Assembly (NCBI GenBank): GCA_977017575.1
Contig: CDRNVI010000067.1
Coordinates: 141,662 to 205,661 of the forward strand
Direction of reading: 5' to 3'
Length of the DNA: 64,000 nt
Source of the DNA: Paramoeba atlantica
Taxonomy: Eukaryota > Protista > Discosea
Part shown: one piece after another, positions 1 to 64,000 of the stretch
Position numbering within the stretch: position 1 is the stretch's first letter
Layout: each line of letters opens with the position of its first letter
Made by a program: the position numbers and the translations under genes
The notes under the pieces: generated by a model
Seen by the model: only the letters and a program-made list of their open reading frames with translations
The model's database searches: none
What the model was told of the DNA's origin: nothing

Positions 1-804
1 TCAGCAACAGAGGAGGAAGCCGTAATGAATAGCAACTCGCCTCAACAAATCTTTCCCTCCAATTGGATGTGTTTCGGTCTCAGTCTCGCGGCCACCATTT
101 TAATGAAGCAACACACCCAGGCGTTGGATATTGCCCATCACATTGCCCGTGTCGCTCTCCCTGCGGTCATCGAGGAGGCAAAAAAAGCAAACGAACAAAT
201 TAACACAGAAAAAGGAAAGAGGGAAGGGCCGGATACGGAGAGCAGTCCCAACAAAAACGAAAATCCTCCGATTTCTTCTTCCAAACAAAACGTTACGCCC
301 TCAACAACCTTACCCGAAGAAGAGAATTTAGATTCCATCGACGGGACAACAATCGGAAACCAATACCTCCCAGGAGAAGCAGCGGAAGAAGAAGATTCTT
401 CCTCCCTATCTTCACCTTCCCTATCTCCTGGATCCTATCCTAAAAAAGACGTGACCACGAGTGCCTTACTCGAGCGCTGTGGTCTCCCCGATGTTTTGCT
501 CTTCCCGGGCTCTGAGGAGAACGCTTTAAGGGACTCTTCTTCCCCTTCGAGGGCCTCTGCTCTCTCCCCCGAGCGGTTTCTGCATAACCTCTGCGCCACC
601 TTCGCGCGTCACGTCCACCGGGACTGGATGAAGGCGCTGCGGGAGCTCGAGAGCGTGTTCCGGGAGGCGGGGCTGCGGATCCCGGACAGCGCCCGCGCCA
701 CGTTCCTGCAGATCAGCGCCAGCTTCTCCAACGAGTCCTACCATCAGAAGAATATCTTGGATCGGTTTCTGCAAGAGGAAACCGAGGGGAGAGAGAAAAG
801 ATGA
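1..804 (+). CDS. 3' part of a second copy of the 755-aa helical-repeat protein (5' end lies outside the window)
   Basis: Frame is open from base 1. It matches the C-terminus of 3988..6255 except T/K at 304-306 and a silent change. Confidence 0.85.
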   Translation, partial: SATEEEAVMNSNSPQQIFPSNWMCFGLSLAATILMKQHTQALDIAHHIARVALPAVIEEAKKANEQINTEKGKREGPDTESSPNKNENPPISSSKQNVTPSTTLPEEENLDSIDGTTIGNQYLPGEAAEEEDSSSLSSPSLSPGSYPKKDVTTSALLERCGLPDVLLFPGSEENALRDSSSPSRASALSPERFLHNLCATFARHVHRDWMKALRELESVFREAGLRIPDSARATFLQISASFSNESYHQKNILDRFLQEETEGREKR

Positions 805-1113
805 AGAAAAAGGGGAGGGCGTCTAAAAAATAAGAAGTCATAATTTTTTTTAGTATAAAGGTTGTAAAAAAAATCGGTAGTGTTTCCTCATGAAAAAGAA
901 AACGCGGACTTTGGTAAACGAAAAGCTCTTGCGCGAAATGAAATGTACGCGACAATCGGGAGGTATACTTGTGTAGCTACTGTATCATGTGGTACGTACA
1001 AAGGTGAAGCCTATTCTTTTAGTATTGATAGTTGGCTTTTTTTGCAAGACTTAGATAGCCACATACAGAGACACCTTTTGTTTATTCCGATTTCTTTTTG
1101 CCACCTGACAAAA

Positions 1114-1836
1114 ATGTTTGAGTTCTGTGCATTAGCCTGTGCATTACGTGCAGCTGAGGAACAATCTATAAGTCGTCCTTGTGCAGCGAAGGTGAGCTCT
1201 ATTACCGTGCCGCAAGAGTACGATTTAATAAGACTTATTCAAAATATGCAGGAAAGACCCCCTAGCTGGAACACCGACACACCTGCATGCGAGTGGGAAG
1301 GCGTTGAATGCGACGAGAAGAATCAAGTTAAAGAATTCAGTTGGTGTTTTGAAAACCTAGGATTCTTAGTTTGGAAATATTTGCCACAGAGTTAAGTTTC
1401 TTTTCGCATGCAACATGGCCATCTTCGCGGTGAACTTCCCTTGGAAGTGTTTCCTCCGAACCTAACGCAAATATATTTGTATGCGAATCAGTTAACCGGT
1501 CATCTTGACTTGCTCCAGCTCCCACCCATACTGGAGGTCTTGGATGTCGAAAAAAATCATTTCCATGGCACCGTCGATTTCTCATCACTTCCGACAACTT
1601 TGGAGGAACTAAAGCTGTCGAGCAACAGCGAACTCGAAGGTGCGTTTGATGTGGATATGCACAGCCCTGATTTGTATTACGACTTTCTGCAAACAAACAT
1701 TACAGTCTCGGACGGATGTCGAATTCGAGAGCTCTACTTTGATGTGGATGAAGATGACGTTGATGAGTATGAAGATGAGGACGTTGATGAGGATGAAGAT
1801 GAAGAGGACATGCATGTACATGATGATTTGGATTAG
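1114..1836 (+). pseudogene. LRR protein with acidic tail, interrupted by an in-frame TAA
   Basis: Cap ACEWEGVEC, then LPQS*VSFRMQHGHLRG, which is colinear with paralog LPPNLESLEVMKAHLRG (TTA->TAA at 1393-1395). The same frame continues to a D/E-rich tail. Confidence 0.85.
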
Positions 1837-2411
1837 TCCTGTACGTACTTGATGTGTGCAATTAGATTGATTGTTCAATTGTATTCGATTGATTGGCTGT
1901 GTAAATTGGAGGGGCGGGGGCCTTGTTTACTGTTAGATAAATGATTACTGTTAGATAAATGATACTGTTAGAGAAATGATTAGAAAAATACTAATACTTC
2001 TCCGAATTTTCCTGTTAAAAGTTGATATTTGAGGGGCTGCGGGTGGCGTCCCGAGAAACCGCGGTATACGATCGGCCCCCCGAGGCCTGGTCCGATAGTA
2101 ATGTATACCTAAAAAATCTTTGATTTTAGTATTCACGTATTCATGTAGTATAGTATTTAGTAGTATTTACGTATTCGCGTATAGTATTCACGGGGTTTTC
2201 AACATTTTTCCCGCCTCTATCACCAAAAACTTGGAACAAGTAATTTATGCGCTCTAAAGAATGCCAACCATCATCAAGGAATCACATGAAGCGTTTTTTG
2301 CGCTTTCATTCTTTTTGGCAACCTATGGAGACACGCGAATACAGCTGAATGTAGCAGCTGAATGAACCATTTAAAAAAGCCTCTTGATGGTAGGTTTTTG
2401 AATTTCGTGTA

Positions 2412-2667
2412 CTATGCCCCCCTGCTTATAAGTTCCCCCTACTCAGGTACGCTTATGAGTTCCTTTTTCTGGTGAATGCTTTTGTACCCACATTTTGCGA
2501 AGCCTTTTTTTACATGTGACAAAATGTCATAAATTTCTACTCTACGTCAGCCTGCTCTACAGGTTCGTTCACTGAGCGGATATTTGTTTTGGATCCAGTT
2601 ATCATCTGGTATGCTTAAGAGTTCCTTTTTCTCAAAACCGGGGAACTCATAAGCAGGGGGGGTATAG
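2412..2667. mobile_element. Tc1/mariner-type MITE (256 bp)
   Basis: TA|CTATGCCCCCCTGCTTATAAGTTCCCC ... GGGGAACTCATAAGCAGGGGGGGTATAG|TA: imperfect TIR of about 27 bp with TA on both sides. Confidence 0.85.
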
Positions 2668-2870
2668 TATTTTGTTTTATTATTTTTACCCTTGCTTTCG
2701 TAAGCAGACCGATTTTTTTTTCATCACGCTTTTTTTCAGAATACTTTTTTTTATTTTTCTTAAAAGAAATTGCGCAAAAAAAAGCGGCAGATAACTAGGT
2801 ACAGTAGTTCCCTTGACCGAGCAATTTATTCAACACCTCTTCCAATTTCTTTACAGCGTTTCAAAGTTCA

Positions 2871-3494
2871 ATGACTTACTCCTTTTTAATGATATGTCCG
2901 CTACGTGCATCGGATGTACACTCTTCAACGCATCCCCGGGCAGCGAAAATAAGGTCTGTTTCCGTACCGCAAGAATACAATTTGGCAAGACTTGTTGAAA
3001 GCGCAGATAAAAAGCATCGTACCTGGGACACCAACACACCTGTCTGTGAGTGGTATGGCATTGAATGTTGTGAGAAGAAACGAGTTAAAGCTATAAGCTG
3101 GCGTTTTGCAGATTTAGGATCGTTAAATTGGAAATATTTGCCGCCAAATTTAGAGTCTCTAGAGGTGATGAAAGCCCATCTTCGTGGTGAACTTCCACTA
3201 GAGATGTTTCCCCCATCTCTCGTATACATTTATCTGTATTACAATAAGTTAACAGGTAATCTCGTCCTTTTGCGACTTCCACCTTCATTGGAGGTTTTTG
3301 ACGTTCAAAGCAATCAGTTTTTTGGCATCGTAGATTTTTCGTTACTTCCAACAGGTTTGTCCGAGCTGACGCTGTCTTGGAACAGTGACCTCAAAGGTGC
3401 GTTCGATGTGGGAATGTGCAGTCCGAATTTGAGCTACGACGTTCGGCGTACAAACATCACGGTATCGAATGGATGTTTATTTCGAGAGGTCTAG
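2871..3494 (+). CDS. Short LRR protein (207 aa)
   Basis: PQEYNL leader, WDTNTPVCEWYGIEC cap, and about 4 LPxxLxxLxLxxN repeats. Confidence 0.85.
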   Translation: MTYSFLMICPLRASDVHSSTHPRAAKIRSVSVPQEYNLARLVESADKKHRTWDTNTPVCEWYGIECCEKKRVKAISWRFADLGSLNWKYLPPNLESLEVMKAHLRGELPLEMFPPSLVYIYLYYNKLTGNLVLLRLPPSLEVFDVQSNQFFGIVDFSLLPTGLSELTLSWNSDLKGAFDVGMCSPNLSYDVRRTNITVSNGCLFREV

Positions 3495-3987
3495 CGTGAT
3501 GAGGATGATGAGTGCAATGATGAGGATTCTTTCGAAAATGATTTTTTTCAGAATTCCGCCTCGCTTGTCGTTTGGCTTGTCGTTTGGCCGTATTAATTCG
3601 ACGAGTGTAAAATGGGCATAAAATGTGAAAGAAATTCTGGGTCAAGATGGGTGAGAATGCACCAAAATAGGGTAAAATAATTTTTTTTTGGTTTCTCTGT
3701 TTCGTTTGAAAGAAACGTTGGGCATATGTTACAGGCTTTAAAAAAGTATTTTTGACTCATTTTATTCATCTGGCATGCGTTTTACTTTAATTGAGAGGGG
3801 GGGGTATATAATGCTTCTGTTCTGAAATTCGCCCCCCCCGCCCTGATCAGTTCCACAGCGCTCTTTCGGGCCGACATGGGGGCTGCGTTGGCCTGGCAGC
3901 AACAAAACGACAGAGCTGACAGCACTGGTAAATGTACTCGATACGCTTTGCCCCGGAGTAGAAAAAAGCGAAAAAAATACGCAAAGT

Positions 3988-6255
3988 ATGGACCAGGAGA
4001 ATGTAGGACAACCCAAAGGGGAGAATGGTGAATGCTCAACAAGGTTTACCTCCCCCGAAACGACGCTCACGTCCGCTGTGGTTGCGGCGGCGATTCGAAA
4101 TGTTTCCCATTCAACACATCTTTCCCGGCTGCTTCGTGTTCTCCCCCCGTCGCTTCGCTCGAAACCTCAAATCTTTCTCGCGCTCTCGGAGCGAAGTACG
4201 AACCCGGATGCTATACTCCGTGCGCTGCGGGAGTTAAGAGAAGCAGGCGAGAGCCCCCCGCCAGACTCGATTCCACGAATTTTGAATAAACTCCCGCCTA
4301 ACTTATGGAGAGAGGCCGTGGAGGTAGTAAGGACAGCTTTGAGAAGAAGCGAGGCAAATGCACCGTCCTCTTCTTCGATTCCTTCCACTCTTCCATCCAA
4401 TTGTTTTTTTCCCAACACTCCGCTTTCATTGGAATGTTTTGTAGTGTTACTGCGGCTAGCCGCTCGTGCAGGAGCGCTTTCTTTTGTAGAGAATCTCGGG
4501 AAGGATCTTTCTTTTGTCAACGGCACGGCTTCTTTATCCAGAAGTGAGCCAGAGGCTATACAGTTTCCCGAAGCATTCTTCTCTGATGCCACTCGAAGCT
4601 CCATTCGCACTTCCTTATGTGTGGCGAAGTTTACCCAAAAAGGATTAGCTCCGGAACGGAGTCCTACCCGACTGAACGTACGACGAATGGAGAAACACCG
4701 AGAGATGCGAGAAAAAGTCAATGCGGTGCTATCGCGAAACAAAACAACAGAAAGTAGCGCATCTCAAAGTACGGAAAATATGAATTCAAGAACAGACACC
4801 ACTTTTTCTTCTCTTCCGAAAAAAGAGGAGAATACGAATGAATTTACAGCGTCTGATGTAGAATCAGAATTTGAAACTGAACTCGCTCGAGCTCAAGAAA
4901 ACGCCTCGCAAACCGTGGAGCAGCGTTACGATGCGGAGCGTCGTGAAGCCCAACGTATCCACCCTGCAGTTTCGGAACTCCAACAAATGGATCGGGAACA
5001 CATCCCGCTGGACCCCTCTGGTCCGCATCAAATCATCCAGGCCCTGAGGGAGCAAGGGGACTGGCCGACGGGACTCTATCTCGTCGAGACCCGAGCGGAA
5101 TTTCGTAACTCGCGCCAAGCGATTCAAGGCGTAATCCAGTCCATGGCCCGGGAGCATCAGGCCACCGCATTGATCGATTTCACGGAAATTTTACAGCGTG
5201 AAGAGGCAGGCGGAGAAAAAGAGGCAATAAATGAGGAAGAAAACGCAGGAAGAGGAGGAAAACTTGAAAAGCAGGATAAAAGCAAAGGAAACGCCCCCCC
5301 TCCTCTCCGTCGTAGTCTTGCCCTTGTGTGCTCCATGTTGCATGCACATTTAATGTGTAGTAATCTTCACGCCGCCTACGATATCTATTTTGAGTATATC
5401 CGACCCTTACTGTGTGCTTCCAATCAAGTTCAACCCGAAATCCGGGGGTGCTCAGCAACAGAGGAGGAAGCCGTAATGAATAGCAACTCGCCTCAACAAA
5501 TCTTTCCCTCCAATTGGATGTGTTTCGGTCTCAGTCTCGCGGCCACCATTTTAATGAAGCAACACACCCAGGCGTTGGATATTGCCCATCACATTGCCCG
5601 TGTCGCTCTCCCTGCGGTCATCGAGGAGGCAAAAAAAGCAAACGAACAAATTAACACAGAAAAAGGAAAAAGGGAAGGGCCGGATACGGAGAGCAGTCCC
5701 AACAAAAACGAAAATCCTCCGATTTCTTCTTCCAAACAAAACGTTACGCCTTCAAAAACCTTACCCGAAGAAGAGAATTTAGATTCCATCGACGGGACAA
5801 CAATCGGAAACCAATACCTCCCAGGAGAAGCAGCGGAAGAAGAAGATTCTTCCTCCCTATCTTCACCTTCCCTATCTCCTGGATCCTATCCTAAAAAAGA
5901 CGTGACCACGAGTGCCTTACTCGAGCGCTGTGGTCTCCCCGATGTTTTGCTCTTCCCGGGCTCTGAGGAGAACGCTTTAAGGGACTCTTCTTCCCCTTCG
6001 AGGGCCTCTGCTCTCTCCCCCGAGCGGTTTCTGCATAACCTCTGCGCCACCTTCGCGCGTCACGTCCACCGGGACTGGATGAAGGCGCTGCGGGAGCTCG
6101 AGAGCGTGTTCCGGGAGGCGGGGCTGCGGATCCCGGACAGCGCCCGCGCCACGTTCCTGCAGATCAGCGCCAGCTTCTCCAACGAGTCCTACCATCAGAA
6201 GAATATCTTGGATCGGTTTCTGCAAGAGGAAACCGAGGGGAGAGAGAAAAGATGA
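3988..6255 (+). CDS. 755-aa protein, probably alpha-helical repeat (degenerate PPR/TPR-like) with low-complexity linkers
   Basis: Long intronless ORF. Helix-pair segments include QIIQALREQGDWPTGLYLV, CSMLHAHLMCSNLHAAYDIY and HNLCATFARH..WMKALRELESVFREAG. The family call is inference. Confidence 0.75.
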   Translation: MDQENVGQPKGENGECSTRFTSPETTLTSAVVAAAIRNVSHSTHLSRLLRVLPPSLRSKPQIFLALSERSTNPDAILRALRELREAGESPPPDSIPRILNKLPPNLWREAVEVVRTALRRSEANAPSSSSIPSTLPSNCFFPNTPLSLECFVVLLRLAARAGALSFVENLGKDLSFVNGTASLSRSEPEAIQFPEAFFSDATRSSIRTSLCVAKFTQKGLAPERSPTRLNVRRMEKHREMREKVNAVLSRNKTTESSASQSTENMNSRTDTTFSSLPKKEENTNEFTASDVESEFETELARAQENASQTVEQRYDAERREAQRIHPAVSELQQMDREHIPLDPSGPHQIIQALREQGDWPTGLYLVETRAEFRNSRQAIQGVIQSMAREHQATALIDFTEILQREEAGGEKEAINEEENAGRGGKLEKQDKSKGNAPPPLRRSLALVCSMLHAHLMCSNLHAAYDIYFEYIRPLLCASNQVQPEIRGCSATEEEAVMNSNSPQQIFPSNWMCFGLSLAATILMKQHTQALDIAHHIARVALPAVIEEAKKANEQINTEKGKREGPDTESSPNKNENPPISSSKQNVTPSKTLPEEENLDSIDGTTIGNQYLPGEAAEEEDSSSLSSPSLSPGSYPKKDVTTSALLERCGLPDVLLFPGSEENALRDSSSPSRASALSPERFLHNLCATFARHVHRDWMKALRELESVFREAGLRIPDSARATFLQISASFSNESYHQKNILDRFLQEETEGREKR

Positions 6256-6564
6256 AGAAAAAGGGGAGGGCGTCTAAAAAATAAGAAGTCATAATTTTTT
6301 TTAGTATAAAGGTTGTAAAAAAAATCGGTAGTGTTTCCTCATGAAAAAGAAAACGCGGACTTTGGTAAACGAAAAGCTCTTGCGCGAAATGAAATGTACG
6401 CGACAATCGGGAGGTATACTTGTGTAGCTACTGTATCATGTGGTACGTACAAAGGTGAAGCCTATTCTTTTAGTATTGATAGTTGGCTTTTTTTGCAAGA
6501 CTTAGATAGCCACATACAGAGACACCTTTTGTTTATTCCGATTTCTTTTTGCCACCTGACAAAA

Positions 6565-7287
6565 ATGTTTGAGTTCTGTGCATTAGCCTGTGCATTACGT
6601 GCAGCTGAGGAACAATCTATAAGTCGTCCTTGTGCAGCGAAGGTGAGCTCTATTACCGTGCCGCAAGAGTACGATTTAATAAGACTTATTCAAAATATGC
6701 AGGAAAGACCCCCTAGCTGGAACACCGACACACCTGCATGCGAGTGGGAAGGCGTTGAATGCGACGAGAAGAATCAAGTTAAAGAATTCAGTTGGTGTTT
6801 TGAAAACCTAGGATTCTTAGTTTGGAAATATTTGCCACAGAGTTAAGTTTCTTTTCGCATGCAACATGGCCATCTTCGCGGTGAACTTCCCTTGGAAGTG
6901 TTTCCTCCGAACCTAACGCAAATATATTTGTATGCGAATCAGTTAACCGGTCATCTTGACTTGCTCCAGCTCCCACCCATACTGGAGGTCTTGGATGTCG
7001 AAAAAAATCATTTCCATGGCACCGTCGATTTCTCATCACTTCCGACAACTTTGGAGGAACTAAAGCTGTCGAGCAACAGCGAACTCGAAGGTGCGTTTGA
7101 TGTGGATATGCACAGCCCTGATTTGTATTACGACTTTCTGCAAACAAACATTACAGTCTCGGACGGATGTCGAATTCGAGAGCTCTACTTTGATGTGGAT
7201 GAAGATGACGTTGATGAGTATGAAGATGAGGACGTTGATGAGGATGAAGATGAAGAGGACATGCATGTACATGATGATTTGGATTAG
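6565..7287 (+). pseudogene. Duplicate of the TAA-interrupted LRR gene
   Basis: Identical to 1114..1836, including the TAA at 6844-6846. Confidence 0.85.
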
Positions 7288-7862
7288 TCCTGTACGTACT
7301 TGATGTGTGCAATTAGATTGATTGTTCAATTGTATTCGATTGATTGGCTGTGTAAATTGGAGGGGCGGGGGCCTTGTTTACTGTTAGATAAATGATTACT
7401 GTTAGATAAATGATACTGTTAGAGAAATGATTAGAAAAATACTAATACTTCTCCGAATTTTCCTGTTAAAAGTTGATATTTGAGGGGCTGCGGGTGGCGT
7501 CCCGAGAAACCGCGGTATACGATCGGCCCCCCGAGGCCTGGTCCGATAGTAATGTATACCTAAAAAATCTTTGATTTTAGTATTCACGTATTCATGTAGT
7601 ATAGTATTTAGTAGTATTTACGTATTCGCGTATAGTATTCACGGGGTTTTCAACATTTTTCCCGCCTCTATCACCAAAAACTTGGAACAAGTAATTTATG
7701 CGCTCTAAAGAATGCCAACCATCATCAAGGAATCACATGAAGCGTTTTTTGCGCTTTCATTCTTTTTGGCAACCTATGGAGACACGCGAATACAGCTGAA
7801 TGTAGCAGCTGAATGAACCATTTAAAAAAGCCTCTTGATGGTAGGTTTTTGAATTTCGTGTA

Positions 7863-8118
7863 CTATGCCCCCCTGCTTATAAGTTCCCCCTACTCAGGTA
7901 CGCTTATGAGTTCCTTTTTCTGGTGAATGCTTTTGTACCCACATTTTGCGAAGCCTTTTTTTACATGTGACAAAATGTCATAAATTTCTACTCTACGTCA
8001 GCCTGCTCTACAGGTTCGTTCACTGAGCGGATATTTGTTTTGGATCCAGTTATCATCTGGTATGCTTAAGAGTTCCTTTTTCTCAAAACCGGGGAACTCA
8101 TAAGCAGGGGGGGTATAG
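7863..8118. mobile_element. Duplicate of the 2412..2667 MITE
   Basis: Same TIRs and TA flanks. Confidence 0.85.
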
Positions 8119-8321
8119 TATTTTGTTTTATTATTTTTACCCTTGCTTTCGTAAGCAGACCGATTTTTTTTTCATCACGCTTTTTTTCAGAATACTTTTT
8201 TTTATTTTTCTTAAAAGAAATTGCGCAAAAAAAAGCGGCAGATAACTAGGTACAGTAGTTCCCTTGACCGAGCAATTTATTCAACACCTCTTCCAATTTC
8301 TTTACAGCGTTTCAAAGTTCA

Positions 8322-8945
8322 ATGACTTACTCCTTTTTAATGATATGTCCGCTACGTGCATCGGATGTACACTCTTCAACGCATCCCCGGGCAGCGAAAA
8401 TAAGGTCTGTTTCCGTACCGCAAGAATACAATTTGGCAAGACTTGTTGAAAGCGCAGATAAAAAGCATCGTACCTGGGACACCAACACACCTGTCTGTGA
8501 GTGGTATGGCATTGAATGTTGTGAGAAGAAACGAGTTAAAGCAATAAGCTGGCGTTTTGCAGATTTAGGATCGTTAAATTGGAAATATTTGCCGCCAAAT
8601 TTAGAGTCTCTAGAGGTGATGAAAGCCCATCTTCGTGGTGAACTTCCACTAGAGATGTTTCCCCCATCTCTCGTATACATTTATCTGTATTACAATAAGT
8701 TAACAGGTAATCTCGTCCTTTTGCGACTTCCACCTTCATTGGAGGTTTTTGACGTTCAAAGCAATCAGTTTTTTGGCATCGTAGATTTTTCGTTACTTCC
8801 AACAGGTTTGTCCGAGCTGACGCTGTCTTGGAACAGTGACCTCAAAGGTGCGTTCGATGTGGGAATGTGCAGTCCGAGTTTGAGCTACGACGTTCGGCGT
8901 ACAAACATCACGGTATCGAATGGATGTTTATTTCGAGAGGTCTAG
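8322..8945 (+). CDS. Short LRR protein (duplicate of 2871..3494, one N->S change)
   Basis: ORF track; nearly identical sequence. Confidence 0.85.
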   Translation: MTYSFLMICPLRASDVHSSTHPRAAKIRSVSVPQEYNLARLVESADKKHRTWDTNTPVCEWYGIECCEKKRVKAISWRFADLGSLNWKYLPPNLESLEVMKAHLRGELPLEMFPPSLVYIYLYYNKLTGNLVLLRLPPSLEVFDVQSNQFFGIVDFSLLPTGLSELTLSWNSDLKGAFDVGMCSPSLSYDVRRTNITVSNGCLFREV

Positions 8946-9680
8946 CGTGATGAGGATGATGAGTGCAATGATGAGGATTCTTTCGAAAATGATTTTTTTC
9001 AGAATTCCGCCTCGCTTGTCGTTTGGCTTGTCGTTTGGCCGTATTAATTCGACGAGTGTAAAATGGGCATAAAATGTGAAAGAAATTCTGGGTCAAGATG
9101 GGTGAGAATGCACCAAAATAGGGTAAAATAATTTTTTTTTGGTTTCTCTGTTTCGTTTGAAAGAAACGTTGGGCATATGTTACAGGCTTTAAAAAAGTAT
9201 TTTTGACTCATTTTATTCATCTGGCATGCGTTTTACTTTAATTGAGAGGGGGGGGTATATAATGCTTCTGTTCTGAAATTCGCCCCCCCCGCCCTGATCA
9301 GTTCCACAGCGCTCTTTCGGGCCGACATGGGGGCTGCGTTGGCCTGGCAAGGTATGTGGGCGGATATTTCTGACCATTCTAAATGGGCCCGCATCCGGAG
9401 CTCTCTGACCAATTGTTGTTGAGACTGCCAACAGTAGGTTCCATATGATGTCTATTTTGTCTTCCGCTGATTTGCTGAGAAAATTGTCACATACGCTCGC
9501 CGCGTGGATTGGCACCGCGTAGAGTATATTGCACCGCGCAGAGTTTCAGGTGGAAACACACCTGAAACCTCCTTACCCGGGAGCACCGCCAGGGAGTACC
9601 CCCAGGTTGGGGCGGTTCGGCTTCGAGATCAGCACGTCGACTATCGGGTTGCCCCCCCCCTCGTTACTCCATTATCATAA

Positions 9681-10357
9681 GGGAGCGAAGGGGCAAGAAC
9701 TCATACATGTAGTTTGAAGCACATGGTACTCAGAGGGCGAGTTCGAGACCAGCTCATCGCATGCCGTATACCCCCCAGTAAGAGAATGAGTTTTGGGTCG
9801 AAATGGCAAAATCTTTTTTACTGGGGGGTATACTTTTTTGGACAGTTTCCTCTTTTCTCGCAACTTTTTCTGCCATTTTTTCTATTCTTCCTTCTGAAAA
9901 TGTGTTAAAACGCTTATTTGGGTTACCCCCGAGGCCCTCAACATGCAGACACCCACCCCCTACCCACTATACGCCTCCTGTGGGGATCCCGAGCCAAATC
10001 TCTCTTACTCGGGGTCAGCCCAAAAAGGGCCAAAACTCTCTTACTGGGGGGGTACTCTCTCTTACTGGGAGGTTATACGGTAATAGGCTGGGCTGAGAAC
10101 TGACTAGGCCCAGTACTCGGAGGATCGACCCGGACCTTCCCCCAAGGAACCAGCTCCCTTACCCGGCTTACACGTCTTGGGTGAGTCGTGTTGGCGTACA
10201 ATTCGTCGACGCATCGTGTTGGTAGCAACACGTTGGTGCCGCCTTGGACAAGCGGAAACTGGTAGAGGACGTCGTCCTCTGAACTTGCGGATCTGTCTGA
10301 AGGGTCTGGCTTGCCAGTGACCGTCCGCAGCAATCCGGAATGATTTGCACTTTTTTT
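9681..10357 (+). mobile_element. tRNA-derived SINE, older copy interrupted by a MITE
   Basis: Degenerate A box (GAGCGAAGGGGCAAG), B box GTTCGAGACC, a body homologous to the 15220 and 49420 copies, and a T7 tail. No TSD found. Confidence 0.75.
9764..10080. mobile_element. MITE (317 bp) nested in the SINE
   Basis: TIR CCGTATACCCCCCAGTAAGAGA / TCTCTTACTGGGAGGTTATACGG with internal CTTACTGGGG repeats. Flanks are TG and TA. Confidence 0.8.
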
Positions 10358-10759
10358 GGATCGGTCAAACCGTTTCCCAAGGGATTGAAGCTAGTCGGGT
10401 CTGCTTTGTCCATAACTTTTAAATAAATAATTCATCATGTGGTTGGTAAGCGCCCCACTCATCAGTTACCACGACTGAGTTTCGATCACTGATCGAACGA
10501 AATCATGAAGAATGCGAGGAAGTAAAATGATTACTATCCACCCTACATAATTGTCTCCCCCCCCTACATATTTGTCAGTCGGAGAAAACAGGCGTCGGGA
10601 AGCGGCGCCGATTTTGTTTTCGCGATTTCCTTCAAACAATTTTTAGCTTATTGCCTATAGCAGCAGCGCTGCTACCGTAGCGTCAAGTGTACATGTCCTA
10701 CAGTACACAACATCCTAAACTTTGCACACGTATTTTTCTTCTGTATATCACACCCGTTC

Positions 10760-11539
10760 ATGCAAGCCCTCCCTACCGTAGATTCCCACGCCACCTCCAC
10801 ACGTCTGGGTAAACCCAGTGCGGCGTTACCGCAAGAATATCAACTCGCGGAGTTCATCCAAGAGATTGAGAACCCGGAGCCGAGTTGGACCACAGACACC
10901 GCAGCCTGCGAGTGGGCTCGTGTCTCATGCGCAGAGGACGGGGTCGTTACGTCGATCTTTTGGGGTAGTTGTGGGACCCATTCCGCACTTCGCGGTACGC
11001 TTCACTGGAAGGCTCTCCCCTCCACGCTCACCAACCTACGCTTGAGTGACAATGATCTACTCGGAGGGGTGAGTTTTGAGGAGCTCCCCAGGGAACTCAC
11101 ATTCTTCTCCATTCACGCCAATCGGTTTGTGGGTACCATTGAATTGTCGGAGATGTCCGCTTTGTTGTTGCACGTCGATGTTTCGTATAACAAATTGGAA
11201 GGAGGACTGGATTTGACGTGTTTGCCATGGAAGATGGATACCTTTCTCGCGAATTCAAACTCGTTTACAGGAAATTTGCTCCTTACGTCGCTTCCGCGTA
11301 CAATAAATACGTTGTCTTTGTGTGATAATGATTTTGAAGGTACTGTCGATCTTGACCACTTGCCTTCAGATTTGTTCCAGCTTGATCTTTCGAATAATCC
11401 GAGATTGACTGGGACATATCACACGAAGCTAATGCCGAAGCGGATGCGGGATAAGACGCGCTCGTTTCTCTTTTTCTCTGCGTACGAAGTAAACGAAAAC
11501 CTTGATATTTCTGAAACGGAAATTTTAAAGAGAAGATGA
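10760..11539 (+). CDS. LRR protein (259 aa)
   Basis: LPQEYQL leader, ACEWARVSC cap, about 6 LRRs. Confidence 0.9.
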   Translation: MQALPTVDSHATSTRLGKPSAALPQEYQLAEFIQEIENPEPSWTTDTAACEWARVSCAEDGVVTSIFWGSCGTHSALRGTLHWKALPSTLTNLRLSDNDLLGGVSFEELPRELTFFSIHANRFVGTIELSEMSALLLHVDVSYNKLEGGLDLTCLPWKMDTFLANSNSFTGNLLLTSLPRTINTLSLCDNDFEGTVDLDHLPSDLFQLDLSNNPRLTGTYHTKLMPKRMRDKTRSFLFFSAYEVNENLDISETEILKRR

Positions 11540-11734
11540 TCATTATAAATTTGCTTCATTAAGCATACAATGTGTATTTTCGCAGTAATTTGTATTCTTC
11601 GCCTTCTCTTTGTCGAAATTATGATCAAAATAAGCCTTCGGCAACACCTTTTAGGCATTTTGAGTGTCCAATCCCACTTGTTCATAGCGACATGTTCTGA
11701 AACCACGACATTCTCGCCGTACGATTTATTTTTT

Positions 11735-11855
11735 AGGAGCATTGTTAAATATTCTCATGGCATCCTACTTTTCAACGCAAAGCGCGCAGCACGAGTCCTT
11801 CTAAGCAGCACGAGCCTTCTAAGCTGAAAACAGCCACAGCGCTTAACGTAGCGAC
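11735..11855. repeat. Degenerate copy of the ~95-bp terminal palindrome family
   Basis: TTTTCAACGCAAAGCGCGCAGCACGAG..TTCTAAGCTGAAAACAGCCACAGCGC resembles 47559..47653 and 56249..56343. Confidence 0.6.
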
Positions 11856-12859
11856 CAATCATTATTTCTATTGTATCTTAAACAGTACACAATTTCTTGT
11901 TTCACCTCCCTCCACCATGGCCGACCAATGCCTCGACCCGTGAAGTCTGGATCAGTTCCACAATTCTTGACATGTTGCGTCAACACTGCAGCTGCAACTT
12001 TTTCAAGAAGGCTCCAGACTATTGGAACCACTGCTCTTTCAAAGAGCCTTGCCCCCCTTTCTAGAAGCTTTTCAAAGCAGTCACATTCTCCTTTCTCAAT
12101 GAGAGTCGAGGCAATTCGCTCTCACACTTCTGGAGCTTGAACATCGATGTCATCGATCTTCAAATACATTGTATGTACTCACTTCATGGGTTGCACTGAA
12201 TTGAAGAAAACTTTCGACAAAACTGGGTTAGCGAAACCATAGCGAAAGCGTTTATATGCTTTTTCTTTCACGTCATCGGAACACGTTTCATGAAAGACTT
12301 GATATTCTTCCATCATTTGTATTACGATGGATTTGTCGATCGCGTGGTATTCCGTAACTAATTGACGGAGACGAGCATCTACGTTAGCCATCGCACTATT
12401 TCTCTCCCCATTAAATCCCTTTTCTCGGACGCGTTTACTCCCCCCCCCCCGATTTAGTCGATCCTAAAACGTTGAGGCTACTACTCGACGAATACGTCGC
12501 ACCGCCTGTACTGTGCAACCATACTTCTTGGACAATGTAGAGCAGGACTCTCTTGAACGGTATATGTTAAGTTCGTCTTGGTTGCTTAATTTTTTAGGAG
12601 GACAACGCACCTGATTGTTCTATGGTTGAGGAGAATCGGGCGTTTCTTTGGGGACAATCGGAGACGATGAATTGCGCAAGGGCGAAGCAACCTCTCCAAG
12701 GCGAGGAACTGGGGCCATGAATTTTACCCACTTGTGAGCGATCCAGAGCAGGCTGACATAGAGTAGTTTAGAAATTTATGAAAATTTGTAAAGTGCCAAA
12801 AAAATGATTTTTTTTAGGGACCTCTGAAAAAATCGCTGAAAAAAAGGAGCGTACCAGAA

Positions 12860-12931
12860 TAAGCGTAACAGAATTGGGGAAACTCATAAGCGTACCAGAA
12901 TTGGGGAAACTCATAAGCAGGGGGGGTATAG
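12860..12931. mobile_element. Solo right end of the 2412-type MITE
   Basis: GGGGAAACTCATAAGCAGGGGGGGTATAG|TA with a duplicated subterminal block. Confidence 0.75.
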
Positions 12932-12983
12932 TATACGTATTGTATATTTAAAGCTGTAATGTTCTTTTCTTCTGAAATATTTC

Positions 12984-13769
12984 ATGAAACCAATTTCCGC
13001 TTTTCTTCTTCACGACACACTTGCCACTACCCAACGTTTAGGTAAAGCGAGAGTGTCCTTACCGCAAGAAGAGATACTTTCCGAATTTGTACATGACATC
13101 GAAAACCCAGCAGCCTCATGGAATCGAAACACACCTGCGTGTAAATGGAATGACGTGCAGTGCTCTCAAAATGGAGATATCCGTAGTATTGTTATGGGAT
13201 TTCGAGGCCTTCGTGGTTCTCTACGCTGGAAATACTTGCCAAGTACGCTATCTACTCTACAAGTTTCAAACAACGAGCTTTCAGGTCCTGTCTCGGTTGA
13301 ATATTTTCCGTCACAGCTGGAATGGGTAGATATCCATATGAATCATTTTATGGGAGGCATAAATCTATCGGAAATACCAGGATCGCTCCAAGCAATGGTT
13401 CTTTCGCAGAACGAGCTAGAAGGAGCACTTGACTTAAGTTCTCTGAATCCAGGATTCGTGTCTCTCGTGGCGCATTCAAACTTCTTTTTTGGCCAGCTAA
13501 ATTTTTGTGAATTTCCCAGCTCTATGGACCGACTAAACTTGGCAATAAACCTTTTCAGCGGTATGATCAACTTGGATCACTTGCCCAAGGAAATGTCATT
13601 TTTAGACCTTTCTGAAAACACGAATCTCAAGAGTGAGTACCAGGCGTCTTTGCTCCCAGTAAAATTTCGAAAAAGAACGCTTGTTATGTGGTTTACATTT
13701 CACTATGCGATTAATGAAGAGAGTTTTCGCCACGAAAAAACTCAGATCACCTCTGCTGATGAACAGTGA
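12984..13769 (+). CDS. LRR protein (261 aa)
   Basis: ACKWNDVQC cap, about 6 LRRs; paralog of 10760. Confidence 0.9.
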   Translation: MKPISAFLLHDTLATTQRLGKARVSLPQEEILSEFVHDIENPAASWNRNTPACKWNDVQCSQNGDIRSIVMGFRGLRGSLRWKYLPSTLSTLQVSNNELSGPVSVEYFPSQLEWVDIHMNHFMGGINLSEIPGSLQAMVLSQNELEGALDLSSLNPGFVSLVAHSNFFFGQLNFCEFPSSMDRLNLAINLFSGMINLDHLPKEMSFLDLSENTNLKSEYQASLLPVKFRKRTLVMWFTFHYAINEESFRHEKTQITSADEQ

Positions 13770-14098
13770 GCAGAGAGAAAAGAAAGTTACTCATACACCA
13801 ATAGTCACATCAAAAAATGAACGAGAGCGATGATATAGGATATCTTTACGAATTGTACAGGCGGCGGTACAGGACTGGTACCGGACAGGACGGTTGTACC
13901 GTATGGGGATAGAGGACTACGGGGATCGGAGTTGAATACCAAACAAATTACGGATCCTTTTTAATGATACCTATCCATGCCCAGAAAAATATTTTCAAAC
14001 ATCTTTAACAAACCTCTGGCGAAAAAAGTTGATAGTTGATAAGCTGGCCGTTTGTCGCCGCAGTGATATGGCCTCCTAAGGAACACTCTAGTTATTTA

Positions 14099-14535
14099 GA
14101 GGGCTGAAACCAGTAAAATATGAACCCAGACAAACCCAGTCAGGTCACAAGAGAAACCAACGGCAAAGGTACTTGTCGTTTTTTCGGTTACGGAGTTCGC
14201 TGGAGAATCCGGTGGGGGGTCTAGGGGGTTCCAGGGGGATATATGGAAGCTATAGGGGGGGGGGGGCGAAGCAGGCTCCAGGTTGGGGGTGTAGTAGAGT
14301 GCAGAAAAAAAACCAAGTATTTTGGAGCCAGGGTGTACCAGGGGGTCCCTACATAAGCAAGGCGGCAAAGCTATTCACCAGGGGAACGAGATCTACCCAA
14401 TGCTGCGAAAATGAGAAAAAAACAGATATAAAAATCAAATTTCCGCAAGGCGGGAGATATCCTGAAATCACTCTACAATATAGAAAATTAGCAAACCCAG
14501 GCAAACCCAGGCAAACCCAGGTGGTTTCAGCCCTC
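14099..14535. mobile_element. GAGGG-ended MITE (437 bp)
   Basis: 14-bp TIR GAGGGCTGAAACCA / TGGTTTCAGCCCTC with subterminal GCAAACCCAG x3. Flanks are TTA and ATA. A related solo end lies at about 24290..24348. Confidence 0.8.
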
Positions 14536-15119
14536 ATAGTGCCTAAGCGAGCACCGAGAATCCTTAGGTGGTTCGGATCCAACTGGGCGCGAGGTATACT
14601 CGAGGTTCCTCAAAGTGCATCGCAGCTAACCAGTTGGATCCGAATTTCACAGGCTTTATCTTAGTTATTTAGTATCTTGTCATTTTCATAGCGGGCGAAC
14701 CTGCGCAAACGCACGCAAAAGAGGATACAGGACTGCACTCACCCTAGTTCTTTAGCACCTTATTATGTTGGTGTCGGCTGGTCCAGCCATCAGTTCTCCG
14801 AATCAGTCTCACCCTAGTTGTTTGACGTCTTGTTATATTGACGTCGGGCTATGTATTGACGTCGAGAGTTAGCTCGGGAAGCTGGGGCCGCTAAGCCCCA
14901 TCATCCGACGTGAGTCGGACGCCAAGATTGAAATAATACAGGCATGAGTACCGCCTGTTTGCTGGGATAGTTCGACGGTGTCGAGTCTCAGCTTCAACGG
15001 ACCAAGACTTCTTGGGTGTTATACCCTCGAGCGGACTTGGCTCCTCAGCTTCAACAGACAACAGGCTTAGCCAACATATTCCAGACCTCTTCGAAACGAT
15101 ACAAAGTCGCTGGATTCAT

Positions 15120-15670
15120 CCATTTTCGAACTTCGTCAGGATCTATTCGGGGAATGTCATGCTTTATACGCAATGATCAAAAGTTTCGAAGAGAAGTCAA
15201 CAAGGTACAGGCCAAATGCAAAAAAAAATCCAAATCATTCCGGATTGCTCCGAATGGTCACTGGCAAGCCAGACCCTTCACAGACAGATTTGGAAGTTCC
15301 GAGGCCAACGTCCTCTACCAGTTTCCGCTTGTCCAAGGCGGCACCAACGTGCTGTTGCCAACACGTTGCATCGACGAACTGTACGTCAACACGGCTTACC
15401 CAAGAGGTGTAAGCCGGGTAAGGGAGCTGGTTCCCTGAGGGGAGGGTCCGGGACGGTCCTCCGAGTGCTGGGCCTAGTCGGTTCTCAGCCCATTCTCTTA
15501 GAATGAGGCTGCCAGGAATAATGTGATGAGCGGGTTTGAACTCGCCGTCTGAGCACCACGTGCGTCAAACTTTGAATTCTTGCCACTCCGCCATCTCCGC
15601 CCCCCAGGCCAAAGTAATGCACTCCGGTTGGCGAAAGCAGCCCCTCAGCTTTAGAATGTACAGTTGTAGC
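15120..15670 (+). pseudogene. Possible IS5/PIF-like (DDE_Tnp_4) transposase relic interrupted by the SINE
   Basis: Removing the SINE restores QKFRREVNKVQAKVMHSGWRK, which resembles the FN..S.VR..VE motif of this family. Similarity is weak and judged by eye. Confidence 0.3.
15220..15604 (-). mobile_element. tRNA-derived SINE
   Basis: The minus strand starts GGGGCGGAGATGGCGGAGTGG (A box), has GAGTTCAAACCC (B box) and ends in T9. Flanked by CAGGCCAAA(GTAA)TGC at 15208.. and 15605.. Confidence 0.85.
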
Positions 15671-15806
15671 CGTACAATGTAGCGTAGCATTAAACAATGT
15701 TGGTACATTCGTCTCTTGGAATATGGAAATCTTTACATAAACTTCTTTACCCCATCTTTCTTCATATCTTTTCATTCTAAATCTTTTTTCCGCTTACATT
15801 TCATTC

Positions 15807-16688
15807 ATGCTATCGCCCACCCCGGCAACCCGTCATCCGCTTCCCTCCGAGCTCTCCCCACTCGATTCCCTATCCCTTTTCATCTCCCACATTACCAATC
15901 CGCACCCTACGTGGGTCGCGACTCCTTCCTCGGATCCCCCGCAACAAATTCCCCCCCTCTGGCACGGCGTTCATTTCGACAAAAACCAAAAGATTCAAAA
16001 ACTCACCTGGGACGCGTTATCTCTCCAAGGCAACCTTACCTGGGGCCACCTCCCCCGCTCCGTCACCGACGTCTTTATCTGGAACAACCACCTCACCGGG
16101 TCGTTGCACCTACCCGAGTCCCACCCCCATCTCTGCGATGTCCGTATCAGTGACAACGCCCTGGACGGTACCATCGGTCTCGATGCCCTCCCCCTCTCGC
16201 TGGCCTGGCTGAACGGCAGCTCCAATGGCCTCACCGGGGAGGCCTCGTTATGTTTTCTCCCCCCCTCCCTTTGTTATTTAAATCTCACCCATAATCACTT
16301 ATCCGGACATCTTTATTTAAATCTTTTACCCTTAGGAATGGAACATTTGTATTTATCCTTTAACGCCCTCGGGGCCACACTCGATCTCACCGCGCTCCCC
16401 GAGAGCCTGCGGTGTCTGCATTTGGACCACAACGCGTTCTGGGGCCCCATTGTGATTGGCGCCCTGCCGCGGTCCAAGGTGGTGGTGTTCCAGCTGCAGC
16501 ACAACCACCTCTGGGGACCGGTGGTGTTGTTGAACCCGGGAGGTTCAAAACAACAACAACAACAAGGAAACCGAAACAGTAAAGGGGGGTTTCCGACAAA
16601 TTTCAATTTAAAAGTAAATCCCCAGCGGTATGGTCGGATTGCGACGGCCCCGGTGGAACGGGATTCGGGATGGTGTGTGGTGGGGTAG
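15807..16688 (+). CDS. LRR protein ending in CaaX-like box CVVG (293 aa)
   Basis: About 7 LRRs; conserved YLNLLP and NPQ motifs; ends ...WCVVG*. Confidence 0.9.
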   Translation: MLSPTPATRHPLPSELSPLDSLSLFISHITNPHPTWVATPSSDPPQQIPPLWHGVHFDKNQKIQKLTWDALSLQGNLTWGHLPRSVTDVFIWNNHLTGSLHLPESHPHLCDVRISDNALDGTIGLDALPLSLAWLNGSSNGLTGEASLCFLPPSLCYLNLTHNHLSGHLYLNLLPLGMEHLYLSFNALGATLDLTALPESLRCLHLDHNAFWGPIVIGALPRSKVVVFQLQHNHLWGPVVLLNPGGSKQQQQQGNRNSKGGFPTNFNLKVNPQRYGRIATAPVERDSGWCVVG

Positions 16689-17120
16689 AGGGGAGGGAAA
16701 GGGGTGAAGGGGTAAAATTCTCCAGCTCCAGGTAGTGTGGGTCGTTAGTCCACAGGTACACTATATACAGTAAGTCTCCGTACGGGAACATACATCCATA
16801 CCTAGGACTACCAATAGGAGAGTAGGGAGGGGAAGATCCTCAGAGGAATGGGGAAGTTGTGACGCAAATGTATTTGTTTCGATTGTAGACCTCCTTTGTT
16901 CGTTTCCTCATGACTCGTTTGATACGTTTGAGGGACATATTTTCAATGAAAATAATTTGAATGAAATGAGAGTATTCCGGCTAAATGGTTCGTTTAAAAA
17001 TTAAAATCTAATAGTTCATGAAAAAAAGAATTCATATTCCCGGGCACAGGAAGGTGGTAATTACCACCCATTATGCATTATTATGCATATGGTAATTACC
17101 ACATCACCATATCCAGTGTA

Positions 17121-17557
17121 CCGGTGAAGCTTTAATTAATAATAACATTAATTGACGTAATTTCTGACGAGAAAAAAATGTTTACGTTAATTAATGCTAC
17201 GTTAATTAAAGTTACATTAATTTATGTTTTTGTGGCGCGATAGTAAAAGATTTAGCTCTACAAAAAAAATTGAAGTTTACTATTTTTAAGCCCACACAAT
17301 TGAACGAAGTTTGCGCACTTCTCCAAAATTCCACCTAAAGCGAAATACTCCACCCCCTATGGCTGTAGTTTCCAAGGGCAACGGGTCGTGTTCTTGAGGC
17401 ATCTGCTAGAAATTAAAAACATGAAATTATTAGTTATTTTTCGCCATTTTTTGACCAAAATAAATTATTGCGTAATTATTGCGTAATTATTGTGTAATTA
17501 ATGCTACGTTAATAAGAAAACGTACATTTTTTAGTACGTTAAAAAGTGTGTCACCGG
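17121..17557. mobile_element. AT-rich MITE
   Basis: TA|CCGGTGA ... TCACCGG|TA with TTAATGCTACGTTAAT and AATTATTGCGT subterminal repeats. The perfect TIR is short. Confidence 0.6.
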
Positions 17558-17713
17558 TAAGTTAATTTTGCTCAAACATTATTTAATAAAATTCAAAAAT
17601 GAAGACAATTCCTTCGCTATCGTTTTCTGTTACTTTATCAGATACTCCCGTCTCGCCCGTAAGCGCACAGCAGAAAAATATTAGCTGTAACTCACCAGAC
17701 GAATCAGCTAAGA

Positions 17714-18427
17714 GTGTACCTAACGCGGTGTCTACTCGCGCTGCAAACGTACGGGGAGTTGCTCCCCCAGGAATGTGAATTATCACGATTTATTCAGAAT
17801 ACGGCAGGCGGCCATCATCTCTGGACGACCGCCACCCCGGCCTGTAAATGGAGAGATGTCCTTTGCGATAAAAAATCAAACGTGATTGGATTGGACTGGT
17901 TTGGGTACGACCTGCACGGCCCACTCCAATGGAATTGGCTGCCCCACACCGTGCAGCGTTGCAATGTCGAAAATTGTTTGCTTTCAGGGTCTGTCGAACT
18001 GAACGAGTTGCCTACTCAAGTCGTAGAAGTGAATGTCGCGTGTAATAAATTTACAGGGGCAATAGATTTGACACGCTTACCGAATACACTTCAGAGTCTA
18101 AAACTGAACAGCAACTTGTTTGAGGGTAGTGTAGACTTGTCTCATTTGCCACAGTTTTTGAAAACTTTGAATCTTTCTCGTAATAAGCTTTCGGGAACGC
18201 TGGACTTACGCGGATTGCCTCGAAGGATAGAAACGGTAAATCTATCGAGTAACCAGTTCACAGGATCTCTTGACTTTGGGAATTTACCTTCATATTTATG
18301 CCATTTATGCTCACTGTGCCTGAAAGAGAACAAAGACCTTTGTGTTGAGGTCAACATGTTGAAGATGTCCAAGATTTTCCCAAATCTAGCAGTCGACGTG
18401 GGATATACAAGGATAAAAGGCACGTAG
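17714..18427 (+). CDS. LRR protein (237 aa) starting at GTG; ATG may have been lost
   Basis: LPQECEL leader, ACKWRDVLC cap, about 6 LRRs. There is no in-frame ATG upstream of the cap. Confidence 0.7.
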   Translation: MYLTRCLLALQTYGELLPQECELSRFIQNTAGGHHLWTTATPACKWRDVLCDKKSNVIGLDWFGYDLHGPLQWNWLPHTVQRCNVENCLLSGSVELNELPTQVVEVNVACNKFTGAIDLTRLPNTLQSLKLNSNLFEGSVDLSHLPQFLKTLNLSRNKLSGTLDLRGLPRRIETVNLSSNQFTGSLDFGNLPSYLCHLCSLCLKENKDLCVEVNMLKMSKIFPNLAVDVGYTRIKGT

Positions 18428-18832
18428 CCTTGACTTGTGCGACATATCGGCATATCTAATTTGGCTAAAGCATGTTTTGCACGTTATACACTTGATGGAC
18501 TGTGGGTGTGATTTCGCGTGATCTCGTTTTGGAACCCACCTACAGTCCTCATTGTAGCATGTCCTCATTGTATACTTGTGGACCCTCTTGGTACTCCCAG
18601 GAGATGTCCAACAACTTGTAAATTTTATTCGGGTAACTAGAAAGAATATCCATTAACCAAAAAAAAAAACATAAACACACTGGGTCAACCGGTGAAAATG
18701 CATCCTAAAAATCGACCTTTCTAAAGTCGTTTCGAACCCGAAACGAATGTCATTTTTCTGTCATTTCTCTTCCTTTTCGGATTCCGTTTTCACTATTCTC
18801 ACCCCACCCCCACACCCTACTACCCCATTCCC

Positions 18833-19927
18833 ATGCTCCCCTCTCCACCCTACACCGCCACCTCCCCTTCACGCCCCTCACCCTCTTCACCCCCAGCCCT
18901 CCCCTTCGAGTACCAACTTGCTCTCTTTGTCCAACACCTCCACAATCCACACCCCTCCTGGGGCATAATACCCCACACGCCAAAATCTTCCACCCTCTCA
19001 CAAGGAGCGCAAAACAAAACCAAGAAGTCGTTAACCAACACTTCCACGACTTCTTCATCTTTTACTTCTGATTTATCACCCCTGTCTTCTTCTTCCTCAG
19101 AAGTAGGTGAAGAGAAAAACAGGACATCATCTTCCTTTTCAGAAGTAGGTGAACAGAAAAAGCCGAAATCCTCCTTCTCTTTTTCGCCCTCTTCCGCACT
19201 GGAAGATACCAAGAGGAATGCATCCCCCTCTTCTTTATTCCCCTCTTACCCCTCCCCCCTCCCCCTGTGGCAGGGCGTCACCCTGGACGGGACCGGGGCC
19301 CCGATGGACCTCCACTGGGGGGATGCCGCGCTCCGGGGCAACCTCTCCTGGCCCCACCTCCCCCGCAGCGTCTGCACCGTGAAGGCGTGGAACAACGCGC
19401 TCACCGGGGGGGTGGGGGACATCCCCCCCGCCCACCCCGTGCTCCAGGTCGTGGACCTGCGGCAGAACGCGCTCACCGGGGGGGTGGGGCTGCGGGAGCT
19501 CCCGGGGTCGCTGAAACGACTCGCGCTGCGACGGAACCGGTTGGTCGGGGCGTGCGACCTGGAGTTCCTCCCGCTCGCGATGCGGTTGTTGGATCTCGGG
19601 GAGAATGGGCTGGAGGGGGGGATTTATTTACATCTGCTTCCCCCGACAATGAAGTTTTTGTATTTGGATAATAATGGGTTGGGGGCGACGTTGCATTTGA
19701 CGGGATTGCCGCCCTCGTTGAAGTATTTGTATTTGAACCATAACCGGTTTATGGGACGACCGGATTTGTCACGGTTGCCTACAAATTTGGAACTTCATTT
19801 GGAGCATAATTACTTGTCTGGAGTGGTTTTCACAACAACTCTTCATCCAGGGGTGCTGATCAACCCGCAGAAAGGAGGGGAAGTGGTGTTGCCTGAAAAG
19901 AAGACCAGGAGCTGTGTGGTATCCTAA
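18833..19927 (+). CDS. LRR protein ending in CaaX box CVVS (364 aa) with a Ser-rich insertion in the cap
   Basis: LRRs, YLHLLP and INPQ motifs; ends ...RSCVVS*. The insert includes a duplicated SSSSEVGEE/QK block. Confidence 0.9.
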   Translation: MLPSPPYTATSPSRPSPSSPPALPFEYQLALFVQHLHNPHPSWGIIPHTPKSSTLSQGAQNKTKKSLTNTSTTSSSFTSDLSPLSSSSSEVGEEKNRTSSSFSEVGEQKKPKSSFSFSPSSALEDTKRNASPSSLFPSYPSPLPLWQGVTLDGTGAPMDLHWGDAALRGNLSWPHLPRSVCTVKAWNNALTGGVGDIPPAHPVLQVVDLRQNALTGGVGLRELPGSLKRLALRRNRLVGACDLEFLPLAMRLLDLGENGLEGGIYLHLLPPTMKFLYLDNNGLGATLHLTGLPPSLKYLYLNHNRFMGRPDLSRLPTNLELHLEHNYLSGVVFTTTLHPGVLINPQKGGEVVLPEKKTRSCVVS

Positions 19928-20449
19928 AAAGTGGCTCACTGATTATTTTTATGTTTAGCCTATTGGGGATGATGTTTTTTAGTCGGGCGCTCAATTCTGA
20001 AGAAAAAGAACCCGGTTTTGCAAATGCTGCGTTGGACTTTCCTAAGCAAACGATCTTTAGTGTTTCGTTCTGCTTGAAATTTCCACCATGTAAGCACTCA
20101 CATAGTAGTACGATCTACAAACATGGACGTATACCACATGCAACACTGCTCAGCTCAGACACATTCTATTTAAGTCTTTCAGTCTTAGTGAGAATTGACG
20201 TCAAGGATCTTGCACGCCTTGTGTAGGTATTACACGGCGTATGTCTTGTATCCGAAGAGTCTTCACAGGCTCGGCGATTAGTCTGTTTTTGTACATAAAA
20301 ATGATAAACAAACATATCAGTGATGACATGTAACACGATTTTTCAGGCACAAAAATGATCCAATCTTCAATGTCAGAGTTCTGCCATTTTATTGAGTAAC
20401 ACATTTCTTTTATTCCGTTCCCAACGGGCACATGCTTATGTGACTCAAA

Positions 20450-21298
20450 ATGAAACAAAATATTAACAAGCTGCAGTACTTTAAATCCAGCTATAGTGGC
20501 GCTTCTCAGACAGTTACCGATTCCCCCGAACACAAGCTACTTTGCTTTATACAAAACGTACATAATCCGGACACTACTTGGACTCATCTCACATTTCCTC
20601 AACGAGAAGAGACATCGAAAAGACTCTCTCGATGGAAAGGAGTGGCATGTGATGAGGAAGGAGAGGTCGTGCTTATTGCATGGGGAAACATCTCCCTTTC
20701 GGGAAACCTCTCCTGGACGTACTTCCCAAGCTCGGTTCGTTATTTATACCTTAGAGACAACAGATTGGGTGGATTAATTGAATTCCCCGCACAATCTTTG
20801 TATTTAGAAATTGCAGAGCTTCAAAACAATCAGTTTGCTCAATCGCTTGCGTTGAATGAATTATCTGATTCCTTGACTCGATTGGATGTCAGTGTAAATC
20901 GTCTCGATGGTGAGTGCACGTTGCACTACTTGCCCTCCAGCCTTGAAAGTCTCAACCTTTCTCATAACTTGTTTACAGGAGGCGTATACCTCAATTTACT
21001 TCCGATTCCTTTAGGAGAACTTTTTCTCTCGTACAATGCATTAGGTTGTTCGTTAGATTTACTCCATCTGCCTCCCTTCCTGGAGCGACTTCATCTCAAT
21101 GACAATTCTTTTATTGGCAAACCAAATGTCTCGGAATTGCCTACGACGCTGACCGAATTGCGAATGGAACGTAATTTTCTGTGGGGTCCGATTTTTATCT
21201 CCGACTTGAGACTGAACTTTACGATTAACCCGCAAGCAGGGGTATGCACACACGTAGAGCTTCGACGCACGGAGAGGAAATCTTGTAAGGTATCATAA
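20450..21298 (+). CDS. LRR protein ending in CKVS (282 aa)
   Basis: Same subfamily motifs (GGVYLNLLP, INPQ); Cys at position -4. Confidence 0.9.
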   Translation: MKQNINKLQYFKSSYSGASQTVTDSPEHKLLCFIQNVHNPDTTWTHLTFPQREETSKRLSRWKGVACDEEGEVVLIAWGNISLSGNLSWTYFPSSVRYLYLRDNRLGGLIEFPAQSLYLEIAELQNNQFAQSLALNELSDSLTRLDVSVNRLDGECTLHYLPSSLESLNLSHNLFTGGVYLNLLPIPLGELFLSYNALGCSLDLLHLPPFLERLHLNDNSFIGKPNVSELPTTLTELRMERNFLWGPIFISDLRLNFTINPQAGVCTHVELRRTERKSCKVS

Positions 21299-22443
21299 GA
21301 ATAGCGTGATAAGGATCACTCCATGACAGTATCACAAAAATAGCGATTCAATGCAGAAACTGTTTTCTGGTCAGCGCTCCCCTCCTTTGGTACAGTTTCT
21401 TTTAACTGGCATGACTTATGACCATAGTTCTCTGGTCTTTTCTTGGAATAGCTCAAGCAAAAGCACCTAAACGAAACAAGAAAAATCAGCTAAACAAACG
21501 AATAATTCTCACCAATTTTCTAATTCTCACCGCATATCAATTGTGCAGCATCCATTACATTAAGTCACTACCATGTTATTGAGGTCCACCACAAGCAAAC
21601 CGAATTCCAACGGCGTTCCAAGAGGCCGAGCGAAGATTGAAGAAACAGAAAGCGCGACAAGATTTCTGCATTGAAACGTCAACCTTTATTTCTTTCCTTA
21701 ATCTAATCGCCCAAGAGAGAATACATATGTTTCCGTAAATTTATTGTGAATATTTGTCTTAATTTTTGACCCAAAATGAGCGGAACGGGGTTGTAGAGGG
21801 GTGACTCCTATCCAGACGCTTCTGGGCGCTTCTAACATCTATGGAGTTCGGACTTGGTAATTTGGGGTTAAGCAACCTAAACACCCGTATGGGGGACATT
21901 TTCTAAAAGCTTGTCCCTGGAGGTGGTAGATTGTCCCGCGGCTATCATTTTAGTAGGGTATATCTAGCAAGTTCGGCACACATTCATGTGGAGTGTAACA
22001 CAGGGTACACATGTGTGTGGAGTGTAAAAAGTGTATACAAGTAGTACAAGTGTAAGTCTTATTCTGCTATTTCATCTATTTTCTTTGAATACACGTGCCT
22101 CCTGTGATTGTGCAGTAGACTAATACTTTTTTTTTCTTTTTGCTCTTCTGTCGATGTGCCTCTCTCTGGTGTGTCATTTTGGATTTAATTTCGCCCTTCG
22201 TCAATTTTTCATAGGTTTCTGCTTTCTTTTTCCCCTTTTTAGAACATTTCCCGATTTTTGTAACACCTTTTACTTTAATATCTCTTTAACCTCTTCTCGA
22301 TACTCCTTGATACTCCTCGTTACTCGCCCTGTCATCCGCAAAGGCGCATGTGTCGCTCGCGACATCTACCCCTTTACTAATGGAGATTCAGATGATAAAA
22401 TTTCAACTGAATCGACGTAGAGGCTTCGTTTGCCAACTTCTCA

Positions 22444-22821
22444 TCACACACATTCTGCATTCCAAAGTACCGTCAAAGTACTTATTAACAATAATAATAA
22501 CAAGTAAGTCCTTTTTTCATCATCGGTGAATATGAATGGCCTACCTCGTTTATGAGGCGTGGTTAGATTTTTTAGTTCATAGCAGTGCTGTAGGATGACC
22601 TTTTTCTCATGGGTTGAGTTCCATAGGCGAATGCTACCAGTCACTGTGCGACCATTCGTAAGACGTTGAAATTCTTCAATTTCTTCAGCATTCCACGTTT
22701 TTCTAGTCTTTTTTTCCGTGCCGTTCCTATCGGACTCGTGGGCCTCCACAATCTCAATGACATGTCGGGGGCCACAAAAAGAAGACTCCATGAGGGTTGG
22801 CTGGGCGGGTGCCATTGCCAA
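22444..22821 (-). pseudogene. Possible transposase N-terminal DNA-binding relic
   Basis: KTRKTWNAEEIEE and KRGRPFIFTDDEK resemble pogo/Fot1 HTH-linker motifs; no catalytic part is visible. Confidence 0.25.
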
Positions 22822-22890
22822 AAATTATTGAGGAGATTTCGGCGAAAATCTGGAAAAAAAATAATTATTCCGTTAATTGTTATTCCGTTA

Positions 22891-25219
22891 CTGTCCCCCC
22901 CTACTTATAGTGCCGTTTTGAAAAAAAAATTGTCCGAAAAAAAATGACCAATTTTTTTGACCAAAAGGTAGAGTAAATATTGTGGAAATTTCTAATATAT
23001 TCGAGGGGCTGCGGGTGTGCATCACCGAACCCGCACCGAACCCGCACCGAACCCGCGCTTTGCATTTGAGGTCGAACGAGGTCTATTTTAGACCCAAAAA
23101 ATGGATTGTACACAAACAAAGTAGCTTAAAGTGAAGTTTTTTTAGTTTGCTACCGTACATAGCCGCCTTACTGTGAAAATACGGTGTACGCTGTATACGG
23201 TGCTGTATACGAACGGTGTATGCATTACACAAATCAAATGTACAATTAATATACCCTCCACAATACATGCATAATTCTTTTACATTATCCTCCTTTTTAT
23301 ATGATGAGCCCTGTTGAGAGCAACGCAGATTTCACTTCACGTATGAAGGTAACATCTGCGAGGGATGATGACGTATACGACGTCATTGTCGCATCGCTTA
23401 TGCGCACCTTCACGAAGCGCAAAACTCCTTTCGCCCCCCCAGCGCTCGTTATCACTGAGGAGGAGTTGGGAGCCAAGGTGGAAGAATGCATAAGGCGCGT
23501 ATCGCGCACGATGGACAGCTACTTACATGCCACACGTGGATTGCAACCACTGTTTTGTTCCATTCAAGGCACCACGCAAAGGTTGCCTTGATGAACACCA
23601 GGATCGGTTCAACCGCATGAATTCTTGGATTCGTTCAAGAATCGAGCGTTGTTTCGCTCATTTCGATAAATTTCGTTTTTGTCATGGAACGGATCACGAT
23701 ATTACGTGGGTAAAGGATGCCGTTCAGATTGTATCTGTTGCAGTGTATGGTTTGCTTGCATCAGAACCCCAGTACGACTTTGACAGTGAAATAAATGTAC
23801 ACTTACAAAATATCGATGACTCATCTTTTTGTTGGTGTAGCAAAGGGTGTGGTTTAGTCAAACCGATTGATGAACGGAGGGATTGGCTCAAAGAACACAT
23901 ATACGATGTGGGATATGTTCCCAAGAAACCACAGCATGGATCAAAAACTAAATAAAATTAAGTATCTAGTCGTTTTCCATGAATTGCGAAATGTAAACTA
24001 CGTAGTCATATCGTATACATGGCTTATAAATTTTTGTTATTATCGTATATTATGTACACTATGTATGTCGCACATTATGATTTCTCCTTCGATCTAACTA
24101 TTTTTCTCCTTCAATGTCTGCAGCTCCGACTAATTTCGCATGCTTTCAGAGGATTTTTTTTCAACCCGCGCCGAACCCGCACCGAACCCGCGACCCGCAG
24201 CCCCTCAGGTATGTAGTTTAAAAAAGGAGAATACCTAGTAAATGTTTTTTAGCTAGTAAAGTTCTACCTAGTAAAAGGTTTTTTTGATGGACGACTTCTA
24301 AAGCAAATTTAGGCAAATTCAGGAAAATTTAGAAAGGTTTCAGCCCTCTAAACCTCCTTCTGGGAGTGGGTAAAAAGGTTTCCAAACACTCAAGTCAACA
24401 AATGGCAAAGAAAACTTGAGTCGTCAAAAAACATTTGAAGATCTACATGGCACCCGCACACTGATAACGCATAAAACTCGCACACTAATATTGCATAATG
24501 CACACTGATAATGCATATAAGCACACTGATAATGCATATAGGCACACTGATAATGCATAAAACTCACTGTCCCCCTTCCACCGCCAGTCCTCGTAACTTT
24601 CTGGCGAATAACAACTTTTTCCTCTGTCTCACGTTTAGACGCGGATGAGGCTTTCACTGCACGCTGACTTTTTGCGTTTCGTTTTGCAAACTGCTGAGCA
24701 GTGGTTTGCGAATTTAAGGACTTTCTTCTCTTTACGTCAGGTTCGCCTACTTTCTTTCTAGGCGTAGACAATGCGAGAGAGAGAGAGAGAGCGCCAGAGA
24801 AGCTTTAACAAAGAGCGGGAGGCAATTTTAAGGAAAATGCACCTTAAATTGCTCCAAGAAATTAATGGTAAGCACGCAGTGACGAAGGTATTTGTCTTTT
24901 CCGTTACGGAAACATACGGAAAACAGCTTGTCATTTCGAAATTTGTTCATGAATTAATGTTTCACAAATTTTTCTATTAGGGTATCTTTATTTCACAATT
25001 TTTTACAACCACTATACCCTATACACAGCAGTGGAGTAGAAACTCCATTTACAGCGCTTAGGCACACAAAACCACATGATAGAAAGAATTGCGCCGCGAG
25101 GCGGCACGCTTTTTTTTTAAGGTGGAAAAAGTTTCACCCTCGACTTGAAACATACTACCCCCCTCCCCCCCACTTATAGTTTGGTCAAAAACCGCGGCAC
25201 TATAAGTAGGGGGGCACAG
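22891..25219. mobile_element. Non-autonomous Tc1/mariner-type element carrying nested insertions
   Basis: TA|CTGTCCCCCCCTACTTATAGTGCCG ... CGGCACTATAAGTAGGGGGGCACAG|TA. Confidence 0.8.
23003..24206 (+). mobile_element. Internally deleted PIF/Harbinger-ISL2EU (IS5-like) transposon
   Basis: 14-bp TIR GAGGGGCTGCGGGT/ACCCGCAGCCCCTC with CCGAACCCGCA subterminal repeats. ORF 23527..23955 contains VPFKAP..LDEHQDRFNRMNSWIRSRIERCFAHF (DDE_Tnp_4 C-terminal motif). Solo ends lie at 2031 and 7482. Confidence 0.75.
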
Positions 25220-25789
25220 TAATTTTTATTCCAATGATTTTTATTCCGTTAATAAGTACTTTGACGGTAAGCCAAATGCAGATTTAACAAAATCAATTTT
25301 GTGTTGATTATAAAGTAAAATTTTGCGTTGATCAATGGAAGCTAAAAACTTTTCTACACGGTTTCTGACACGTCGAAACTCCCTATCAAAATCTTCATCA
25401 ATATCACTACCCTTTTCTTGACAAAAACAGTGCCGAACGCTGATGAAGGATTTGTCAGCCCTCATCATTTCATCCCGTTGTTCAAAAATTGGAATTTCAA
25501 GGCATATCACTATTCAAGGCACCCACTATCATGAATGCTCCCGTAAAAAGGTCCATTCCACGCCAATGGACAGCCGTCCATCATTATCAGCACCTGAAAT
25601 GTCCAGCATTTCCCTCTAGTTTTATGGTTGTATAATTCTTTGGGCCCTCTACTATGCATAGGAACCCCATCTAGAATACTAAAACACATAATGAAGTTCG
25701 GTTCGAGGATCTAGAAACGCCGCTCTGCGTTCGCGGATACTGAAAAAATGTAAAATCATATGCCAAAAATTAAAAAATGATGCAACAAA

Positions 25790-26420
25790 TGTCTTTTTCA
25801 AATAACGATTTGCAAGCGCTTGGAGACACTCTTTATAGTCTTCTCGTGAGTACTTTTGAGATCAGTTTGAAGCGCCTCGTATGCACTCTCGATACAAGAG
25901 CGGAGATCACCGCGATTACGAGGTCGCAAGCGATCCTTGCGCTGATCCATGATATTCCATAAGTTTTCGATGGGGTTGAGATCCGGTGACTTTGCAGGCC
26001 AGGGGAACGTTCGCACGTTTTGCTGCTGAAAAGTACGCCTTGCCGAGTTGTGCGCAGGGCAATTGTCCACATCAACAACTGCAGGGTGCCTGTGCAGGTA
26101 GTTCAAAAGACCATTGGAATTGGTTCTTTGGTCATGGCAGCTTCAAAAACGGCTCCGGTCACAGTCGCTCTATTTCCCTGCTCATCTCTAGTAGGAAAAA
26201 TGTGGAGATGAAATCCATGCTTTATGCTTCCAGCCCACCCACGTATGCTTACCCTCTTCGTCATCTGATTCTTCCTTCCCCTCTTCCGTAAAAGAAGAAA
26301 ACAGTTCTCGACGACGTACCCATGCCATAGCCTTATTTGGGAATCCATAAGAGCGTCTTTCGTGATTCCAACCCTTTCTCAGGCTTTGACTGTAGCCCTC
26401 TTTTGGTTTATCGTATCCAT
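25790..26420 (-). pseudogene. Tc1/IS630-type transposase relic
   Basis: DNCPAH...WPAKSPDLNPIENLW (D-E spacing 32) and upstream SIRGWAGSI..G; one frameshift near 26105. Confidence 0.9.
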
Positions 26421-26479
26421 AAACTTGTACGTGCTTACGATACTCTCTAACCCCTGCTCCTTTGATATTTACACACCCA

Positions 26480-27340
26480 AACCCTTTGCACCACCAATAT
26501 TTTCTGCGCAAGATCTTTTCTGATGACAGTAATGGAGAAGGCGCATTGTGCGCTCGCGCAGAAAGTGGGTCTTTAGACGATTGAATACCCCGACGTCGCA
26601 CGGTTGGAGGACACTGGTACATTTCGCTGGAATAAATTATATTCGTAGCCAAGAAAATCTCTCTGCGTGCTTACACTCTGACCAAAATTCATTCCGGGTA
26701 AGAGCAGAAACGTGTACTCTACAGCAAACGAGGAGCAAAATTAAAGATTCGTCACCAGTAAGTTGCAGACTGTTATGCATTGTCTCGTAATACGAATGAA
26801 GAATTTTGTTAATATACTCCTTCAAGGTATCCGTGCAAATTTAGTGGCTCTTAGTTTGGTATTGTACAACTTCGGGACAAGAACGGGCATGTGCTCGCGT
26901 AGATGCTTCGAGTCCGTTCCATACTACAAAGGGATGTAAAAGACCACCGGAGAGACATGCTGCAGCCACCAAAGTACAACTCCGCTTGTCACCCTTTGAA
27001 AAGTTGCTCGCCGCAGTTCCACGAAGAGGAACCCCGCGCTCCAAAAGCCCATTGTAACAAAGTCCCGTCTCATCCATGTTGATAGTTCGCCAATCACAGT
27101 ACCATTCCATTCGGAATGCACTAGATAGCAAACGCGAAGCATTATGTCGCGTCCGCGATCCGTGAAGTTGCTTGGCAAAAGTGACTCAGGTGTAGACTTG
27201 AAGGATTTAAAACTGACAAGGGCATTTAGCCATCGGACAAATATGTGATATGACGGAATGAAAATTTCGTCATCTTTTTGCAGTGCCTTTTCTTTCACTC
27301 TACCGTCTTGAGCGTCCATCGTGCGTTGGGTAAACTCCAT
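26480..27340 (-). pseudogene. pogo/DDE_1 transposase relic
   Basis: One frame reads NMDETG..K.SCTLVAAAC.SG.LLHPFVVWNG..KSH*..LLLV(C)..H..*FIPAKCTSVLQPCDVGVF. A CENP-B-like EKA..F.PS..RW segment lies upstream in another frame. Confidence 0.88.
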
Positions 27341-27974
27341 CGCCAGTATTCCGGAAATTCGCTCTCAATTACTCCATGAAGGTGTGTCCGATTGGCGCCA
27401 CAAAAAAAGAGGAGACCATTTTCGTGGTGCTTTGCAATCAGCACCAAAGGTTCACCCAGAATGATGTAGTCCAAAGGGACTTCACATCATGCCCGGGTAG
27501 GACCAGTGGCTATTATTTTCCAATTGCGACTTCTGTTTTTCCATCCATTCTACACAGAGCATAATCACTGCCACTTCCAAACGATCAATACTTGCTTTTC
27601 GAAGAAGGGCAGTGAACTGCTTTAGCGGCACCTTCAAGGTAGGCGCTGCAGAAGGGGTAGCCCCGGCTACCCCTTCTGCAGTTTTTTCCTGCGAGTAGCA
27701 GGTCTTCCTTTCTTTAATATTGTAGAAACTGTAGAGGTGCTTAGGTTGACAGCAATAAAAAAAGGAACTAATGGAAACCCCGCTATCGTAAACAGAATGC
27801 TTTTGTACAAACCATGTAAACAAAACGCTATGTATACAAAATACTAACCTTGTTTTTGGTGGCCAGCTGGCCACTCTTGCACAACATGACCAGCTGTAAC
27901 TACACTCTGCAACTGCAACACCAGTACAGTCATTGTCTCACATGGTCTCTCATGTGGGGGTCTCATTAGGAATT

Positions 27975-28085
27975 CAAAATTACAACACGCCATTATCCCG
28001 TCGTAGTAAATCCGCCTTTGCTTGCCTGGCATGGTGATCGCCGGAAAAAATCCGCGATTCTTTTCGCTGTCCAAGCGGTTACCCA
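27975..28085. repeat. Dispersed repeat D
   Basis: CCATTATC..GTAGTAAA..CGCCTT.GCTTGCCTGGCA is shared with 45810..45935 and, inverted, with 47950..48115. Confidence 0.6.
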
Positions 28086-30338
28086 TTCTTTTTAGTGTTG
28101 TAACGTCGCGTAAAAGTGTTGCAAGTGAAAATTGTGTTTTGGAAGATTTTTCTGAATTGAAAAAGAAACTTATTATTCCCTTGCACGATTTTGGTACACT
28201 TCCTCCGAAACATTGGATTTAGGTACACTTCTTCCGAAATATCCGATTTCCCTCTTTATAACCCTTTACTTCCAAAACTCCAGAAACGATCCGAAGTACG
28301 TACATAAGCCGCAATTGTATCATATTCTACAGTAGTGTACAAGGCCTAAGTCGTATAAGGGGGGGGTAACAGTATAACGTTTATGACATAGCTAAATGCC
28401 AATCTTAATGATGAATTGGACAAACTAAGAAGACGAGTCTTATGTGTTACACATATGACGTATCATTGAGTCCATCGGCTACCAATGGCTGATTTCAAAG
28501 AAACAACGTGTAATTTTTTGTTCCCCTTAGAACGGTAACCTTTGTAATTGTTTAATCACTTGTGCGCGCTGCCGAACAATTTACAGTGCTCGCAAAAATT
28601 AGTAAAACTTTTATCGTAAAATAAGAAAAAAGTTTTATATTTTTAAATACTATAAATAGCAATTACATAATAAAATAGAATTTAATTTCAAGTAATTATC
28701 TCCCTCTTTCTCCGATTGCTCTACATGATGATTCTTATGGAAGTCAAGAAACATGAGTTTCTAATGACTTCAATACACTATGCACCACGCTGATTCTTTT
28801 TGTTTTACGAATTAATGCTATACGAATAATTGTGTGCACTGTACTTTTTTTTTGTATTATTATTGTACAGTATCTTTTTTTTCGTACATTATTATAGTAC
28901 AGTAGGTAAATAATTGTTTACATATTTGACACGTTTTTGTTGCTTGTTTCCATGTGGACAGATGCCGTACGCATTGAAGTACTGTAGTATATCAGAGTAG
29001 TGTACGAATAAGTACGTATAGTAACTTATTGCGGCGGTTCTATACCGTCCGAATGCACGAGCGGTGTCTTGCGAAGACGCAACTCACACTTGAGCATTTC
29101 TGCAAGACCGCTAAATGTGCTTTATTTGGCAAAGAATTTGGCTGATGTGCGCTCGTGAAGGGATCCCCCGGTGCCAACGGGGAGCACTATTGAATTGGCT
29201 TTTGTCCTGCAAACGGAATTCTTCCAGAGCTAGGAATATCAAGTCTGGCAGCTCACTTGCCAACGGTGAAGGGATTCTTTTACCTGAATAGCGTAGCATG
29301 TGTGCCCCTTTCGCCCACCGCGATGGAGAACGGGGAACATACATAGCGGGGAACATGTACATATCGGCAGCATAGCGAAGAATGTGCAAGTGGATGCGGT
29401 GTTTTCTTTTACAGCGGTGTAAAGCACGTCTGTAAAGATTGCGTCCCAATGTTGGCGGCATCGATAGATGATTATGCACATGATTATACACATGATTATG
29501 GCCACTGGCGTCGCCATCCAACGCGGCAACGCTCAGATGCTGAGAGCGGCCTCGGGGGAGCAGGACTGTGGGCGGCGTGGGTAAAGGGGACTTTGTGGTG
29601 CCTTTCTTTTCTTAATTCTAAAGTTAATTGCATAACTCCACCTGTAATGAGGAACGATAAAATGTTTTTTGTAAGTTTAAGAACTTTTTTCTACTTGTAG
29701 GGGAGAAATTTCATTGAAAAACTATTATAGAGAAGGCTTTTGCAAGTGTTCGTGGGAATAATGCAAACAATAGCGAGCGATGCCAAACAGTTTGGCGTTT
29801 CCCCAGAATTTCCCGGTGTTGAATCCTACGACTCTATTGCTGTGGGTGTGGGCGTGTTAGTATTGGCGGTGCATGAGCTGAGGCGGAAGAATTTCTTGGT
29901 TAAGTCGTAGTTTTTTGCCGCGAGATGAGAAAAGGAACCTTCCTTGGTCCGTCCAATATTCCTCGGAAATGGTTCACGTTGCCCCCTCTCTGCTCCTCGT
30001 ATCCTCTATCACTAAACGTGGATCCTCCAGAAGTCGCGGGGGTTAAAGTGAAGCAAATATAGCCTTTTTCGTACTTTTGACGTTTCCTTCATTTATATGG
30101 CGCAAATACAGTATACAGAATATTTGTCCTATGAAATATGCAGAATATTATCTTACTTAGAGGGGTGACTCTGGGTGGGAGCGCCTAGGATATCTTTCGT
30201 CAAAATTTTCTTCCTTAGTTTCTTAATATTTTTTACTTCAATCCGAAGATACAGAAATCATGTTACTGGAATTGTTATTCTGCAGGGCTTAAGCAAGCGT
30301 TTCAGCATGTAATACACGTTAATAATACATTGTGCTTA

Positions 30339-31122
30339 GAGGGGTGAGTCTGGGTGGGAGCGCCTAGGATCCCGCCTAGGATTTTTTCCAACTTCTTTTT
30401 CGTGAAAAATCCGAACTTGGCGGACCCATCCTGCGCATACCAGGGGGGGGGGTCACCCCCACGTGGGGTTGGAAAATTTGTTCACTTTTTTTTAATAATC
30501 GAGGGTACAGCGGTAGTTAAACAACCACCGCAATGCACCTAACGTTAAGACCGTCCAACCGGTGGGCTTTTTTTGGTCGAATGAGCAGAGCGTTGTAGTA
30601 TCGGACTGCGTCAGGGACTCTGCTAGCTCACCCGCTAAAACTTCACTATCCCAGATTGTTGGTCCTGAACGGTCCTGGCTGGAGAAACGAAGTTTTTACG
30701 CCTCCATTCCTCCGGAGATGGAGTGGGATTCGACCACAGCTTGCACGAGTGCAGTTCCACTTCCACCGAGGTTACAAGGTTGACACGCGAGAAAAGGTGG
30801 TGCTGACAACGTATTCCCGACAATGGACTTGCCACGCCGTCTTACAACCCCGGGACGCGGTTAACGACTCCGCGAATAGGGGTTAAACAGGAATAGAAAT
30901 GGACAAATCCCTGCATCTAGCTGGAAGTCTTACTTCGGGAGGCTAGAAGTCTTACTTCGACGCCGGTCTCCCTTTCTAACTCTTTGTCATGCTAGCCCAG
31001 CATGTTCCATCCAAGGGACATTGAGGATTCCGGACCTCTTTGCGAAAATCATTTCACCAAGTCGGATCTCCGTAGAAGTTTACTGGGAGCGCCTGGGAGC
31101 GCCCGGGCAGGAGTCGCCCCTC
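30339..31122. mobile_element. GAGGGG-ended non-autonomous element
   Basis: TTA|GAGGGGTGAGTC..GGGAGCGCCTAGG ... GGGAGCGCCCGGGCAGGAGTCGCCCCTC|TTG. Additional solo ends at 21796, 30160 and 32407. Confidence 0.7.
30380..30531 (-). repeat. Internally deleted copy of element C
   Basis: Reverse complement matches 55740..55830 and then jumps to 55468..55520. Confidence 0.7.
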
Positions 31123-31299
31123 TTGACATAACCAACTTAATGTTGAATACAGATACAATGAGTACGTAAATTGTCTAATATACGCAGCATCGTTTCGCCC
31201 CCGTTCTTCTTCAAGCTGCCGTTATATTTTTCCGCGATTGCTTGCACGCGGCCGGCTCTTCGACTCGACTTTCTAGTAGAAGCGTTCGAATCGGGGAGG

Positions 31300-31720
31300 A
31301 AGTGTGTTAGGTAGAAAGTTTCTACCAAACATCCCCGATTCGAACGCTTCTTTGTCGTTTAGTTCGCGCATTCGACGGTGTTTGTATGCACTCCCTCCGA
31401 TGTAACCCATTGACGCCGGTGATTGACACTTTCCCATTTAAACTTTCGCCCGAGCTGATTGTTGTGTCTCGCCCCGTCTGTTCAAATTCTTGTACGGTTG
31501 CTGGAGGAGAGCTCCTCAATCCTTGGGACTAAAGTATTCGCCGTGCGGTCAGGAATGATTTCCATGAAGACTTCGGGGAGCATGTTAGTTCTCGTGGTGG
31601 ATGCAATTGTCTGTGCGATTTCTGTCCCTTCACTGCGAACACGCCTCGCACCATGTTGTCCACGATGGCGCTTCCGAACCGGAAAAAGGTTTCATCGCAT
31701 TGCATAAAAGAGAGACGAAC
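31300..31720 (-). pseudogene. Merlin (IS1595/ISXO2-like) transposase relic
   Basis: QCDETFF [frameshift] RKRHRG..EIIPDRTANTLVPRI..RI*TDG..SVNH..WVTSEGVHTNTVE: all three catalytic motifs are visible, with two in-frame stops. Confidence 0.88.
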
Positions 31721-32019
31721 GGTGCAAAACACGCCGACGTACATGAGCAGTTGTCGTAATTGAATCAACCCACTGACGTAGAGATATCACTGGCGTAGAG
31801 ATAAAACCAGCGGGTGTCTATGCTGCTTTATTTGCTTTTCGTGTGCATCTGAATTCTCATACAAAGAGACACGCCTTAAAAAAAACGAGCGCCCAATGTT
31901 ACGATAGAGCCAATCTCTTTACAAGCGTTGCGTTGCTGGTGACAGTACTCGAGAGTCGCTTACGTTTTTCCATAAACCATTCTAAGCTTTGGTTTTTAGA
32001 TTTCCAATGGAGAGTATGC

Positions 32020-32865
32020 AGTAGGTCTGTGTAAGTTCGTGTTGGTCCGTGACGAGCTGTGTAGGTACGTGTAGGTTCGTGGTAATCCGTGTAGATTCGT
32101 GTAGGTTGGTGTAGGTTTTTTTTTTGACATTTTTTGAGAAGGTTTATTGGCTCGGCCGCTAGGATGATTGCATGTAGGTAAATTAGACCGAATTAAACCA
32201 CTGTCCGGGTTAATATTCCTGGTAGGGATATTAAGAGGGTATAGGAATATAACAAGGTATAGGAATATTAGAAAATTAGCAGAAAAGGACCAAAACATTT
32301 TTCGCGCCGCGAAGAGGCGCGATCTTTGATCTTGTCCTCGTTTGGGTCTTGTGCGTGCTTGGAGCTTGCTATTTTTATTTAAAAAACATACAAAAAAGGG
32401 ATTTTCGAGGGGTGAGTTGTGTGGATCTCCTTAATCGATCACGAGTGCCGTGCGCATCTCGAGGCACACGCGGGAGGAAGGTAAACACAGGGGGCGGTGC
32501 TTCTTCGTCATGAATCACCAATAAATTTACTAACTTAAAGAAAAATGTACTCTGTGAAAAAAGAAAACAACTTTTTTGCAGTTACTTTTTCCGGTTTAGA
32601 TATGATACTCCTCGGATTCGGAACGATTGGGTCGAAAAACAGATTTTTCCAAAATCGGACAAAATACAAGACCTGGAGGGGGGGGGTAAAAGAGGCTGAA
32701 CACTATTATAAGTTGAAAACAACCACCGCGTTTAACGAAGAGCCTAAAAAAGAAAAATATTGAAATGAACTAAAGTAAAACTACTAGAAATCGGAAAAAA
32801 GTGGTTCTGTGTAAGTCTGTGTGAATTCGTGTAGATCCGTGTAGGTTTGTGTAGGTTTTTTTTGA
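32020..32865. repeat. Two direct arrays of ~10-bp CGTGTAGG-like repeats (32020..32125 and 32805..32865)
   Basis: Each degenerate array is followed by a T8-9 run. Probably transposon subterminal repeats. Confidence 0.6.
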
Positions 32866-33109
32866 ACCCCAACCTAGCCCATCTGCAGACTCTCCAATTA
32901 TTTTGGTTCTTAGATTATATTGTTTAAAAGTCACAGTAACTTTTTCGAAGTACATAATGCCGGGCGAAACATGGTGAACGGTGGTGAATGAGAGATATAA
33001 AAATAGTAATGATCAGTGGATAACTTTTTCATGATTAAATCAAAATCAGAAGTAACGAGACCCTTCTCAGAATAAAATTTAATTCAATAGTATCGGAGGA
33101 AAACGGCAT

Positions 33110-33961
33110 ATGGCATTATTCCTTTCCGCCCTTCCGGTTCAGTCACTGGAGGTGTCGAGTAGTTCCTCCAACGTAACACAAACGGACACGCTACTTCACG
33201 AGTTAACCCTTTTAAAAAAATTTATCTCCCAAGTCGCGACGCCCCATCTCTCGTGGAAAACACCCGAGAGCGCGAGTGTGTGTTCCCAATGGGCAGGGGT
33301 CTCGTGTGACGCCTCCGGTTTCGTGACCCGGTTATCCTGGAGCGGGTTAAAACTCACGGGGAACCTTTCCTGGTCGTATTTACCCTCCCGCGTTACAGAA
33401 CTCTACATGTGGAAGAATGCCCTCCGAGGGTCGATTACTCTCCCACCCACCAACACGGTTTTACGAGAAGTAAATCTGAAATTGAATGAATTTACTGGAC
33501 CGCTGGATCTTACAGCGCTTCCGGAATCCTTAGAAGTGTTATCCGTACGACGAAATGCGCTAAGTGGAAATTGTGATTTGCATTTTCTACCCCCAGAAAT
33601 GCGTTCACTGGCGCTTAGTCATAATCAGTTCCAGTCAGGGATTTATTTGAACCTCCTGCCCCCGGTGTTGTCGTTTTTGTATGTAGACAACAACGAGCTC
33701 GGCACCACGGTGTGTTTGACACAGTTACCCGAGAGGTTGACGAATTTACATTTGCAACAGAATTATTTGATCGGCGTGGCTGACTTGCGGCGGCTGCCAC
33801 GCTCACTTACTAGCACACATTTGGAGAATAATTGTTTCCATGCTGTAGAGTATGAAAAGACAGGAGCAAAAAAGAAACTGGACGACGCGATTGTGTTTAA
33901 TCCACAGCGCTCAGGGATTATATTGCATTCTGGCAGAAGCGATAGCTGTACAGTGTGCTAA
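33110..33961 (+). CDS. LRR protein ending in CTVC (283 aa)
   Basis: CSQWAGVSC cap, GIYLNLLP and FNPQ motifs; Cys at position -4. Confidence 0.9.
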   Translation: MALFLSALPVQSLEVSSSSSNVTQTDTLLHELTLLKKFISQVATPHLSWKTPESASVCSQWAGVSCDASGFVTRLSWSGLKLTGNLSWSYLPSRVTELYMWKNALRGSITLPPTNTVLREVNLKLNEFTGPLDLTALPESLEVLSVRRNALSGNCDLHFLPPEMRSLALSHNQFQSGIYLNLLPPVLSFLYVDNNELGTTVCLTQLPERLTNLHLQQNYLIGVADLRRLPRSLTSTHLENNCFHAVEYEKTGAKKKLDDAIVFNPQRSGIILHSGRSDSCTVC

Positions 33962-34391
33962 GGGAGTTGTGGTGCCGTTTGTTAGCCACTGAAACATGTA
34001 AGTAATGTTAGTGCAGGAATCTGTGACCGAAGCATTTTTTGTATGAAATGTACACGAAGTACAGTTCTCTGTTGTGCGGGAGCTCGCAAAGAAAGATTGG
34101 TACGTGATCTCAAGAGTGTCCAGCTCAAGAAAGAAAAGTGGAACACTGCGGGATACTTCATCTCTTACGTTGAAGCAGCAAAATGAGCTTTCATTTTAAA
34201 TGATGGAGAAAAAAGTTCGGGTAGGACCCAATGAAAATGTATCTAAAAAAAAAATCTAAAAAATCTTTCCCTTTTCTTTGAGCGTGAAAATTTGCATTAG
34301 CCCAGTAAAGCACGAACGAAATTGATTCTACAACGAAAATCGAGGGTGCTGCATTCATTGAACCCTTTTGATGGTAATTGAATTATTGACG

Positions 34392-34462
34392 TTTAGACTG
34401 GAAAGTTGACGTGCACTACATGAGTTAAATTCATGTACTGCACGTCAACATTCCAGTCTAAA
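34392..34462. repeat. 71-bp near-perfect palindrome (possible micro-MITE)
   Basis: 32-bp arms TTTAGACTGGAAwGTTGACGTGCAsTACATGA with 2 mismatches and a 7-nt loop. Confidence 0.85.
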
Positions 34463-34813
34463 ATGTTCGTTCGCGAGACAAAGTGATAGAAGTGCCTTTA
34501 CTATTTTTCCGAAGGAAGAAGGGAAGACCAAGATTTCCCTACAGACCTTGATATGGATTATGCCACGATTCTAGAAAGAAATTCATGTAAGTTTAGCTGT
34601 GGTTTTCTTTTCGTGGGTTTCATCACTATAAGACGACATTTTGGTGTAGGGTGTCCCGCAGAGATTCGACATTATTATTATACAAGTCAATACATGTATA
34701 TGTAAATATACAGTCGAGGCTTGTCCGAGTCTTAAGAACCACCTCTAAGTTTTCTACTCAGAAGATATGAGTTAGATTAATATCCCACTCAGTCCGATGC
34801 TGTTCTTCTTTGC

Positions 34814-36019
34814 TTGTACATAAACTACTTACGCGTATGCACAGTACAACCCATGAGTCATGCACGAAACTCAAATGAACCGCCGTCATGGCTGCTCCAA
34901 GCGATATGCCGCTCATCCCCTTCGGTTTACCGACATCGACATCGTATCCAAAAAGAATCTACGCAAAACGAGGAAAAGCAACACTCTTCGAATACATTTC
35001 CTCCGCAGAGCAGTGTGAGTGTCCGCGTAGGTGTTGCCTTGTGCAAGGCATACAACCACAGTCTCCCCATAAGCCGAAAAGGTTTAAGAAAACGAAAACG
35101 AAATGCTCTCTTGTCCGGCGGCTCACGTCGTCGGTTAGGAAAAACTGCACATCGAAGGAACTCATCGCGAGGAAACGCAATGTATCGTTTGCGACGATAT
35201 TTAGAAGTGAATAATTCTCGTTCCCTCGCCCCGACTACAAACTACAAGATCGATGAACGCGCAGTTGTTACCCTTGACGGAGTTGCTATCGGGAGTACTG
35301 GAGAAAGAGACATGAAGACACAAGGAACCAATCCATATTTACAAAAAAGTAGCCGAAAAGATCTGCTGTTATCGTATCTTACGCCTTCGTGGGCCGCGCG
35401 TCAATCAAAATATACAAAAATGGTAAAACCTTTGTATCCTTCCGAGCATGTCATACATGAACGCACAGACATGCACACAGCTTTATTCCGTTCTTTCGTA
35501 CAATATTTTGCGTCAAAGCGCTATCCAGGCGAAGTTTCGGCTGGTTCGATACTTTCCCACCCAAGCATTGTGTTATCGGGTGCTCTTATTCAGTCAAAAC
35601 ACATTTTCCCAGGATGGGGTATTGTTTTGCAAGACACTGAGCTTCACTTACGGGTCGAATCCTGCTGGTTGGACAAAAATGTTAACACGAGAGTTACCGG
35701 TATAAACAAAAAGTTTGATTTTCATAAAAGAACTTTAGCAAAAAATCGAGCCAGACGAAATACTCTCGACAACGAGGGCTCAAATAAAAGAATGGAACAA
35801 TATCAAATTGACAAGTTGAATTTTACACCAGTAACCCTTTTAGTCCCAAGTGCTGGCTTTGCAGAACGCATAGTAAATGCCTCAGATGAAACTTTGCTCA
35901 TTCGTGAGTTGAACATTCCTCTGTTTGGTACTCTTCACGCGGAGCCGCCCAGCGATTGGGAATACGTCACATGGACGGAATATGAACCATGGAAGTATCC
36001 ACTTCTGCGTCCTGCGTAA
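34814..36019 (+). CDS. Hypothetical protein (401 aa; likely start ATG 34853), C-terminus faintly Merlin-like
   Basis: Long ORF with a basic N-half. GWGIVLQDTE and ERIVNASDETLL..GTLH..DWEY segments resemble the Merlin core; overlapping ORF 35989..36306 may continue it. Confidence 0.6.
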   Translation: MYINYLRVCTVQPMSHARNSNEPPSWLLQAICRSSPSVYRHRHRIQKESTQNEEKQHSSNTFPPQSSVSVRVGVALCKAYNHSLPISRKGLRKRKRNALLSGGSRRRLGKTAHRRNSSRGNAMYRLRRYLEVNNSRSLAPTTNYKIDERAVVTLDGVAIGSTGERDMKTQGTNPYLQKSSRKDLLLSYLTPSWAARQSKYTKMVKPLYPSEHVIHERTDMHTALFRSFVQYFASKRYPGEVSAGSILSHPSIVLSGALIQSKHIFPGWGIVLQDTELHLRVESCWLDKNVNTRVTGINKKFDFHKRTLAKNRARRNTLDNEGSNKRMEQYQIDKLNFTPVTLLVPSAGFAERIVNASDETLLIRELNIPLFGTLHAEPPSDWEYVTWTEYEPWKYPLLRPA

Positions 36020-37469
36020 TGGAACAAAGTAAAGTTTTTACAGAAACGCCTTTAATCGAAAACAATTTATTGGTTGATCGCGTACATCGACCTCTTTCTA
36101 ACACACAAAATGCTATTCGAGCGTTCCGTCAACTTATTCGTGATGCCCACCATAACTTTTTCGACATTGTTACTTCAACTGTCATTCAAGCTGCAAGCGA
36201 TCTTCCGTTCAATCTTGTTGCCTACTACCTCGCAAAGCACACATTAAACCAAGCTCGGGGGTTACAAGGCATCGAAGTATCGAAAAATGGACAGTGCAGG
36301 TCGTGAAACTCTTACATGACGAACTCTTACATAATCGTATTCGTCGTTACATGTCGATTGTATTCGTCGTTGCATGATTGTTGTCGTTGAACTCTTACAT
36401 GATTGTATTCGTAATCTGGGTCGGTATACGACAGAATTTCGATTCAAAAGCGAACCGTATTTTGAGTAGAGTGTATGACGTATTTGATATGCCCCAAGAA
36501 CAACACCACACAGTGGAGGGGTGATTGCGGAAGCGAGGCAACTAAAGACCTTTTTATTGGTTTTGTGATAGAAGAACGAAATTTGTAGCCAGTCTTCCAA
36601 CAAACTACTAGCACTTCTAGTTACTATGGTGCTAAAAAATAAGGGAGTTAGTGCTGTCTGAAAGATGGTAGTGCTAGTTAAGACCGCGAGGAGGTCTCAA
36701 CCAAACTTCCTTATGCTGAGTGTGTCAGGCTTCATTGAGACGCGTTTTACAGAGCAAGCGTACTTACAGAGCTCTTACAGAGAAAGCATGCTTTGTGTCC
36801 GAATCGGAAAGCTCACGGTCTAACACTCTTTGACACATCATTTCCGATAGTAGAGCTTTGCCAACAGGTGTTCCAAAGTAATTCAGCTCGGTTATTGTGG
36901 CGCGTAGGAGTCTGTAGGAGTCCATCGTAGTGCGGTAGTATACTCAGTACGTGGTTGTTCCCATGGGAGTGAAGTGGAAAGTAGCTTCTGTAATGGCTGT
37001 TCAACTTGACGTACAATATGTACTACATTACTATTTCGGTGTGATAATACTGTCCCCTCTTTATTTAATAGTCCGCCGATTTTGGACATTTGAACTCTTA
37101 AGTGGGGAGTCAGAATTTTCGGGACTCTCAAGTAGGCTGGTGAATATTTTTTCATGGATCTGGAAATAACGCCAGCGTTTCAACATGGCCATTCCATGTT
37201 TATTTCTCTGTATGTTTCCTAAAGTTGTTGGGCGCGCTGGGGAGGCTGGCGTCGGGGGTGGCTGGGTGAGGGGCTGGGCGGGAGGGGGTGGTAAGGGAGG
37301 CTTGGCGTCGTGGGTAGCTGGACGGGTTGGGTGGTGGTGACTCAAACGAGAACATTTACTCATGAGTAGAAAAGACATTAGACTAATAATATACCCTGGA
37401 CGGTAATAGGTGGTATTTACCACATGCGTGGTAATAGGTGTAATTACCACTTTTCTATTACCCAATTAC

Positions 37470-37786
37470 TGTGACAGAACGTGGGGTGAAATTTACATTC
37501 AGGAAAAAACCATATGTTTACAGAAACATTTACTTTGAAGGAAACTGGACGGTGCCAACGTCTTCCCACCACTTGCACACCGAGGTATGCAACAAAGTTT
37601 CCAGTGAAAAACTCCACTCTTCCTCTGTAATGTGAAAAAGAGGTTGACTGCTTTGAACAAGATCGTTAACAACTTCGACAGTGATAATTGGCCGTTCTTC
37701 CACGCGGATATGTCAACTTGACAATATATGTTTCGGAGAAAAACTCATTACAGTTTCTTCTTTCAGTAAGATGCAGTTTCTGTACC
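37470..37786 (-). pseudogene. Second hAT transposase C-terminal relic
   Basis: FSPKHIL..RPII..VNDL..QPLFHITEEEW..KWWEDVGTVQFP..FTP aligns with FRPAFIL..QPIS..ANNL..RPLFNISEQEW..VWWLEIGSEMFP..WTP of 38159..39817. Confidence 0.75.
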
Positions 37787-38157
37787 TTGTTGGTACATTT
37801 TCCCTAGTTCATCCTTTCTTTTCCCGGAAACCGGCATACTCTTAACCTTTTATGTATGTCCGTTTCCGGCTGGCGCTAGGACCGGAAACTCATCTTTCCG
37901 TTGAAGAGGGGCCGCCGCTTCTCACCCACGTGCAGCGCCGTCAGACGCGCCGAATGCCCCCGCTGGATGGACGCCGGGGAGAGCCTCTCAACGACGCAGC
38001 GTAGCCGAAAGGCTTCTTGCAGCCTCTCAACGACGCCCCCCGCAGTGGAAGTCCAGTGCCCCCTTCACCCCCCATGCGCTGCAGAACCTCCCTTGAGGAC
38101 CACGCGGCGTGGCCATAGGCCGAATCCCTGCGTACGACCGGCGTTGAATGCGCTGTA
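37787..38157. repeat. Repeat B, copy 1 (possible CRE-derived non-autonomous element)
   Basis: Highly similar to 44274..44654 with the same two ends. A minus frame gives RLSPASIQRGHSA in copy 2, resembling the CRE C-terminal QRGNA motif. Confidence 0.75.
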
Positions 38158-38158
38158 G

Positions 38159-39817
38159 ATGCCGATTTTAAGCGTATTATACGTGGGACCTCATGAGTAT
38201 GTTTCGCCTCCCATATATTCACCCAAACATCAGGCCTTTGATGGCAAAACAATGGCCGACACTCTAAGGAGTTGCCTTCAAATCAATCTCGGCGACCACA
38301 GGGCCGTAAAGCTCACGTACCTTATGGTCGACGGGAGCGCAGTGAACCAAGTTGCGCGACAGCACGCCGAAGGTCATTTAAGAAAATTTTATGATCGTAT
38401 TCATCCGGTACCGGAAAGAGATCTCCAGAATTTTCAAGAGCACTTGCTATTGGGATTTCCAGGAATATCGCTTCTATCATGCATCGGACACATGTTAAAC
38501 AACGTGTGTAAAACGTCTCTCGAGTCGTACGAGGATACTCCGGTATTCGAATTCAAGAAACACTTTGCACGAGCATTTTTCTCTGGGGGTAAAGCAAGTG
38601 CTATGAAGGGCAAATACAAAGGTCAAGTACTGGATACTCTTTTGGGGAAATTTGATGAGAAAGTCGTTATTGCTGAGTCGACTCTCAAACAGTGCTACCG
38701 TGGACTCGGCGAAAATTCTCCAACTCGTTACAAGGAAGCTTTAGAGATTAAAATTTGTGAAAGCTTGACTGCGCTGGAAAAAGTAATCCCGCTCGACTCC
38801 TGCTCACTTCTTTGCCGTTTAAAAGCTTCGAACTTAAGCTGGACAGATAAACATAACATCTTATTGGAGATCCCGATCATTGTTTCCGCTCTCCGTGACG
38901 CAGGGGCACGAAGAGCTGTGTCAACCCCAAAGCTTGGAGGTGTCACGCGGTGGTGTGAAGACAAATTTACGTGTATGTCTTTTTTATACACTGATCTGGA
39001 TTACGTGGCTGCATTCATTTTCAGTGAAATTGCCAAGCGACGTCACGTTAGCGCATCTATTCGTCGATGTCACCAACTCCTCCTGGAGCATGGTGCGGAA
39101 GCCCTGAAGTGCCAAAGCCGAGAATTTCTCGACAAAAGTAATGTACTTCATCTTGCACTCCGAAAATTTTCTGATATGATGCATAAGCCCATGGCGACGC
39201 AAGTTGCGCAAACGTTGGAGTTATATGAGCACGCTTGTTCTGGTGAAGGTCCCGATGGACTTGACATTGCAATGCGGCACCATATGCGCCGTCTCAACAA
39301 AAACCACAACATGGATTTCTGGAAGGACGTTGTGTGGTTTCGTCCTGCGTTCATTCTACAGTATGCGCGGCCGTGTGGACTGCAACCGATTTCTCTCGCT
39401 CGTGCAAACAACTTGTTTGATGAAAATGCTGGTACACCTAAGGCTCTTCGACCATTATTCAATATCTCAGAACAAGAGTGGGAGGAATGGGGATCTTGCG
39501 TTGCCTTTCGCTGGAATCCAGAGATTCACGAAGACGAAGATGTTTGGTGGCTAGAAATAGGCAGCGAGATGTTTCCTGCTATATTTCGAGCTGCTATGCA
39601 CTACATTTGGACGCCACCTCTGGTTACCAAGTGTGACAGTTGGCTTTCGATTCTATCGTACATGTATAATTCTAGGCAAACTCGCACGTCGCCCCAAGTG
39701 GTGGCCAACCGGATATTCATTCGCGGCAACCAGGAGAAGCTTGAATATTTGATACCGGGAGGTGATGAAGAAAGTGATACGGATGAGTCAGTTGACATTA
39801 CAGACAATGAAGGTTGA
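38159..39817 (+). mobile_element. 5'-truncated hAT transposase ORF (552 aa)
   Basis: LMVDGSAVN (2nd Asp), CIGHMLN (CxxH), TRW, and a C-terminal dimerisation domain WW..FP.IFRAA..P..KCDSWLS..R..IFIRGN. The first Asp and the BED finger are absent. Confidence 0.88.
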
Positions 39818-40248
39818 GCATAACGCTGTGTGTAACATATGAATTGCAAGCTCTACATCTATTCTACATCTACACGTATATCGAATAAAATTTACCAATC
39901 ATCGGGGTTATGTTTTTCACCGGCTATAATCTTTTTTTTCAAAAACAATGTTTTTCAAAAGCATATTTCCAGTTCAGCTTTTACATTGGGTTTTTTTTCC
40001 ATCGTTACATATCGTAGGCCTTGTTTTTCCCCTTCGTTAGCGTAATTTATCTAATTTTGTTTACATATGGTTTCTGCTCTGAGCATTAGTTTACGAGAAA
40101 TATATGAGACAATACGGTATGCTTCTTACGTCATTATGGATAGTTTATTTTATTATATTATACTATATTATTCGATAGTTTATTTTATTATACGAATGTA
40201 CGAATATTTTATCGTTACGATTCCTACCTCCAACCATTCAAAATATTC

Positions 40249-41212
40249 CAGGGTTCGCAGAAACTATAAAACTATCAATATAGTACTATATAGTTACTAT
40301 AAACCTTTTTCGAAAACTATAAAAAACTATATTTTTTTGTTTCACATTTTAGGCACTCCGAAGCTCACCAACACGCCATAAATACACGGCGAATTCATTT
40401 GTGTACGATTTTTCTTATTTTTAAACCCGAAAATTGATGCCCGAAATTAAAGTTACGAGGGGTAGTTTCTGCAAAGATTATTTTATTGAACTGCTGCACA
40501 CGGAGGGAAGTAAACAAGCGGTTGAATGTAACTTGTGTCAGGAAGGGACGTACCCCAGTCCCATCGCGTGGCCTTGACAGATTGCCTTGTGCGAATCTTG
40601 CGTCCCGAACATCTTCTCACTGCATCGCTGTCGCCGCGCGTTGGCTGGAGCCACCGACGTTATGTCTTGGGACTGAATAACTGCTGCTCACAATTCTATG
40701 AGTTTGAATAAATACAATCATATGAGTCTGAATAAATTACGCGGTGTGTTGTCGAGTGGAGAGTTTGCACTTCCTTTCACTCGTTTCGCGTGCGTTTCAT
40801 TGCGAGGGAGGTTCTAAAAGCACCTTTAAACCACCACAAAAATAGGATGATATCTCCCGGTGTGTAAAGGATTCCGACGTGCCAAAAGAATCTTTAAGGG
40901 ACATACCCTTCCATTTTTATAGTGGTTTAAAGGTGCTTTTAGAACCTCCCTCGTCTACTTTAGCTTGGGTTACATTTTTTTCAGAATTTCTTGTCATATC
41001 ATACGTATGTAAGCGTGTAAGAACGCATGTAGAGGCGTGTGTATGTCCTTCACAAGCGGAGAGGACTCAAAAAATATCACTTGTAAAGTGAAAAAAACTT
41101 TATAGTTTTCTTATAGTTTTATAGTAAAATATAGTAAATATAGTACTATATAGTAACTATATTGAATGAAAAAAAACTATATTTTACTATATTATAGTTT
41201 CTGCGAACCCTG
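40249..41212. mobile_element. hAT-type MITE (964 bp)
   Basis: 21-bp TIR CAGGGTTCGCAGAAACTATAA, exact 8-bp TSD AAATATTC on both sides, and ACTATA/TATAGT subterminal arrays. Confidence 0.95.
40803..40953. mobile_element. 151-bp MITE nested in the hAT MITE
   Basis: Perfect 32-bp TIR CGAGGGAGGTTCTAAAAGCACCTTTAAACCAC; flanks TG and TC. Confidence 0.8.
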
Positions 41213-41693
41213 AAATATTCAACAAATTGGCACACCTTGTGCAAAATTTTTTCTTTCTGCACAATACTATACATCGTCGTACCCTCTTTATCACTATACC
41301 ACTTTCCTAACTTCCGCTTTAGATTTCTACGAACTTTAAATTAAATTTCAGATGAGTGCTATGTAGATCGACATAATTTTAGAGAAAATATCCTCTTGCA
41401 TCCAACCGGGTCCCAAATGGCTTCCAATGCTCTTGAGTGCCTTTAAAGTACCTGAGTTCTCCTGCTTGGTTGATGACTAAAAAATGACGGTTGAGGGAAG
41501 TGTAAGTTTCTTGGATGGAAGTATAAGGGGAGTCCTGATTCATTGTCTGGAATGAAAATGTAGGTATAAAGGGAGGGATCATCCTCTGAAATATAAAAGG
41601 GGGTGACAGTACTATCCAAATTCTTCTGGTATGGCAAGATATTTTTCTAGCTCCCGTATTTTGTGCTCCGGGTAACACCGAGTACCATGCGTA

Positions 41694-41770
41694 CAGTACG
41701 CGAGTACGGTACTCGGGTACTCAAGGCCCTAGGTACTCATTTGAGTACCTGAGTACCGTACTCGCGAATG
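41694..41770. mobile_element. 77-bp micro-MITE built from GAGTAC/GTACTC units
   Basis: TA|CAGTACGCGAGTACGGTACTCGGGTACTCAA ... TTGAGTACCTGAGTACCGTACTCGCGAATG|TA. Confidence 0.8.
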
Positions 41771-42000
41771 TATGTATATCTGAGCCATTGTTTACTTCAC
41801 ACCAATAAGTGTACGTAATACTACTTACCATTCCACACTGTACGTCTATGGTAGTCCTCTGACCCCCCCTTTATTTTCGCGTTTCGGATTCTCATTTCAT
41901 CCCCCCTTTAATAGAGACGAAGGACGAAATTTTGCCTACATTAAAGGGCGGGTCACAGTTTTTTTATCAACACACTGAATTTTTTCCATAAAATTTCACT

Positions 42001-42564
42001 ATGTTCCTTAAAGCTGAAGAGACGGATGTTCCCGTGCCTTCATGTTCACGCATAGGAAAGGTAAGGGGAACTTTTCTTCCTGTGGAATATGAACTCGAAA
42101 AGTTTATCAATGATGTTGAAAATCCACATGAGTCATGGAGTACTGCCACACCTGCATGTGAGTGGGATGGAGTGAAATGCAACGATAAGGGTGATGTGAT
42201 ACGCATTTCTTGGGATGGCCGAAAACTGCGTGGGATATTGCGTTGGGAACATTTGCCGCGGTTTCTCACGGCCTTGAGTGTCTGTAATAACCAGCTTCGC
42301 GGTCCTATCGATTTTTCCTCATTACCAGAAGGCTTGACTCACTTGTGGATAAGTTTGAATGCCTTTAGTGGGGAACTACATTTCGAACATCTTCCACCAG
42401 GGTTAAAAATTCTAAATATATCAAGCTGTCACTTCAGTGGCTTTGTGGACTTTTCGTGTCTTCAGCGTTCGTTGCTTGCAAAAGGCGGTTCAGGCTTTGA
42501 CATGAGGAATAATCCCGAACTCAAGGGATCGATTTCTAGACGAGCTGTTCCTAAAGGCGTATAG
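42001..42564 (+). CDS. LRR protein, ENPHESWSTATPACEWDGVKCND subfamily (187 aa)
   Basis: Cap plus about 4 LRRs. The TAG stop aligns with a paralog Trp (KGV*WDIP vs KGCWWGYP). Confidence 0.85.
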   Translation: MFLKAEETDVPVPSCSRIGKVRGTFLPVEYELEKFINDVENPHESWSTATPACEWDGVKCNDKGDVIRISWDGRKLRGILRWEHLPRFLTALSVCNNQLRGPIDFSSLPEGLTHLWISLNAFSGELHFEHLPPGLKILNISSCHFSGFVDFSCLQRSLLAKGGSGFDMRNNPELKGSISRRAVPKGV

Positions 42565-42762
42565 TGGGATATACCCGAGTCATTTTTTACGGACTAAGTG
42601 CCTGAATAGTTCTCTGTTGCTCTTACGTTTTCTGTGCACTATTTCTGGAAAGGAAAAGTAAACCCGTCATGAGGCGGGAACAAGACGCAATGTCAGTAAC
42701 TCATGAGAACGGATTTTTTATTAAATCGAGTTCTTTAGGAGCTTTCTTTAGCCTAAAGCATA

Positions 42763-43703
42763 CAGGGGTGCGAATCTAAAGGTGGGGCGGGTCTAAAATT
42801 CGTAAAAGTTGTCCAATTTTGGAAAATAATAGCGCATTGGATAGCTCTCACAGAGTTGTATGTTTTAGGACAGGTAGCTTCCGGGGTTTGGGGGGTACCC
42901 CCCTTTCATGTAAGGGTCAAAAACACATATTGCAATACTTTAGTGGTGTCAATAATTTCTGTAATTTGGATTGCAAAAGACAATTAGTAACCACAGTGCC
43001 CCCCGTTCCGACTAGTAACAATTTCACAACGCTTCCTGAAACTCTTCAACGTTTTCTGAACCGTTGCAGAGTGGGTCTGTTTCAATTTAAGGAAAGACCC
43101 CTCAATAGCGGCTTCCAGTTGCTGTCGATTTCGGGGTCGAAGAAGATTTTTGTCTGTGTCCATCACAGACCAGAAGATCGCTCCAGCTCTCTACGCCGTA
43201 AACAAGGTTATACCCCTCGTCGACAAGCTTAAGAGCCACATCCAGGAACGCAGGGGTAACCACCGTCGAAACACGCTCTCGGGATGCCGTTAACACGTCA
43301 CCCGTAAGGGTAAAACGTTCAACCCAACGTTTTACAGTGTTCTCATGAACACCAAAGTGCTGTGCCGTAGCGGAGTACGATCCTGTGCGCTCGTATTCCG
43401 CCACCAAAAGCATGCGGTGGCTCTCTTTGACGGGGGCGGGGGAAGAATACGATCTATCGCTCAGTACTCCACGGGAAGTCCTCGAGCGAGCGCGCTTTTG
43501 GGGCATTTTCTAGTAAAAAATGTAATTTCTGCAAGGGAAAAAAGCGAAATATGGTATCAAAAAATATGTACGTTAAAATCGCAGGATTTTAATGCACCTA
43601 AAACACACAACTCTGTGAGAGCTATCCAATGCGCTATTATTTTCCAAAATTCGACAACTTTTACGAATTTTAGACCCCCCCCACCTTTAGACCCGCACCC
43701 CTG
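42763..43703 (-). mobile_element. Internally deleted Tc1/IS630-like transposon (941 bp)
   Basis: TIR of about 51 bp (CAGGGGTGCG..GTTGTC) with TA TSD. The HTH TGSYSATAQHFGVHENTVKRWVERF is joined to the C-terminus ..RCEIVTSRNGGHCGY; the DDE core is missing. Confidence 0.92.
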
Positions 43704-43930
43704 TATGTTTGCATGAGAATTACTAATCCCTGAGACCGGTCTACTGATCAGAGTCTCAACATCAACCACTGCCTGCCGCGAAACGTTTCCATGTATTTTT
43801 TACATAAATTATCACAAATTGTATTGTCGTTTTTCAATCCCAAATGTTGTATAAACTCATTCAAGTTTCTGAAATTGGGCGGATGTGTATATTTTTTGTT
43901 ATCAATCCACTGAATTCCTAAATTTGGAAT

Positions 43931-44273
43931 ATGTTCCTTAAAAGTGAAGCCACGTATGTTCCTATGTCTTCAGTTTCACGGATTGAAAAGGTAAGGGGCA
44001 TACATTTGTCACAAGAATATGAGCTCGCAAAGTTTACAAGAGATGTTGAAAATCCACACGAGTAATGGAGTACTGCTACACCTGCATGTCAGTGGGATGG
44101 AGTGAAATGTAATGACTTGAGTTACATGTATGTTCATTGCTTGGTATGGTCGAAAACTGCGTGAGATATTGCATTGGGAACATTTACCACGATCCGTAAA
44201 ACGCCTGAATGTTTGCAACAATGCGCTGAGTGGCACTGTGAATTTTTCTTCATTACCTCGAGGTTTGGAGAGA
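43931..44273 (+). pseudogene. LRR pseudogene truncated by repeat B
   Basis: MFLKSE..ENPHE*WSTATPAC (TCA->TAA), a frameshift, then the sequence switches to repeat B. Confidence 0.85.
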
Positions 44274-44654
44274 TTGTTGGTACCATGTTGGCAGAACGTG
44301 GTCCCTATTGCATCCTTTCTTTTCCCGGAAACCGGCATACTCTTAACCTTTTATGTCCGTTTCCGGCTGGCGCTAGGACACGAAACTCATCCTTCCGTTG
44401 AAGAGGGGCCGCCGCTTCTCACCCATGTGCAGCGCCGTCAGACGCGCCGAATGCCCCCGCTGGATGGACGCCGGGGAGAGCCTCTCAACGACGCTGTGCA
44501 GCCGAAAGGCTTCTTGCAGCCTCTCAACGACGCCCCCGGCAGTGGAAGTCCAGTGCCCCCTTCACCCCCCATGCGCTGCAGCACCTCCCTTGAGGACCAC
44601 GCGGCGTGGCCATAGGCCGAATCCCTGCTTACGACCGGCGTTGAATGCGCTGTA
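44274..44654. repeat. Repeat B, copy 2
   Basis: See 37787..38157. Contains the stem-loop CCGGAAAC..GTTTCCGG. Confidence 0.75.
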
Positions 44655-44659
44655 ATGGC

Positions 44660-45266
44660 CGTTGATAATGGTCGCCGTACGACGGCAAAATGCTCTGTCG
44701 GCTCGCCCGGTATGAAAGTGAAACTGAAAGATTTCCAATAATGCATGTAGGCTTTGTTTTCAAGTCGTTGTTTGTGCTTCTTCAGTGATTCCAATAGCGT
44801 TGTATTGCTATCCGTATAGCTCCTTTTCTTTCAGAGACTTGCAAGTGGTATTCTTATGAGTGTAATAAGTTTGCTTACAGCGACTGTGAAAATCAGCTGC
44901 GGAAGCTCGACACACAACGTTGCGTCTCTGGTTAGCGGCATCTTTTAAGAAGGATGCAGATCCCTGACGATGATCCATTTCCTTAAAGCACAATTTCGAA
45001 GAAGTACTGTGAGCATTCTTGAAATCACACAAGATGTAATAAAAATAATAGGACAGATCTCCAAATTTAATTGGGTCCTCAACGTTCCCAGACTGAACTT
45101 TCTTCGCATTGCTTGAAATATCCGTGACCTGTCTCATTGTGGTCAACCTAAATTGGCTTGGTCCATCAGCCACCCGCTGATTAACAGCATCGCGTAGTTC
45201 GTTGCTAATACGACGCGCTGCTCGCTTCCGAGACCTTGGAGTAATATCTGACTCTTCTGTGGTCAT
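44660..45266 (-). pseudogene. Possible Academ-like transposase N-terminal relic
   Basis: AADFHSRCKQTY and KQRLENK..Y..F.FIPG resemble the A.YH..C..Y and KL...Y..F..PG segments I recall from Academ-type proteins; unverified. Confidence 0.3.
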
Positions 45267-45809
45267 ATTAGGATAGTAACTTGATTAATGAACAGTTTAA
45301 AGTAACTAACATTATCACTCCTTCGTAAACGCGCTTGTTACCGGTCCCAATCCCGGCATCGCCATATTCGGCGGAGTGCGAGGGTGAAGATTTCAATACA
45401 TCTATAGCACGATTATAAACATAAGAATATAATTAAACTACTCGTTTCTAGTATCCAGTAGAACTACTACATTTAGCTCCATTTAACTAAACAATTTTAC
45501 ACGCCTGCAAATGTCACGCATCAATTCGTTTGGTCCCAGCCTGGCAATACTCCATTCTCTGTAACGAGGCCCATGGGCTCCGTACCCTTCGGGGTACCAC
45601 CGCCCCATCATTCGTGCTGGGAGGCCCATGGGCTCCGTGTCCTTCGGGGCACACTTGCCGTTGCATTTGCGTTATACATCTTCCTCTCCAGCATGTTTTT
45701 TCTAATAAAGTGAAAACAGAATAAAAACAGAAGGGAGAGGGTGGGAAGTTGTGACGTGCTATGGCATGCCTGGCACCCAGGGCTTGTTCTCGGTAACATG
45801 GTGCTTATG

Positions 45810-45935
45810 AAGGGGTGATAAAGAGGGAGTTGCTATGCCCCGTCCATGGTATCATGTTCAGGGGAACAACAACTCCCCATTATCTCGGTGTAGTAAACAC
45901 GCCTTGGCTTGCCTGGCACTACGATTGCCAAAAAA
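45810..45935. repeat. Dispersed repeat D
   Basis: Inverted near-copy of about 48000..48115. Confidence 0.75.
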
Positions 45936-46487
45936 AAACTTACATTAGTTCCTTAATCCTAACTTGAGGCATGGTAGCGGGAGTCCTCTCCCTAAGAAGA
46001 TTTGAAGTTGAAAAATATGGAGTGTTCGGGGGGGGGAAGGGGGGGAGTATTGTTGGTATGTTATAGATTCTCCCATACGGAAATATCGGGGCAACACCCC
46101 GGACGTCCCGGGTTGACGCTGGGAATACGGCTTTTCAGGATATCTCGCCTAGTAGGAATATTGATTCAGAAATTCAGACCGACAATAGTGAACGCGTTAA
46201 TGATTATTCGGCGGAGAAAAAAAAGAAAACTAGAAAACAAAAAGCAAACGGTTGCTTTGCTTGATGCGTTTATATCCGAATTCTTTGTTAGCGAAGATTC
46301 ATCATAAATACTGAAGGAACAACTTGGTTTCTTTACATCAACACACCTAAAACATGGTTTACCATGGGGTATCAAATGTTGCACGGCATTGAAAAGTACC
46401 CAAAATTTTATTGAATAAATAAATTGTCCCCCTTTTCACGGGAAAATAGGGAAACTATCCTCCGGGGTTTGGTTACAATATTTATTA

Positions 46488-46960
46488 GAACTCGTGGAAT
46501 GCGGCGTGCTACGTGTGGCACACGACTCTCGATCATCATCACGTGTATATTTACGTTACTTTGAGGTGCCAAAAGGGGAGGGATTGTCAAGAAGTATTGC
46601 GGATGAAACACCACTAAATGAGATGTGCAATCGCCCTCCTTGCTTGAATTTTCCAGCTATCGCTGAAATTATTCATGTAATAGCGAATTTCTCCAACGCA
46701 AACTTTTTATCAGCTGATATGTTACACTGGTTTCACCAGATTGAAATACCATCCGAATCGGGGCGTACATCAGTTAGGAGATCGATATGTAATGAGATCA
46801 CGAAAATGGATGAACAGATAGGGAAACATGGACATTCTTTTCAAATTTTCTGTATTAAATCTAAAGAAAACCCAGTGGACGGGTTGACTCGAGAAGAGCA
46901 TAATTATGACATAAAAGAAGGACTCCTGAGCTCAGCTCTAAGAGCTGGCTATGTAGATGT
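46488..46960 (+). mobile_element. DIRS/Ngaro/VIPER-type RT-RNase H relic with an internal deletion
   Basis: FEVPKGEGLSRSIADETPLN..FPAI..SADMLHWFHQIEI (RT motifs 1-3) runs in frame into IKSKENPVDGLTR (RNase H end). No YxDD is present. Confidence 0.7.
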
Positions 46961-46978
46961 AGACCCTATACAAGAATT

Positions 46979-47663
46979 GCGGTGGTTGTATAACTACCGC
47001 TCTACCCTCGATTATTGAAAAAAGGTGAACAAAAACAGTGAAAATATAAAGAGGAACACAGTAATAATAGAAGTGTATAATAGAAGAAAAAAATATAAGA
47101 GGGCGCTCCGGTGGTACAAAATTGAAAAAAAAAATTGAAAAAAATGGGGGTCCAGGGGGTCTTTTATTTCTAATTTTTTGTTTTCAAAATCGAGCGCAGG
47201 GAAGTGGTAGAGTATGCCGCGGCGATAATTCCCCCCCCCCCCTAGGGGTACCCCCCCCTGGTACGCGCAGGAGGGGTCCGACAAGGTCAAATTTTCCGAT
47301 TTTTTTTTTTGAACCCAAAAAAAAAAGTAAAAATAATAATTTTCCAAATTCGACTCTTAAATCGTATTTGGAGAGTTTGGGACCTCAGCTAGCATTCTAC
47401 GACGTTTGTTTCGACAGATTCGCCTCCAACCCCTATTGGTAAGGCTTCCAAATTCGGCCCAAATTCGGTGTAAAATTTCGCAATTTTTGCCGAAAAATCG
47501 AGCTTTTTCCCCCAAAAAAGTAGATTATTCATGATCTTTCCGAGATTTTTCTTTTTTAGGCTCTTCCTTACAAGCGGAGGTAGTTTTCAACGCGAAGCGC
47601 ACAGCACGAGTGACTTCTAAGTTGAAAACAACCACCGCGTTTAACGAAGATCCTAAATAGAAA
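46979..47663. mobile_element. Non-autonomous element C (short terminal hairpin at one end, 95-bp palindrome at the other)
   Basis: Homologous along its length to 55468..56355. Confidence 0.75.
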
Positions 47664-47949
47664 GCGTGACTGGAGGAAACAAATATACGAATCTAGAGTA
47701 ATTAGTAAAATTTATGAGTGGGTAGCATGAGGAATGGCAAAGAAAGTAAATCCAAAAAAAAGACGTTAACCAAAAGTTTACGCCAACCCTTTGTTCTATT
47801 GCAGTGAAAGTTTTCTACTCCCTTATACAGTAAAATCTCCGTATTTCATCTTCCGAAAACTTTCTACAAATGCACCCTGGTCTCACACCCCAGCCTTCTC
47901 GACGCATAAGTAAAACCGTGCTGCCGGGGAGATCACTCGGTTGTGGGAG

Positions 47950-48115
47950 CGGCCACATTAAGTGGGAAGCGACTGGGCTGCGAAATGAACCCAAAATAAT
48001 TTTTTCGGCAAGCGTAATGCCAGGCAAGCCAAGGCGTGTTTACTACGCCGAGATAATGGGGAGTTACTGTTCCCCTGAACATGATACCATGGACAGGGCA
48101 TATCAACTCCCTCAG
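47950..48115. repeat. Dispersed repeat D (inverted)
   Basis: Reverse complement matches 45825..45935 and 27975..28085. Confidence 0.7.
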
Positions 48116-48719
48116 TTATGACTTTGATTAAAAGTATACGAGTGTGGGAAAAAGTATGGGGAATGGTAAGAATTTGGATAAAAGGTACGAACGCCCTTAC
48201 GTAGGTCCCAGAGGCACAATAACATCGTATTTTGCACCACAAGAAAGCAGAAGCTCTGCATTAGTAGCGAAAAAAACCCCTGTATCACTTAGAACACAAT
48301 TAGATAGGATAACGTAAGACTTTTTAGAAGTCACTCTGTAGACTAAAATATGTGGTAACAGGGGGTAATAGGAGGTAATTACCACCTATTACCGTCCAGG
48401 GTATGTAATAAGGTAGAAGGTGAAAGAGGGACTAAGACTAAGTAACTAAAGTTACTTAAACGTTTATTGATGCGAGAGAAGAGGGGAGGAAGGAGAGAGG
48501 GAAGAAAAGACGGAAGGCGAATGCGAAGAAGGGGGCGAGAGGGGGAGACGAGATGGAGAAGAGGTCGGGGGGCGGGAGATCTACCCTTTCAGCAGGAGAA
48601 AATAGTTTGCACCATACAAGTGAGGAAAATTCGATGAAAAGTGATTTTACTATTGATAATACAAAATGCCTTTCAAGGCATACCTCCTGGCATTTCTGCC
48701 AAAGATCTGCGACGCAACC

Positions 48720-49873
48720 TTTGTGCGGCAACTTTGGGTAACGCCCCGACGGCAGCCCAATTGGGCCGCATGAGGCAGATCCAGAATGTGCACTCCACCA
48801 GGTGGATGAGTGTCCTACCGAACAGGACGGAGTACTACATGAGGGACCCGCAGTGGAAGACTGCGGCCCGTCTCCGGTACCTGGTCGCCCCTACCACGGA
48901 ACCTGAGCTCCAGTGCGTGTGCGGTGCGACCCTCAGCAATGAGGAGTTTTGCGTACACGCACTGGATTGCAAGAAGGTTAAGGGGAAAATACAGGCCTCC
49001 CGCCACAAGGAGGTCAAAGAAGCGTTCCGGAACCTCCTGGTCCACTATCATAGTGGACCCGGGACTATGGGTTCAACCCGGACCTCCACAAGCCGAGGTT
49101 CGACAACGGACGGGGGCCAGACATCTGTTTCCAGCTGGGACGGAAGATCGTCCTAGTTGACGTCACAGTTGTGAACCCACTGGCCCCGTCGTACGTGGAG
49201 AAGGAGGCCGCGGAGCCATCCTACACGCTGAGGATGGCCGAGGCCAACAAAAGGCGCTCTCATGAGGAGATGGCGCTTGTCAGGGGCATGGAATTTCACC
49301 CCCTGGCCTTCTCCACGTACGGGATCCCGGGCCCAGAAACCTTGAACTTCCTCAACAAGGTGGCCCGGGCCCACTTTTCGGACAAAAATGGGTGTATCGC
49401 CCATCTCTTGGTGGCTATCCAAAAAAAAATAATCCAAATCATTCCGGATTGCTCCGGATCACTGGCAAGCCAGACCCTTCATAGACAGATTTGGAAGTTC
49501 CGAGGCCGACGCCCTCTACCAGTTTCCGCTTGTCCAAGGCGGCAACAACATGCTGTTACCAACACGCTGCGTCGACGAATTGTACGTCAACACGGCCCAC
49601 CCAAGCGGTGCAAGCCGGGTAAGGGAGCTGGTTCCCTGAGGGGACGGTCCTCCGAGTACTGGGCCTAGTCGGTTCTCAGCCCAGCCTCTTAGAGTGAGGC
49701 CGCCGGTAATAATGCGATGAGCGGGTTTGAACTCGCCGTCTGAGCACCATGTGCTTCAAACTTTGAATTCTTGCCACTCCGCCACCTCCGCCCTGGTGGC
49801 TATCGGGGTGCCCATCCAGAGAAGGAACGCCAAGATCGTACAGGACTGGTACCGCCGCGGGGTGAGGGGGTAG
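48720..49873 (+). mobile_element. 3' fragment of a CRE/SLACS-clade non-LTR retrotransposon
   Basis: Zn knuckle CVCG..HALDC..RH, then restriction-like endonuclease motifs PD..DVTVVNPLAPSY..AE..K..F.PLAFSTYG and terminal IQRRNA. Interrupted by a 20-bp insertion and a SINE. Confidence 0.9.
49420..49793 (-). mobile_element. tRNA-derived SINE (374 bp) with an exact 11-bp TSD
   Basis: A box TGGCGGAGTGG (49784-49774), B box GTTCAAACC (49732-49724), T9G tail. TSD TGGTGGCTATC at 49409..49419 and 49794..49804. Confidence 0.92.
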
Positions 49874-50196
49874 GTTAGGGCGGGGGGAGGCTTTCGGTGG
49901 GCCTAGGGGGGGTATTCCCCCCAAAAATACAAAATAATTAATCAGGAATACGACTGAGTGAGAAAGATAAAAAAATGTTTTCGAAAAAACAGTACCATGG
50001 TGCGGACAAAATTCCATGTCCGGACCAGTGTCCTGAAATTACTCCCCCAAAAAAGCATAGCCCCCCGTAACAGAGATTTGTCCATTTTAGTCCAAAACCC
50101 TTTCTATTACTGGGATAGTATACAGTAGTACTATTTCCAATTTGTGTAATACATCGTACGCTGCTTGTTGGTAACAGTACCCGTCAATATATTGTA

Positions 50197-50823
50197 GTGA
50201 CATTCATGCGTTGTTTTCACATGATTTCCAGATTTCTTCCACACTGTAAAGACACGCATATTCCCAAGTTCATTAACTTAACTTCACGTGCGAGCAAGGT
50301 GAGAGGAACGCATCTCCCTCCGGAATATGAGCTTGAAAAGTTTCTCAGTGACGTACAAAATCCACATGAGTCATGGAGTACTGCCACACCTGCATGTGAG
50401 TGGGATGGAGTGAAGTGTAACGACGAAGGGGAAGTTATTATCATTGCTTGGTATGGTCGAAAGCTGGTTGGTACAATACATTGGGGTTGCATTCCACGTT
50501 CTGTGACTAATGTAGAGCTCAGCTCTAACCAGTTAAGTGGGAGTGTGTGTTTTGCATCCCTTTCTCGAGACATGGGTAGATTGTTCCTTCACGAGAATAT
50601 GTTCACAGGTGAGCTACACTTTGAAGATCTACCTCCTCGCATGTATCTTCTGAATGTCTCGAAAAACCAGTTTACTGGTTTTGTTGATCTTTCATGCCTA
50701 GAAGAAATGAAAATTTTGGCATTGCAGATAACGGGTAATCCGAATCTTGAGGGATCAATTCCAAAGCGCATGCTGCCTGATGTGTATTACTGGAGATTTC
50801 CTGTGTCCTGGATTCAGAACTAA
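50197..50823 (+). CDS. LRR protein, NPHESWSTATPAC subfamily (likely start ATG 50206 or 50221)
   Basis: Cap plus about 4 LRRs; intact tail. Confidence 0.88.
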   Translation: MTFMRCFHMISRFLPHCKDTHIPKFINLTSRASKVRGTHLPPEYELEKFLSDVQNPHESWSTATPACEWDGVKCNDEGEVIIIAWYGRKLVGTIHWGCIPRSVTNVELSSNQLSGSVCFASLSRDMGRLFLHENMFTGELHFEDLPPRMYLLNVSKNQFTGFVDLSCLEEMKILALQITGNPNLEGSIPKRMLPDVYYWRFPVSWIQN

Positions 50824-50900
50824 ATTTATATGGACCTACAGAGGTGGACATCAAAGTAGGGGGGTGGGTCAAAATTTGCAAAACGTTTTGAAACGAATTA

Positions 50901-51487
50901 CCGTGAAAACATTAATTAAGAATAACATAAATTAAGGTAACTTTTTTTTGGCACATAATTATTACCTTAATTTCTGGTACCTTAATTATTGGTACCTTAA
51001 TTATTGTTCGGAACTCATATTTCCGATGTCGATATCTTTCGAAACTTGAAGAAAATTCAGTTGAAAGTACCTATAACACCTGTAATCAGGTGAGTTAGAA
51101 TATTAGTCCATGCAGAATATAGTCCATACGTAGAATCATCATTCGGAATTAGAACATTAGATAACACACTTTTAAACTCGCGCACCTGTGTATTTAAGTT
51201 AGCAATGTTCAGCCTGGTTTAGCCCAAATACGTGTAAGCTGGTAATAGCATTCACATTGCCCTGGTTAGCTTGCGTTTTAAACATGCCTACCTTGTACGA
51301 TTTTTGAATACACGCTGATAGATTCTAAGTTGAAAATAATCACCGCCTTTCACGAAGCGACTAGAATAGAAATTAATTATTGCAGCAGATTTTCGGAAAA
51401 ATGAGTGGCACATAATTATTACCTTAATTTCTGGCACCTTAATTTCTGGTATCTTAATTTTAATTACCTTAATAAGTATTTTGACGG
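50901..51487. mobile_element. AT-rich MITE
   Basis: TIR CCGTGAAAACATTAATTAAG vs CCGTCAAAATACTTATTAAG (16/20) with ACCTTAATT subterminal arrays. Flanks TA and CA. Confidence 0.6.
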
Positions 51488-51489
51488 CA

Positions 51490-52157
51490 CTGTACCCCCT
51501 ATTTACTATTGAGTGCTCAACCCCCCCTATTTAGTGTTGAATTTTGGGTTCGGTGCGCATAAGCGCCGCTTCGCGGCGCTTTTTTTATTTACAAAAACGT
51601 TTTTTTCTTATCTTTGCTTGTTATTTGTGATTGTTTACCGATTTCTACTGATTTACTTTAATCATACAGGATGATACTTGCAATCATCAAAAAGCAAGAC
51701 TATAAACGTTGGTCTCATTTTTGGTGGGCGGGGTCGTATTCATTCTTATTTTGTTTCTCCTTTATACTTTCCCCCTTTACAAGCTGTCCCCCCACAGGCC
51801 TTTATACAAAATCCCCCACAGCGTTCATAAAGCTGTATCCCCAACCGAGTGAAAAAATACTACAATCATGGCATACTGTTATTTATTGGCTTCCTTTCAT
51901 AGGAGGATAAGTCAGGTGTGTGCCCTCTATGGTTGAGATTGCTCCTGTGTTGGCACAGACCCTTCGAGCACAGCGGACCTAGACTGAAACTAGGGGGACA
52001 TATCTCTTCGGAGACACACGGTCTTGTGATAAAACAAAAAAGGTTTGGAAAAAAAATACGCTTTTTTTGGGGGGGAGGAGATTTCTTACCCCCCCCTATT
52101 TAGTGTTTAATTTTGCCGAATTTCACTCAACACTAAATACATGTAGGAGGGGGACAG
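51490..52157. mobile_element. Tc1/mariner-type MITE abutting the previous one
   Basis: CTGTACCCCCTA ... TAGGAGGGGGACAG|TA with CCCTATTTAGTGTT subterminal repeats. Shares the CA dinucleotide with 50901..51487. Confidence 0.6.
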
Positions 52158-52477
52158 TAATTAAAATAGCGTTTGAAAATAATTAATTAAAAGTGGAGTT
52201 ACGTGTCGTCCAACCATGGATTTCCCGCGGGTATAGAGACTCTCATTTTCCTAAGAAGTTAAAACGGACAACCGCAACTTCAAAAGTAACAACACAATGT
52301 CTAAGATACATGTATCCAGAATGACCCCCATTGTTTTCAACAAAAATCTTGATTCCCTTAGGCTTTTTAAAGCATTTACTCCTTTTAGTTCTCCTTTTAG
52401 TTCCTCAACCCCTGATTATAAATATATAATTATATATTTATAATATAAATAAATAATAATACAAATAAATATATATA

Positions 52478-52664
52478 AACCCTGCTCCTGGTTAATGTGC
52501 CCACCCTGCACAATAACTGGCTCTAGGCACAATAACTAAATATATGAAATCGCGGCGCCATATTTTGGAGGAGGGGGGGGGGCACAATAATAGTGGTCGT
52601 TTTCACTTATTGTGCCCCCCCTGCACAATAAGTAGCTCTAGGCATAATAACCCGGAACAGGGTT
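52478..52664. mobile_element. MITE (187 bp) in an AT-rich tract
   Basis: TA|AACCCTGCTCCTGGTTAATGTGCC ... GGCATAATAACCCGGAACAGGGTT|TA with GCACAATAA repeats. Confidence 0.75.
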
Positions 52665-52808
52665 TATATATTTATTATAATTATATGTTTATATTGTGTC
52701 ACGCAAATCTCCACGAATTTTACTGCACATGGTGTTAAGTTGTTAATTCATACAGTTCACCGGTCTATTTTCTCTTCGACACATGCGTATCTTCGAATCT
52801 AGATCTCT

Positions 52809-53447
52809 TTGTTTTTTCAGATTGATGTCCACTCATCCATTCACATGATTTCCAGATTTCTTCCACACTGCACTTGTAAAGATACGGGCATTTCCAAGTC
52901 TCCCACTTCACGTGCGAGTAAGGTGAGAGGAACATTTCTCCCTGTGGAATATGAACTCGCAAAGTTTATCAGTGATGTTGAAAATCCACATGAGTCGTGG
53001 AGTACTGCCACACCTGCATGTGAGTGGGATGGAGTGAAGTGTAACGATGTAGGCGAAGTTAACAGCATTGTTTGGAATGGTCGAACAATGTGTGGCACGT
53101 TACATTGGGATTGCATTCCACGTTCCGTGACCAACTTGGAATTGAGCGCTAACCAGTTAAGTGGGTGTGTGTGTTTTGCGTCACTTCATCAAGATGTCGA
53201 ACGAATGTTGCTTCAGAATAATAGATTCATTGGTGAGTTGCGTCTTGGAGACCTACCTCCTCGCATGCGTATTTTAAATGTCTCACAAAATCAATTTTCT
53301 GGTTTCGTTGATCTTTCATGCCTGCAACAAACCGGTATTACTGGATTTGACATAACGGGTAATCCGAATCTTGAGGGATCGATTCCGAGGGGGATTGTTC
53401 CAAAGGGGTGTTGGTGGGGTTATCCTTCTTCCTGGGTTCAAAAGTAA
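52809..53447 (+). CDS. LRR protein, NPHESWSTATPAC subfamily (likely start ATG 52846)
   Basis: Close paralog of 50197. Confidence 0.88.
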   Translation: MFFQIDVHSSIHMISRFLPHCTCKDTGISKSPTSRASKVRGTFLPVEYELAKFISDVENPHESWSTATPACEWDGVKCNDVGEVNSIVWNGRTMCGTLHWDCIPRSVTNLELSANQLSGCVCFASLHQDVERMLLQNNRFIGELRLGDLPPRMRILNVSQNQFSGFVDLSCLQQTGITGFDITGNPNLEGSIPRGIVPKGCWWGYPSSWVQK

Positions 53448-53709
53448 GAGGACACATTGACTGCGGTAGCAATATGTCCACCTATTGTAGAGTACCGTGG
53501 AAATGAAAATTAAGGAGATTCCTTAATTTTAGCAAAGTAAATGTTTTCCCAAAATTTACAGTAAAAAATGATGATAGATGATAGAGAAAGGATGATAGAA
53601 AAAGATAAAAGGCGCACAGAGAGAGAAAACGTCTTGAAAGTTTCTGAGTCCTGAAAATGCAAATCTGGTCTATGATTTTGAGTTATGCGTCCGTCTGATT
53701 TTTGCTTAT

Positions 53710-54413
53710 CTTTGCAGCATTGAAGAGATCTCGTTCCCCTAGCGAAGCGCTTTGCCGCCTTTCGTTCACAGAGACCCCGTCTGTGCGACTCGAAAGTGTG
53801 AAGAGATCTCGTTCCCCTAGCGAAGCGCTTTGCCGCCTTTTGTTCACAGAGACCCCCTCTGTGCGACTCGAAAGTTGACAAAAATAGGAAATTTTGGATT
53901 TTTAATCAGATTCAGAAAAAATGACTTCAACAAAAAAAAATGTTTGTCCTAGAAGAAAACCACAACGAATCAATATCCAGAAGGTCCTCCATTGTTTTGC
54001 AGTACGTTTCGAAGCCTATTGGGAACCGAATCAATGGAGTTTAACACTTTCTGTTTCTGTGCGATATTAGGGGGTATTTTTGCCTATTAGCTTTCCACCC
54101 TTCTACATATTCACCACTTGTAGGGTTAGTCGGTCTTCTATTCGTGTTGTTGAGGTTAGAAAAATTCTATTAAGCAGCTATTGATGTTTCTACAGAAATA
54201 TTGCTTGAGCATAAAGAAATTAGAAGACTATTTAAGCTTACACACATTCAAATAAACCACAAAAACATGAAAGTATGGAGAAAAATGGTTGTGTGCACAA
54301 AAAATTCCCCAAAAAAACTGTGATTTTTCGACCCAGGGGGCATCAGGGGGTCTATGAAAAAAGGGCGACAAAGCGCTTCGCTAGGGGAACGAGATCTCTT
54401 CAATGCTGCAAAG
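53710..54413. repeat. Fold-back structure: arms of about 55-70 bp, left arm tandemly duplicated with period 78
   Basis: GCAGCATTGAAGAGATCTCGTTCCCCTAGCGAAGCGCTTTG at 53714, partly repeated at 53799, and inverted at 54361..54413. Related sequence lies inside the 14099 MITE. Confidence 0.8.
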
Positions 54414-54514
54414 TTAAGCGAAAACGGATAAAAATTAAAATTTCCCAGGAGGGGGCAAGATCAACAACCGCCCCTGTGCATACAGTATAAGGCCCTTAAT
54501 ATGCATATAATATA

Positions 54515-54691
54515 CTGTCGCCCCCCGTTTAAGCGCACCTCGTTTTCCGTGAAAAGTGCGCTTAAACGGGGGGTCTGAATTAGTACATAAAAAAAAATTT
54601 GGCGCCGCTTCGCGGCGCCGGTGACTCCACCTCAACTTTATGTGCGCTTAAACGGGGGGGTCTGACCGGGTGCGCTTAAGGGGGGGGGCAG
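54515..54691. mobile_element. Tc1/mariner-type MITE (177 bp)
   Basis: TA|CTGTCGCCCCCCGTTTAAGCGCACC ... GGTGCGCTTAAGGGGGGGGGCAG|TA with GTGCGCTTAA x3. Confidence 0.85.
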
Positions 54692-55467
54692 TACGTAGAA
54701 GGCCCACCGTGCTTTTTTATCCATCTTTGAATGTGCGCCGTAAGAAGGTTCTAACAGAGGCGATGGTGCATAGTAAGCTGGAACGCAGTCGAGCGATTAT
54801 GGCATACCTGTAGATTTACAACGTGGCCTGAAGATCATGCGCATTTCCACTATTGTTTTCTAGCCACCTGTTTAGCTTTGAATTTAGTTTCATGAAGACT
54901 TCCTTTAGCTGATGAGAACCAAGGGCGAATATGTACCAAGAGAGTTGCTCTGGGTGTCATGAATATGGAGAATAGTGTATGAATATGGAGAATAGTTGGC
55001 GCATATTTTCTCGCCATGTATCTACGGTATTCTTCGCCTTTCCACGTACTATATTATATTATTATTAGGCTCTTCGCGATTAATTTCAAGAGCACTCTGG
55101 TTACTCCGTTCTACACAATTTACATGTCACGATTTTGATCAAGATGGTTAAATTATTTATTAAACGCAGCAGTAGTCTACGTAGGTTGTTGCACGTGAAA
55201 CAATGTGATATCTGAAGCTTCAGTACAAAGATTTCTACATTTTTAAAACTACTGGCTTGAAGTTCAAATACGTTAGACCACGACCTTGCCTATTCATTTT
55301 TTGAAGTCTAGATTTTTACCTTTTCTTGATCCTTTGTCTTACTGATAACTGCATACGAGATAAGACACTCCGAGAATATATGGATTAAATAGAAATGTAT
55401 TTTGAATACTCCCTCAGTCCGAACTACTGGCCACTTGACTAAATGTATGATCTTAAATTGTATTATT

Positions 55468-56355
55468 GCGTTGGTTGTAAAAGTACCGCTCTACCCTCGA
55501 TTATTGAAAAAAAGTGAACAAAAACAGTGAAAATATAAAGAGGAACACAGTAATATAATAGAAGAAAAAAATATAAAAGGGGGCTCCGGTGGTCCAAAAC
55601 TGAAAAAAAAATTGAAAAAAATGGGGGGTCCAGGGGGGGGTCCAGGGGGGGGGGGTCATGGTCGAGCAAATTTTTTCGAAAAAATTAGTTTTCGAAAAAA
55701 AACCGCAGAAAGGGTAGCCGGGGTCTTGGCGCGCATTTTCCACCCCCCTACCCGGGGGTGACCCCCCTGCGTATCCGCAGGACGGGTCCGCCGAGTTCGA
55801 ATTTCTTCGGAATTTTTTTTTTGAAAAAAATTTCAACTTGGCGAAAAAAATAGCAAAAAAAGTATTTTTCCAAAATCGTTTCCCCTATTGTATTTTGATA
55901 GTTTGGGACCTATACTAGCTCTCTCCGCAGTTGTTTTCGCAAGCTATCCCTTCTTCGAACCGTGGTGCGCCCCTCAAAATGACCCATTTTTGACTAAAAA
56001 AGGTGAGAAAGTATTTTTCGGATCTAAAGGGGCATTTTTGTGTCGAAAGAATGGTATGGTTGGAGTCACATTCTCTACCCAATACGTTCGGTAGGCTTCC
56101 ATTCATGCCTACGAGTGATTTCCCACGCGCAGATGTCGGATTTAGTGCTCTGAGAGCAAAAATACGCGAAAATCACCACATTTGTACCCGAAATTCGGCT
56201 ATTTTTGGCTATAATCTTTCCGTTTTCTAGGCTAAATTTTCTTTTTTGGGCTCTTCGTTAAACGCGGCGGTAGTTTTCAACGCGAAGCGCGCAGCATAAG
56301 TGACTTCTAAGTTGAAAACAACCACCGCGTTTAACGAAGAGCCTAAAAAAGAAAA
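55468..56355. mobile_element. Non-autonomous element C, longer copy
   Basis: Homologous to 46979..47663; ends in the palindrome 56249..56343. Confidence 0.75.
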
Positions 56356-56464
56356 TCTTACTGGGAGATACAATGTATTGCTTGTGATTCAATGTACTTT
56401 TGTGTGATCCAACTATCTGTTATTGCAGTGCTGATATTTTTTCTTACTTGTTCTTCATCAGAAT

Positions 56465-57435
56465 ATGATGCTCGCTCTTTTTCCTCTTCGACAAATTCGT
56501 GGTCTCAGGGATACCATATTACTGATATGTCTTTTTTCGGCGCTACTTTTTCTTAGTGCAATTTCTTCCAAGCGATGCGGAATAAATTGCCGAGATTTCG
56601 AGGTTGAAACAGATCAGAAACAAGGTCTAAATGCGTATTTTGGAGAATTTTTAGATGCTAGCGCGATCGAAAAGCGCCCGCATGAATTTGATGAATTGTT
56701 TAGCAAAACTTTGCATTGGGAAGGGTGTGCGCTGCGTGAAGTTAATTGGAATTTTGAAAAGGTGCCGCGTTCATTTCCGACCGTCAAGCATGAAATTTCT
56801 TTTGATTGGAGTGTCTTTCCCGAAACTTTACGAAAAGTGGAAATTTCATTCGATGACTGGGGAACTTGCCTGTGTATATATGAGAGAACTACAAGAACTC
56901 ATTCTTTGTCATAATGATATCAGTTGAATGTGACGGATAAAGCTTTGCCTTTCTTATCCACTGGCCTCCGTGTGTTAGATTTGTCTCACAATCTTATCAG
57001 CGGAAACCTTCAAGCTACGTTTGCCGCACTCCCTCCGTCACTTCGAATCCTAGATTTAAGTTCTAACGAAATTACGGGTAAGCTTCATATAAGCGACGTG
57101 CCAAATCATTTGGAAATATTGCGTCTTAAGAATAATAAAGGCTTAAGAATAAAGGCTTGCATGAAAATCCGTGGATTTCAGTTGATACTACTCTACTGAG
57201 AGAACATTTTCAGGATTCAAACAAGAAAAGGAAACTGAATTCTTCTCAGAGTGCCCCATTTAAGGACTCGGTTTCACAAATCGCAATGTCGCTGAGGGAG
57301 CTGGATTTATCTTCCAACCAATTGAAAGGAAGCGTGGAACTTAACTTGCCACGGAACTTAACTTATCTAAACTTGGGTAAGAATAATTTAGTTGTGGAAG
57401 CGATACGTACGTCCAACTTAATTTTCTTGCTTTAA
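56465..57435 (+). pseudogene. Frameshifted LRR gene with an N-terminal hydrophobic signal/anchor
   Basis: ILLICLFSALLFLSAIS, then LRR pieces (LRVLDLSHNLISG, LRELDLSSNQLKG) spread over several frames. Confidence 0.75.
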
Positions 57436-57993
57436 GACTAAAACTGGAAAGGAACTCGACGTTTTCGTGCAAAAGATTTTTGGAAACAGTTTGACAAATA
57501 GAATACAAATAGATAGAATTCGTGCACAAAACACTTATGGGCAGCATTTTTCCAGCCCCTTGTGTGACTCTAATTTTTTCAGTGTGTCTTGAGTAGCATT
57601 AGGAAAAAACATGTATTTTCTTGCCGTTTTACTTGCCTCAGTAATTGCCTCTGTGAGCCTTAGAACGTGTTGATTCATTTCATGTCCTCATTTCATGTTA
57701 CGGATATTCAATCAGAGGCTGTCTCTTTCCTCATATTTTAGCGATCACACGGAAATAAAATTACATGTAAAATTCAGCATTTTATGTTCATTTTATAAAT
57801 CGGAAACTCATTCTTAATCCATCATGGGAGGAAATTCGGCGCATGTACAGTTCTTTCGAACACGACAAGTAATCTGACTTTCAGGAAGCGTTGGCATTTA
57901 TTCGGATCTATGAACCGCATCATTTAGATCCGACTCGCTTCGCAATTTGGTGCCGGAAAAGCTGTTCTGGTCCTCGCGTTCAACGATTAGAAA

Positions 57994-60780
57994 ATGAAGG
58001 ACTCAGATGATGCGGTTGATGTGGTGAAGCCGATGGATATCGTCCGCGGAAGTCTGAACAAGAAAGACATGACAAAAGAGTACAATTCTTCCCTTCTTGC
58101 CTCTATGGCGAAAGAAGTCCAAAACGGCTTGAAAAGTACCGAATGCGAGACATTTGCAGCCACTCTTTTAAAGAAGAAAAGGCTCGCCTTGATCTGGAAA
58201 TTGATGTACGAACTTTTGAAGGAGATGCAAAAAAATGTACCCTCGATAGTATACGCACAAGCACTTGGAAATGCCCGTTGTTTTTTTGTTGACATTGAGG
58301 TAGCGCTTTCTGAATTCGCAAGGTCGGAAGTCCCAGAATTGGGTAGCGTTTCACGCGATCTTCGTTATCAATGCGTAATGAATTTGGGAGACTTATGGCG
58401 ATATGAAGCTCAGCTTCCGAAACAATTAACTGATTTGAATGCCACCGAACGAACGGAAGTAAATACTGAATCTCGCAAAGAGGATAAAAAATATCAAGTT
58501 AACGATCATGCGAGCTATGCCTTTGATCACAAAACAATGTCACATGCGATTGAATATTATCAAAGTGCAACCCATTTGAATCCCACCTGGGGCCATGCGT
58601 ACAATCAACTCTCGGTGTGCTATCTTCAAAAGAAACGCTATGTGGACGCGTTACTTTACTCTCTTCTCTCCATGTCGGCGGCTAGGCCTTTTATTCTTTT
58701 TGGATCTGAAAATGCGCAGCGAAATATGAATGCTATTCGAAAAGCGACAGGCTGGTCCGTTAGAGACGAAGGCAGCGAGAACGATAAAGTTGTGACCGAG
58801 GAACAAAAAATAAAGAAAATGGAATCAAGTATTTGCCATCTTTTTGCTACGATCTGTGTAAAAGAAGAAGTAGACCAGGTACTCATGGATCGAGCGACAA
58901 CACTTTGGAAGCGTACCATGGATGAGTCATTTGATTCCCAGGCAGAAGATCAGCCCTTCACAATTTCCCCGAGTCTCGCGGCTTGTCTTCTGTGTATTCA
59001 GAGTCTTCGTAGTGAGAAATCCGAAGTTCAATCCACCCCTTCAAAAAACACAAAAGATTTTACGATGGATAAACTTTTATCAATCTTTTTACGCGGGATT
59101 CTAGACGCCCTAAGTAACGCCCTTTGCCTTTTTCCCAAAGATACTCAAAAAAGTTTAGATGGCGACCCTACCAGCCCGAGTCACATAAAAAATATATCGA
59201 CCACCCCCAACCTCTGCCGATCCTTATTTCAAGCGTTTCTGCTTTTGGCTCCACTTCTTATCGGAGAAACGAAGACAAAGCGCACCTCTGGTATCTTTAC
59301 CCCAACATTTCGTACCTTAGCCCAACACCATTTTAACGTTTGCTGTGAAAAAAGATATGATTTATGGCATTCCCGTATTTGTAGTGGAAAGCCTGTGACG
59401 GGTTTTACCTTTAAAGAGGCTCAGAGTACGTTAACCCGAAGTTCCTTTACCTCGTTTAAAACCTTTTGTGCGCAACAAACACGGAAGGACATTCTGCTTC
59501 ACGAATTACCTCGGTTGTTTTATCTTCCGTTCGAGCTTGGCTTTGCGCTGGATGCGAATGAAATTGGATGCAAAAACAAATCGATTCAAGGCATGGAAGA
59601 TCGTTTGCGTGTCTATTCGCTGAAATCGCCCCATTTTCAAGGTCTAAAGGAAGTCGATCATGTGTTTCAAATGTACTGGCGATTCCTATGGTGCTATCGC
59701 GAAGAATTGGGATTACATTATCGGAAAAGGTGGGATGAAAATGAAATGAGTGTGCGTCAAAAGGAACTCCGCATCAGTAAAATGCAAGACGAGCCCTATG
59801 AAGTCAGGAAACAAATAAGCGCGTCGTCACGAGAAGAGGTGAAAATCGTTCAAAAGAAAAAATCTGTGGTTACGAATATTTCCAAGTCGAGATCAAAATC
59901 AACATTTGCACAGAAAATACCTGAAGCAATTTCATCTCCAACATTGTTGGAAACGCCTGAGATTTCACAAACAACCGAAGCCCTTTCTCAGGATTGGCTC
60001 AGCAATGCATTGGCAAGTCCTAAAGCCTCTGAAATGTTAAGCGATGGAGTCCATAACACACGGAGTGAATTCCAGCTGACACAGCTCGTTCGATCATTTA
60101 GTCGCGTCTTCGAGGAAGAAGACAAGGGAGAAGAAGAATTTGAGAAAGAAAAATTGGGAACGAAATCTGAAAATTCGGAAAAAGAAACGGAAATAGAGGA
60201 GAGAGAAGAATCTGGTGCGGATTCAGATTCGTTCTCTGCGGAAATTGAAAAGGACTTGGACGATATTGTCGGTGAAGTGATGTTTCCAGCCGAATGTAAT
60301 TTTATGGAAGTCATAAAAAAGGATTTTGAGCCTCTCAAAAGGACGACGGAGAATGAAGTCCAGACAAGTTCTCCATTAAATTCTGACTTCTTTGATTCAG
60401 GTGGTCAAAAAGAGACAACAAATGAATGGGTGCAGCCACATGAGTCTAACGCTACATGTAAATGGGATTTTCATGAACCGTCACATTCTGGGATATTAAA
60501 AACGAAACAAGAAAGCTCTGTAATCTTAATGACCGATGTTGGGAAAACAAAAAAAGAAGGGAGGAACGCGGAGAATTTTATTTCTACTCAAATAGGTACT
60601 GACAGTGATATGAAAATGGAAAGGGGCTGGAAACCGACGACGCTTGACTCGCTCCGTCAATGTACCTCTGTCAAAGACGCGAACAGTGGGGAGTACTCTA
60701 TGGATGGCGTTGGCAGTTCGCCTGGCGTTCAATTCTCAATGCTTGCCCCTTTGCTTCATGTCGAGAAAAAAAAGTTATAG
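57994..60780 (+). CDS. EST1/SMG7-like protein (14-3-3-like TPR domain, no PIN domain; 928 aa)
   Basis: LGDLWRY..AIEYYQSA.HLNP.WGHAYNQL..Y..ALLY.L.S..A.PF is the Est1 DNA/RNA-binding motif. The C-terminus is acidic and low complexity. Confidence 0.82.
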   Translation: MKDSDDAVDVVKPMDIVRGSLNKKDMTKEYNSSLLASMAKEVQNGLKSTECETFAATLLKKKRLALIWKLMYELLKEMQKNVPSIVYAQALGNARCFFVDIEVALSEFARSEVPELGSVSRDLRYQCVMNLGDLWRYEAQLPKQLTDLNATERTEVNTESRKEDKKYQVNDHASYAFDHKTMSHAIEYYQSATHLNPTWGHAYNQLSVCYLQKKRYVDALLYSLLSMSAARPFILFGSENAQRNMNAIRKATGWSVRDEGSENDKVVTEEQKIKKMESSICHLFATICVKEEVDQVLMDRATTLWKRTMDESFDSQAEDQPFTISPSLAACLLCIQSLRSEKSEVQSTPSKNTKDFTMDKLLSIFLRGILDALSNALCLFPKDTQKSLDGDPTSPSHIKNISTTPNLCRSLFQAFLLLAPLLIGETKTKRTSGIFTPTFRTLAQHHFNVCCEKRYDLWHSRICSGKPVTGFTFKEAQSTLTRSSFTSFKTFCAQQTRKDILLHELPRLFYLPFELGFALDANEIGCKNKSIQGMEDRLRVYSLKSPHFQGLKEVDHVFQMYWRFLWCYREELGLHYRKRWDENEMSVRQKELRISKMQDEPYEVRKQISASSREEVKIVQKKKSVVTNISKSRSKSTFAQKIPEAISSPTLLETPEISQTTEALSQDWLSNALASPKASEMLSDGVHNTRSEFQLTQLVRSFSRVFEEEDKGEEEFEKEKLGTKSENSEKETEIEEREESGADSDSFSAEIEKDLDDIVGEVMFPAECNFMEVIKKDFEPLKRTTENEVQTSSPLNSDFFDSGGQKETTNEWVQPHESNATCKWDFHEPSHSGILKTKQESSVILMTDVGKTKKEGRNAENFISTQIGTDSDMKMERGWKPTTLDSLRQCTSVKDANSGEYSMDGVGSSPGVQFSMLAPLLHVEKKKL

Positions 60781-61485
60781 ATGTCCAAAACGTTAGTTGG
60801 CCGTATCACTCGTGCTTGGCGTAAGCAGCTTCTTTTCAAGCTCAAAAAACTTTGAAGAAAGCAGCACTGATCGATAGTAGCCTAACCTAGCTCTCAAATA
60901 AGGAAGAATCAATACGTTGTTATGAAAAACTACCGTAATAAGCCGCGGAATTGATTGAGTTGTATTTTTGTTTGACATTTTAGTAATTATTTGAAAGAAG
61001 TCTAATGATACGTTATCAAGTTCAGATAGCCTAGCCCTTAAAATGCGTTGTACGCTTTTGTTTGAGATTTTTTTTATTTGTGTTGTAACACTTTCATATG
61101 CTATGTTCTTCATATTTATATATATCTTTTGGAAAATTTTTCCCATGCGTTTGTAGACGGGAGATTTTCCCAGCAATTTGTGAAGTAGTTTTTCCAACGT
61201 GATACCAGTATATTCGTGTATGACTTTGCCTCAATTGCACCTTCCTTAGTACATTATATAGTAGTACAAGTACGTTGGCTTTTGGCAAACGTTATAGACT
61301 ACAATACGTGAAAACTAACAATTGGTTACGAAAACCGAACTTCCCTTTGTGTATGGTCGATCCACTTTTTTGCCATTGAAAAGCCTAGAAACGCTTCGTT
61401 TACTCTTACCTTTGTTATTTCTCGTTGTCTCATTGTTTTCTGTGCACTCCTTGACACGGCAACTCTGCAGTGCTCTGCTGTAAAC

Positions 61486-64000
61486 ATGCGGAAGACAATA
61501 TCTCGAGAGAATACTCCTATGCGCCGCACTCGTATTCCTGTCCTCTCTCATCTTGCGATATGCTTTGCCGTCTTTTCGATTCATTCGATCGGAGGTTCAT
61601 CCTGCGAAAAGATTTCTAAGTACGAACTATCACCCGTTTCGTGGGTTCCTCCTTGGGCCATTACAACCAGCGATCCGATTCGACGTAGACCGAAATTTCC
61701 TTCTGACAACCTTGAGGACGACAAGAGCTTTCAAACCCGGAGCGTGTCTTCCTCAGGCGCCTCAGGATACTCCAAAGCACGTAGCCCTCCTGCGGGACGC
61801 GAAAGCGCACAATCTGCTTCGTCCATACGAGCCGGGGCTCGACGAGCCGCTGCGGCTGAACGATCCCTTACCAATTCCCCTACTGAATCGGCTCTTGCGA
61901 AAGCCAAAGCGCTGCGACAAGAAATTCACAGCAGTCCCTCACGACAAACATCCCTAAATTCCAATCCAAGCCCAAAGACTGTGACAGCAAATCCGATTTC
62001 CAGCGCCCCCCTTGAGGGAAAAGGAAGTGGAACCAATTCACCAAATGATCCCCGTTCTCGCGCTTCGGGATCTTCCGCAAATGTACACGTTTCGCCTACC
62101 TTATTGGCGCAAGCCACCCAAGCACCTCGAATGAATGCCCGCAGTCTTGGCTCGACCCCTACTCCATTGGCATTACCCCAAGACAGTCCTCACCCCTCTG
62201 GCCTCCCCTCGAGTCTAGCTACACAATTAGTGCAGCTACTCCGGCGGGACGTTAGTGGGTTAAACGCGTTTTTACGAACCTTTACGGTTGAACATTACGA
62301 AAAGGAAAACAGCGAGCCCAATCTGTCAGCGCCACCCCCGAAAAAAACAAACCCTTTGCGTCCCGAGGTCTCACGAAGTTATATTCACCCCCTAGCGTCA
62401 TGGGAGGATCCGGTGCTGCGATGGGTACGGGAGGCGTTGGATTTAGAGGAGATGGGGGTGCAGAACGCAGCGGAAAAAGCACACTTGATTAACCCGACAG
62501 GCTCCGCTGGCGCGACACTGTCCTCCCCTAATGATCCACGAATGGTATTGTTACAAGGCGGGCAAAATGCGTTTGGCCGGCCGAGCGCGGCACATTCGGC
62601 ACCCCATCCGATGCATGGGGCTTCGTCGTTTCCCTCTTTTGGACAGTTTTCTCCCAAGAACAATACGCTCTCCTTTGCCTCTATGCCACAAGAACCATTG
62701 CCCCCGACTCATCGGCTGGAGATTCCGATTTTCGCTCCCAATCACGCCAAACGAGAAGAGACGCCTGTGGGACGATGGCTGGTTCGTGCGCAAATCCGGG
62801 CGCGAACGAGTCTCCCCCCAAGCACTCCCCATAAGAATCCGAATTCCATCAAATCCGGGCGCTCGCGAAGTGTCGAACGACGAGCGCATCCCCCAAAGGG
62901 AGAACGCCAACATGGGAGTTTCTCCTCATCGCGAACTACGCCTACAGGAAGTCGGCGACATCCTTCCGAGAGTGGAAGGCCTTCAAAAACCACAGGATCG
63001 ACCAGTTTCTATGGACCTTCGGGGGCAGGAAGTAGCCCCGTCCCGGGCAAAGAGGAGTACATTCTCACCCATGCCCAGCTCATTCCACAGGAACAGATTG
63101 CCTCATTGTACTCCCTCACGGTTGCGCGCATCAACCCCAACGAAGCCGCGCTAACGTCCCGTTTCGCCACACGTCGCGGGTGGACACTCCAGCGTTCGCC
63201 GTTGAATACACCAAGTGAGGATATTACCCATCACTGGGAGAAGGGGGAGGAAGCCGGGATGCCACAACATCACGCCCATAGCGGTACTGCGCAGCACACC
63301 ACCGACAACGGCCATTCCCCCACGACCTACCGTCGACGAAGCTCCAGCGAGTACGCCATGGGAAAAAACCCCTCCGACGCCCCTACCGGTCTAGTCGTGC
63401 TCTGGGTGCATCTCTCCTATGCCCTCGACCTCAGCGGGTCCTACCGACGTGCCATCTATGAACAACAACAGCGACGACGAGGCCATCAACCCCCCCCCAC
63501 CGGAACCACAAAAGAAATGATGAATGCCAGTGCCACCCTCTCCGCCCCCGGTACCCCCCCATGGCCTGCCTACCTCTCCCAACCTCATCCCCAATACGAC
63601 CCCCCGCCCTCGGAAACCCCCTCCCCCATCTGTACCCTCACGACCTATCCTCGAAGGGTAAGCACAACCCACGCCTCCGCATCACCCTCTTCCCGTTCAT
63701 CCGCAGCTTCTTCCCCTTCCCCTTCCCCTTCCCTAACCCCACCCACCTCAGAGGCATCGCAATCTAAAACCAAAACCCAATCTAAAGCCAAAACGAAACC
63801 CAAAACGAAAGCCAAAGAAGCACAGCAAAATCTTCAAAATCCGCAAAAGGCACAAAATGCACAAAATGCCCAAAATCCGCAAAAGGCACAAAATGCACGA
63901 AATGCACGAAATGAGCGAAATGAACGAAATCTGCAAAATGCACAAAATGAGCGAAAGGAACGAAATCCTCAACATGTCCCAAAGGAACGAAATCCCCCCC
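61486..64000 (+). CDS. Long Ser/Pro-rich protein (>=838 aa) running off the window; absent from the ORF track
   Basis: I read this frame codon by codon and found no stop from 61312 to 64000. First ATG is at 61486; hydrophobic IPVLSHLAICFAVFSI near the start; C-terminal KTK/QNAQ/RNE repeats. Confidence 0.85.
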   Translation, partial: MRKTISRENTPMRRTRIPVLSHLAICFAVFSIHSIGGSSCEKISKYELSPVSWVPPWAITTSDPIRRRPKFPSDNLEDDKSFQTRSVSSSGASGYSKARSPPAGRESAQSASSIRAGARRAAAAERSLTNSPTESALAKAKALRQEIHSSPSRQTSLNSNPSPKTVTANPISSAPLEGKGSGTNSPNDPRSRASGSSANVHVSPTLLAQATQAPRMNARSLGSTPTPLALPQDSPHPSGLPSSLATQLVQLLRRDVSGLNAFLRTFTVEHYEKENSEPNLSAPPPKKTNPLRPEVSRSYIHPLASWEDPVLRWVREALDLEEMGVQNAAEKAHLINPTGSAGATLSSPNDPRMVLLQGGQNAFGRPSAAHSAPHPMHGASSFPSFGQFSPKNNTLSFASMPQEPLPPTHRLEIPIFAPNHAKREETPVGRWLVRAQIRARTSLPPSTPHKNPNSIKSGRSRSVERRAHPPKGERQHGSFSSSRTTPTGSRRHPSESGRPSKTTGSTSFYGPSGAGSSPVPGKEEYILTHAQLIPQEQIASLYSLTVARINPNEAALTSRFATRRGWTLQRSPLNTPSEDITHHWEKGEEAGMPQHHAHSGTAQHTTDNGHSPTTYRRRSSSEYAMGKNPSDAPTGLVVLWVHLSYALDLSGSYRRAIYEQQQRRRGHQPPPTGTTKEMMNASATLSAPGTPPWPAYLSQPHPQYDPPPSETPSPICTLTTYPRRVSTTHASASPSSRSSAASSPSPSPSLTPPTSEASQSKTKTQSKAKTKPKTKAKEAQQNLQNPQKAQNAQNAQNPQKAQNARNARNERNERNLQNAQNERKERNPQHVPKERNPP

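Follow-up and report, generated by a model that had tools for sequence, protein, structure and literature searches.

The question raised by this locus is whether the C-terminal ending shared by four leucine-rich repeat (LRR) genes is a CaaX box, through which the proteins would be lipidated and held on membranes, or a feature with some other function or none. A six-frame motif scan of the window, i.e. the whole 64,000-nucleotide stretch of DNA that was analysed, detected 16 LRR open reading frames, all on the forward strand, and only four have a tail with NPQ or with a cysteine at position -4 (0/12 among the others). These four, referred to below as genes 1 to 4, were found exactly as originally predicted, with an invariant NPQ and with 16, 14, 16, and 13 residues, respectively, between NPQ and the cysteine; their coordinates are given in Table 1. 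The claim that no other LRR ends this way is correct within the window, but it does not extend to the whole genome, in which the product of L004:10001-10894 (P0132) ends in CVQI. The linker, described earlier as basic or polar, is basic in genes 2 (KKTR) and 3 (RRTERK) but polar and not basic in genes 1 and 4. Pfam matches on the four proteins were to LRR_1/4/6/8 and LRRNT_2, with some of the matches to LRR_1, LRR_6, and LRRNT_2 above the curated cut-offs and others below. Gene 2 carries a Ser/Pro/Thr-rich insert of approximately 90 residues after the N-cap helix, and the public gene call for gene 3 (P0006, 218 aa) begins at an internal methionine. No further clade fragments were found by tblastn between positions 21300 and 33100 of the window.

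Table 1. Positions in the window of the four LRR genes, their putative CaaX boxes, and their NPQ motifs.
Feature	Position	Strand	Detail or basis	Remarks
NPQ/CaaX-clade LRR gene 1	15807..16688	+	293 aa, end ...DSGWCVVG	intact ORF; Pfam LRR_4; clade member
Gene 1 putative CaaX box CVVG	16674..16685	+	TGT GTG GTG GGG, then TAG directly	
NPQ/CaaX-clade LRR gene 2	18833..19927	+	364 aa, end ...KTRSCVVS	intact ORF
Gene 2 putative CaaX box CVVS	19913..19924	+	sequence	
NPQ/CaaX-clade LRR gene 3	20450..21298	+	282 aa, end ...ERKSCKVS	intact ORF
Gene 3 putative CaaX box CKVS	21284..21295	+	after basic stretch RRTERKS	
NPQ/CaaX-clade LRR gene 4	33110..33961	+	283 aa, end ...RSDSCTVC	intact ORF; LRRNT_2
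Gene 4 putative CaaX box CTVC	33947..33958	+	sequence	
NPQ motifs, genes 1-4	16617-16625, 19862-19870, 21227-21235, 33899-33907	+	invariant alignment columns	

Elsewhere in the genome, a different contig carries two more members, L006:4132-5241, with the end CILS, and L006:7209-8393, with the end CCIS, which came to light only through the contigs of the assembly themselves. Both retain NPQ upstream of the ending, so the original prediction survived a comparison in which loss of the cysteine from further family members would have spoken against it. Phylogenetic analysis placed all six members in one clade with support of 100/99 and an internal branch length of approximately 5.8 substitutions per site, in agreement with the earlier view that the four window proteins are a distinct subfamily within the LRR family. 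At the average rate of evolution, the chance of a site remaining unchanged within the clade is approximately 0.003, and the only invariant positions in the tails of the six-member alignment are N, P, and Q, and the cysteine at -4, which is present in 6/6 members. The linker varies from 13 to 16 residues, yet the stop always lies exactly three codons past the cysteine; the a2 residue is V in all four window proteins, L in L006:4132-5241, and I in L006:7209-8393, and the terminal X residue is G, S, S, and C in genes 1 to 4 and S in both L006 members, giving the consensus C-x-(V/I/L)-(S/C/G). Survival of the cysteine, an aliphatic a2, and the stop position over such divergence exceeds what chance would leave. 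In the part of the genome sampled, and with relatedness among the sequences ignored, the cysteine occurs in 6/6 clade members vs 1/23 other LRR open reading frames (Fisher p = 1.5e-5). Among the strain polymorphisms listed for three of the genes, 8 were synonymous and 6 nonsynonymous, with 0 in the CaaX codons, a pattern that fits purifying selection. Contigs from four runs covering positions 15700-21400 (5,701 letters) showed the strains to be almost identical. A single 160-letter contig from a run guessed to be RNA overlapped gene 1, too weak to be taken as evidence of expression. Judged by this conservation, the ending is a real, selected motif, and the clade appears as an old branch of a very large LRR family that always ends in a predicted CaaX signal.

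Searches beyond these contigs added no members. None was found within 14 kb upstream of the L006 pair; a word-index protein search with the gene 4 protein (33110) returned only itself, and one with the four-protein alignment returned the window's own proteins and distant LRRs, with no close named NCBI match. When 1.84 billion representatives were searched exhaustively by profile, no additional NPQ/CaaX member appeared among the best 150, although the same search missed the two L006 members of the same assembly and its blank is thus not evidence of absence. A scan of JGI metagenomes was blank.

The proteins of this clade consist of LRRs only, with an N-cap helix, 9-13 plant-type repeats of approximately 23 residues, a short capping strand after NPQ, and a tail predicted to be flexible. 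The AlphaFold2 model of the gene 4 protein had a mean pLDDT of 86.8, with values >90 over the solenoid (approximately residues 25-250) and of 37-56 over the tail (residues 250-283), and the tail is therefore predicted to be flexible and accessible, as CaaX substrates need. The best Foldseek matches to this model were plant LRR ectodomains, with E-values down to 6e-11, a query-normalised TM-score of approximately 0.65, and 20-27% identity, including PSKR, PGIP, and SERK, which share the LRRNT_2 cap. In plants, proteins of this kind carry signal peptides and disulfide caps and serve either as secreted proteins or as the ectodomains of receptors, and none with a CaaX end is known. As to the earlier statement that no clear signal peptide is present, hydropathy showed that 3/4 window proteins lack a hydrophobic N-terminus, while the fourth, from gene 4, starts with MALFLSALPV (Kyte-Doolittle 2.15 over 10 residues) and is weakly signal-like; L006:7209-8393 also has a mildly hydrophobic N-terminus. 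Each ATG of the window genes is preceded by an in-frame stop at a distance of 2 to 36 codons, which rules out a hidden N-terminal extension. Three or four of the six proteins retain the N-cap cysteine pair, whereas genes 1 and 2 have lost it. This loss was considered as a mark of cytosolic life and rejected, since both genes sit in skew islands that rewrite amino acids and the pair is largely preserved in the other four. Because the C-terminus lacks a hydrophobic stretch, anchoring by GPI or by a transmembrane segment is unlikely and was rejected, as was a Rab-type CC/CXC motif, which the endings do not fit.

The best explanation, to which we give about an even chance, is that the ending is a working CaaX box and that the LRR protein is tethered to membranes by action of the organism's own farnesyltransferase. 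Membrane tethering of the clade proteins is probable and prenylation is its predicted means. The protein would be synthesised in the kinetoplastid cytosol, farnesyl would be added to the cysteine at -4 by the kinetoplastid's own protein farnesyltransferase, and the last three residues would then be trimmed and the cysteine methylated, leaving the solenoid as a peripheral binding module presumably on a cytosolic membrane face. Some copies may carry a second signal, either a basic run (genes 2 and 3) or an extra cysteine at -5 (L006:7209-8393). Glycine, the X residue of gene 1, is not a usual farnesylation residue. Kinetoplastids do farnesylate CaaX proteins, and the kinetoplastid-specific KinesinCaaX of T. 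brucei (CVIM) is farnesylated through its CaaX and depends on it for localisation (PMC3206815). The difference lies in X, which is M in KinesinCaaX, as preferred by the T. brucei enzyme, but S, C, or G in the present clade; that enzyme prefers M or Q and acts poorly on S, T, A, or C, whereas S and C are within the set accepted by conventional farnesyltransferases of mammalian type (PMC3206815). If the enzyme of this organism resembles that of T. brucei, the X residues of the clade would be poor substrates. The mismatch could mean either that the farnesyltransferase of early-branching kinetoplastids is of the conventional kind or that the motif has another reader, possibly the host's. Candidates for farnesyltransferase alpha (FNTA) and beta (FNTB) are listed in a supplement sheet of PMC5601477, taken to be Perkinsela's; none has been located in the present genome, in which an HMG-CoA reductase fragment was called on contig L007. 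Counting against farnesylation are the plant-ectodomain type of fold, the LRRNT_2 cap, and the cysteine pair, whose plant equivalent is an extracellular disulfide, and the mildly hydrophobic starts of gene 4 and L006:7209-8393 count against a cytosolic location.

A role for the cysteine other than prenylation, i.e. in a disulfide, S-palmitoylation, metal binding, or a C-x-(V/I/L)-x recognition motif, seems somewhat unlikely but draws on several of the same observations. The domain is extracellular in plants, where cysteine-containing caps are the rule, the N-cap pair persists in most clade members, the X residues suit the T. brucei enzyme poorly, and other LRR subfamilies in the window also have a cysteine near the C-terminus, e.g. 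...VSNGCLFREV. A disulfide would need a partner, but the tails hold no second conserved cysteine, and those of genes 1 and 2 and L006:4132-5241 no second cysteine at all, and the tail is predicted by AlphaFold2 to be flexible rather than folded as a cap would be. Neither a disulfide nor palmitate would require exactly three residues between the cysteine and the stop with an aliphatic residue at -2. That the ending is instead a functionless inherited accident, its likeness to CaaX coincidental, is very improbable. There is admittedly only a single origin to explain, the six members being one clade, and chance cases exist, as in P0132, whose relative P0112 (...LPYEVKVG) has a similar tail without the cysteine; even so, an unconstrained cysteine, a2, and stop should not outlast the divergence of this clade amid tails that have diverged and vary in length. 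Gene 1 lies in a C-rich-then-G-rich skew island and gene 2 in another, with GC up to 75%. In gene 1 the tail now reads GWCVVG as a result of strong G-skew, but the TGT codon of the cysteine and the position of the stop were retained, so that the motif was kept even inside a mutationally driven stretch.

The remaining alternative accepts the CaaX box but assigns it to a different enzyme. If the organism resides in the cytoplasm of an amoeba within a single bounding membrane, as Perkinsela does, its LRR proteins would pass by export to the host cytosol, be farnesylated there by the host, and become anchored either to membranes of the host or to the symbiont's exterior, in the manner of the Legionella effectors AnkB and Pel. 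Such a pathway would accommodate the extracellular type of LRR domain and the preference of a mammalian-type, rather than T. brucei, farnesyltransferase for S or C at X, and host prenylation of injected effectors is established, amoebae included (PMC2916131, PMC13081727). A separate LRR subfamily from a second related organism, with a signal-peptide-like N-terminus and the ending PC[QR]I[AE], points the same way. We nevertheless consider it clearly unlikely, given that 3/4 window proteins lack a signal-like N-terminus and none can be extended upstream, that no export route is known, and that the organism is placed as a prokinetoplastid while its endosymbiont status and the specificity of the amoeba enzyme are assumed. 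At least as unlikely is the broader proposal that the clade and the PC[QR]I[AE] subfamily are both effectors of a eukaryotic endosymbiont lipidated by the amoeba host's farnesyltransferase, although, if true, it would amount to the strategy of Legionella AnkB and Pel played out between two eukaryotes and would open an initial way into the function of the hundreds of Perkinsela-type LRR genes that lack an explanation.

FBXL2 is an F-box protein whose LRRs are of another class and whose CaaX box, with X = L, directs geranylgeranylation. Together with FBXL20 it is an animal precedent for the tethering favoured here, an LRR solenoid held on membranes via a C-terminal CaaX, and neighbouring cysteines are palmitoylated following prenylation (PMC9988375), which may be compared with the CC of L006:7209-8393; the clade proteins, by contrast, consist of plant-type LRRs alone, capped by LRRNT_2, and have S, C, or G at X. 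For the BspA-like LRR proteins of Entamoeba histolytica (e.g. CSP, EHI_016490), which lack a signal peptide or transmembrane segment, a CaaX-type anchor has been proposed, but these are members of the TpLRR/BspA class (Pfam LRR_5), are much larger, have proposed sites that are partly internal, and their prenylation "remains to be demonstrated" (PMC5349171). The Legionella pneumophila proteins AnkB and Pel resemble the clade in that an intracellular organism uses a C-terminal CaaX, on a protein with a repeat domain or one otherwise unrelated, for anchorage to a membrane that borders the host cytosol, amoebal hosts included (PMC2916131, PMC13081727). They differ in their bacterial origin, in their delivery through a type IV system, and in their dependence on the host for prenylation; the producer of the present proteins is a eukaryote, probably with its own enzyme. 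The original prediction had counted prenylated LRR proteins among Legionella effectors, for which we find no backing in PMC13081727, where LRRs are not mentioned among the prenylated effectors.

The genome itself was placed by DOT1 beside Prokinetoplastina PhM-4 and PhF-6, and the N-cap motif common to the window proteins, LP.EY.L..F...W...C.W.GV.C, recurs in further proteins from this assembly. As matched to Perkinsela by description, the window LRRs belong to the prokinetoplastid (Perkinsela-type) expansion of small LRR-only genes in one-strand clusters. A link to endosymbiosis is plausible, the genome being prokinetoplastid and sharing its LRR expansion with Perkinsela. The expansion was noted in 2017 in Perkinsela sp. 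CCAP 1560/4, where the function of these "leucine-rich proteins" was called unclear (Tanifuji et al., PMC5601477, Supplementary Note 1.4); that note makes no mention of CaaX or prenylation. The clade divides the Perkinsela-type LRR genes, giving no fewer than two classes that differ in predicted location, and its tails offer short peptides and single-residue mutants that are testable at once. If the anchor is real, the proteins would be membrane-tethered binding modules at the interface between the symbiont and its amoeba, a parasite of farmed fish, or at sites within the symbiont where its own membranes are organised. The absence of a close match among named NCBI proteins indicates a species other than Perkinsela sp. 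CCAP 1560/4. Resemblances remain: Perkinsela has hundreds of small LRR-only genes, many of them clustered and many expressed (PMC5601477), the repeat style is the same (LP..L..L.L..N.F.G), and one listed Perkinsela LRR protein, Perk.140.1080, which ends in ...ACRIC, also has a cysteine at -4. Spliced-leader-headed retroelements have been reported there too. With a mean intergenic distance of 515 bp the Perkinsela genome is far more compact than the present one (PMC5601477).

The four leucine-rich repeat (LRR) genes that the original prediction described as sharing a CaaX-like end, with Cys four residues from the C-terminus (Cys(-4)) and a common NPQ motif, were confirmed in the window. A six-frame motif scan found 16 LRR ORFs there, and the ending is, as had been claimed, peculiar to these four, the other 12 having neither a Cys(-4) end nor an NPQ tail. 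The window is eukaryotic; its genes lack introns and sit almost all on the + strand, transposon relics are abundant, and its LRR proteins match Pfam LRR_1, LRR_4, LRR_6, LRR_8 and LRRNT_2, a plant-type N-terminal cap. NPQ is invariant in genes 15807, 18833, 20450 and 33110 (named by their starts) and is spaced 16, 14, 16 and 13 residues from the Cys, respectively. Longer N-termini are excluded by in-frame stops 2 to 36 codons 5′ of each ATG, and, in line with the expected lack of a clear signal peptide, three of the four proteins have no hydrophobic N-terminus and that of 33110 is weak. None of the four has a hydrophobic C-terminus.

Locations and C-terminal endings of LRR genes and skew patches (L-numbers denote loci on other fetched contigs)
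Feature	Location	Strand	Length	C-terminal end
NPQ/CaaX LRR gene	window 15807-16688	+		CVVG
NPQ/CaaX LRR gene	window 18833-19927	+		CVVS
NPQ/CaaX LRR gene	window 20450-21298	+		CKVS
NPQ/CaaX LRR gene	window 33110-33961	+		CTVC
NPQ/CaaX-clade gene	L006:4132-5241		369 aa	...NPQRPGPLQLGKEKCILS (CILS)
NPQ/CaaX-clade gene	L006:7209-8393		394 aa	...NPQNEKNITFTGKSSCCIS (CCIS)
P0132, lone LRR gene between glycosyltransferase and DOT1	L004:10001-10894			CVQI
P0112, relative of P0132	L007:10001-10873			...LPYEVKVG
LRR subfamily, ERZ25072283	L002:2702-4738, L003:1-744, L003:3787-4980			PC[QR]I[AE]
Fourth/sister paralogue, ERZ25072283	L003:1250-2719			
Skew patch, gene 15807	window 15700-16900		~1.1 kb	
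Skew patch, gene 18833	window 18700-19950		~1.1 kb	

Large database searches brought up no further members among their top matches, and contigs from the same assembly (ENA ERZ24900291) that flank other LRR genes were therefore fetched and scanned. Two were found on ctg3851l (locus L006), which has no overlap with the window except a repeat; both have 12-13 repeats. Loss of Cys(-4) in further members had been named as evidence against the prediction, and both keep the Cys and the tail. Of 28 LRR proteins placed in a tree, the six form a single clade with support 100/99 and the remaining 22 fall outside it. Summed branch length within the clade is ~5.8 substitutions per site, and the probability that a site of average rate stays unchanged is ~0.003. 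When all six are aligned, no tail column is invariant except N, P, Q and Cys(-4); the residue at -2 (a2) is V, V, V, V, L and I, and the last one (X) reads G, S, S, C, S and S. The NPQ-Cys linker varies in length, with the stop invariably three codons after the Cys. Across the portion of the genome that was sampled, all six clade members have Cys(-4), as does just 1 of 23 LRR ORFs outside the clade (Fisher p = 1.5e-5, with no correction for relatedness). Among 68 ORFs of at least 150 aa in this sample, with the L006/L009 overlap counted twice, Cys(-4) was otherwise limited to that one LRR, ending CVQI, and to a spurious poly-Cys ORF. Truncation is common among automated gene calls in this family and makes searches across it harder: public protein P0006 (218 aa) for gene 20450 begins at a Met inside the gene, without the N-cap, and the call at L006:7803-8393 (196 aa) covers just the last part of its gene, where a 449-codon ORF is intact.

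Two of the window genes lie in patches of strong GC skew. Along the coding strand the sequence is first strongly C-rich, at a skew of -0.6 to -0.8, and then G-rich, at +0.25 to +0.3; GC peaks at 75% at window 19300-19500. The skew explains the Pro/Ser/Thr/His-rich N-termini of 15807 and 18833, why 18833 carries a long Ser-rich insert, and why only these two genes have lost the N-cap Cys pair; the idea that this loss marks cytosolic life was therefore withdrawn. The tail of 15807 is encoded GGA TGG TGT GTG GTG GGG TAG (GWCVVG), and its W (position -5) and terminal G (X) are plausibly due to the G drive. Despite that drive the gene keeps the TGT Cys codon, has Val as its a2 residue and has its stop in the usual place, which points to selection on the Cys. 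Contigs of four runs under one species label cover the gene region near-identically, and among the best-supported differences listed, 14 SNPs fall in three of the genes (8 synonymous, 6 nonsynonymous), with none in the CaaX codons, a pattern that mildly supports purifying selection. A single contig of 160 letters, belonging to a run that is guessed to be RNA, maps within gene 15807, weak evidence that the gene is expressed.

The source organism is taken to be a relative of Perkinsela, judging from its sequences, and not Perkinsela itself because protein searches with the window proteins returned no close named relatives. For DOT1 from assembly ERZ24900291, the short DOT1 chains of the PDB, which we take to be kinetoplastid, are a far better match than the yeast protein. 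The named proteins closest to it are those of Prokinetoplastina PhM-4 (48%) and PhF-6 (45%), both free-living, with trypanosomatids at ~40%. According to the 2017 Perkinsela genome paper (PMC5601477, Supplementary Notes 1.2-1.4), that genome has leucine-rich genes whose significance is unclear, "462 such proteins" and "hundreds more", as well as retroelements bearing the spliced leader; the supplementary note on the leucine-rich proteins makes no mention of CaaX. Perkinsela Perk.140.1080, an LRR-superfamily protein, ends in CRIC and so has Cys(-4) as in the clade. CaaX anchoring, LRR modules, their combination (FBXL2, and as proposed for Entamoeba BspA-like proteins) and the Perkinsela LRR expansion are already known; in the paper library searched, we found no report linking LRR proteins of Perkinsela or Prokinetoplastina to CaaX or prenylation.

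The CaaX-ended clade is a solid observation, and the mechanism behind it a readily testable prediction. On the most likely reading, at about even odds, the organism's own enzyme would farnesylate Cys(-4) and the tail would then anchor the LRR binding module peripherally on a membrane. An AlphaFold2 model of 33110, run on a 50-sequence alignment (mean pLDDT 86.8, pTM 0.83), places a cap helix at residues 24-38, a regular solenoid to ~250 and a tail at 250-283 with pLDDT 37-56, and such a predicted flexible tail would suit a prenyltransferase substrate. The closest structural matches of the model are the plant LRR ectodomains PSKR, PGIP and SERK, and this extracellular-type domain counts against a purely cytosolic reading. 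It is also consistent with a non-prenyl role for the Cys, which we consider unlikely if still credible: such a role leaves the fixed three-residue spacing and the aliphatic a2 unexplained, and no partner Cys is conserved. That the CaaX resemblance is purely accidental is very improbable given the divergence within the clade.

The main caveat to farnesylation by the organism's own enzyme is the last residue. The farnesyltransferase of T. brucei works readily on endings with X = M or Q, but not on those with S, T, A or C (PMC3206815). All six X residues are of the wrong kind for that enzyme, while S and C are right for a conventional one. Either early kinetoplastids have a conventional enzyme or the motif is read by something else. 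This mismatch keeps alive prenylation on the host side, by analogy with the Legionella effectors AnkB and Pel, a reading that the single bounding membrane of Perkinsela also suits; we regard host-side prenylation as rather improbable. Its strongest hint comes from another organism and another clade, the second euglenozoan assembly ERZ25072283, where a secretion signal and a CaaX-like end are paired. Cys(-4) endings do recur in other members of the same LRR superfamily. In ERZ25072283, three paralogues of a separate subfamily end in PCQIA, PCQIE and PCRIA after an acidic Ser/Thr/Glu-rich stalk, and the fourth/sister paralogue is without this ending. A signal-peptide-like hydrophobic N-terminus is present in P0007, and in P0093 if extended to an ATG upstream of L003:3787; the remaining one of the three is cut at a contig end. 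The Cys(-4) of P0132 may be chance, since the similar tail of its relative P0112 has no Cys.

There were several further features in the window. Positions 25-3494 and 5476-8945 are a near-identical segmental duplication. The ORF pair 880-1395 and 6331-6846 shows no difference, and the pair 2871-3494 and 8322-8945 a single residue change; the C-terminal part of the 755-aa ORF 3988-6255 recurs as ORF 25-804. An intact ORF of 552 aa lies at 38159-39817 (+), its public gene call recording no Pfam match. The 12-kb gene-poor stretch separating the third and fourth CaaX genes contains a Tc1/mariner-type DDE transposase remnant (25798-26106, - strand; ...PDLNPIENLW...). Between two LRR genes lies a short intergenic element (17037-17560). 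In three runs it is covered 5 to 10x as deeply as the flanking sequence, with many variant copies, and is skipped by two joints; it is a high-copy, SINE-like mobile element.

Follow-up and report, generated by a model that had tools for sequence, protein, structure and literature searches.

The window, meaning the whole stretch of 64,000 nucleotides that was analysed, is part of contig C67 of an assembly of 45.7 Mb in 248 contigs. The host is one which we take to be a kinetoplastid of the free-living type. Every long open frame of the window lies on one and the same strand. Three copies of a SINE are found at the places named by a first-pass annotation, with copy 2 bounded here at 15217-15604. 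They are resolved into the following features:

49420..49793, − strand: SINE copy 3, full length (374 nt), 93% identity to the family consensus, 10-nt internal deletion
49794..49804, − strand: upstream target-site duplication of copy 3, exact 11 bp, GATAGCCACCA in element sense
49409..49419, − strand: downstream target-site duplication of copy 3, exact 11 bp, GATAGCCACCA
49713..49791, − strand: tRNA-like head of copy 3, cloverleaf over element nt 3-81, without an Rfam tRNA match
49774-49784, − strand: A box of copy 3
49744-49754, − strand: variable-arm-like hairpin of copy 3
49724-49734, − strand: B box of copy 3
49714-49720, − strand: 3′ acceptor strand of copy 3
49443..49458, − strand: 3′ stem-loop of copy 3, 6-bp stem TCCGGA/TCCGGA with GCAA tetraloop, shaped like the 3′ hairpin of resident LINEs
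49420..49442, − strand: tail of copy 3, GATTTGGATTA, then T9, then G
15217..15604, − strand: SINE copy 2, full length, 95.8% identity to the consensus
15605..15613, − strand: upstream target-site duplication of copy 2, 9 bp, TTTGGCCTG in element sense
15208..15216, − strand: downstream target-site duplication of copy 2, 9 bp, TTTGGCCTG
15583-15593, − strand: A box of copy 2
15533-15543, − strand: B box of copy 2
15239-15254, − strand: 3′ stem-loop of copy 2
End of copy 2, − strand: tail T9-GCA
9681..10357, + strand: SINE copy 1, older, with a decayed A box
9739-9750, + strand: B-box-like site of copy 1
9764..10080, + strand: 317-bp secondary insertion splitting copy 1, MITE-like, terminal inverted repeats of ~22 nt, not SINE sequence
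10086, + strand: body of copy 1 restarts after the insertion
10324-10339, + strand: 3′ stem-loop of copy 1, one mismatch
End of copy 1, + strand: tail T7-GG

The element measures 374 nt before its tail. Copies 2 and 3, which had been put at about 90% identity, agree at 93% of aligned bases, or at 89% once gaps are counted. Their 3′ junctions and that of copy 1 read T9-GGAT, T9-GCAT and T7-GGAT, which is the predicted pattern Tn-G(G/C)AT, and the two duplications noted earlier are present, at copy 3 (exact 11 bp) and at copy 2 (9 bp). No flanking duplication is seen at copy 1. Neither copy 2 nor copy 3 interrupts a long open frame, and the longest ATG-initiated frame within the 374-nt element encodes 52 aa. 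A junction identical to that of the 317-bp insertion in copy 1 is also found at two further loci, L030 and L020.

The three copies belong to a family of about 300 copies that has been active recently. Genome-wide, a 30-nt head motif (up to 3 mismatches) has 268 matches and a 24-nt tail motif (up to 2 mismatches) has 351, with none for the reversed control of either. Independent insertions are somewhat fewer than these counts, since part of the copies belong to tandem or segmental duplications or to near-identical contig pairs. Heads and tails are spread over many contigs, and 44 full-length copies show 93-99.7% identity to the consensus, most of them above 97%. Tandem arrays that contain SINE copies occur on C12 (period 6,485 bp) and C21 (period ~1,995 bp). 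Arrays of another kind, with a period of 17-18 bp and up to ~250 units, are present at other loci. The JGI metagenome contigs contain no exact match to the head or the tail motif.

The family moves by retroposition, and the earlier description of a short, non-coding, dispersed retroposon with target-site duplications is supported. A count of duplication-flanked copies among those examined, which had been suggested as a check, finds direct repeats of at least 8 bp around 28 of 56 copies. The control, in which flanks of different copies are paired, gives a mean of 3.5 and a maximum of 7. These 56 are the copies with both flanks available; a few pairs of near-identical contigs enter the count twice, leaving ~50 distinct loci. 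Duplication length varies from 8 to 15 bp and is mostly 10-11 bp. The 5′ end is truncated at scattered points in 15 of the 56, and many copies carry a few extra bases between the duplication and the first base of the element. At L021 and L038 an inverted piece of the head is joined to the 3′ half, a shape like that of the twin priming products of mammalian L1.

Empty sites are also found. A LINE copy in L044 is without the insert of its 98.7%-identical paralogue L039, and the 15-bp target occurs once in the former and twice in the latter. Likewise, L038 is without an insert that is present in L003, where 12 bp are duplicated. At L007, contigs from two samples (X1 and X2, public runs under the same organism label) join position 1493 directly to 1892. 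The gap of 398 nt corresponds to the element plus one 9-nt repeat, the 9 nt fitting either side, and the flanks in X1 and X2 differ from the assembly by ~2%. The L007 insertion is thus younger than the split of those lineages or alleles. The one run that may be of RNA gives no contig on the locus, which does not amount to evidence of silence. With its ~300 copies, its recent activity and an insertion that varies from sample to sample, the family offers ready markers for strain and population work.

The tRNA-like head

The first ~80 nt of the element contain an A box, TGGCGGAGTGG, followed 41 nt later by a B box, GAGTTCAAACC, both as first described, and the acceptor-like pairing of GCGGAGG with TCATCGC is likewise seen. 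Both boxes are intact in young copies, and the A box is decayed in the old copy 1. At its default settings ARAGORN reports no tRNA in the window. With the threshold lowered to 90%, it predicts a cloverleaf that spans element nt 3-81, with 6 of 7 acceptor pairs formed and the B box in the T arm. Over the 322.6 kb examined at this threshold there are 46 matches, all but two of them on SINE copies and ~40 on heads, which covers essentially every head (about 40 of 40). The other two come from a single LINE sequence that is present twice, and so amount to one independent background match in ~305 kb. The cloverleaf signal is therefore specific but weak. Permissive Rfam scans, run on the whole element and separately on its head, return neither tRNA nor SRP, only chance microRNA matches of ~11 bits, and the Rfam tRNA model scores the head below ~11 bits. 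The proposed tRNA derivation thus keeps its promoter boxes and a sub-threshold cloverleaf but gains no match to the Rfam tRNA model.

Two other identities were considered and set aside. A genuine tRNA gene is rejected on the absence of default ARAGORN predictions in the window and of any tRNA in the Rfam scans, both permissive and at the gathering threshold, the latter run on the whole window with no match of any kind. An Alu-like origin from 7SL, to which short motifs look similar, is not supported, since the permissive scans of the element contain no SRP family.

A 4-bp hairpin occupies the position of the variable arm, and together with the spacing of the boxes it would fit a long-arm (class II) tRNA. 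A nuclear tRNA-Leu(TAG) resembles the element at ~16 of its first 19 nt and has the same GTTCAAACCC. Pattern searches find two nuclear tRNA-Leu genes that resemble the head in the A box, in the 5′ strand of the acceptor, in the variable-arm hairpin and in the B box. These resemblances make tRNA-Leu a lead for the parent of the head, rather than an identification. The body contains no TTTT, which is uninformative as 62% of shuffled sequences also lack it (P = 0.62). Through this head, the family scatters hundreds of predicted Pol III promoter boxes across the genome.

The 3′ module and the resident LINEs

The body ends in TCCGGA-GCAA-TCCGGA-AT and is followed by GATTTGGA. Among ~58 tails examined, 32 have a T-run of at least 5 directly after the first unit (19 with further GGATTTGGA units behind it, 13 with the run alone), 14 are pure (T1-4GGA)n, and the other 12 are mostly T-run variants. 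The T-runs are 5-18 long with a median of 8; about a quarter of the tails have no run of at least 5 directly after the first unit. None of the ~58 carries poly(A). The earlier notion of an oligo-T 3′ end is therefore right as to the many T-runs and the absence of poly(A), but the terminus is really made up of a stem-loop and, after it, (T)TTGGA repeats with T-runs that are common without being universal. Many tails carry GGATTTGGA beyond T6, where a Pol III stop would be expected, which suggests that the repeats are made during reverse transcription, or else that termination is leaky.

Plant poly(T)-tailed SINEs have a tRNA-type head and a simple T-run as their 3′ terminus. The present family is like them in its head and in the many copies that end in a T-run instead of poly(A). 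However, the T-run here sits inside or before GGAT-type repeats, is absent from about a quarter of tails and is preceded by a stem-loop. Given such a tail, and with only 13 of ~58 tails consisting of the T-run alone, the likeness to plant T-tailed SINEs drawn in the first-pass annotation is superficial.

For comparison with the 3′ ends of resident LINEs, three related groups are relevant:

LINE-A (loci L044 and L039): RT and RNase H; 3′ end ACCGAT-GCAA-ATCGGT-CTT-(ATAGG)n; 38 3′ ends in the genome
LINE-C (locus L003): C-terminal part of a related ORF; 3′ end ACCGAC-TTTAC-GTCGGT-CT-TTTGGATTGGATTGGA; 44 3′ ends in the genome
LINE-B (locus L038): related family in which an AP endonuclease (APE) domain is seen too

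The stem of the SINE matches that of LINE-A in length and position, with three positions kept and three changed with compensation, and the GCAA loop is identical. Variant LINE-A loops, GAAA or GTAA, are likewise GNRA tetraloops. Five SINE copies bear exactly the LINE-C tail string TTTGGATTGGATTGGA. LINE-A in L044 has a 10-11-bp duplication, and LINE-A copies with open frames of up to ~1,535 aa exist. Beyond the 16-nt hairpin and the tail, local alignment of the SINE consensus with the 3′ regions of LINE-A and LINE-C is no better than with shuffles. The 330 kb examined contain no LINE with the exact SINE stem sequence or a (TTTGGA)n tail. Thus the comparison of 3′ ends that had been recommended finds the hairpin and repeat layout alike but no further sequence in common, and the pairing is architectural. 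Twenty sites with a tail motif only, considered as possible LINE ends, turned out to be truncated or head-mutated SINEs. A protein search with the LINEs retrieves only unnamed environmental relatives and distant animal LINEs, and no ingi or L1Tc names.

Mobilisation by a LINE enzyme, as first suggested, is supported, but the mover need no longer be called wholly unidentified. The hairpin, the GGAT-type repeat, the 10-11-bp duplication and an 18-nt reiteration (see below) are four signatures common to the SINE and the resident RT-RNase H LINEs, and on these sequence features the hairpin-tailed LINE group is the probable driver.

This arrangement recalls the SINE/LINE pairs of the 'stringent' type, in which, as Okada and colleagues reportedly described for eel UnaSINE1/UnaL2 and for salmonid and tortoise pairs, a tRNA-related SINE carries the 3′ end of a LINE. 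As in those pairs from fishes and reptiles, a tRNA-like head with A and B boxes is joined to an unrelated body and flanked by target-site duplications. The 3′ stem-loop and short tandem repeats would likewise copy the signal of the partner LINE, with a repeat number whose variation is consistent with slippage. In contrast to them, only a 16-nt hairpin and the repeat are held in common here, without a longer block of 3′ UTR. The stem differs from that of every LINE copy examined, T-run expansions occur inside the tail, and the host belongs to the kinetoplastids. Recognition of a stem-loop by LINE enzymes would then operate in a deep-branching kinetoplastid lineage.

5′ ends, 5S rRNA chimeras and the template RNA

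At each of three loci (L006, L015 and L029) a full-length 5S rRNA, which scores 75-99 bits in Rfam and covers model positions 1-120, lies a few bases upstream of the first base of the element. Genome-wide there are five such junctions, of three types. At L015, copies of the 9-bp repeat AAGGCGACC flank the chimera as a whole. Most simply, the reverse transcriptase would have run to the 5′ end of the SINE RNA and from there jumped onto 5S rRNA. Judged by where the junctions lie, the RNA has its 5′ end where the tRNA-like unit begins, which is what an internal Pol III promoter would give. Chimeric retrocopies of the human U6-L1 kind are made by template switching, and the 5S-SINE chimeras are like them in that a small Pol III RNA is joined to the 5′ end of a retroposed RNA within one insertion, in one case with a single duplication. 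They differ in that the acceptor RNA is a SINE and not a LINE or an mRNA, and in that the 5S part can carry an 18-nt reiteration.

The same period is found in the SINE itself. The head is reiterated with an 18-nt period, for 2-3 units, at no fewer than six distinct loci (L013, L018, L019, L022, L048 and L049). In the chimera at L015 the 5S part is reiterated for 2.6 units of 18 nt, and LINE-A begins with 9.2 tandem copies of its own first 18 nt. This 5′ reiteration, common to SINE, 5S chimeras and LINE, is an unusual clue to how the reverse transcriptase finishes a copy.

Taken together, these features probably describe a young, high-copy SINE in which a tRNA-like Pol III head and an unrelated body are joined to a 3′ module mimicking resident LINEs, and which is moved in trans by the LINE enzyme. 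The head would act as an internal RNA polymerase III promoter, and the transcript would begin at the first base of the element, GGGCGGAGG. The body of ~260 nt is strongly folded and has no detectable relative. In the RNA, the 3′ module would consist of the 6-bp stem, the GCAA tetraloop, two bases and (U)UUGGA repeats, often with a U-run. It would imitate LINE ends of the form ACCGAU-GCAA-AUCGGU with (AUAGG)n, or ACCGAC-UUUAC-GUCGGU with (UUGGA)n. By virtue of this imitation, the LINE protein may bind the SINE RNA in trans and copy it into the nicked target by target-primed reverse transcription, with slippage on the repeat giving tails of variable length. The features observed here that such a pathway would produce are the 8-15-bp duplications, the 5′ truncations, the extra 5′ bases, the 18-nt reiteration, the inverted head-to-head copies and the 5S-SINE chimeras.

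The nature of the template is the point on which the strongest alternative differs. The element could be a retroposon that is independent of Pol III, its template a trimmed RNA polymerase II read-through product of polycistronic units and its head a relic without a promoter role. Kinetoplastid genomes are transcribed nearly everywhere, the head is missed by the Rfam tRNA model, and many copies contain sequence past T6 that Pol III should not read through. All three would suit such a template. Yet the 5′ ends of full-length copies are uniform within a few bases, and the 5S chimeras join exactly at that end. No spliced-leader piece stands ahead of the element or on it, and the A and B boxes, decayed in the old copy 1, are intact in young copies. 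We therefore hold read-through by Pol II to be improbable.

Less probable still is that the copies are retropseudogenes of a functional, structured cellular small RNA whose 5′ domain resembles a tRNA, comparable to BC1 or 4.5S-type RNAs, and not a purely selfish SINE. The RNA does fold much better than shuffled sequences (z = -3.8). Against such an origin stand the number of dispersed copies (~300), their near identity and their LINE-type 3′ handle, with no single conserved master locus prominent among them, as well as the lack of an Rfam family match and of copies in the JGI metagenome contigs. The 3′ hairpin and repeat are, moreover, already accounted for by LINE mimicry. 

Finally, it is very unlikely that the element is a LINE with an internal deletion, comparable to RIME, NARTc and SIDER, whose head and tail would be the two ends of an autonomous element. 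Such derivatives are the sole kind of short retroposon described in trypanosomatids (PMC12278014) and the tail architecture is LINE-like, but the SINE 5′ end is unlike that of LINE-A (an 18-nt array, then the ORF), similarity to LINE 3′ UTRs stops at the hairpin, poly(A) is absent, and the head contains Pol III boxes and can be drawn as a cloverleaf.

The family among kinetoplastid retroposons

The preferred reading of a tRNA-headed SINE driven by resident LINEs would add a different kind of element to those known from this group. Mobile elements of trypanosomatids have been described as four retrotransposon clades together with LINE-derived short elements (PMC12278014), and RIME, NARTc and SIDER are short retroposons derived from ingi/L1Tc (PMC12278014, PMC2323293). 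The present SINE is like the latter in being a short, non-autonomous, non-LTR retroposon of kinetoplastids with target-site duplications. It is unlike them in its build: they are deletion derivatives of LINEs with a shared 5′ signature and poly(A), whereas the SINE has a tRNA-like, predicted Pol III head, no poly(A) and a body that is not LINE-derived. Direct identity with these ingi-derived elements is rejected on the absence of poly(A) and of similarity to the LINE ends examined, the 77-79-nt ingi signature lying outside this comparison.

The literature searched contains no counterpart of the element, in keeping with the initial suggestion that it may be undescribed, and mentions no tRNA-type SINE from a kinetoplastid; a paper on free-living prokinetoplastids is likewise silent on such repeats. 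The design itself, in which a tRNA-type head and an unrelated body precede a LINE-type stem-loop and repeats, appears to be already familiar, and it is for kinetoplastids that no report was found.

A bolder proposal may be made tentatively, and we regard it as somewhat doubtful. The family could represent the first Pol III (tRNA-type) SINE of Kinetoplastea, moved by an enzyme with an undescribed habit of re-copying almost exactly the first 18 nt at the 5′ end of any template. If so, the 17-18-bp arrays of this genome would be the work of a measured step in target-primed reverse transcription that reiterates the end of the template.

Fusions and inversions involving the SINE

The SINE, a 374-nt retroposon with a tRNA-like head, is joined in several places to other sequence or to itself. 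At three extracted loci (given in local coordinates), its 5′ end carries a full-length 5S rRNA in a head-to-tail fusion:
L015:1882-2000, minus strand, 5S rRNA fused to the SINE
L006:1884-2002, minus strand, 5S rRNA fused to the SINE
L029:1889-2005, minus strand, 5S rRNA fused to the SINE
Genome-wide, five 5S-SINE junctions of three types are present. A separate 9-bp duplication belongs to the chimera in L015, where the 5S portion also repeats its first 18 nt as 2.6 units.

A second kind of rearrangement joins the 3′ half of the element, starting at element nt 175, head-to-head to an inverted SINE head or an inverted whole copy:
L021:1304-1886, head-to-head SINE structure
L038:7857-8067, head-to-head SINE structure
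This arrangement resembles the products of twin priming, and the junction common to both loci suggests a single ancestral event that was copied later.

In the window, SINE copy 1 is interrupted by another element:
Window 9764-10080, MITE-like insertion of 317 bp with inverted ends of ~22 nt (CCGTATACCCCCCAGTAAGAGA)
Because L030 and L020 show the identical junction between SINE and insertion, the composite must itself have been duplicated or moved.

SINE copies in duplicated sequence

SINE copy 3 (window 49420 region) has a 100% identical counterpart on a second contig (L001, C185:121661-125034), with immediate flanks that also match for ~40 nt per side. Several other locus pairs (L011/L025, L023/L024, L027/L029 and L020/L030) are near-identical too; such pairs are haplotigs or recent segmental duplications. 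Other SINE copies lie within tandemly repeated blocks, and part of the copy number therefore stems from array amplification rather than retroposition:
C12:136386-162355, tandem block, period 6,485 bp
C21:765702-781433, tandem block, period ~1,995 bp
C88, tandem block, period ~3.4 kb

At L007, contigs of sequencing runs X2 and X4 have 28-30 other bases in place of a 998-bp stretch (L007:1170-2169), the second structural difference between samples at this locus.

Tandem arrays and the resident LINEs

Units of 17-18 bp are tandemly repeated, in 9 to ~250 copies, at five loci, at least two of which hold LINEs:
L044:2148-2312, array making up the 5′ end of LINE-A
L038:1997-2388, array immediately upstream of the LINE-B open frame
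L048:1-4503, array
L032:3256-4966, array
L041:1619-1956 and 4507-5234, arrays
An 18-nt period is common to the tandem arrays, the SINE head and one 5S retrocopy. LINE-A is further embedded in a satellite that is present also in L023, L024, L043 and L050:
L044:1466-2147 and 6957-7796, satellite with units of roughly 60-70 bp (CACTGCAGTCACTGC...)

Other tRNA-like sequences

The tRNA-like 3′ half GGGTTCGAACCCGCTACTCGTAG is present in multiple copies, at ~10 genome sites (e.g. C2:726146, C7:89165 and C54:769229), and in most cases T4-5 comes after it. The copies may belong to a family of tRNA genes or form the head of a further Pol III element. Many short contigs (C108-C133 and C221) share identical tRNA-Tyr and tRNA-Ser-like genes that are AT-rich and of organelle type. 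These contigs look like an organelle genome (plastid or other), perhaps that of a prey organism, assembled repeatedly within the assembly.
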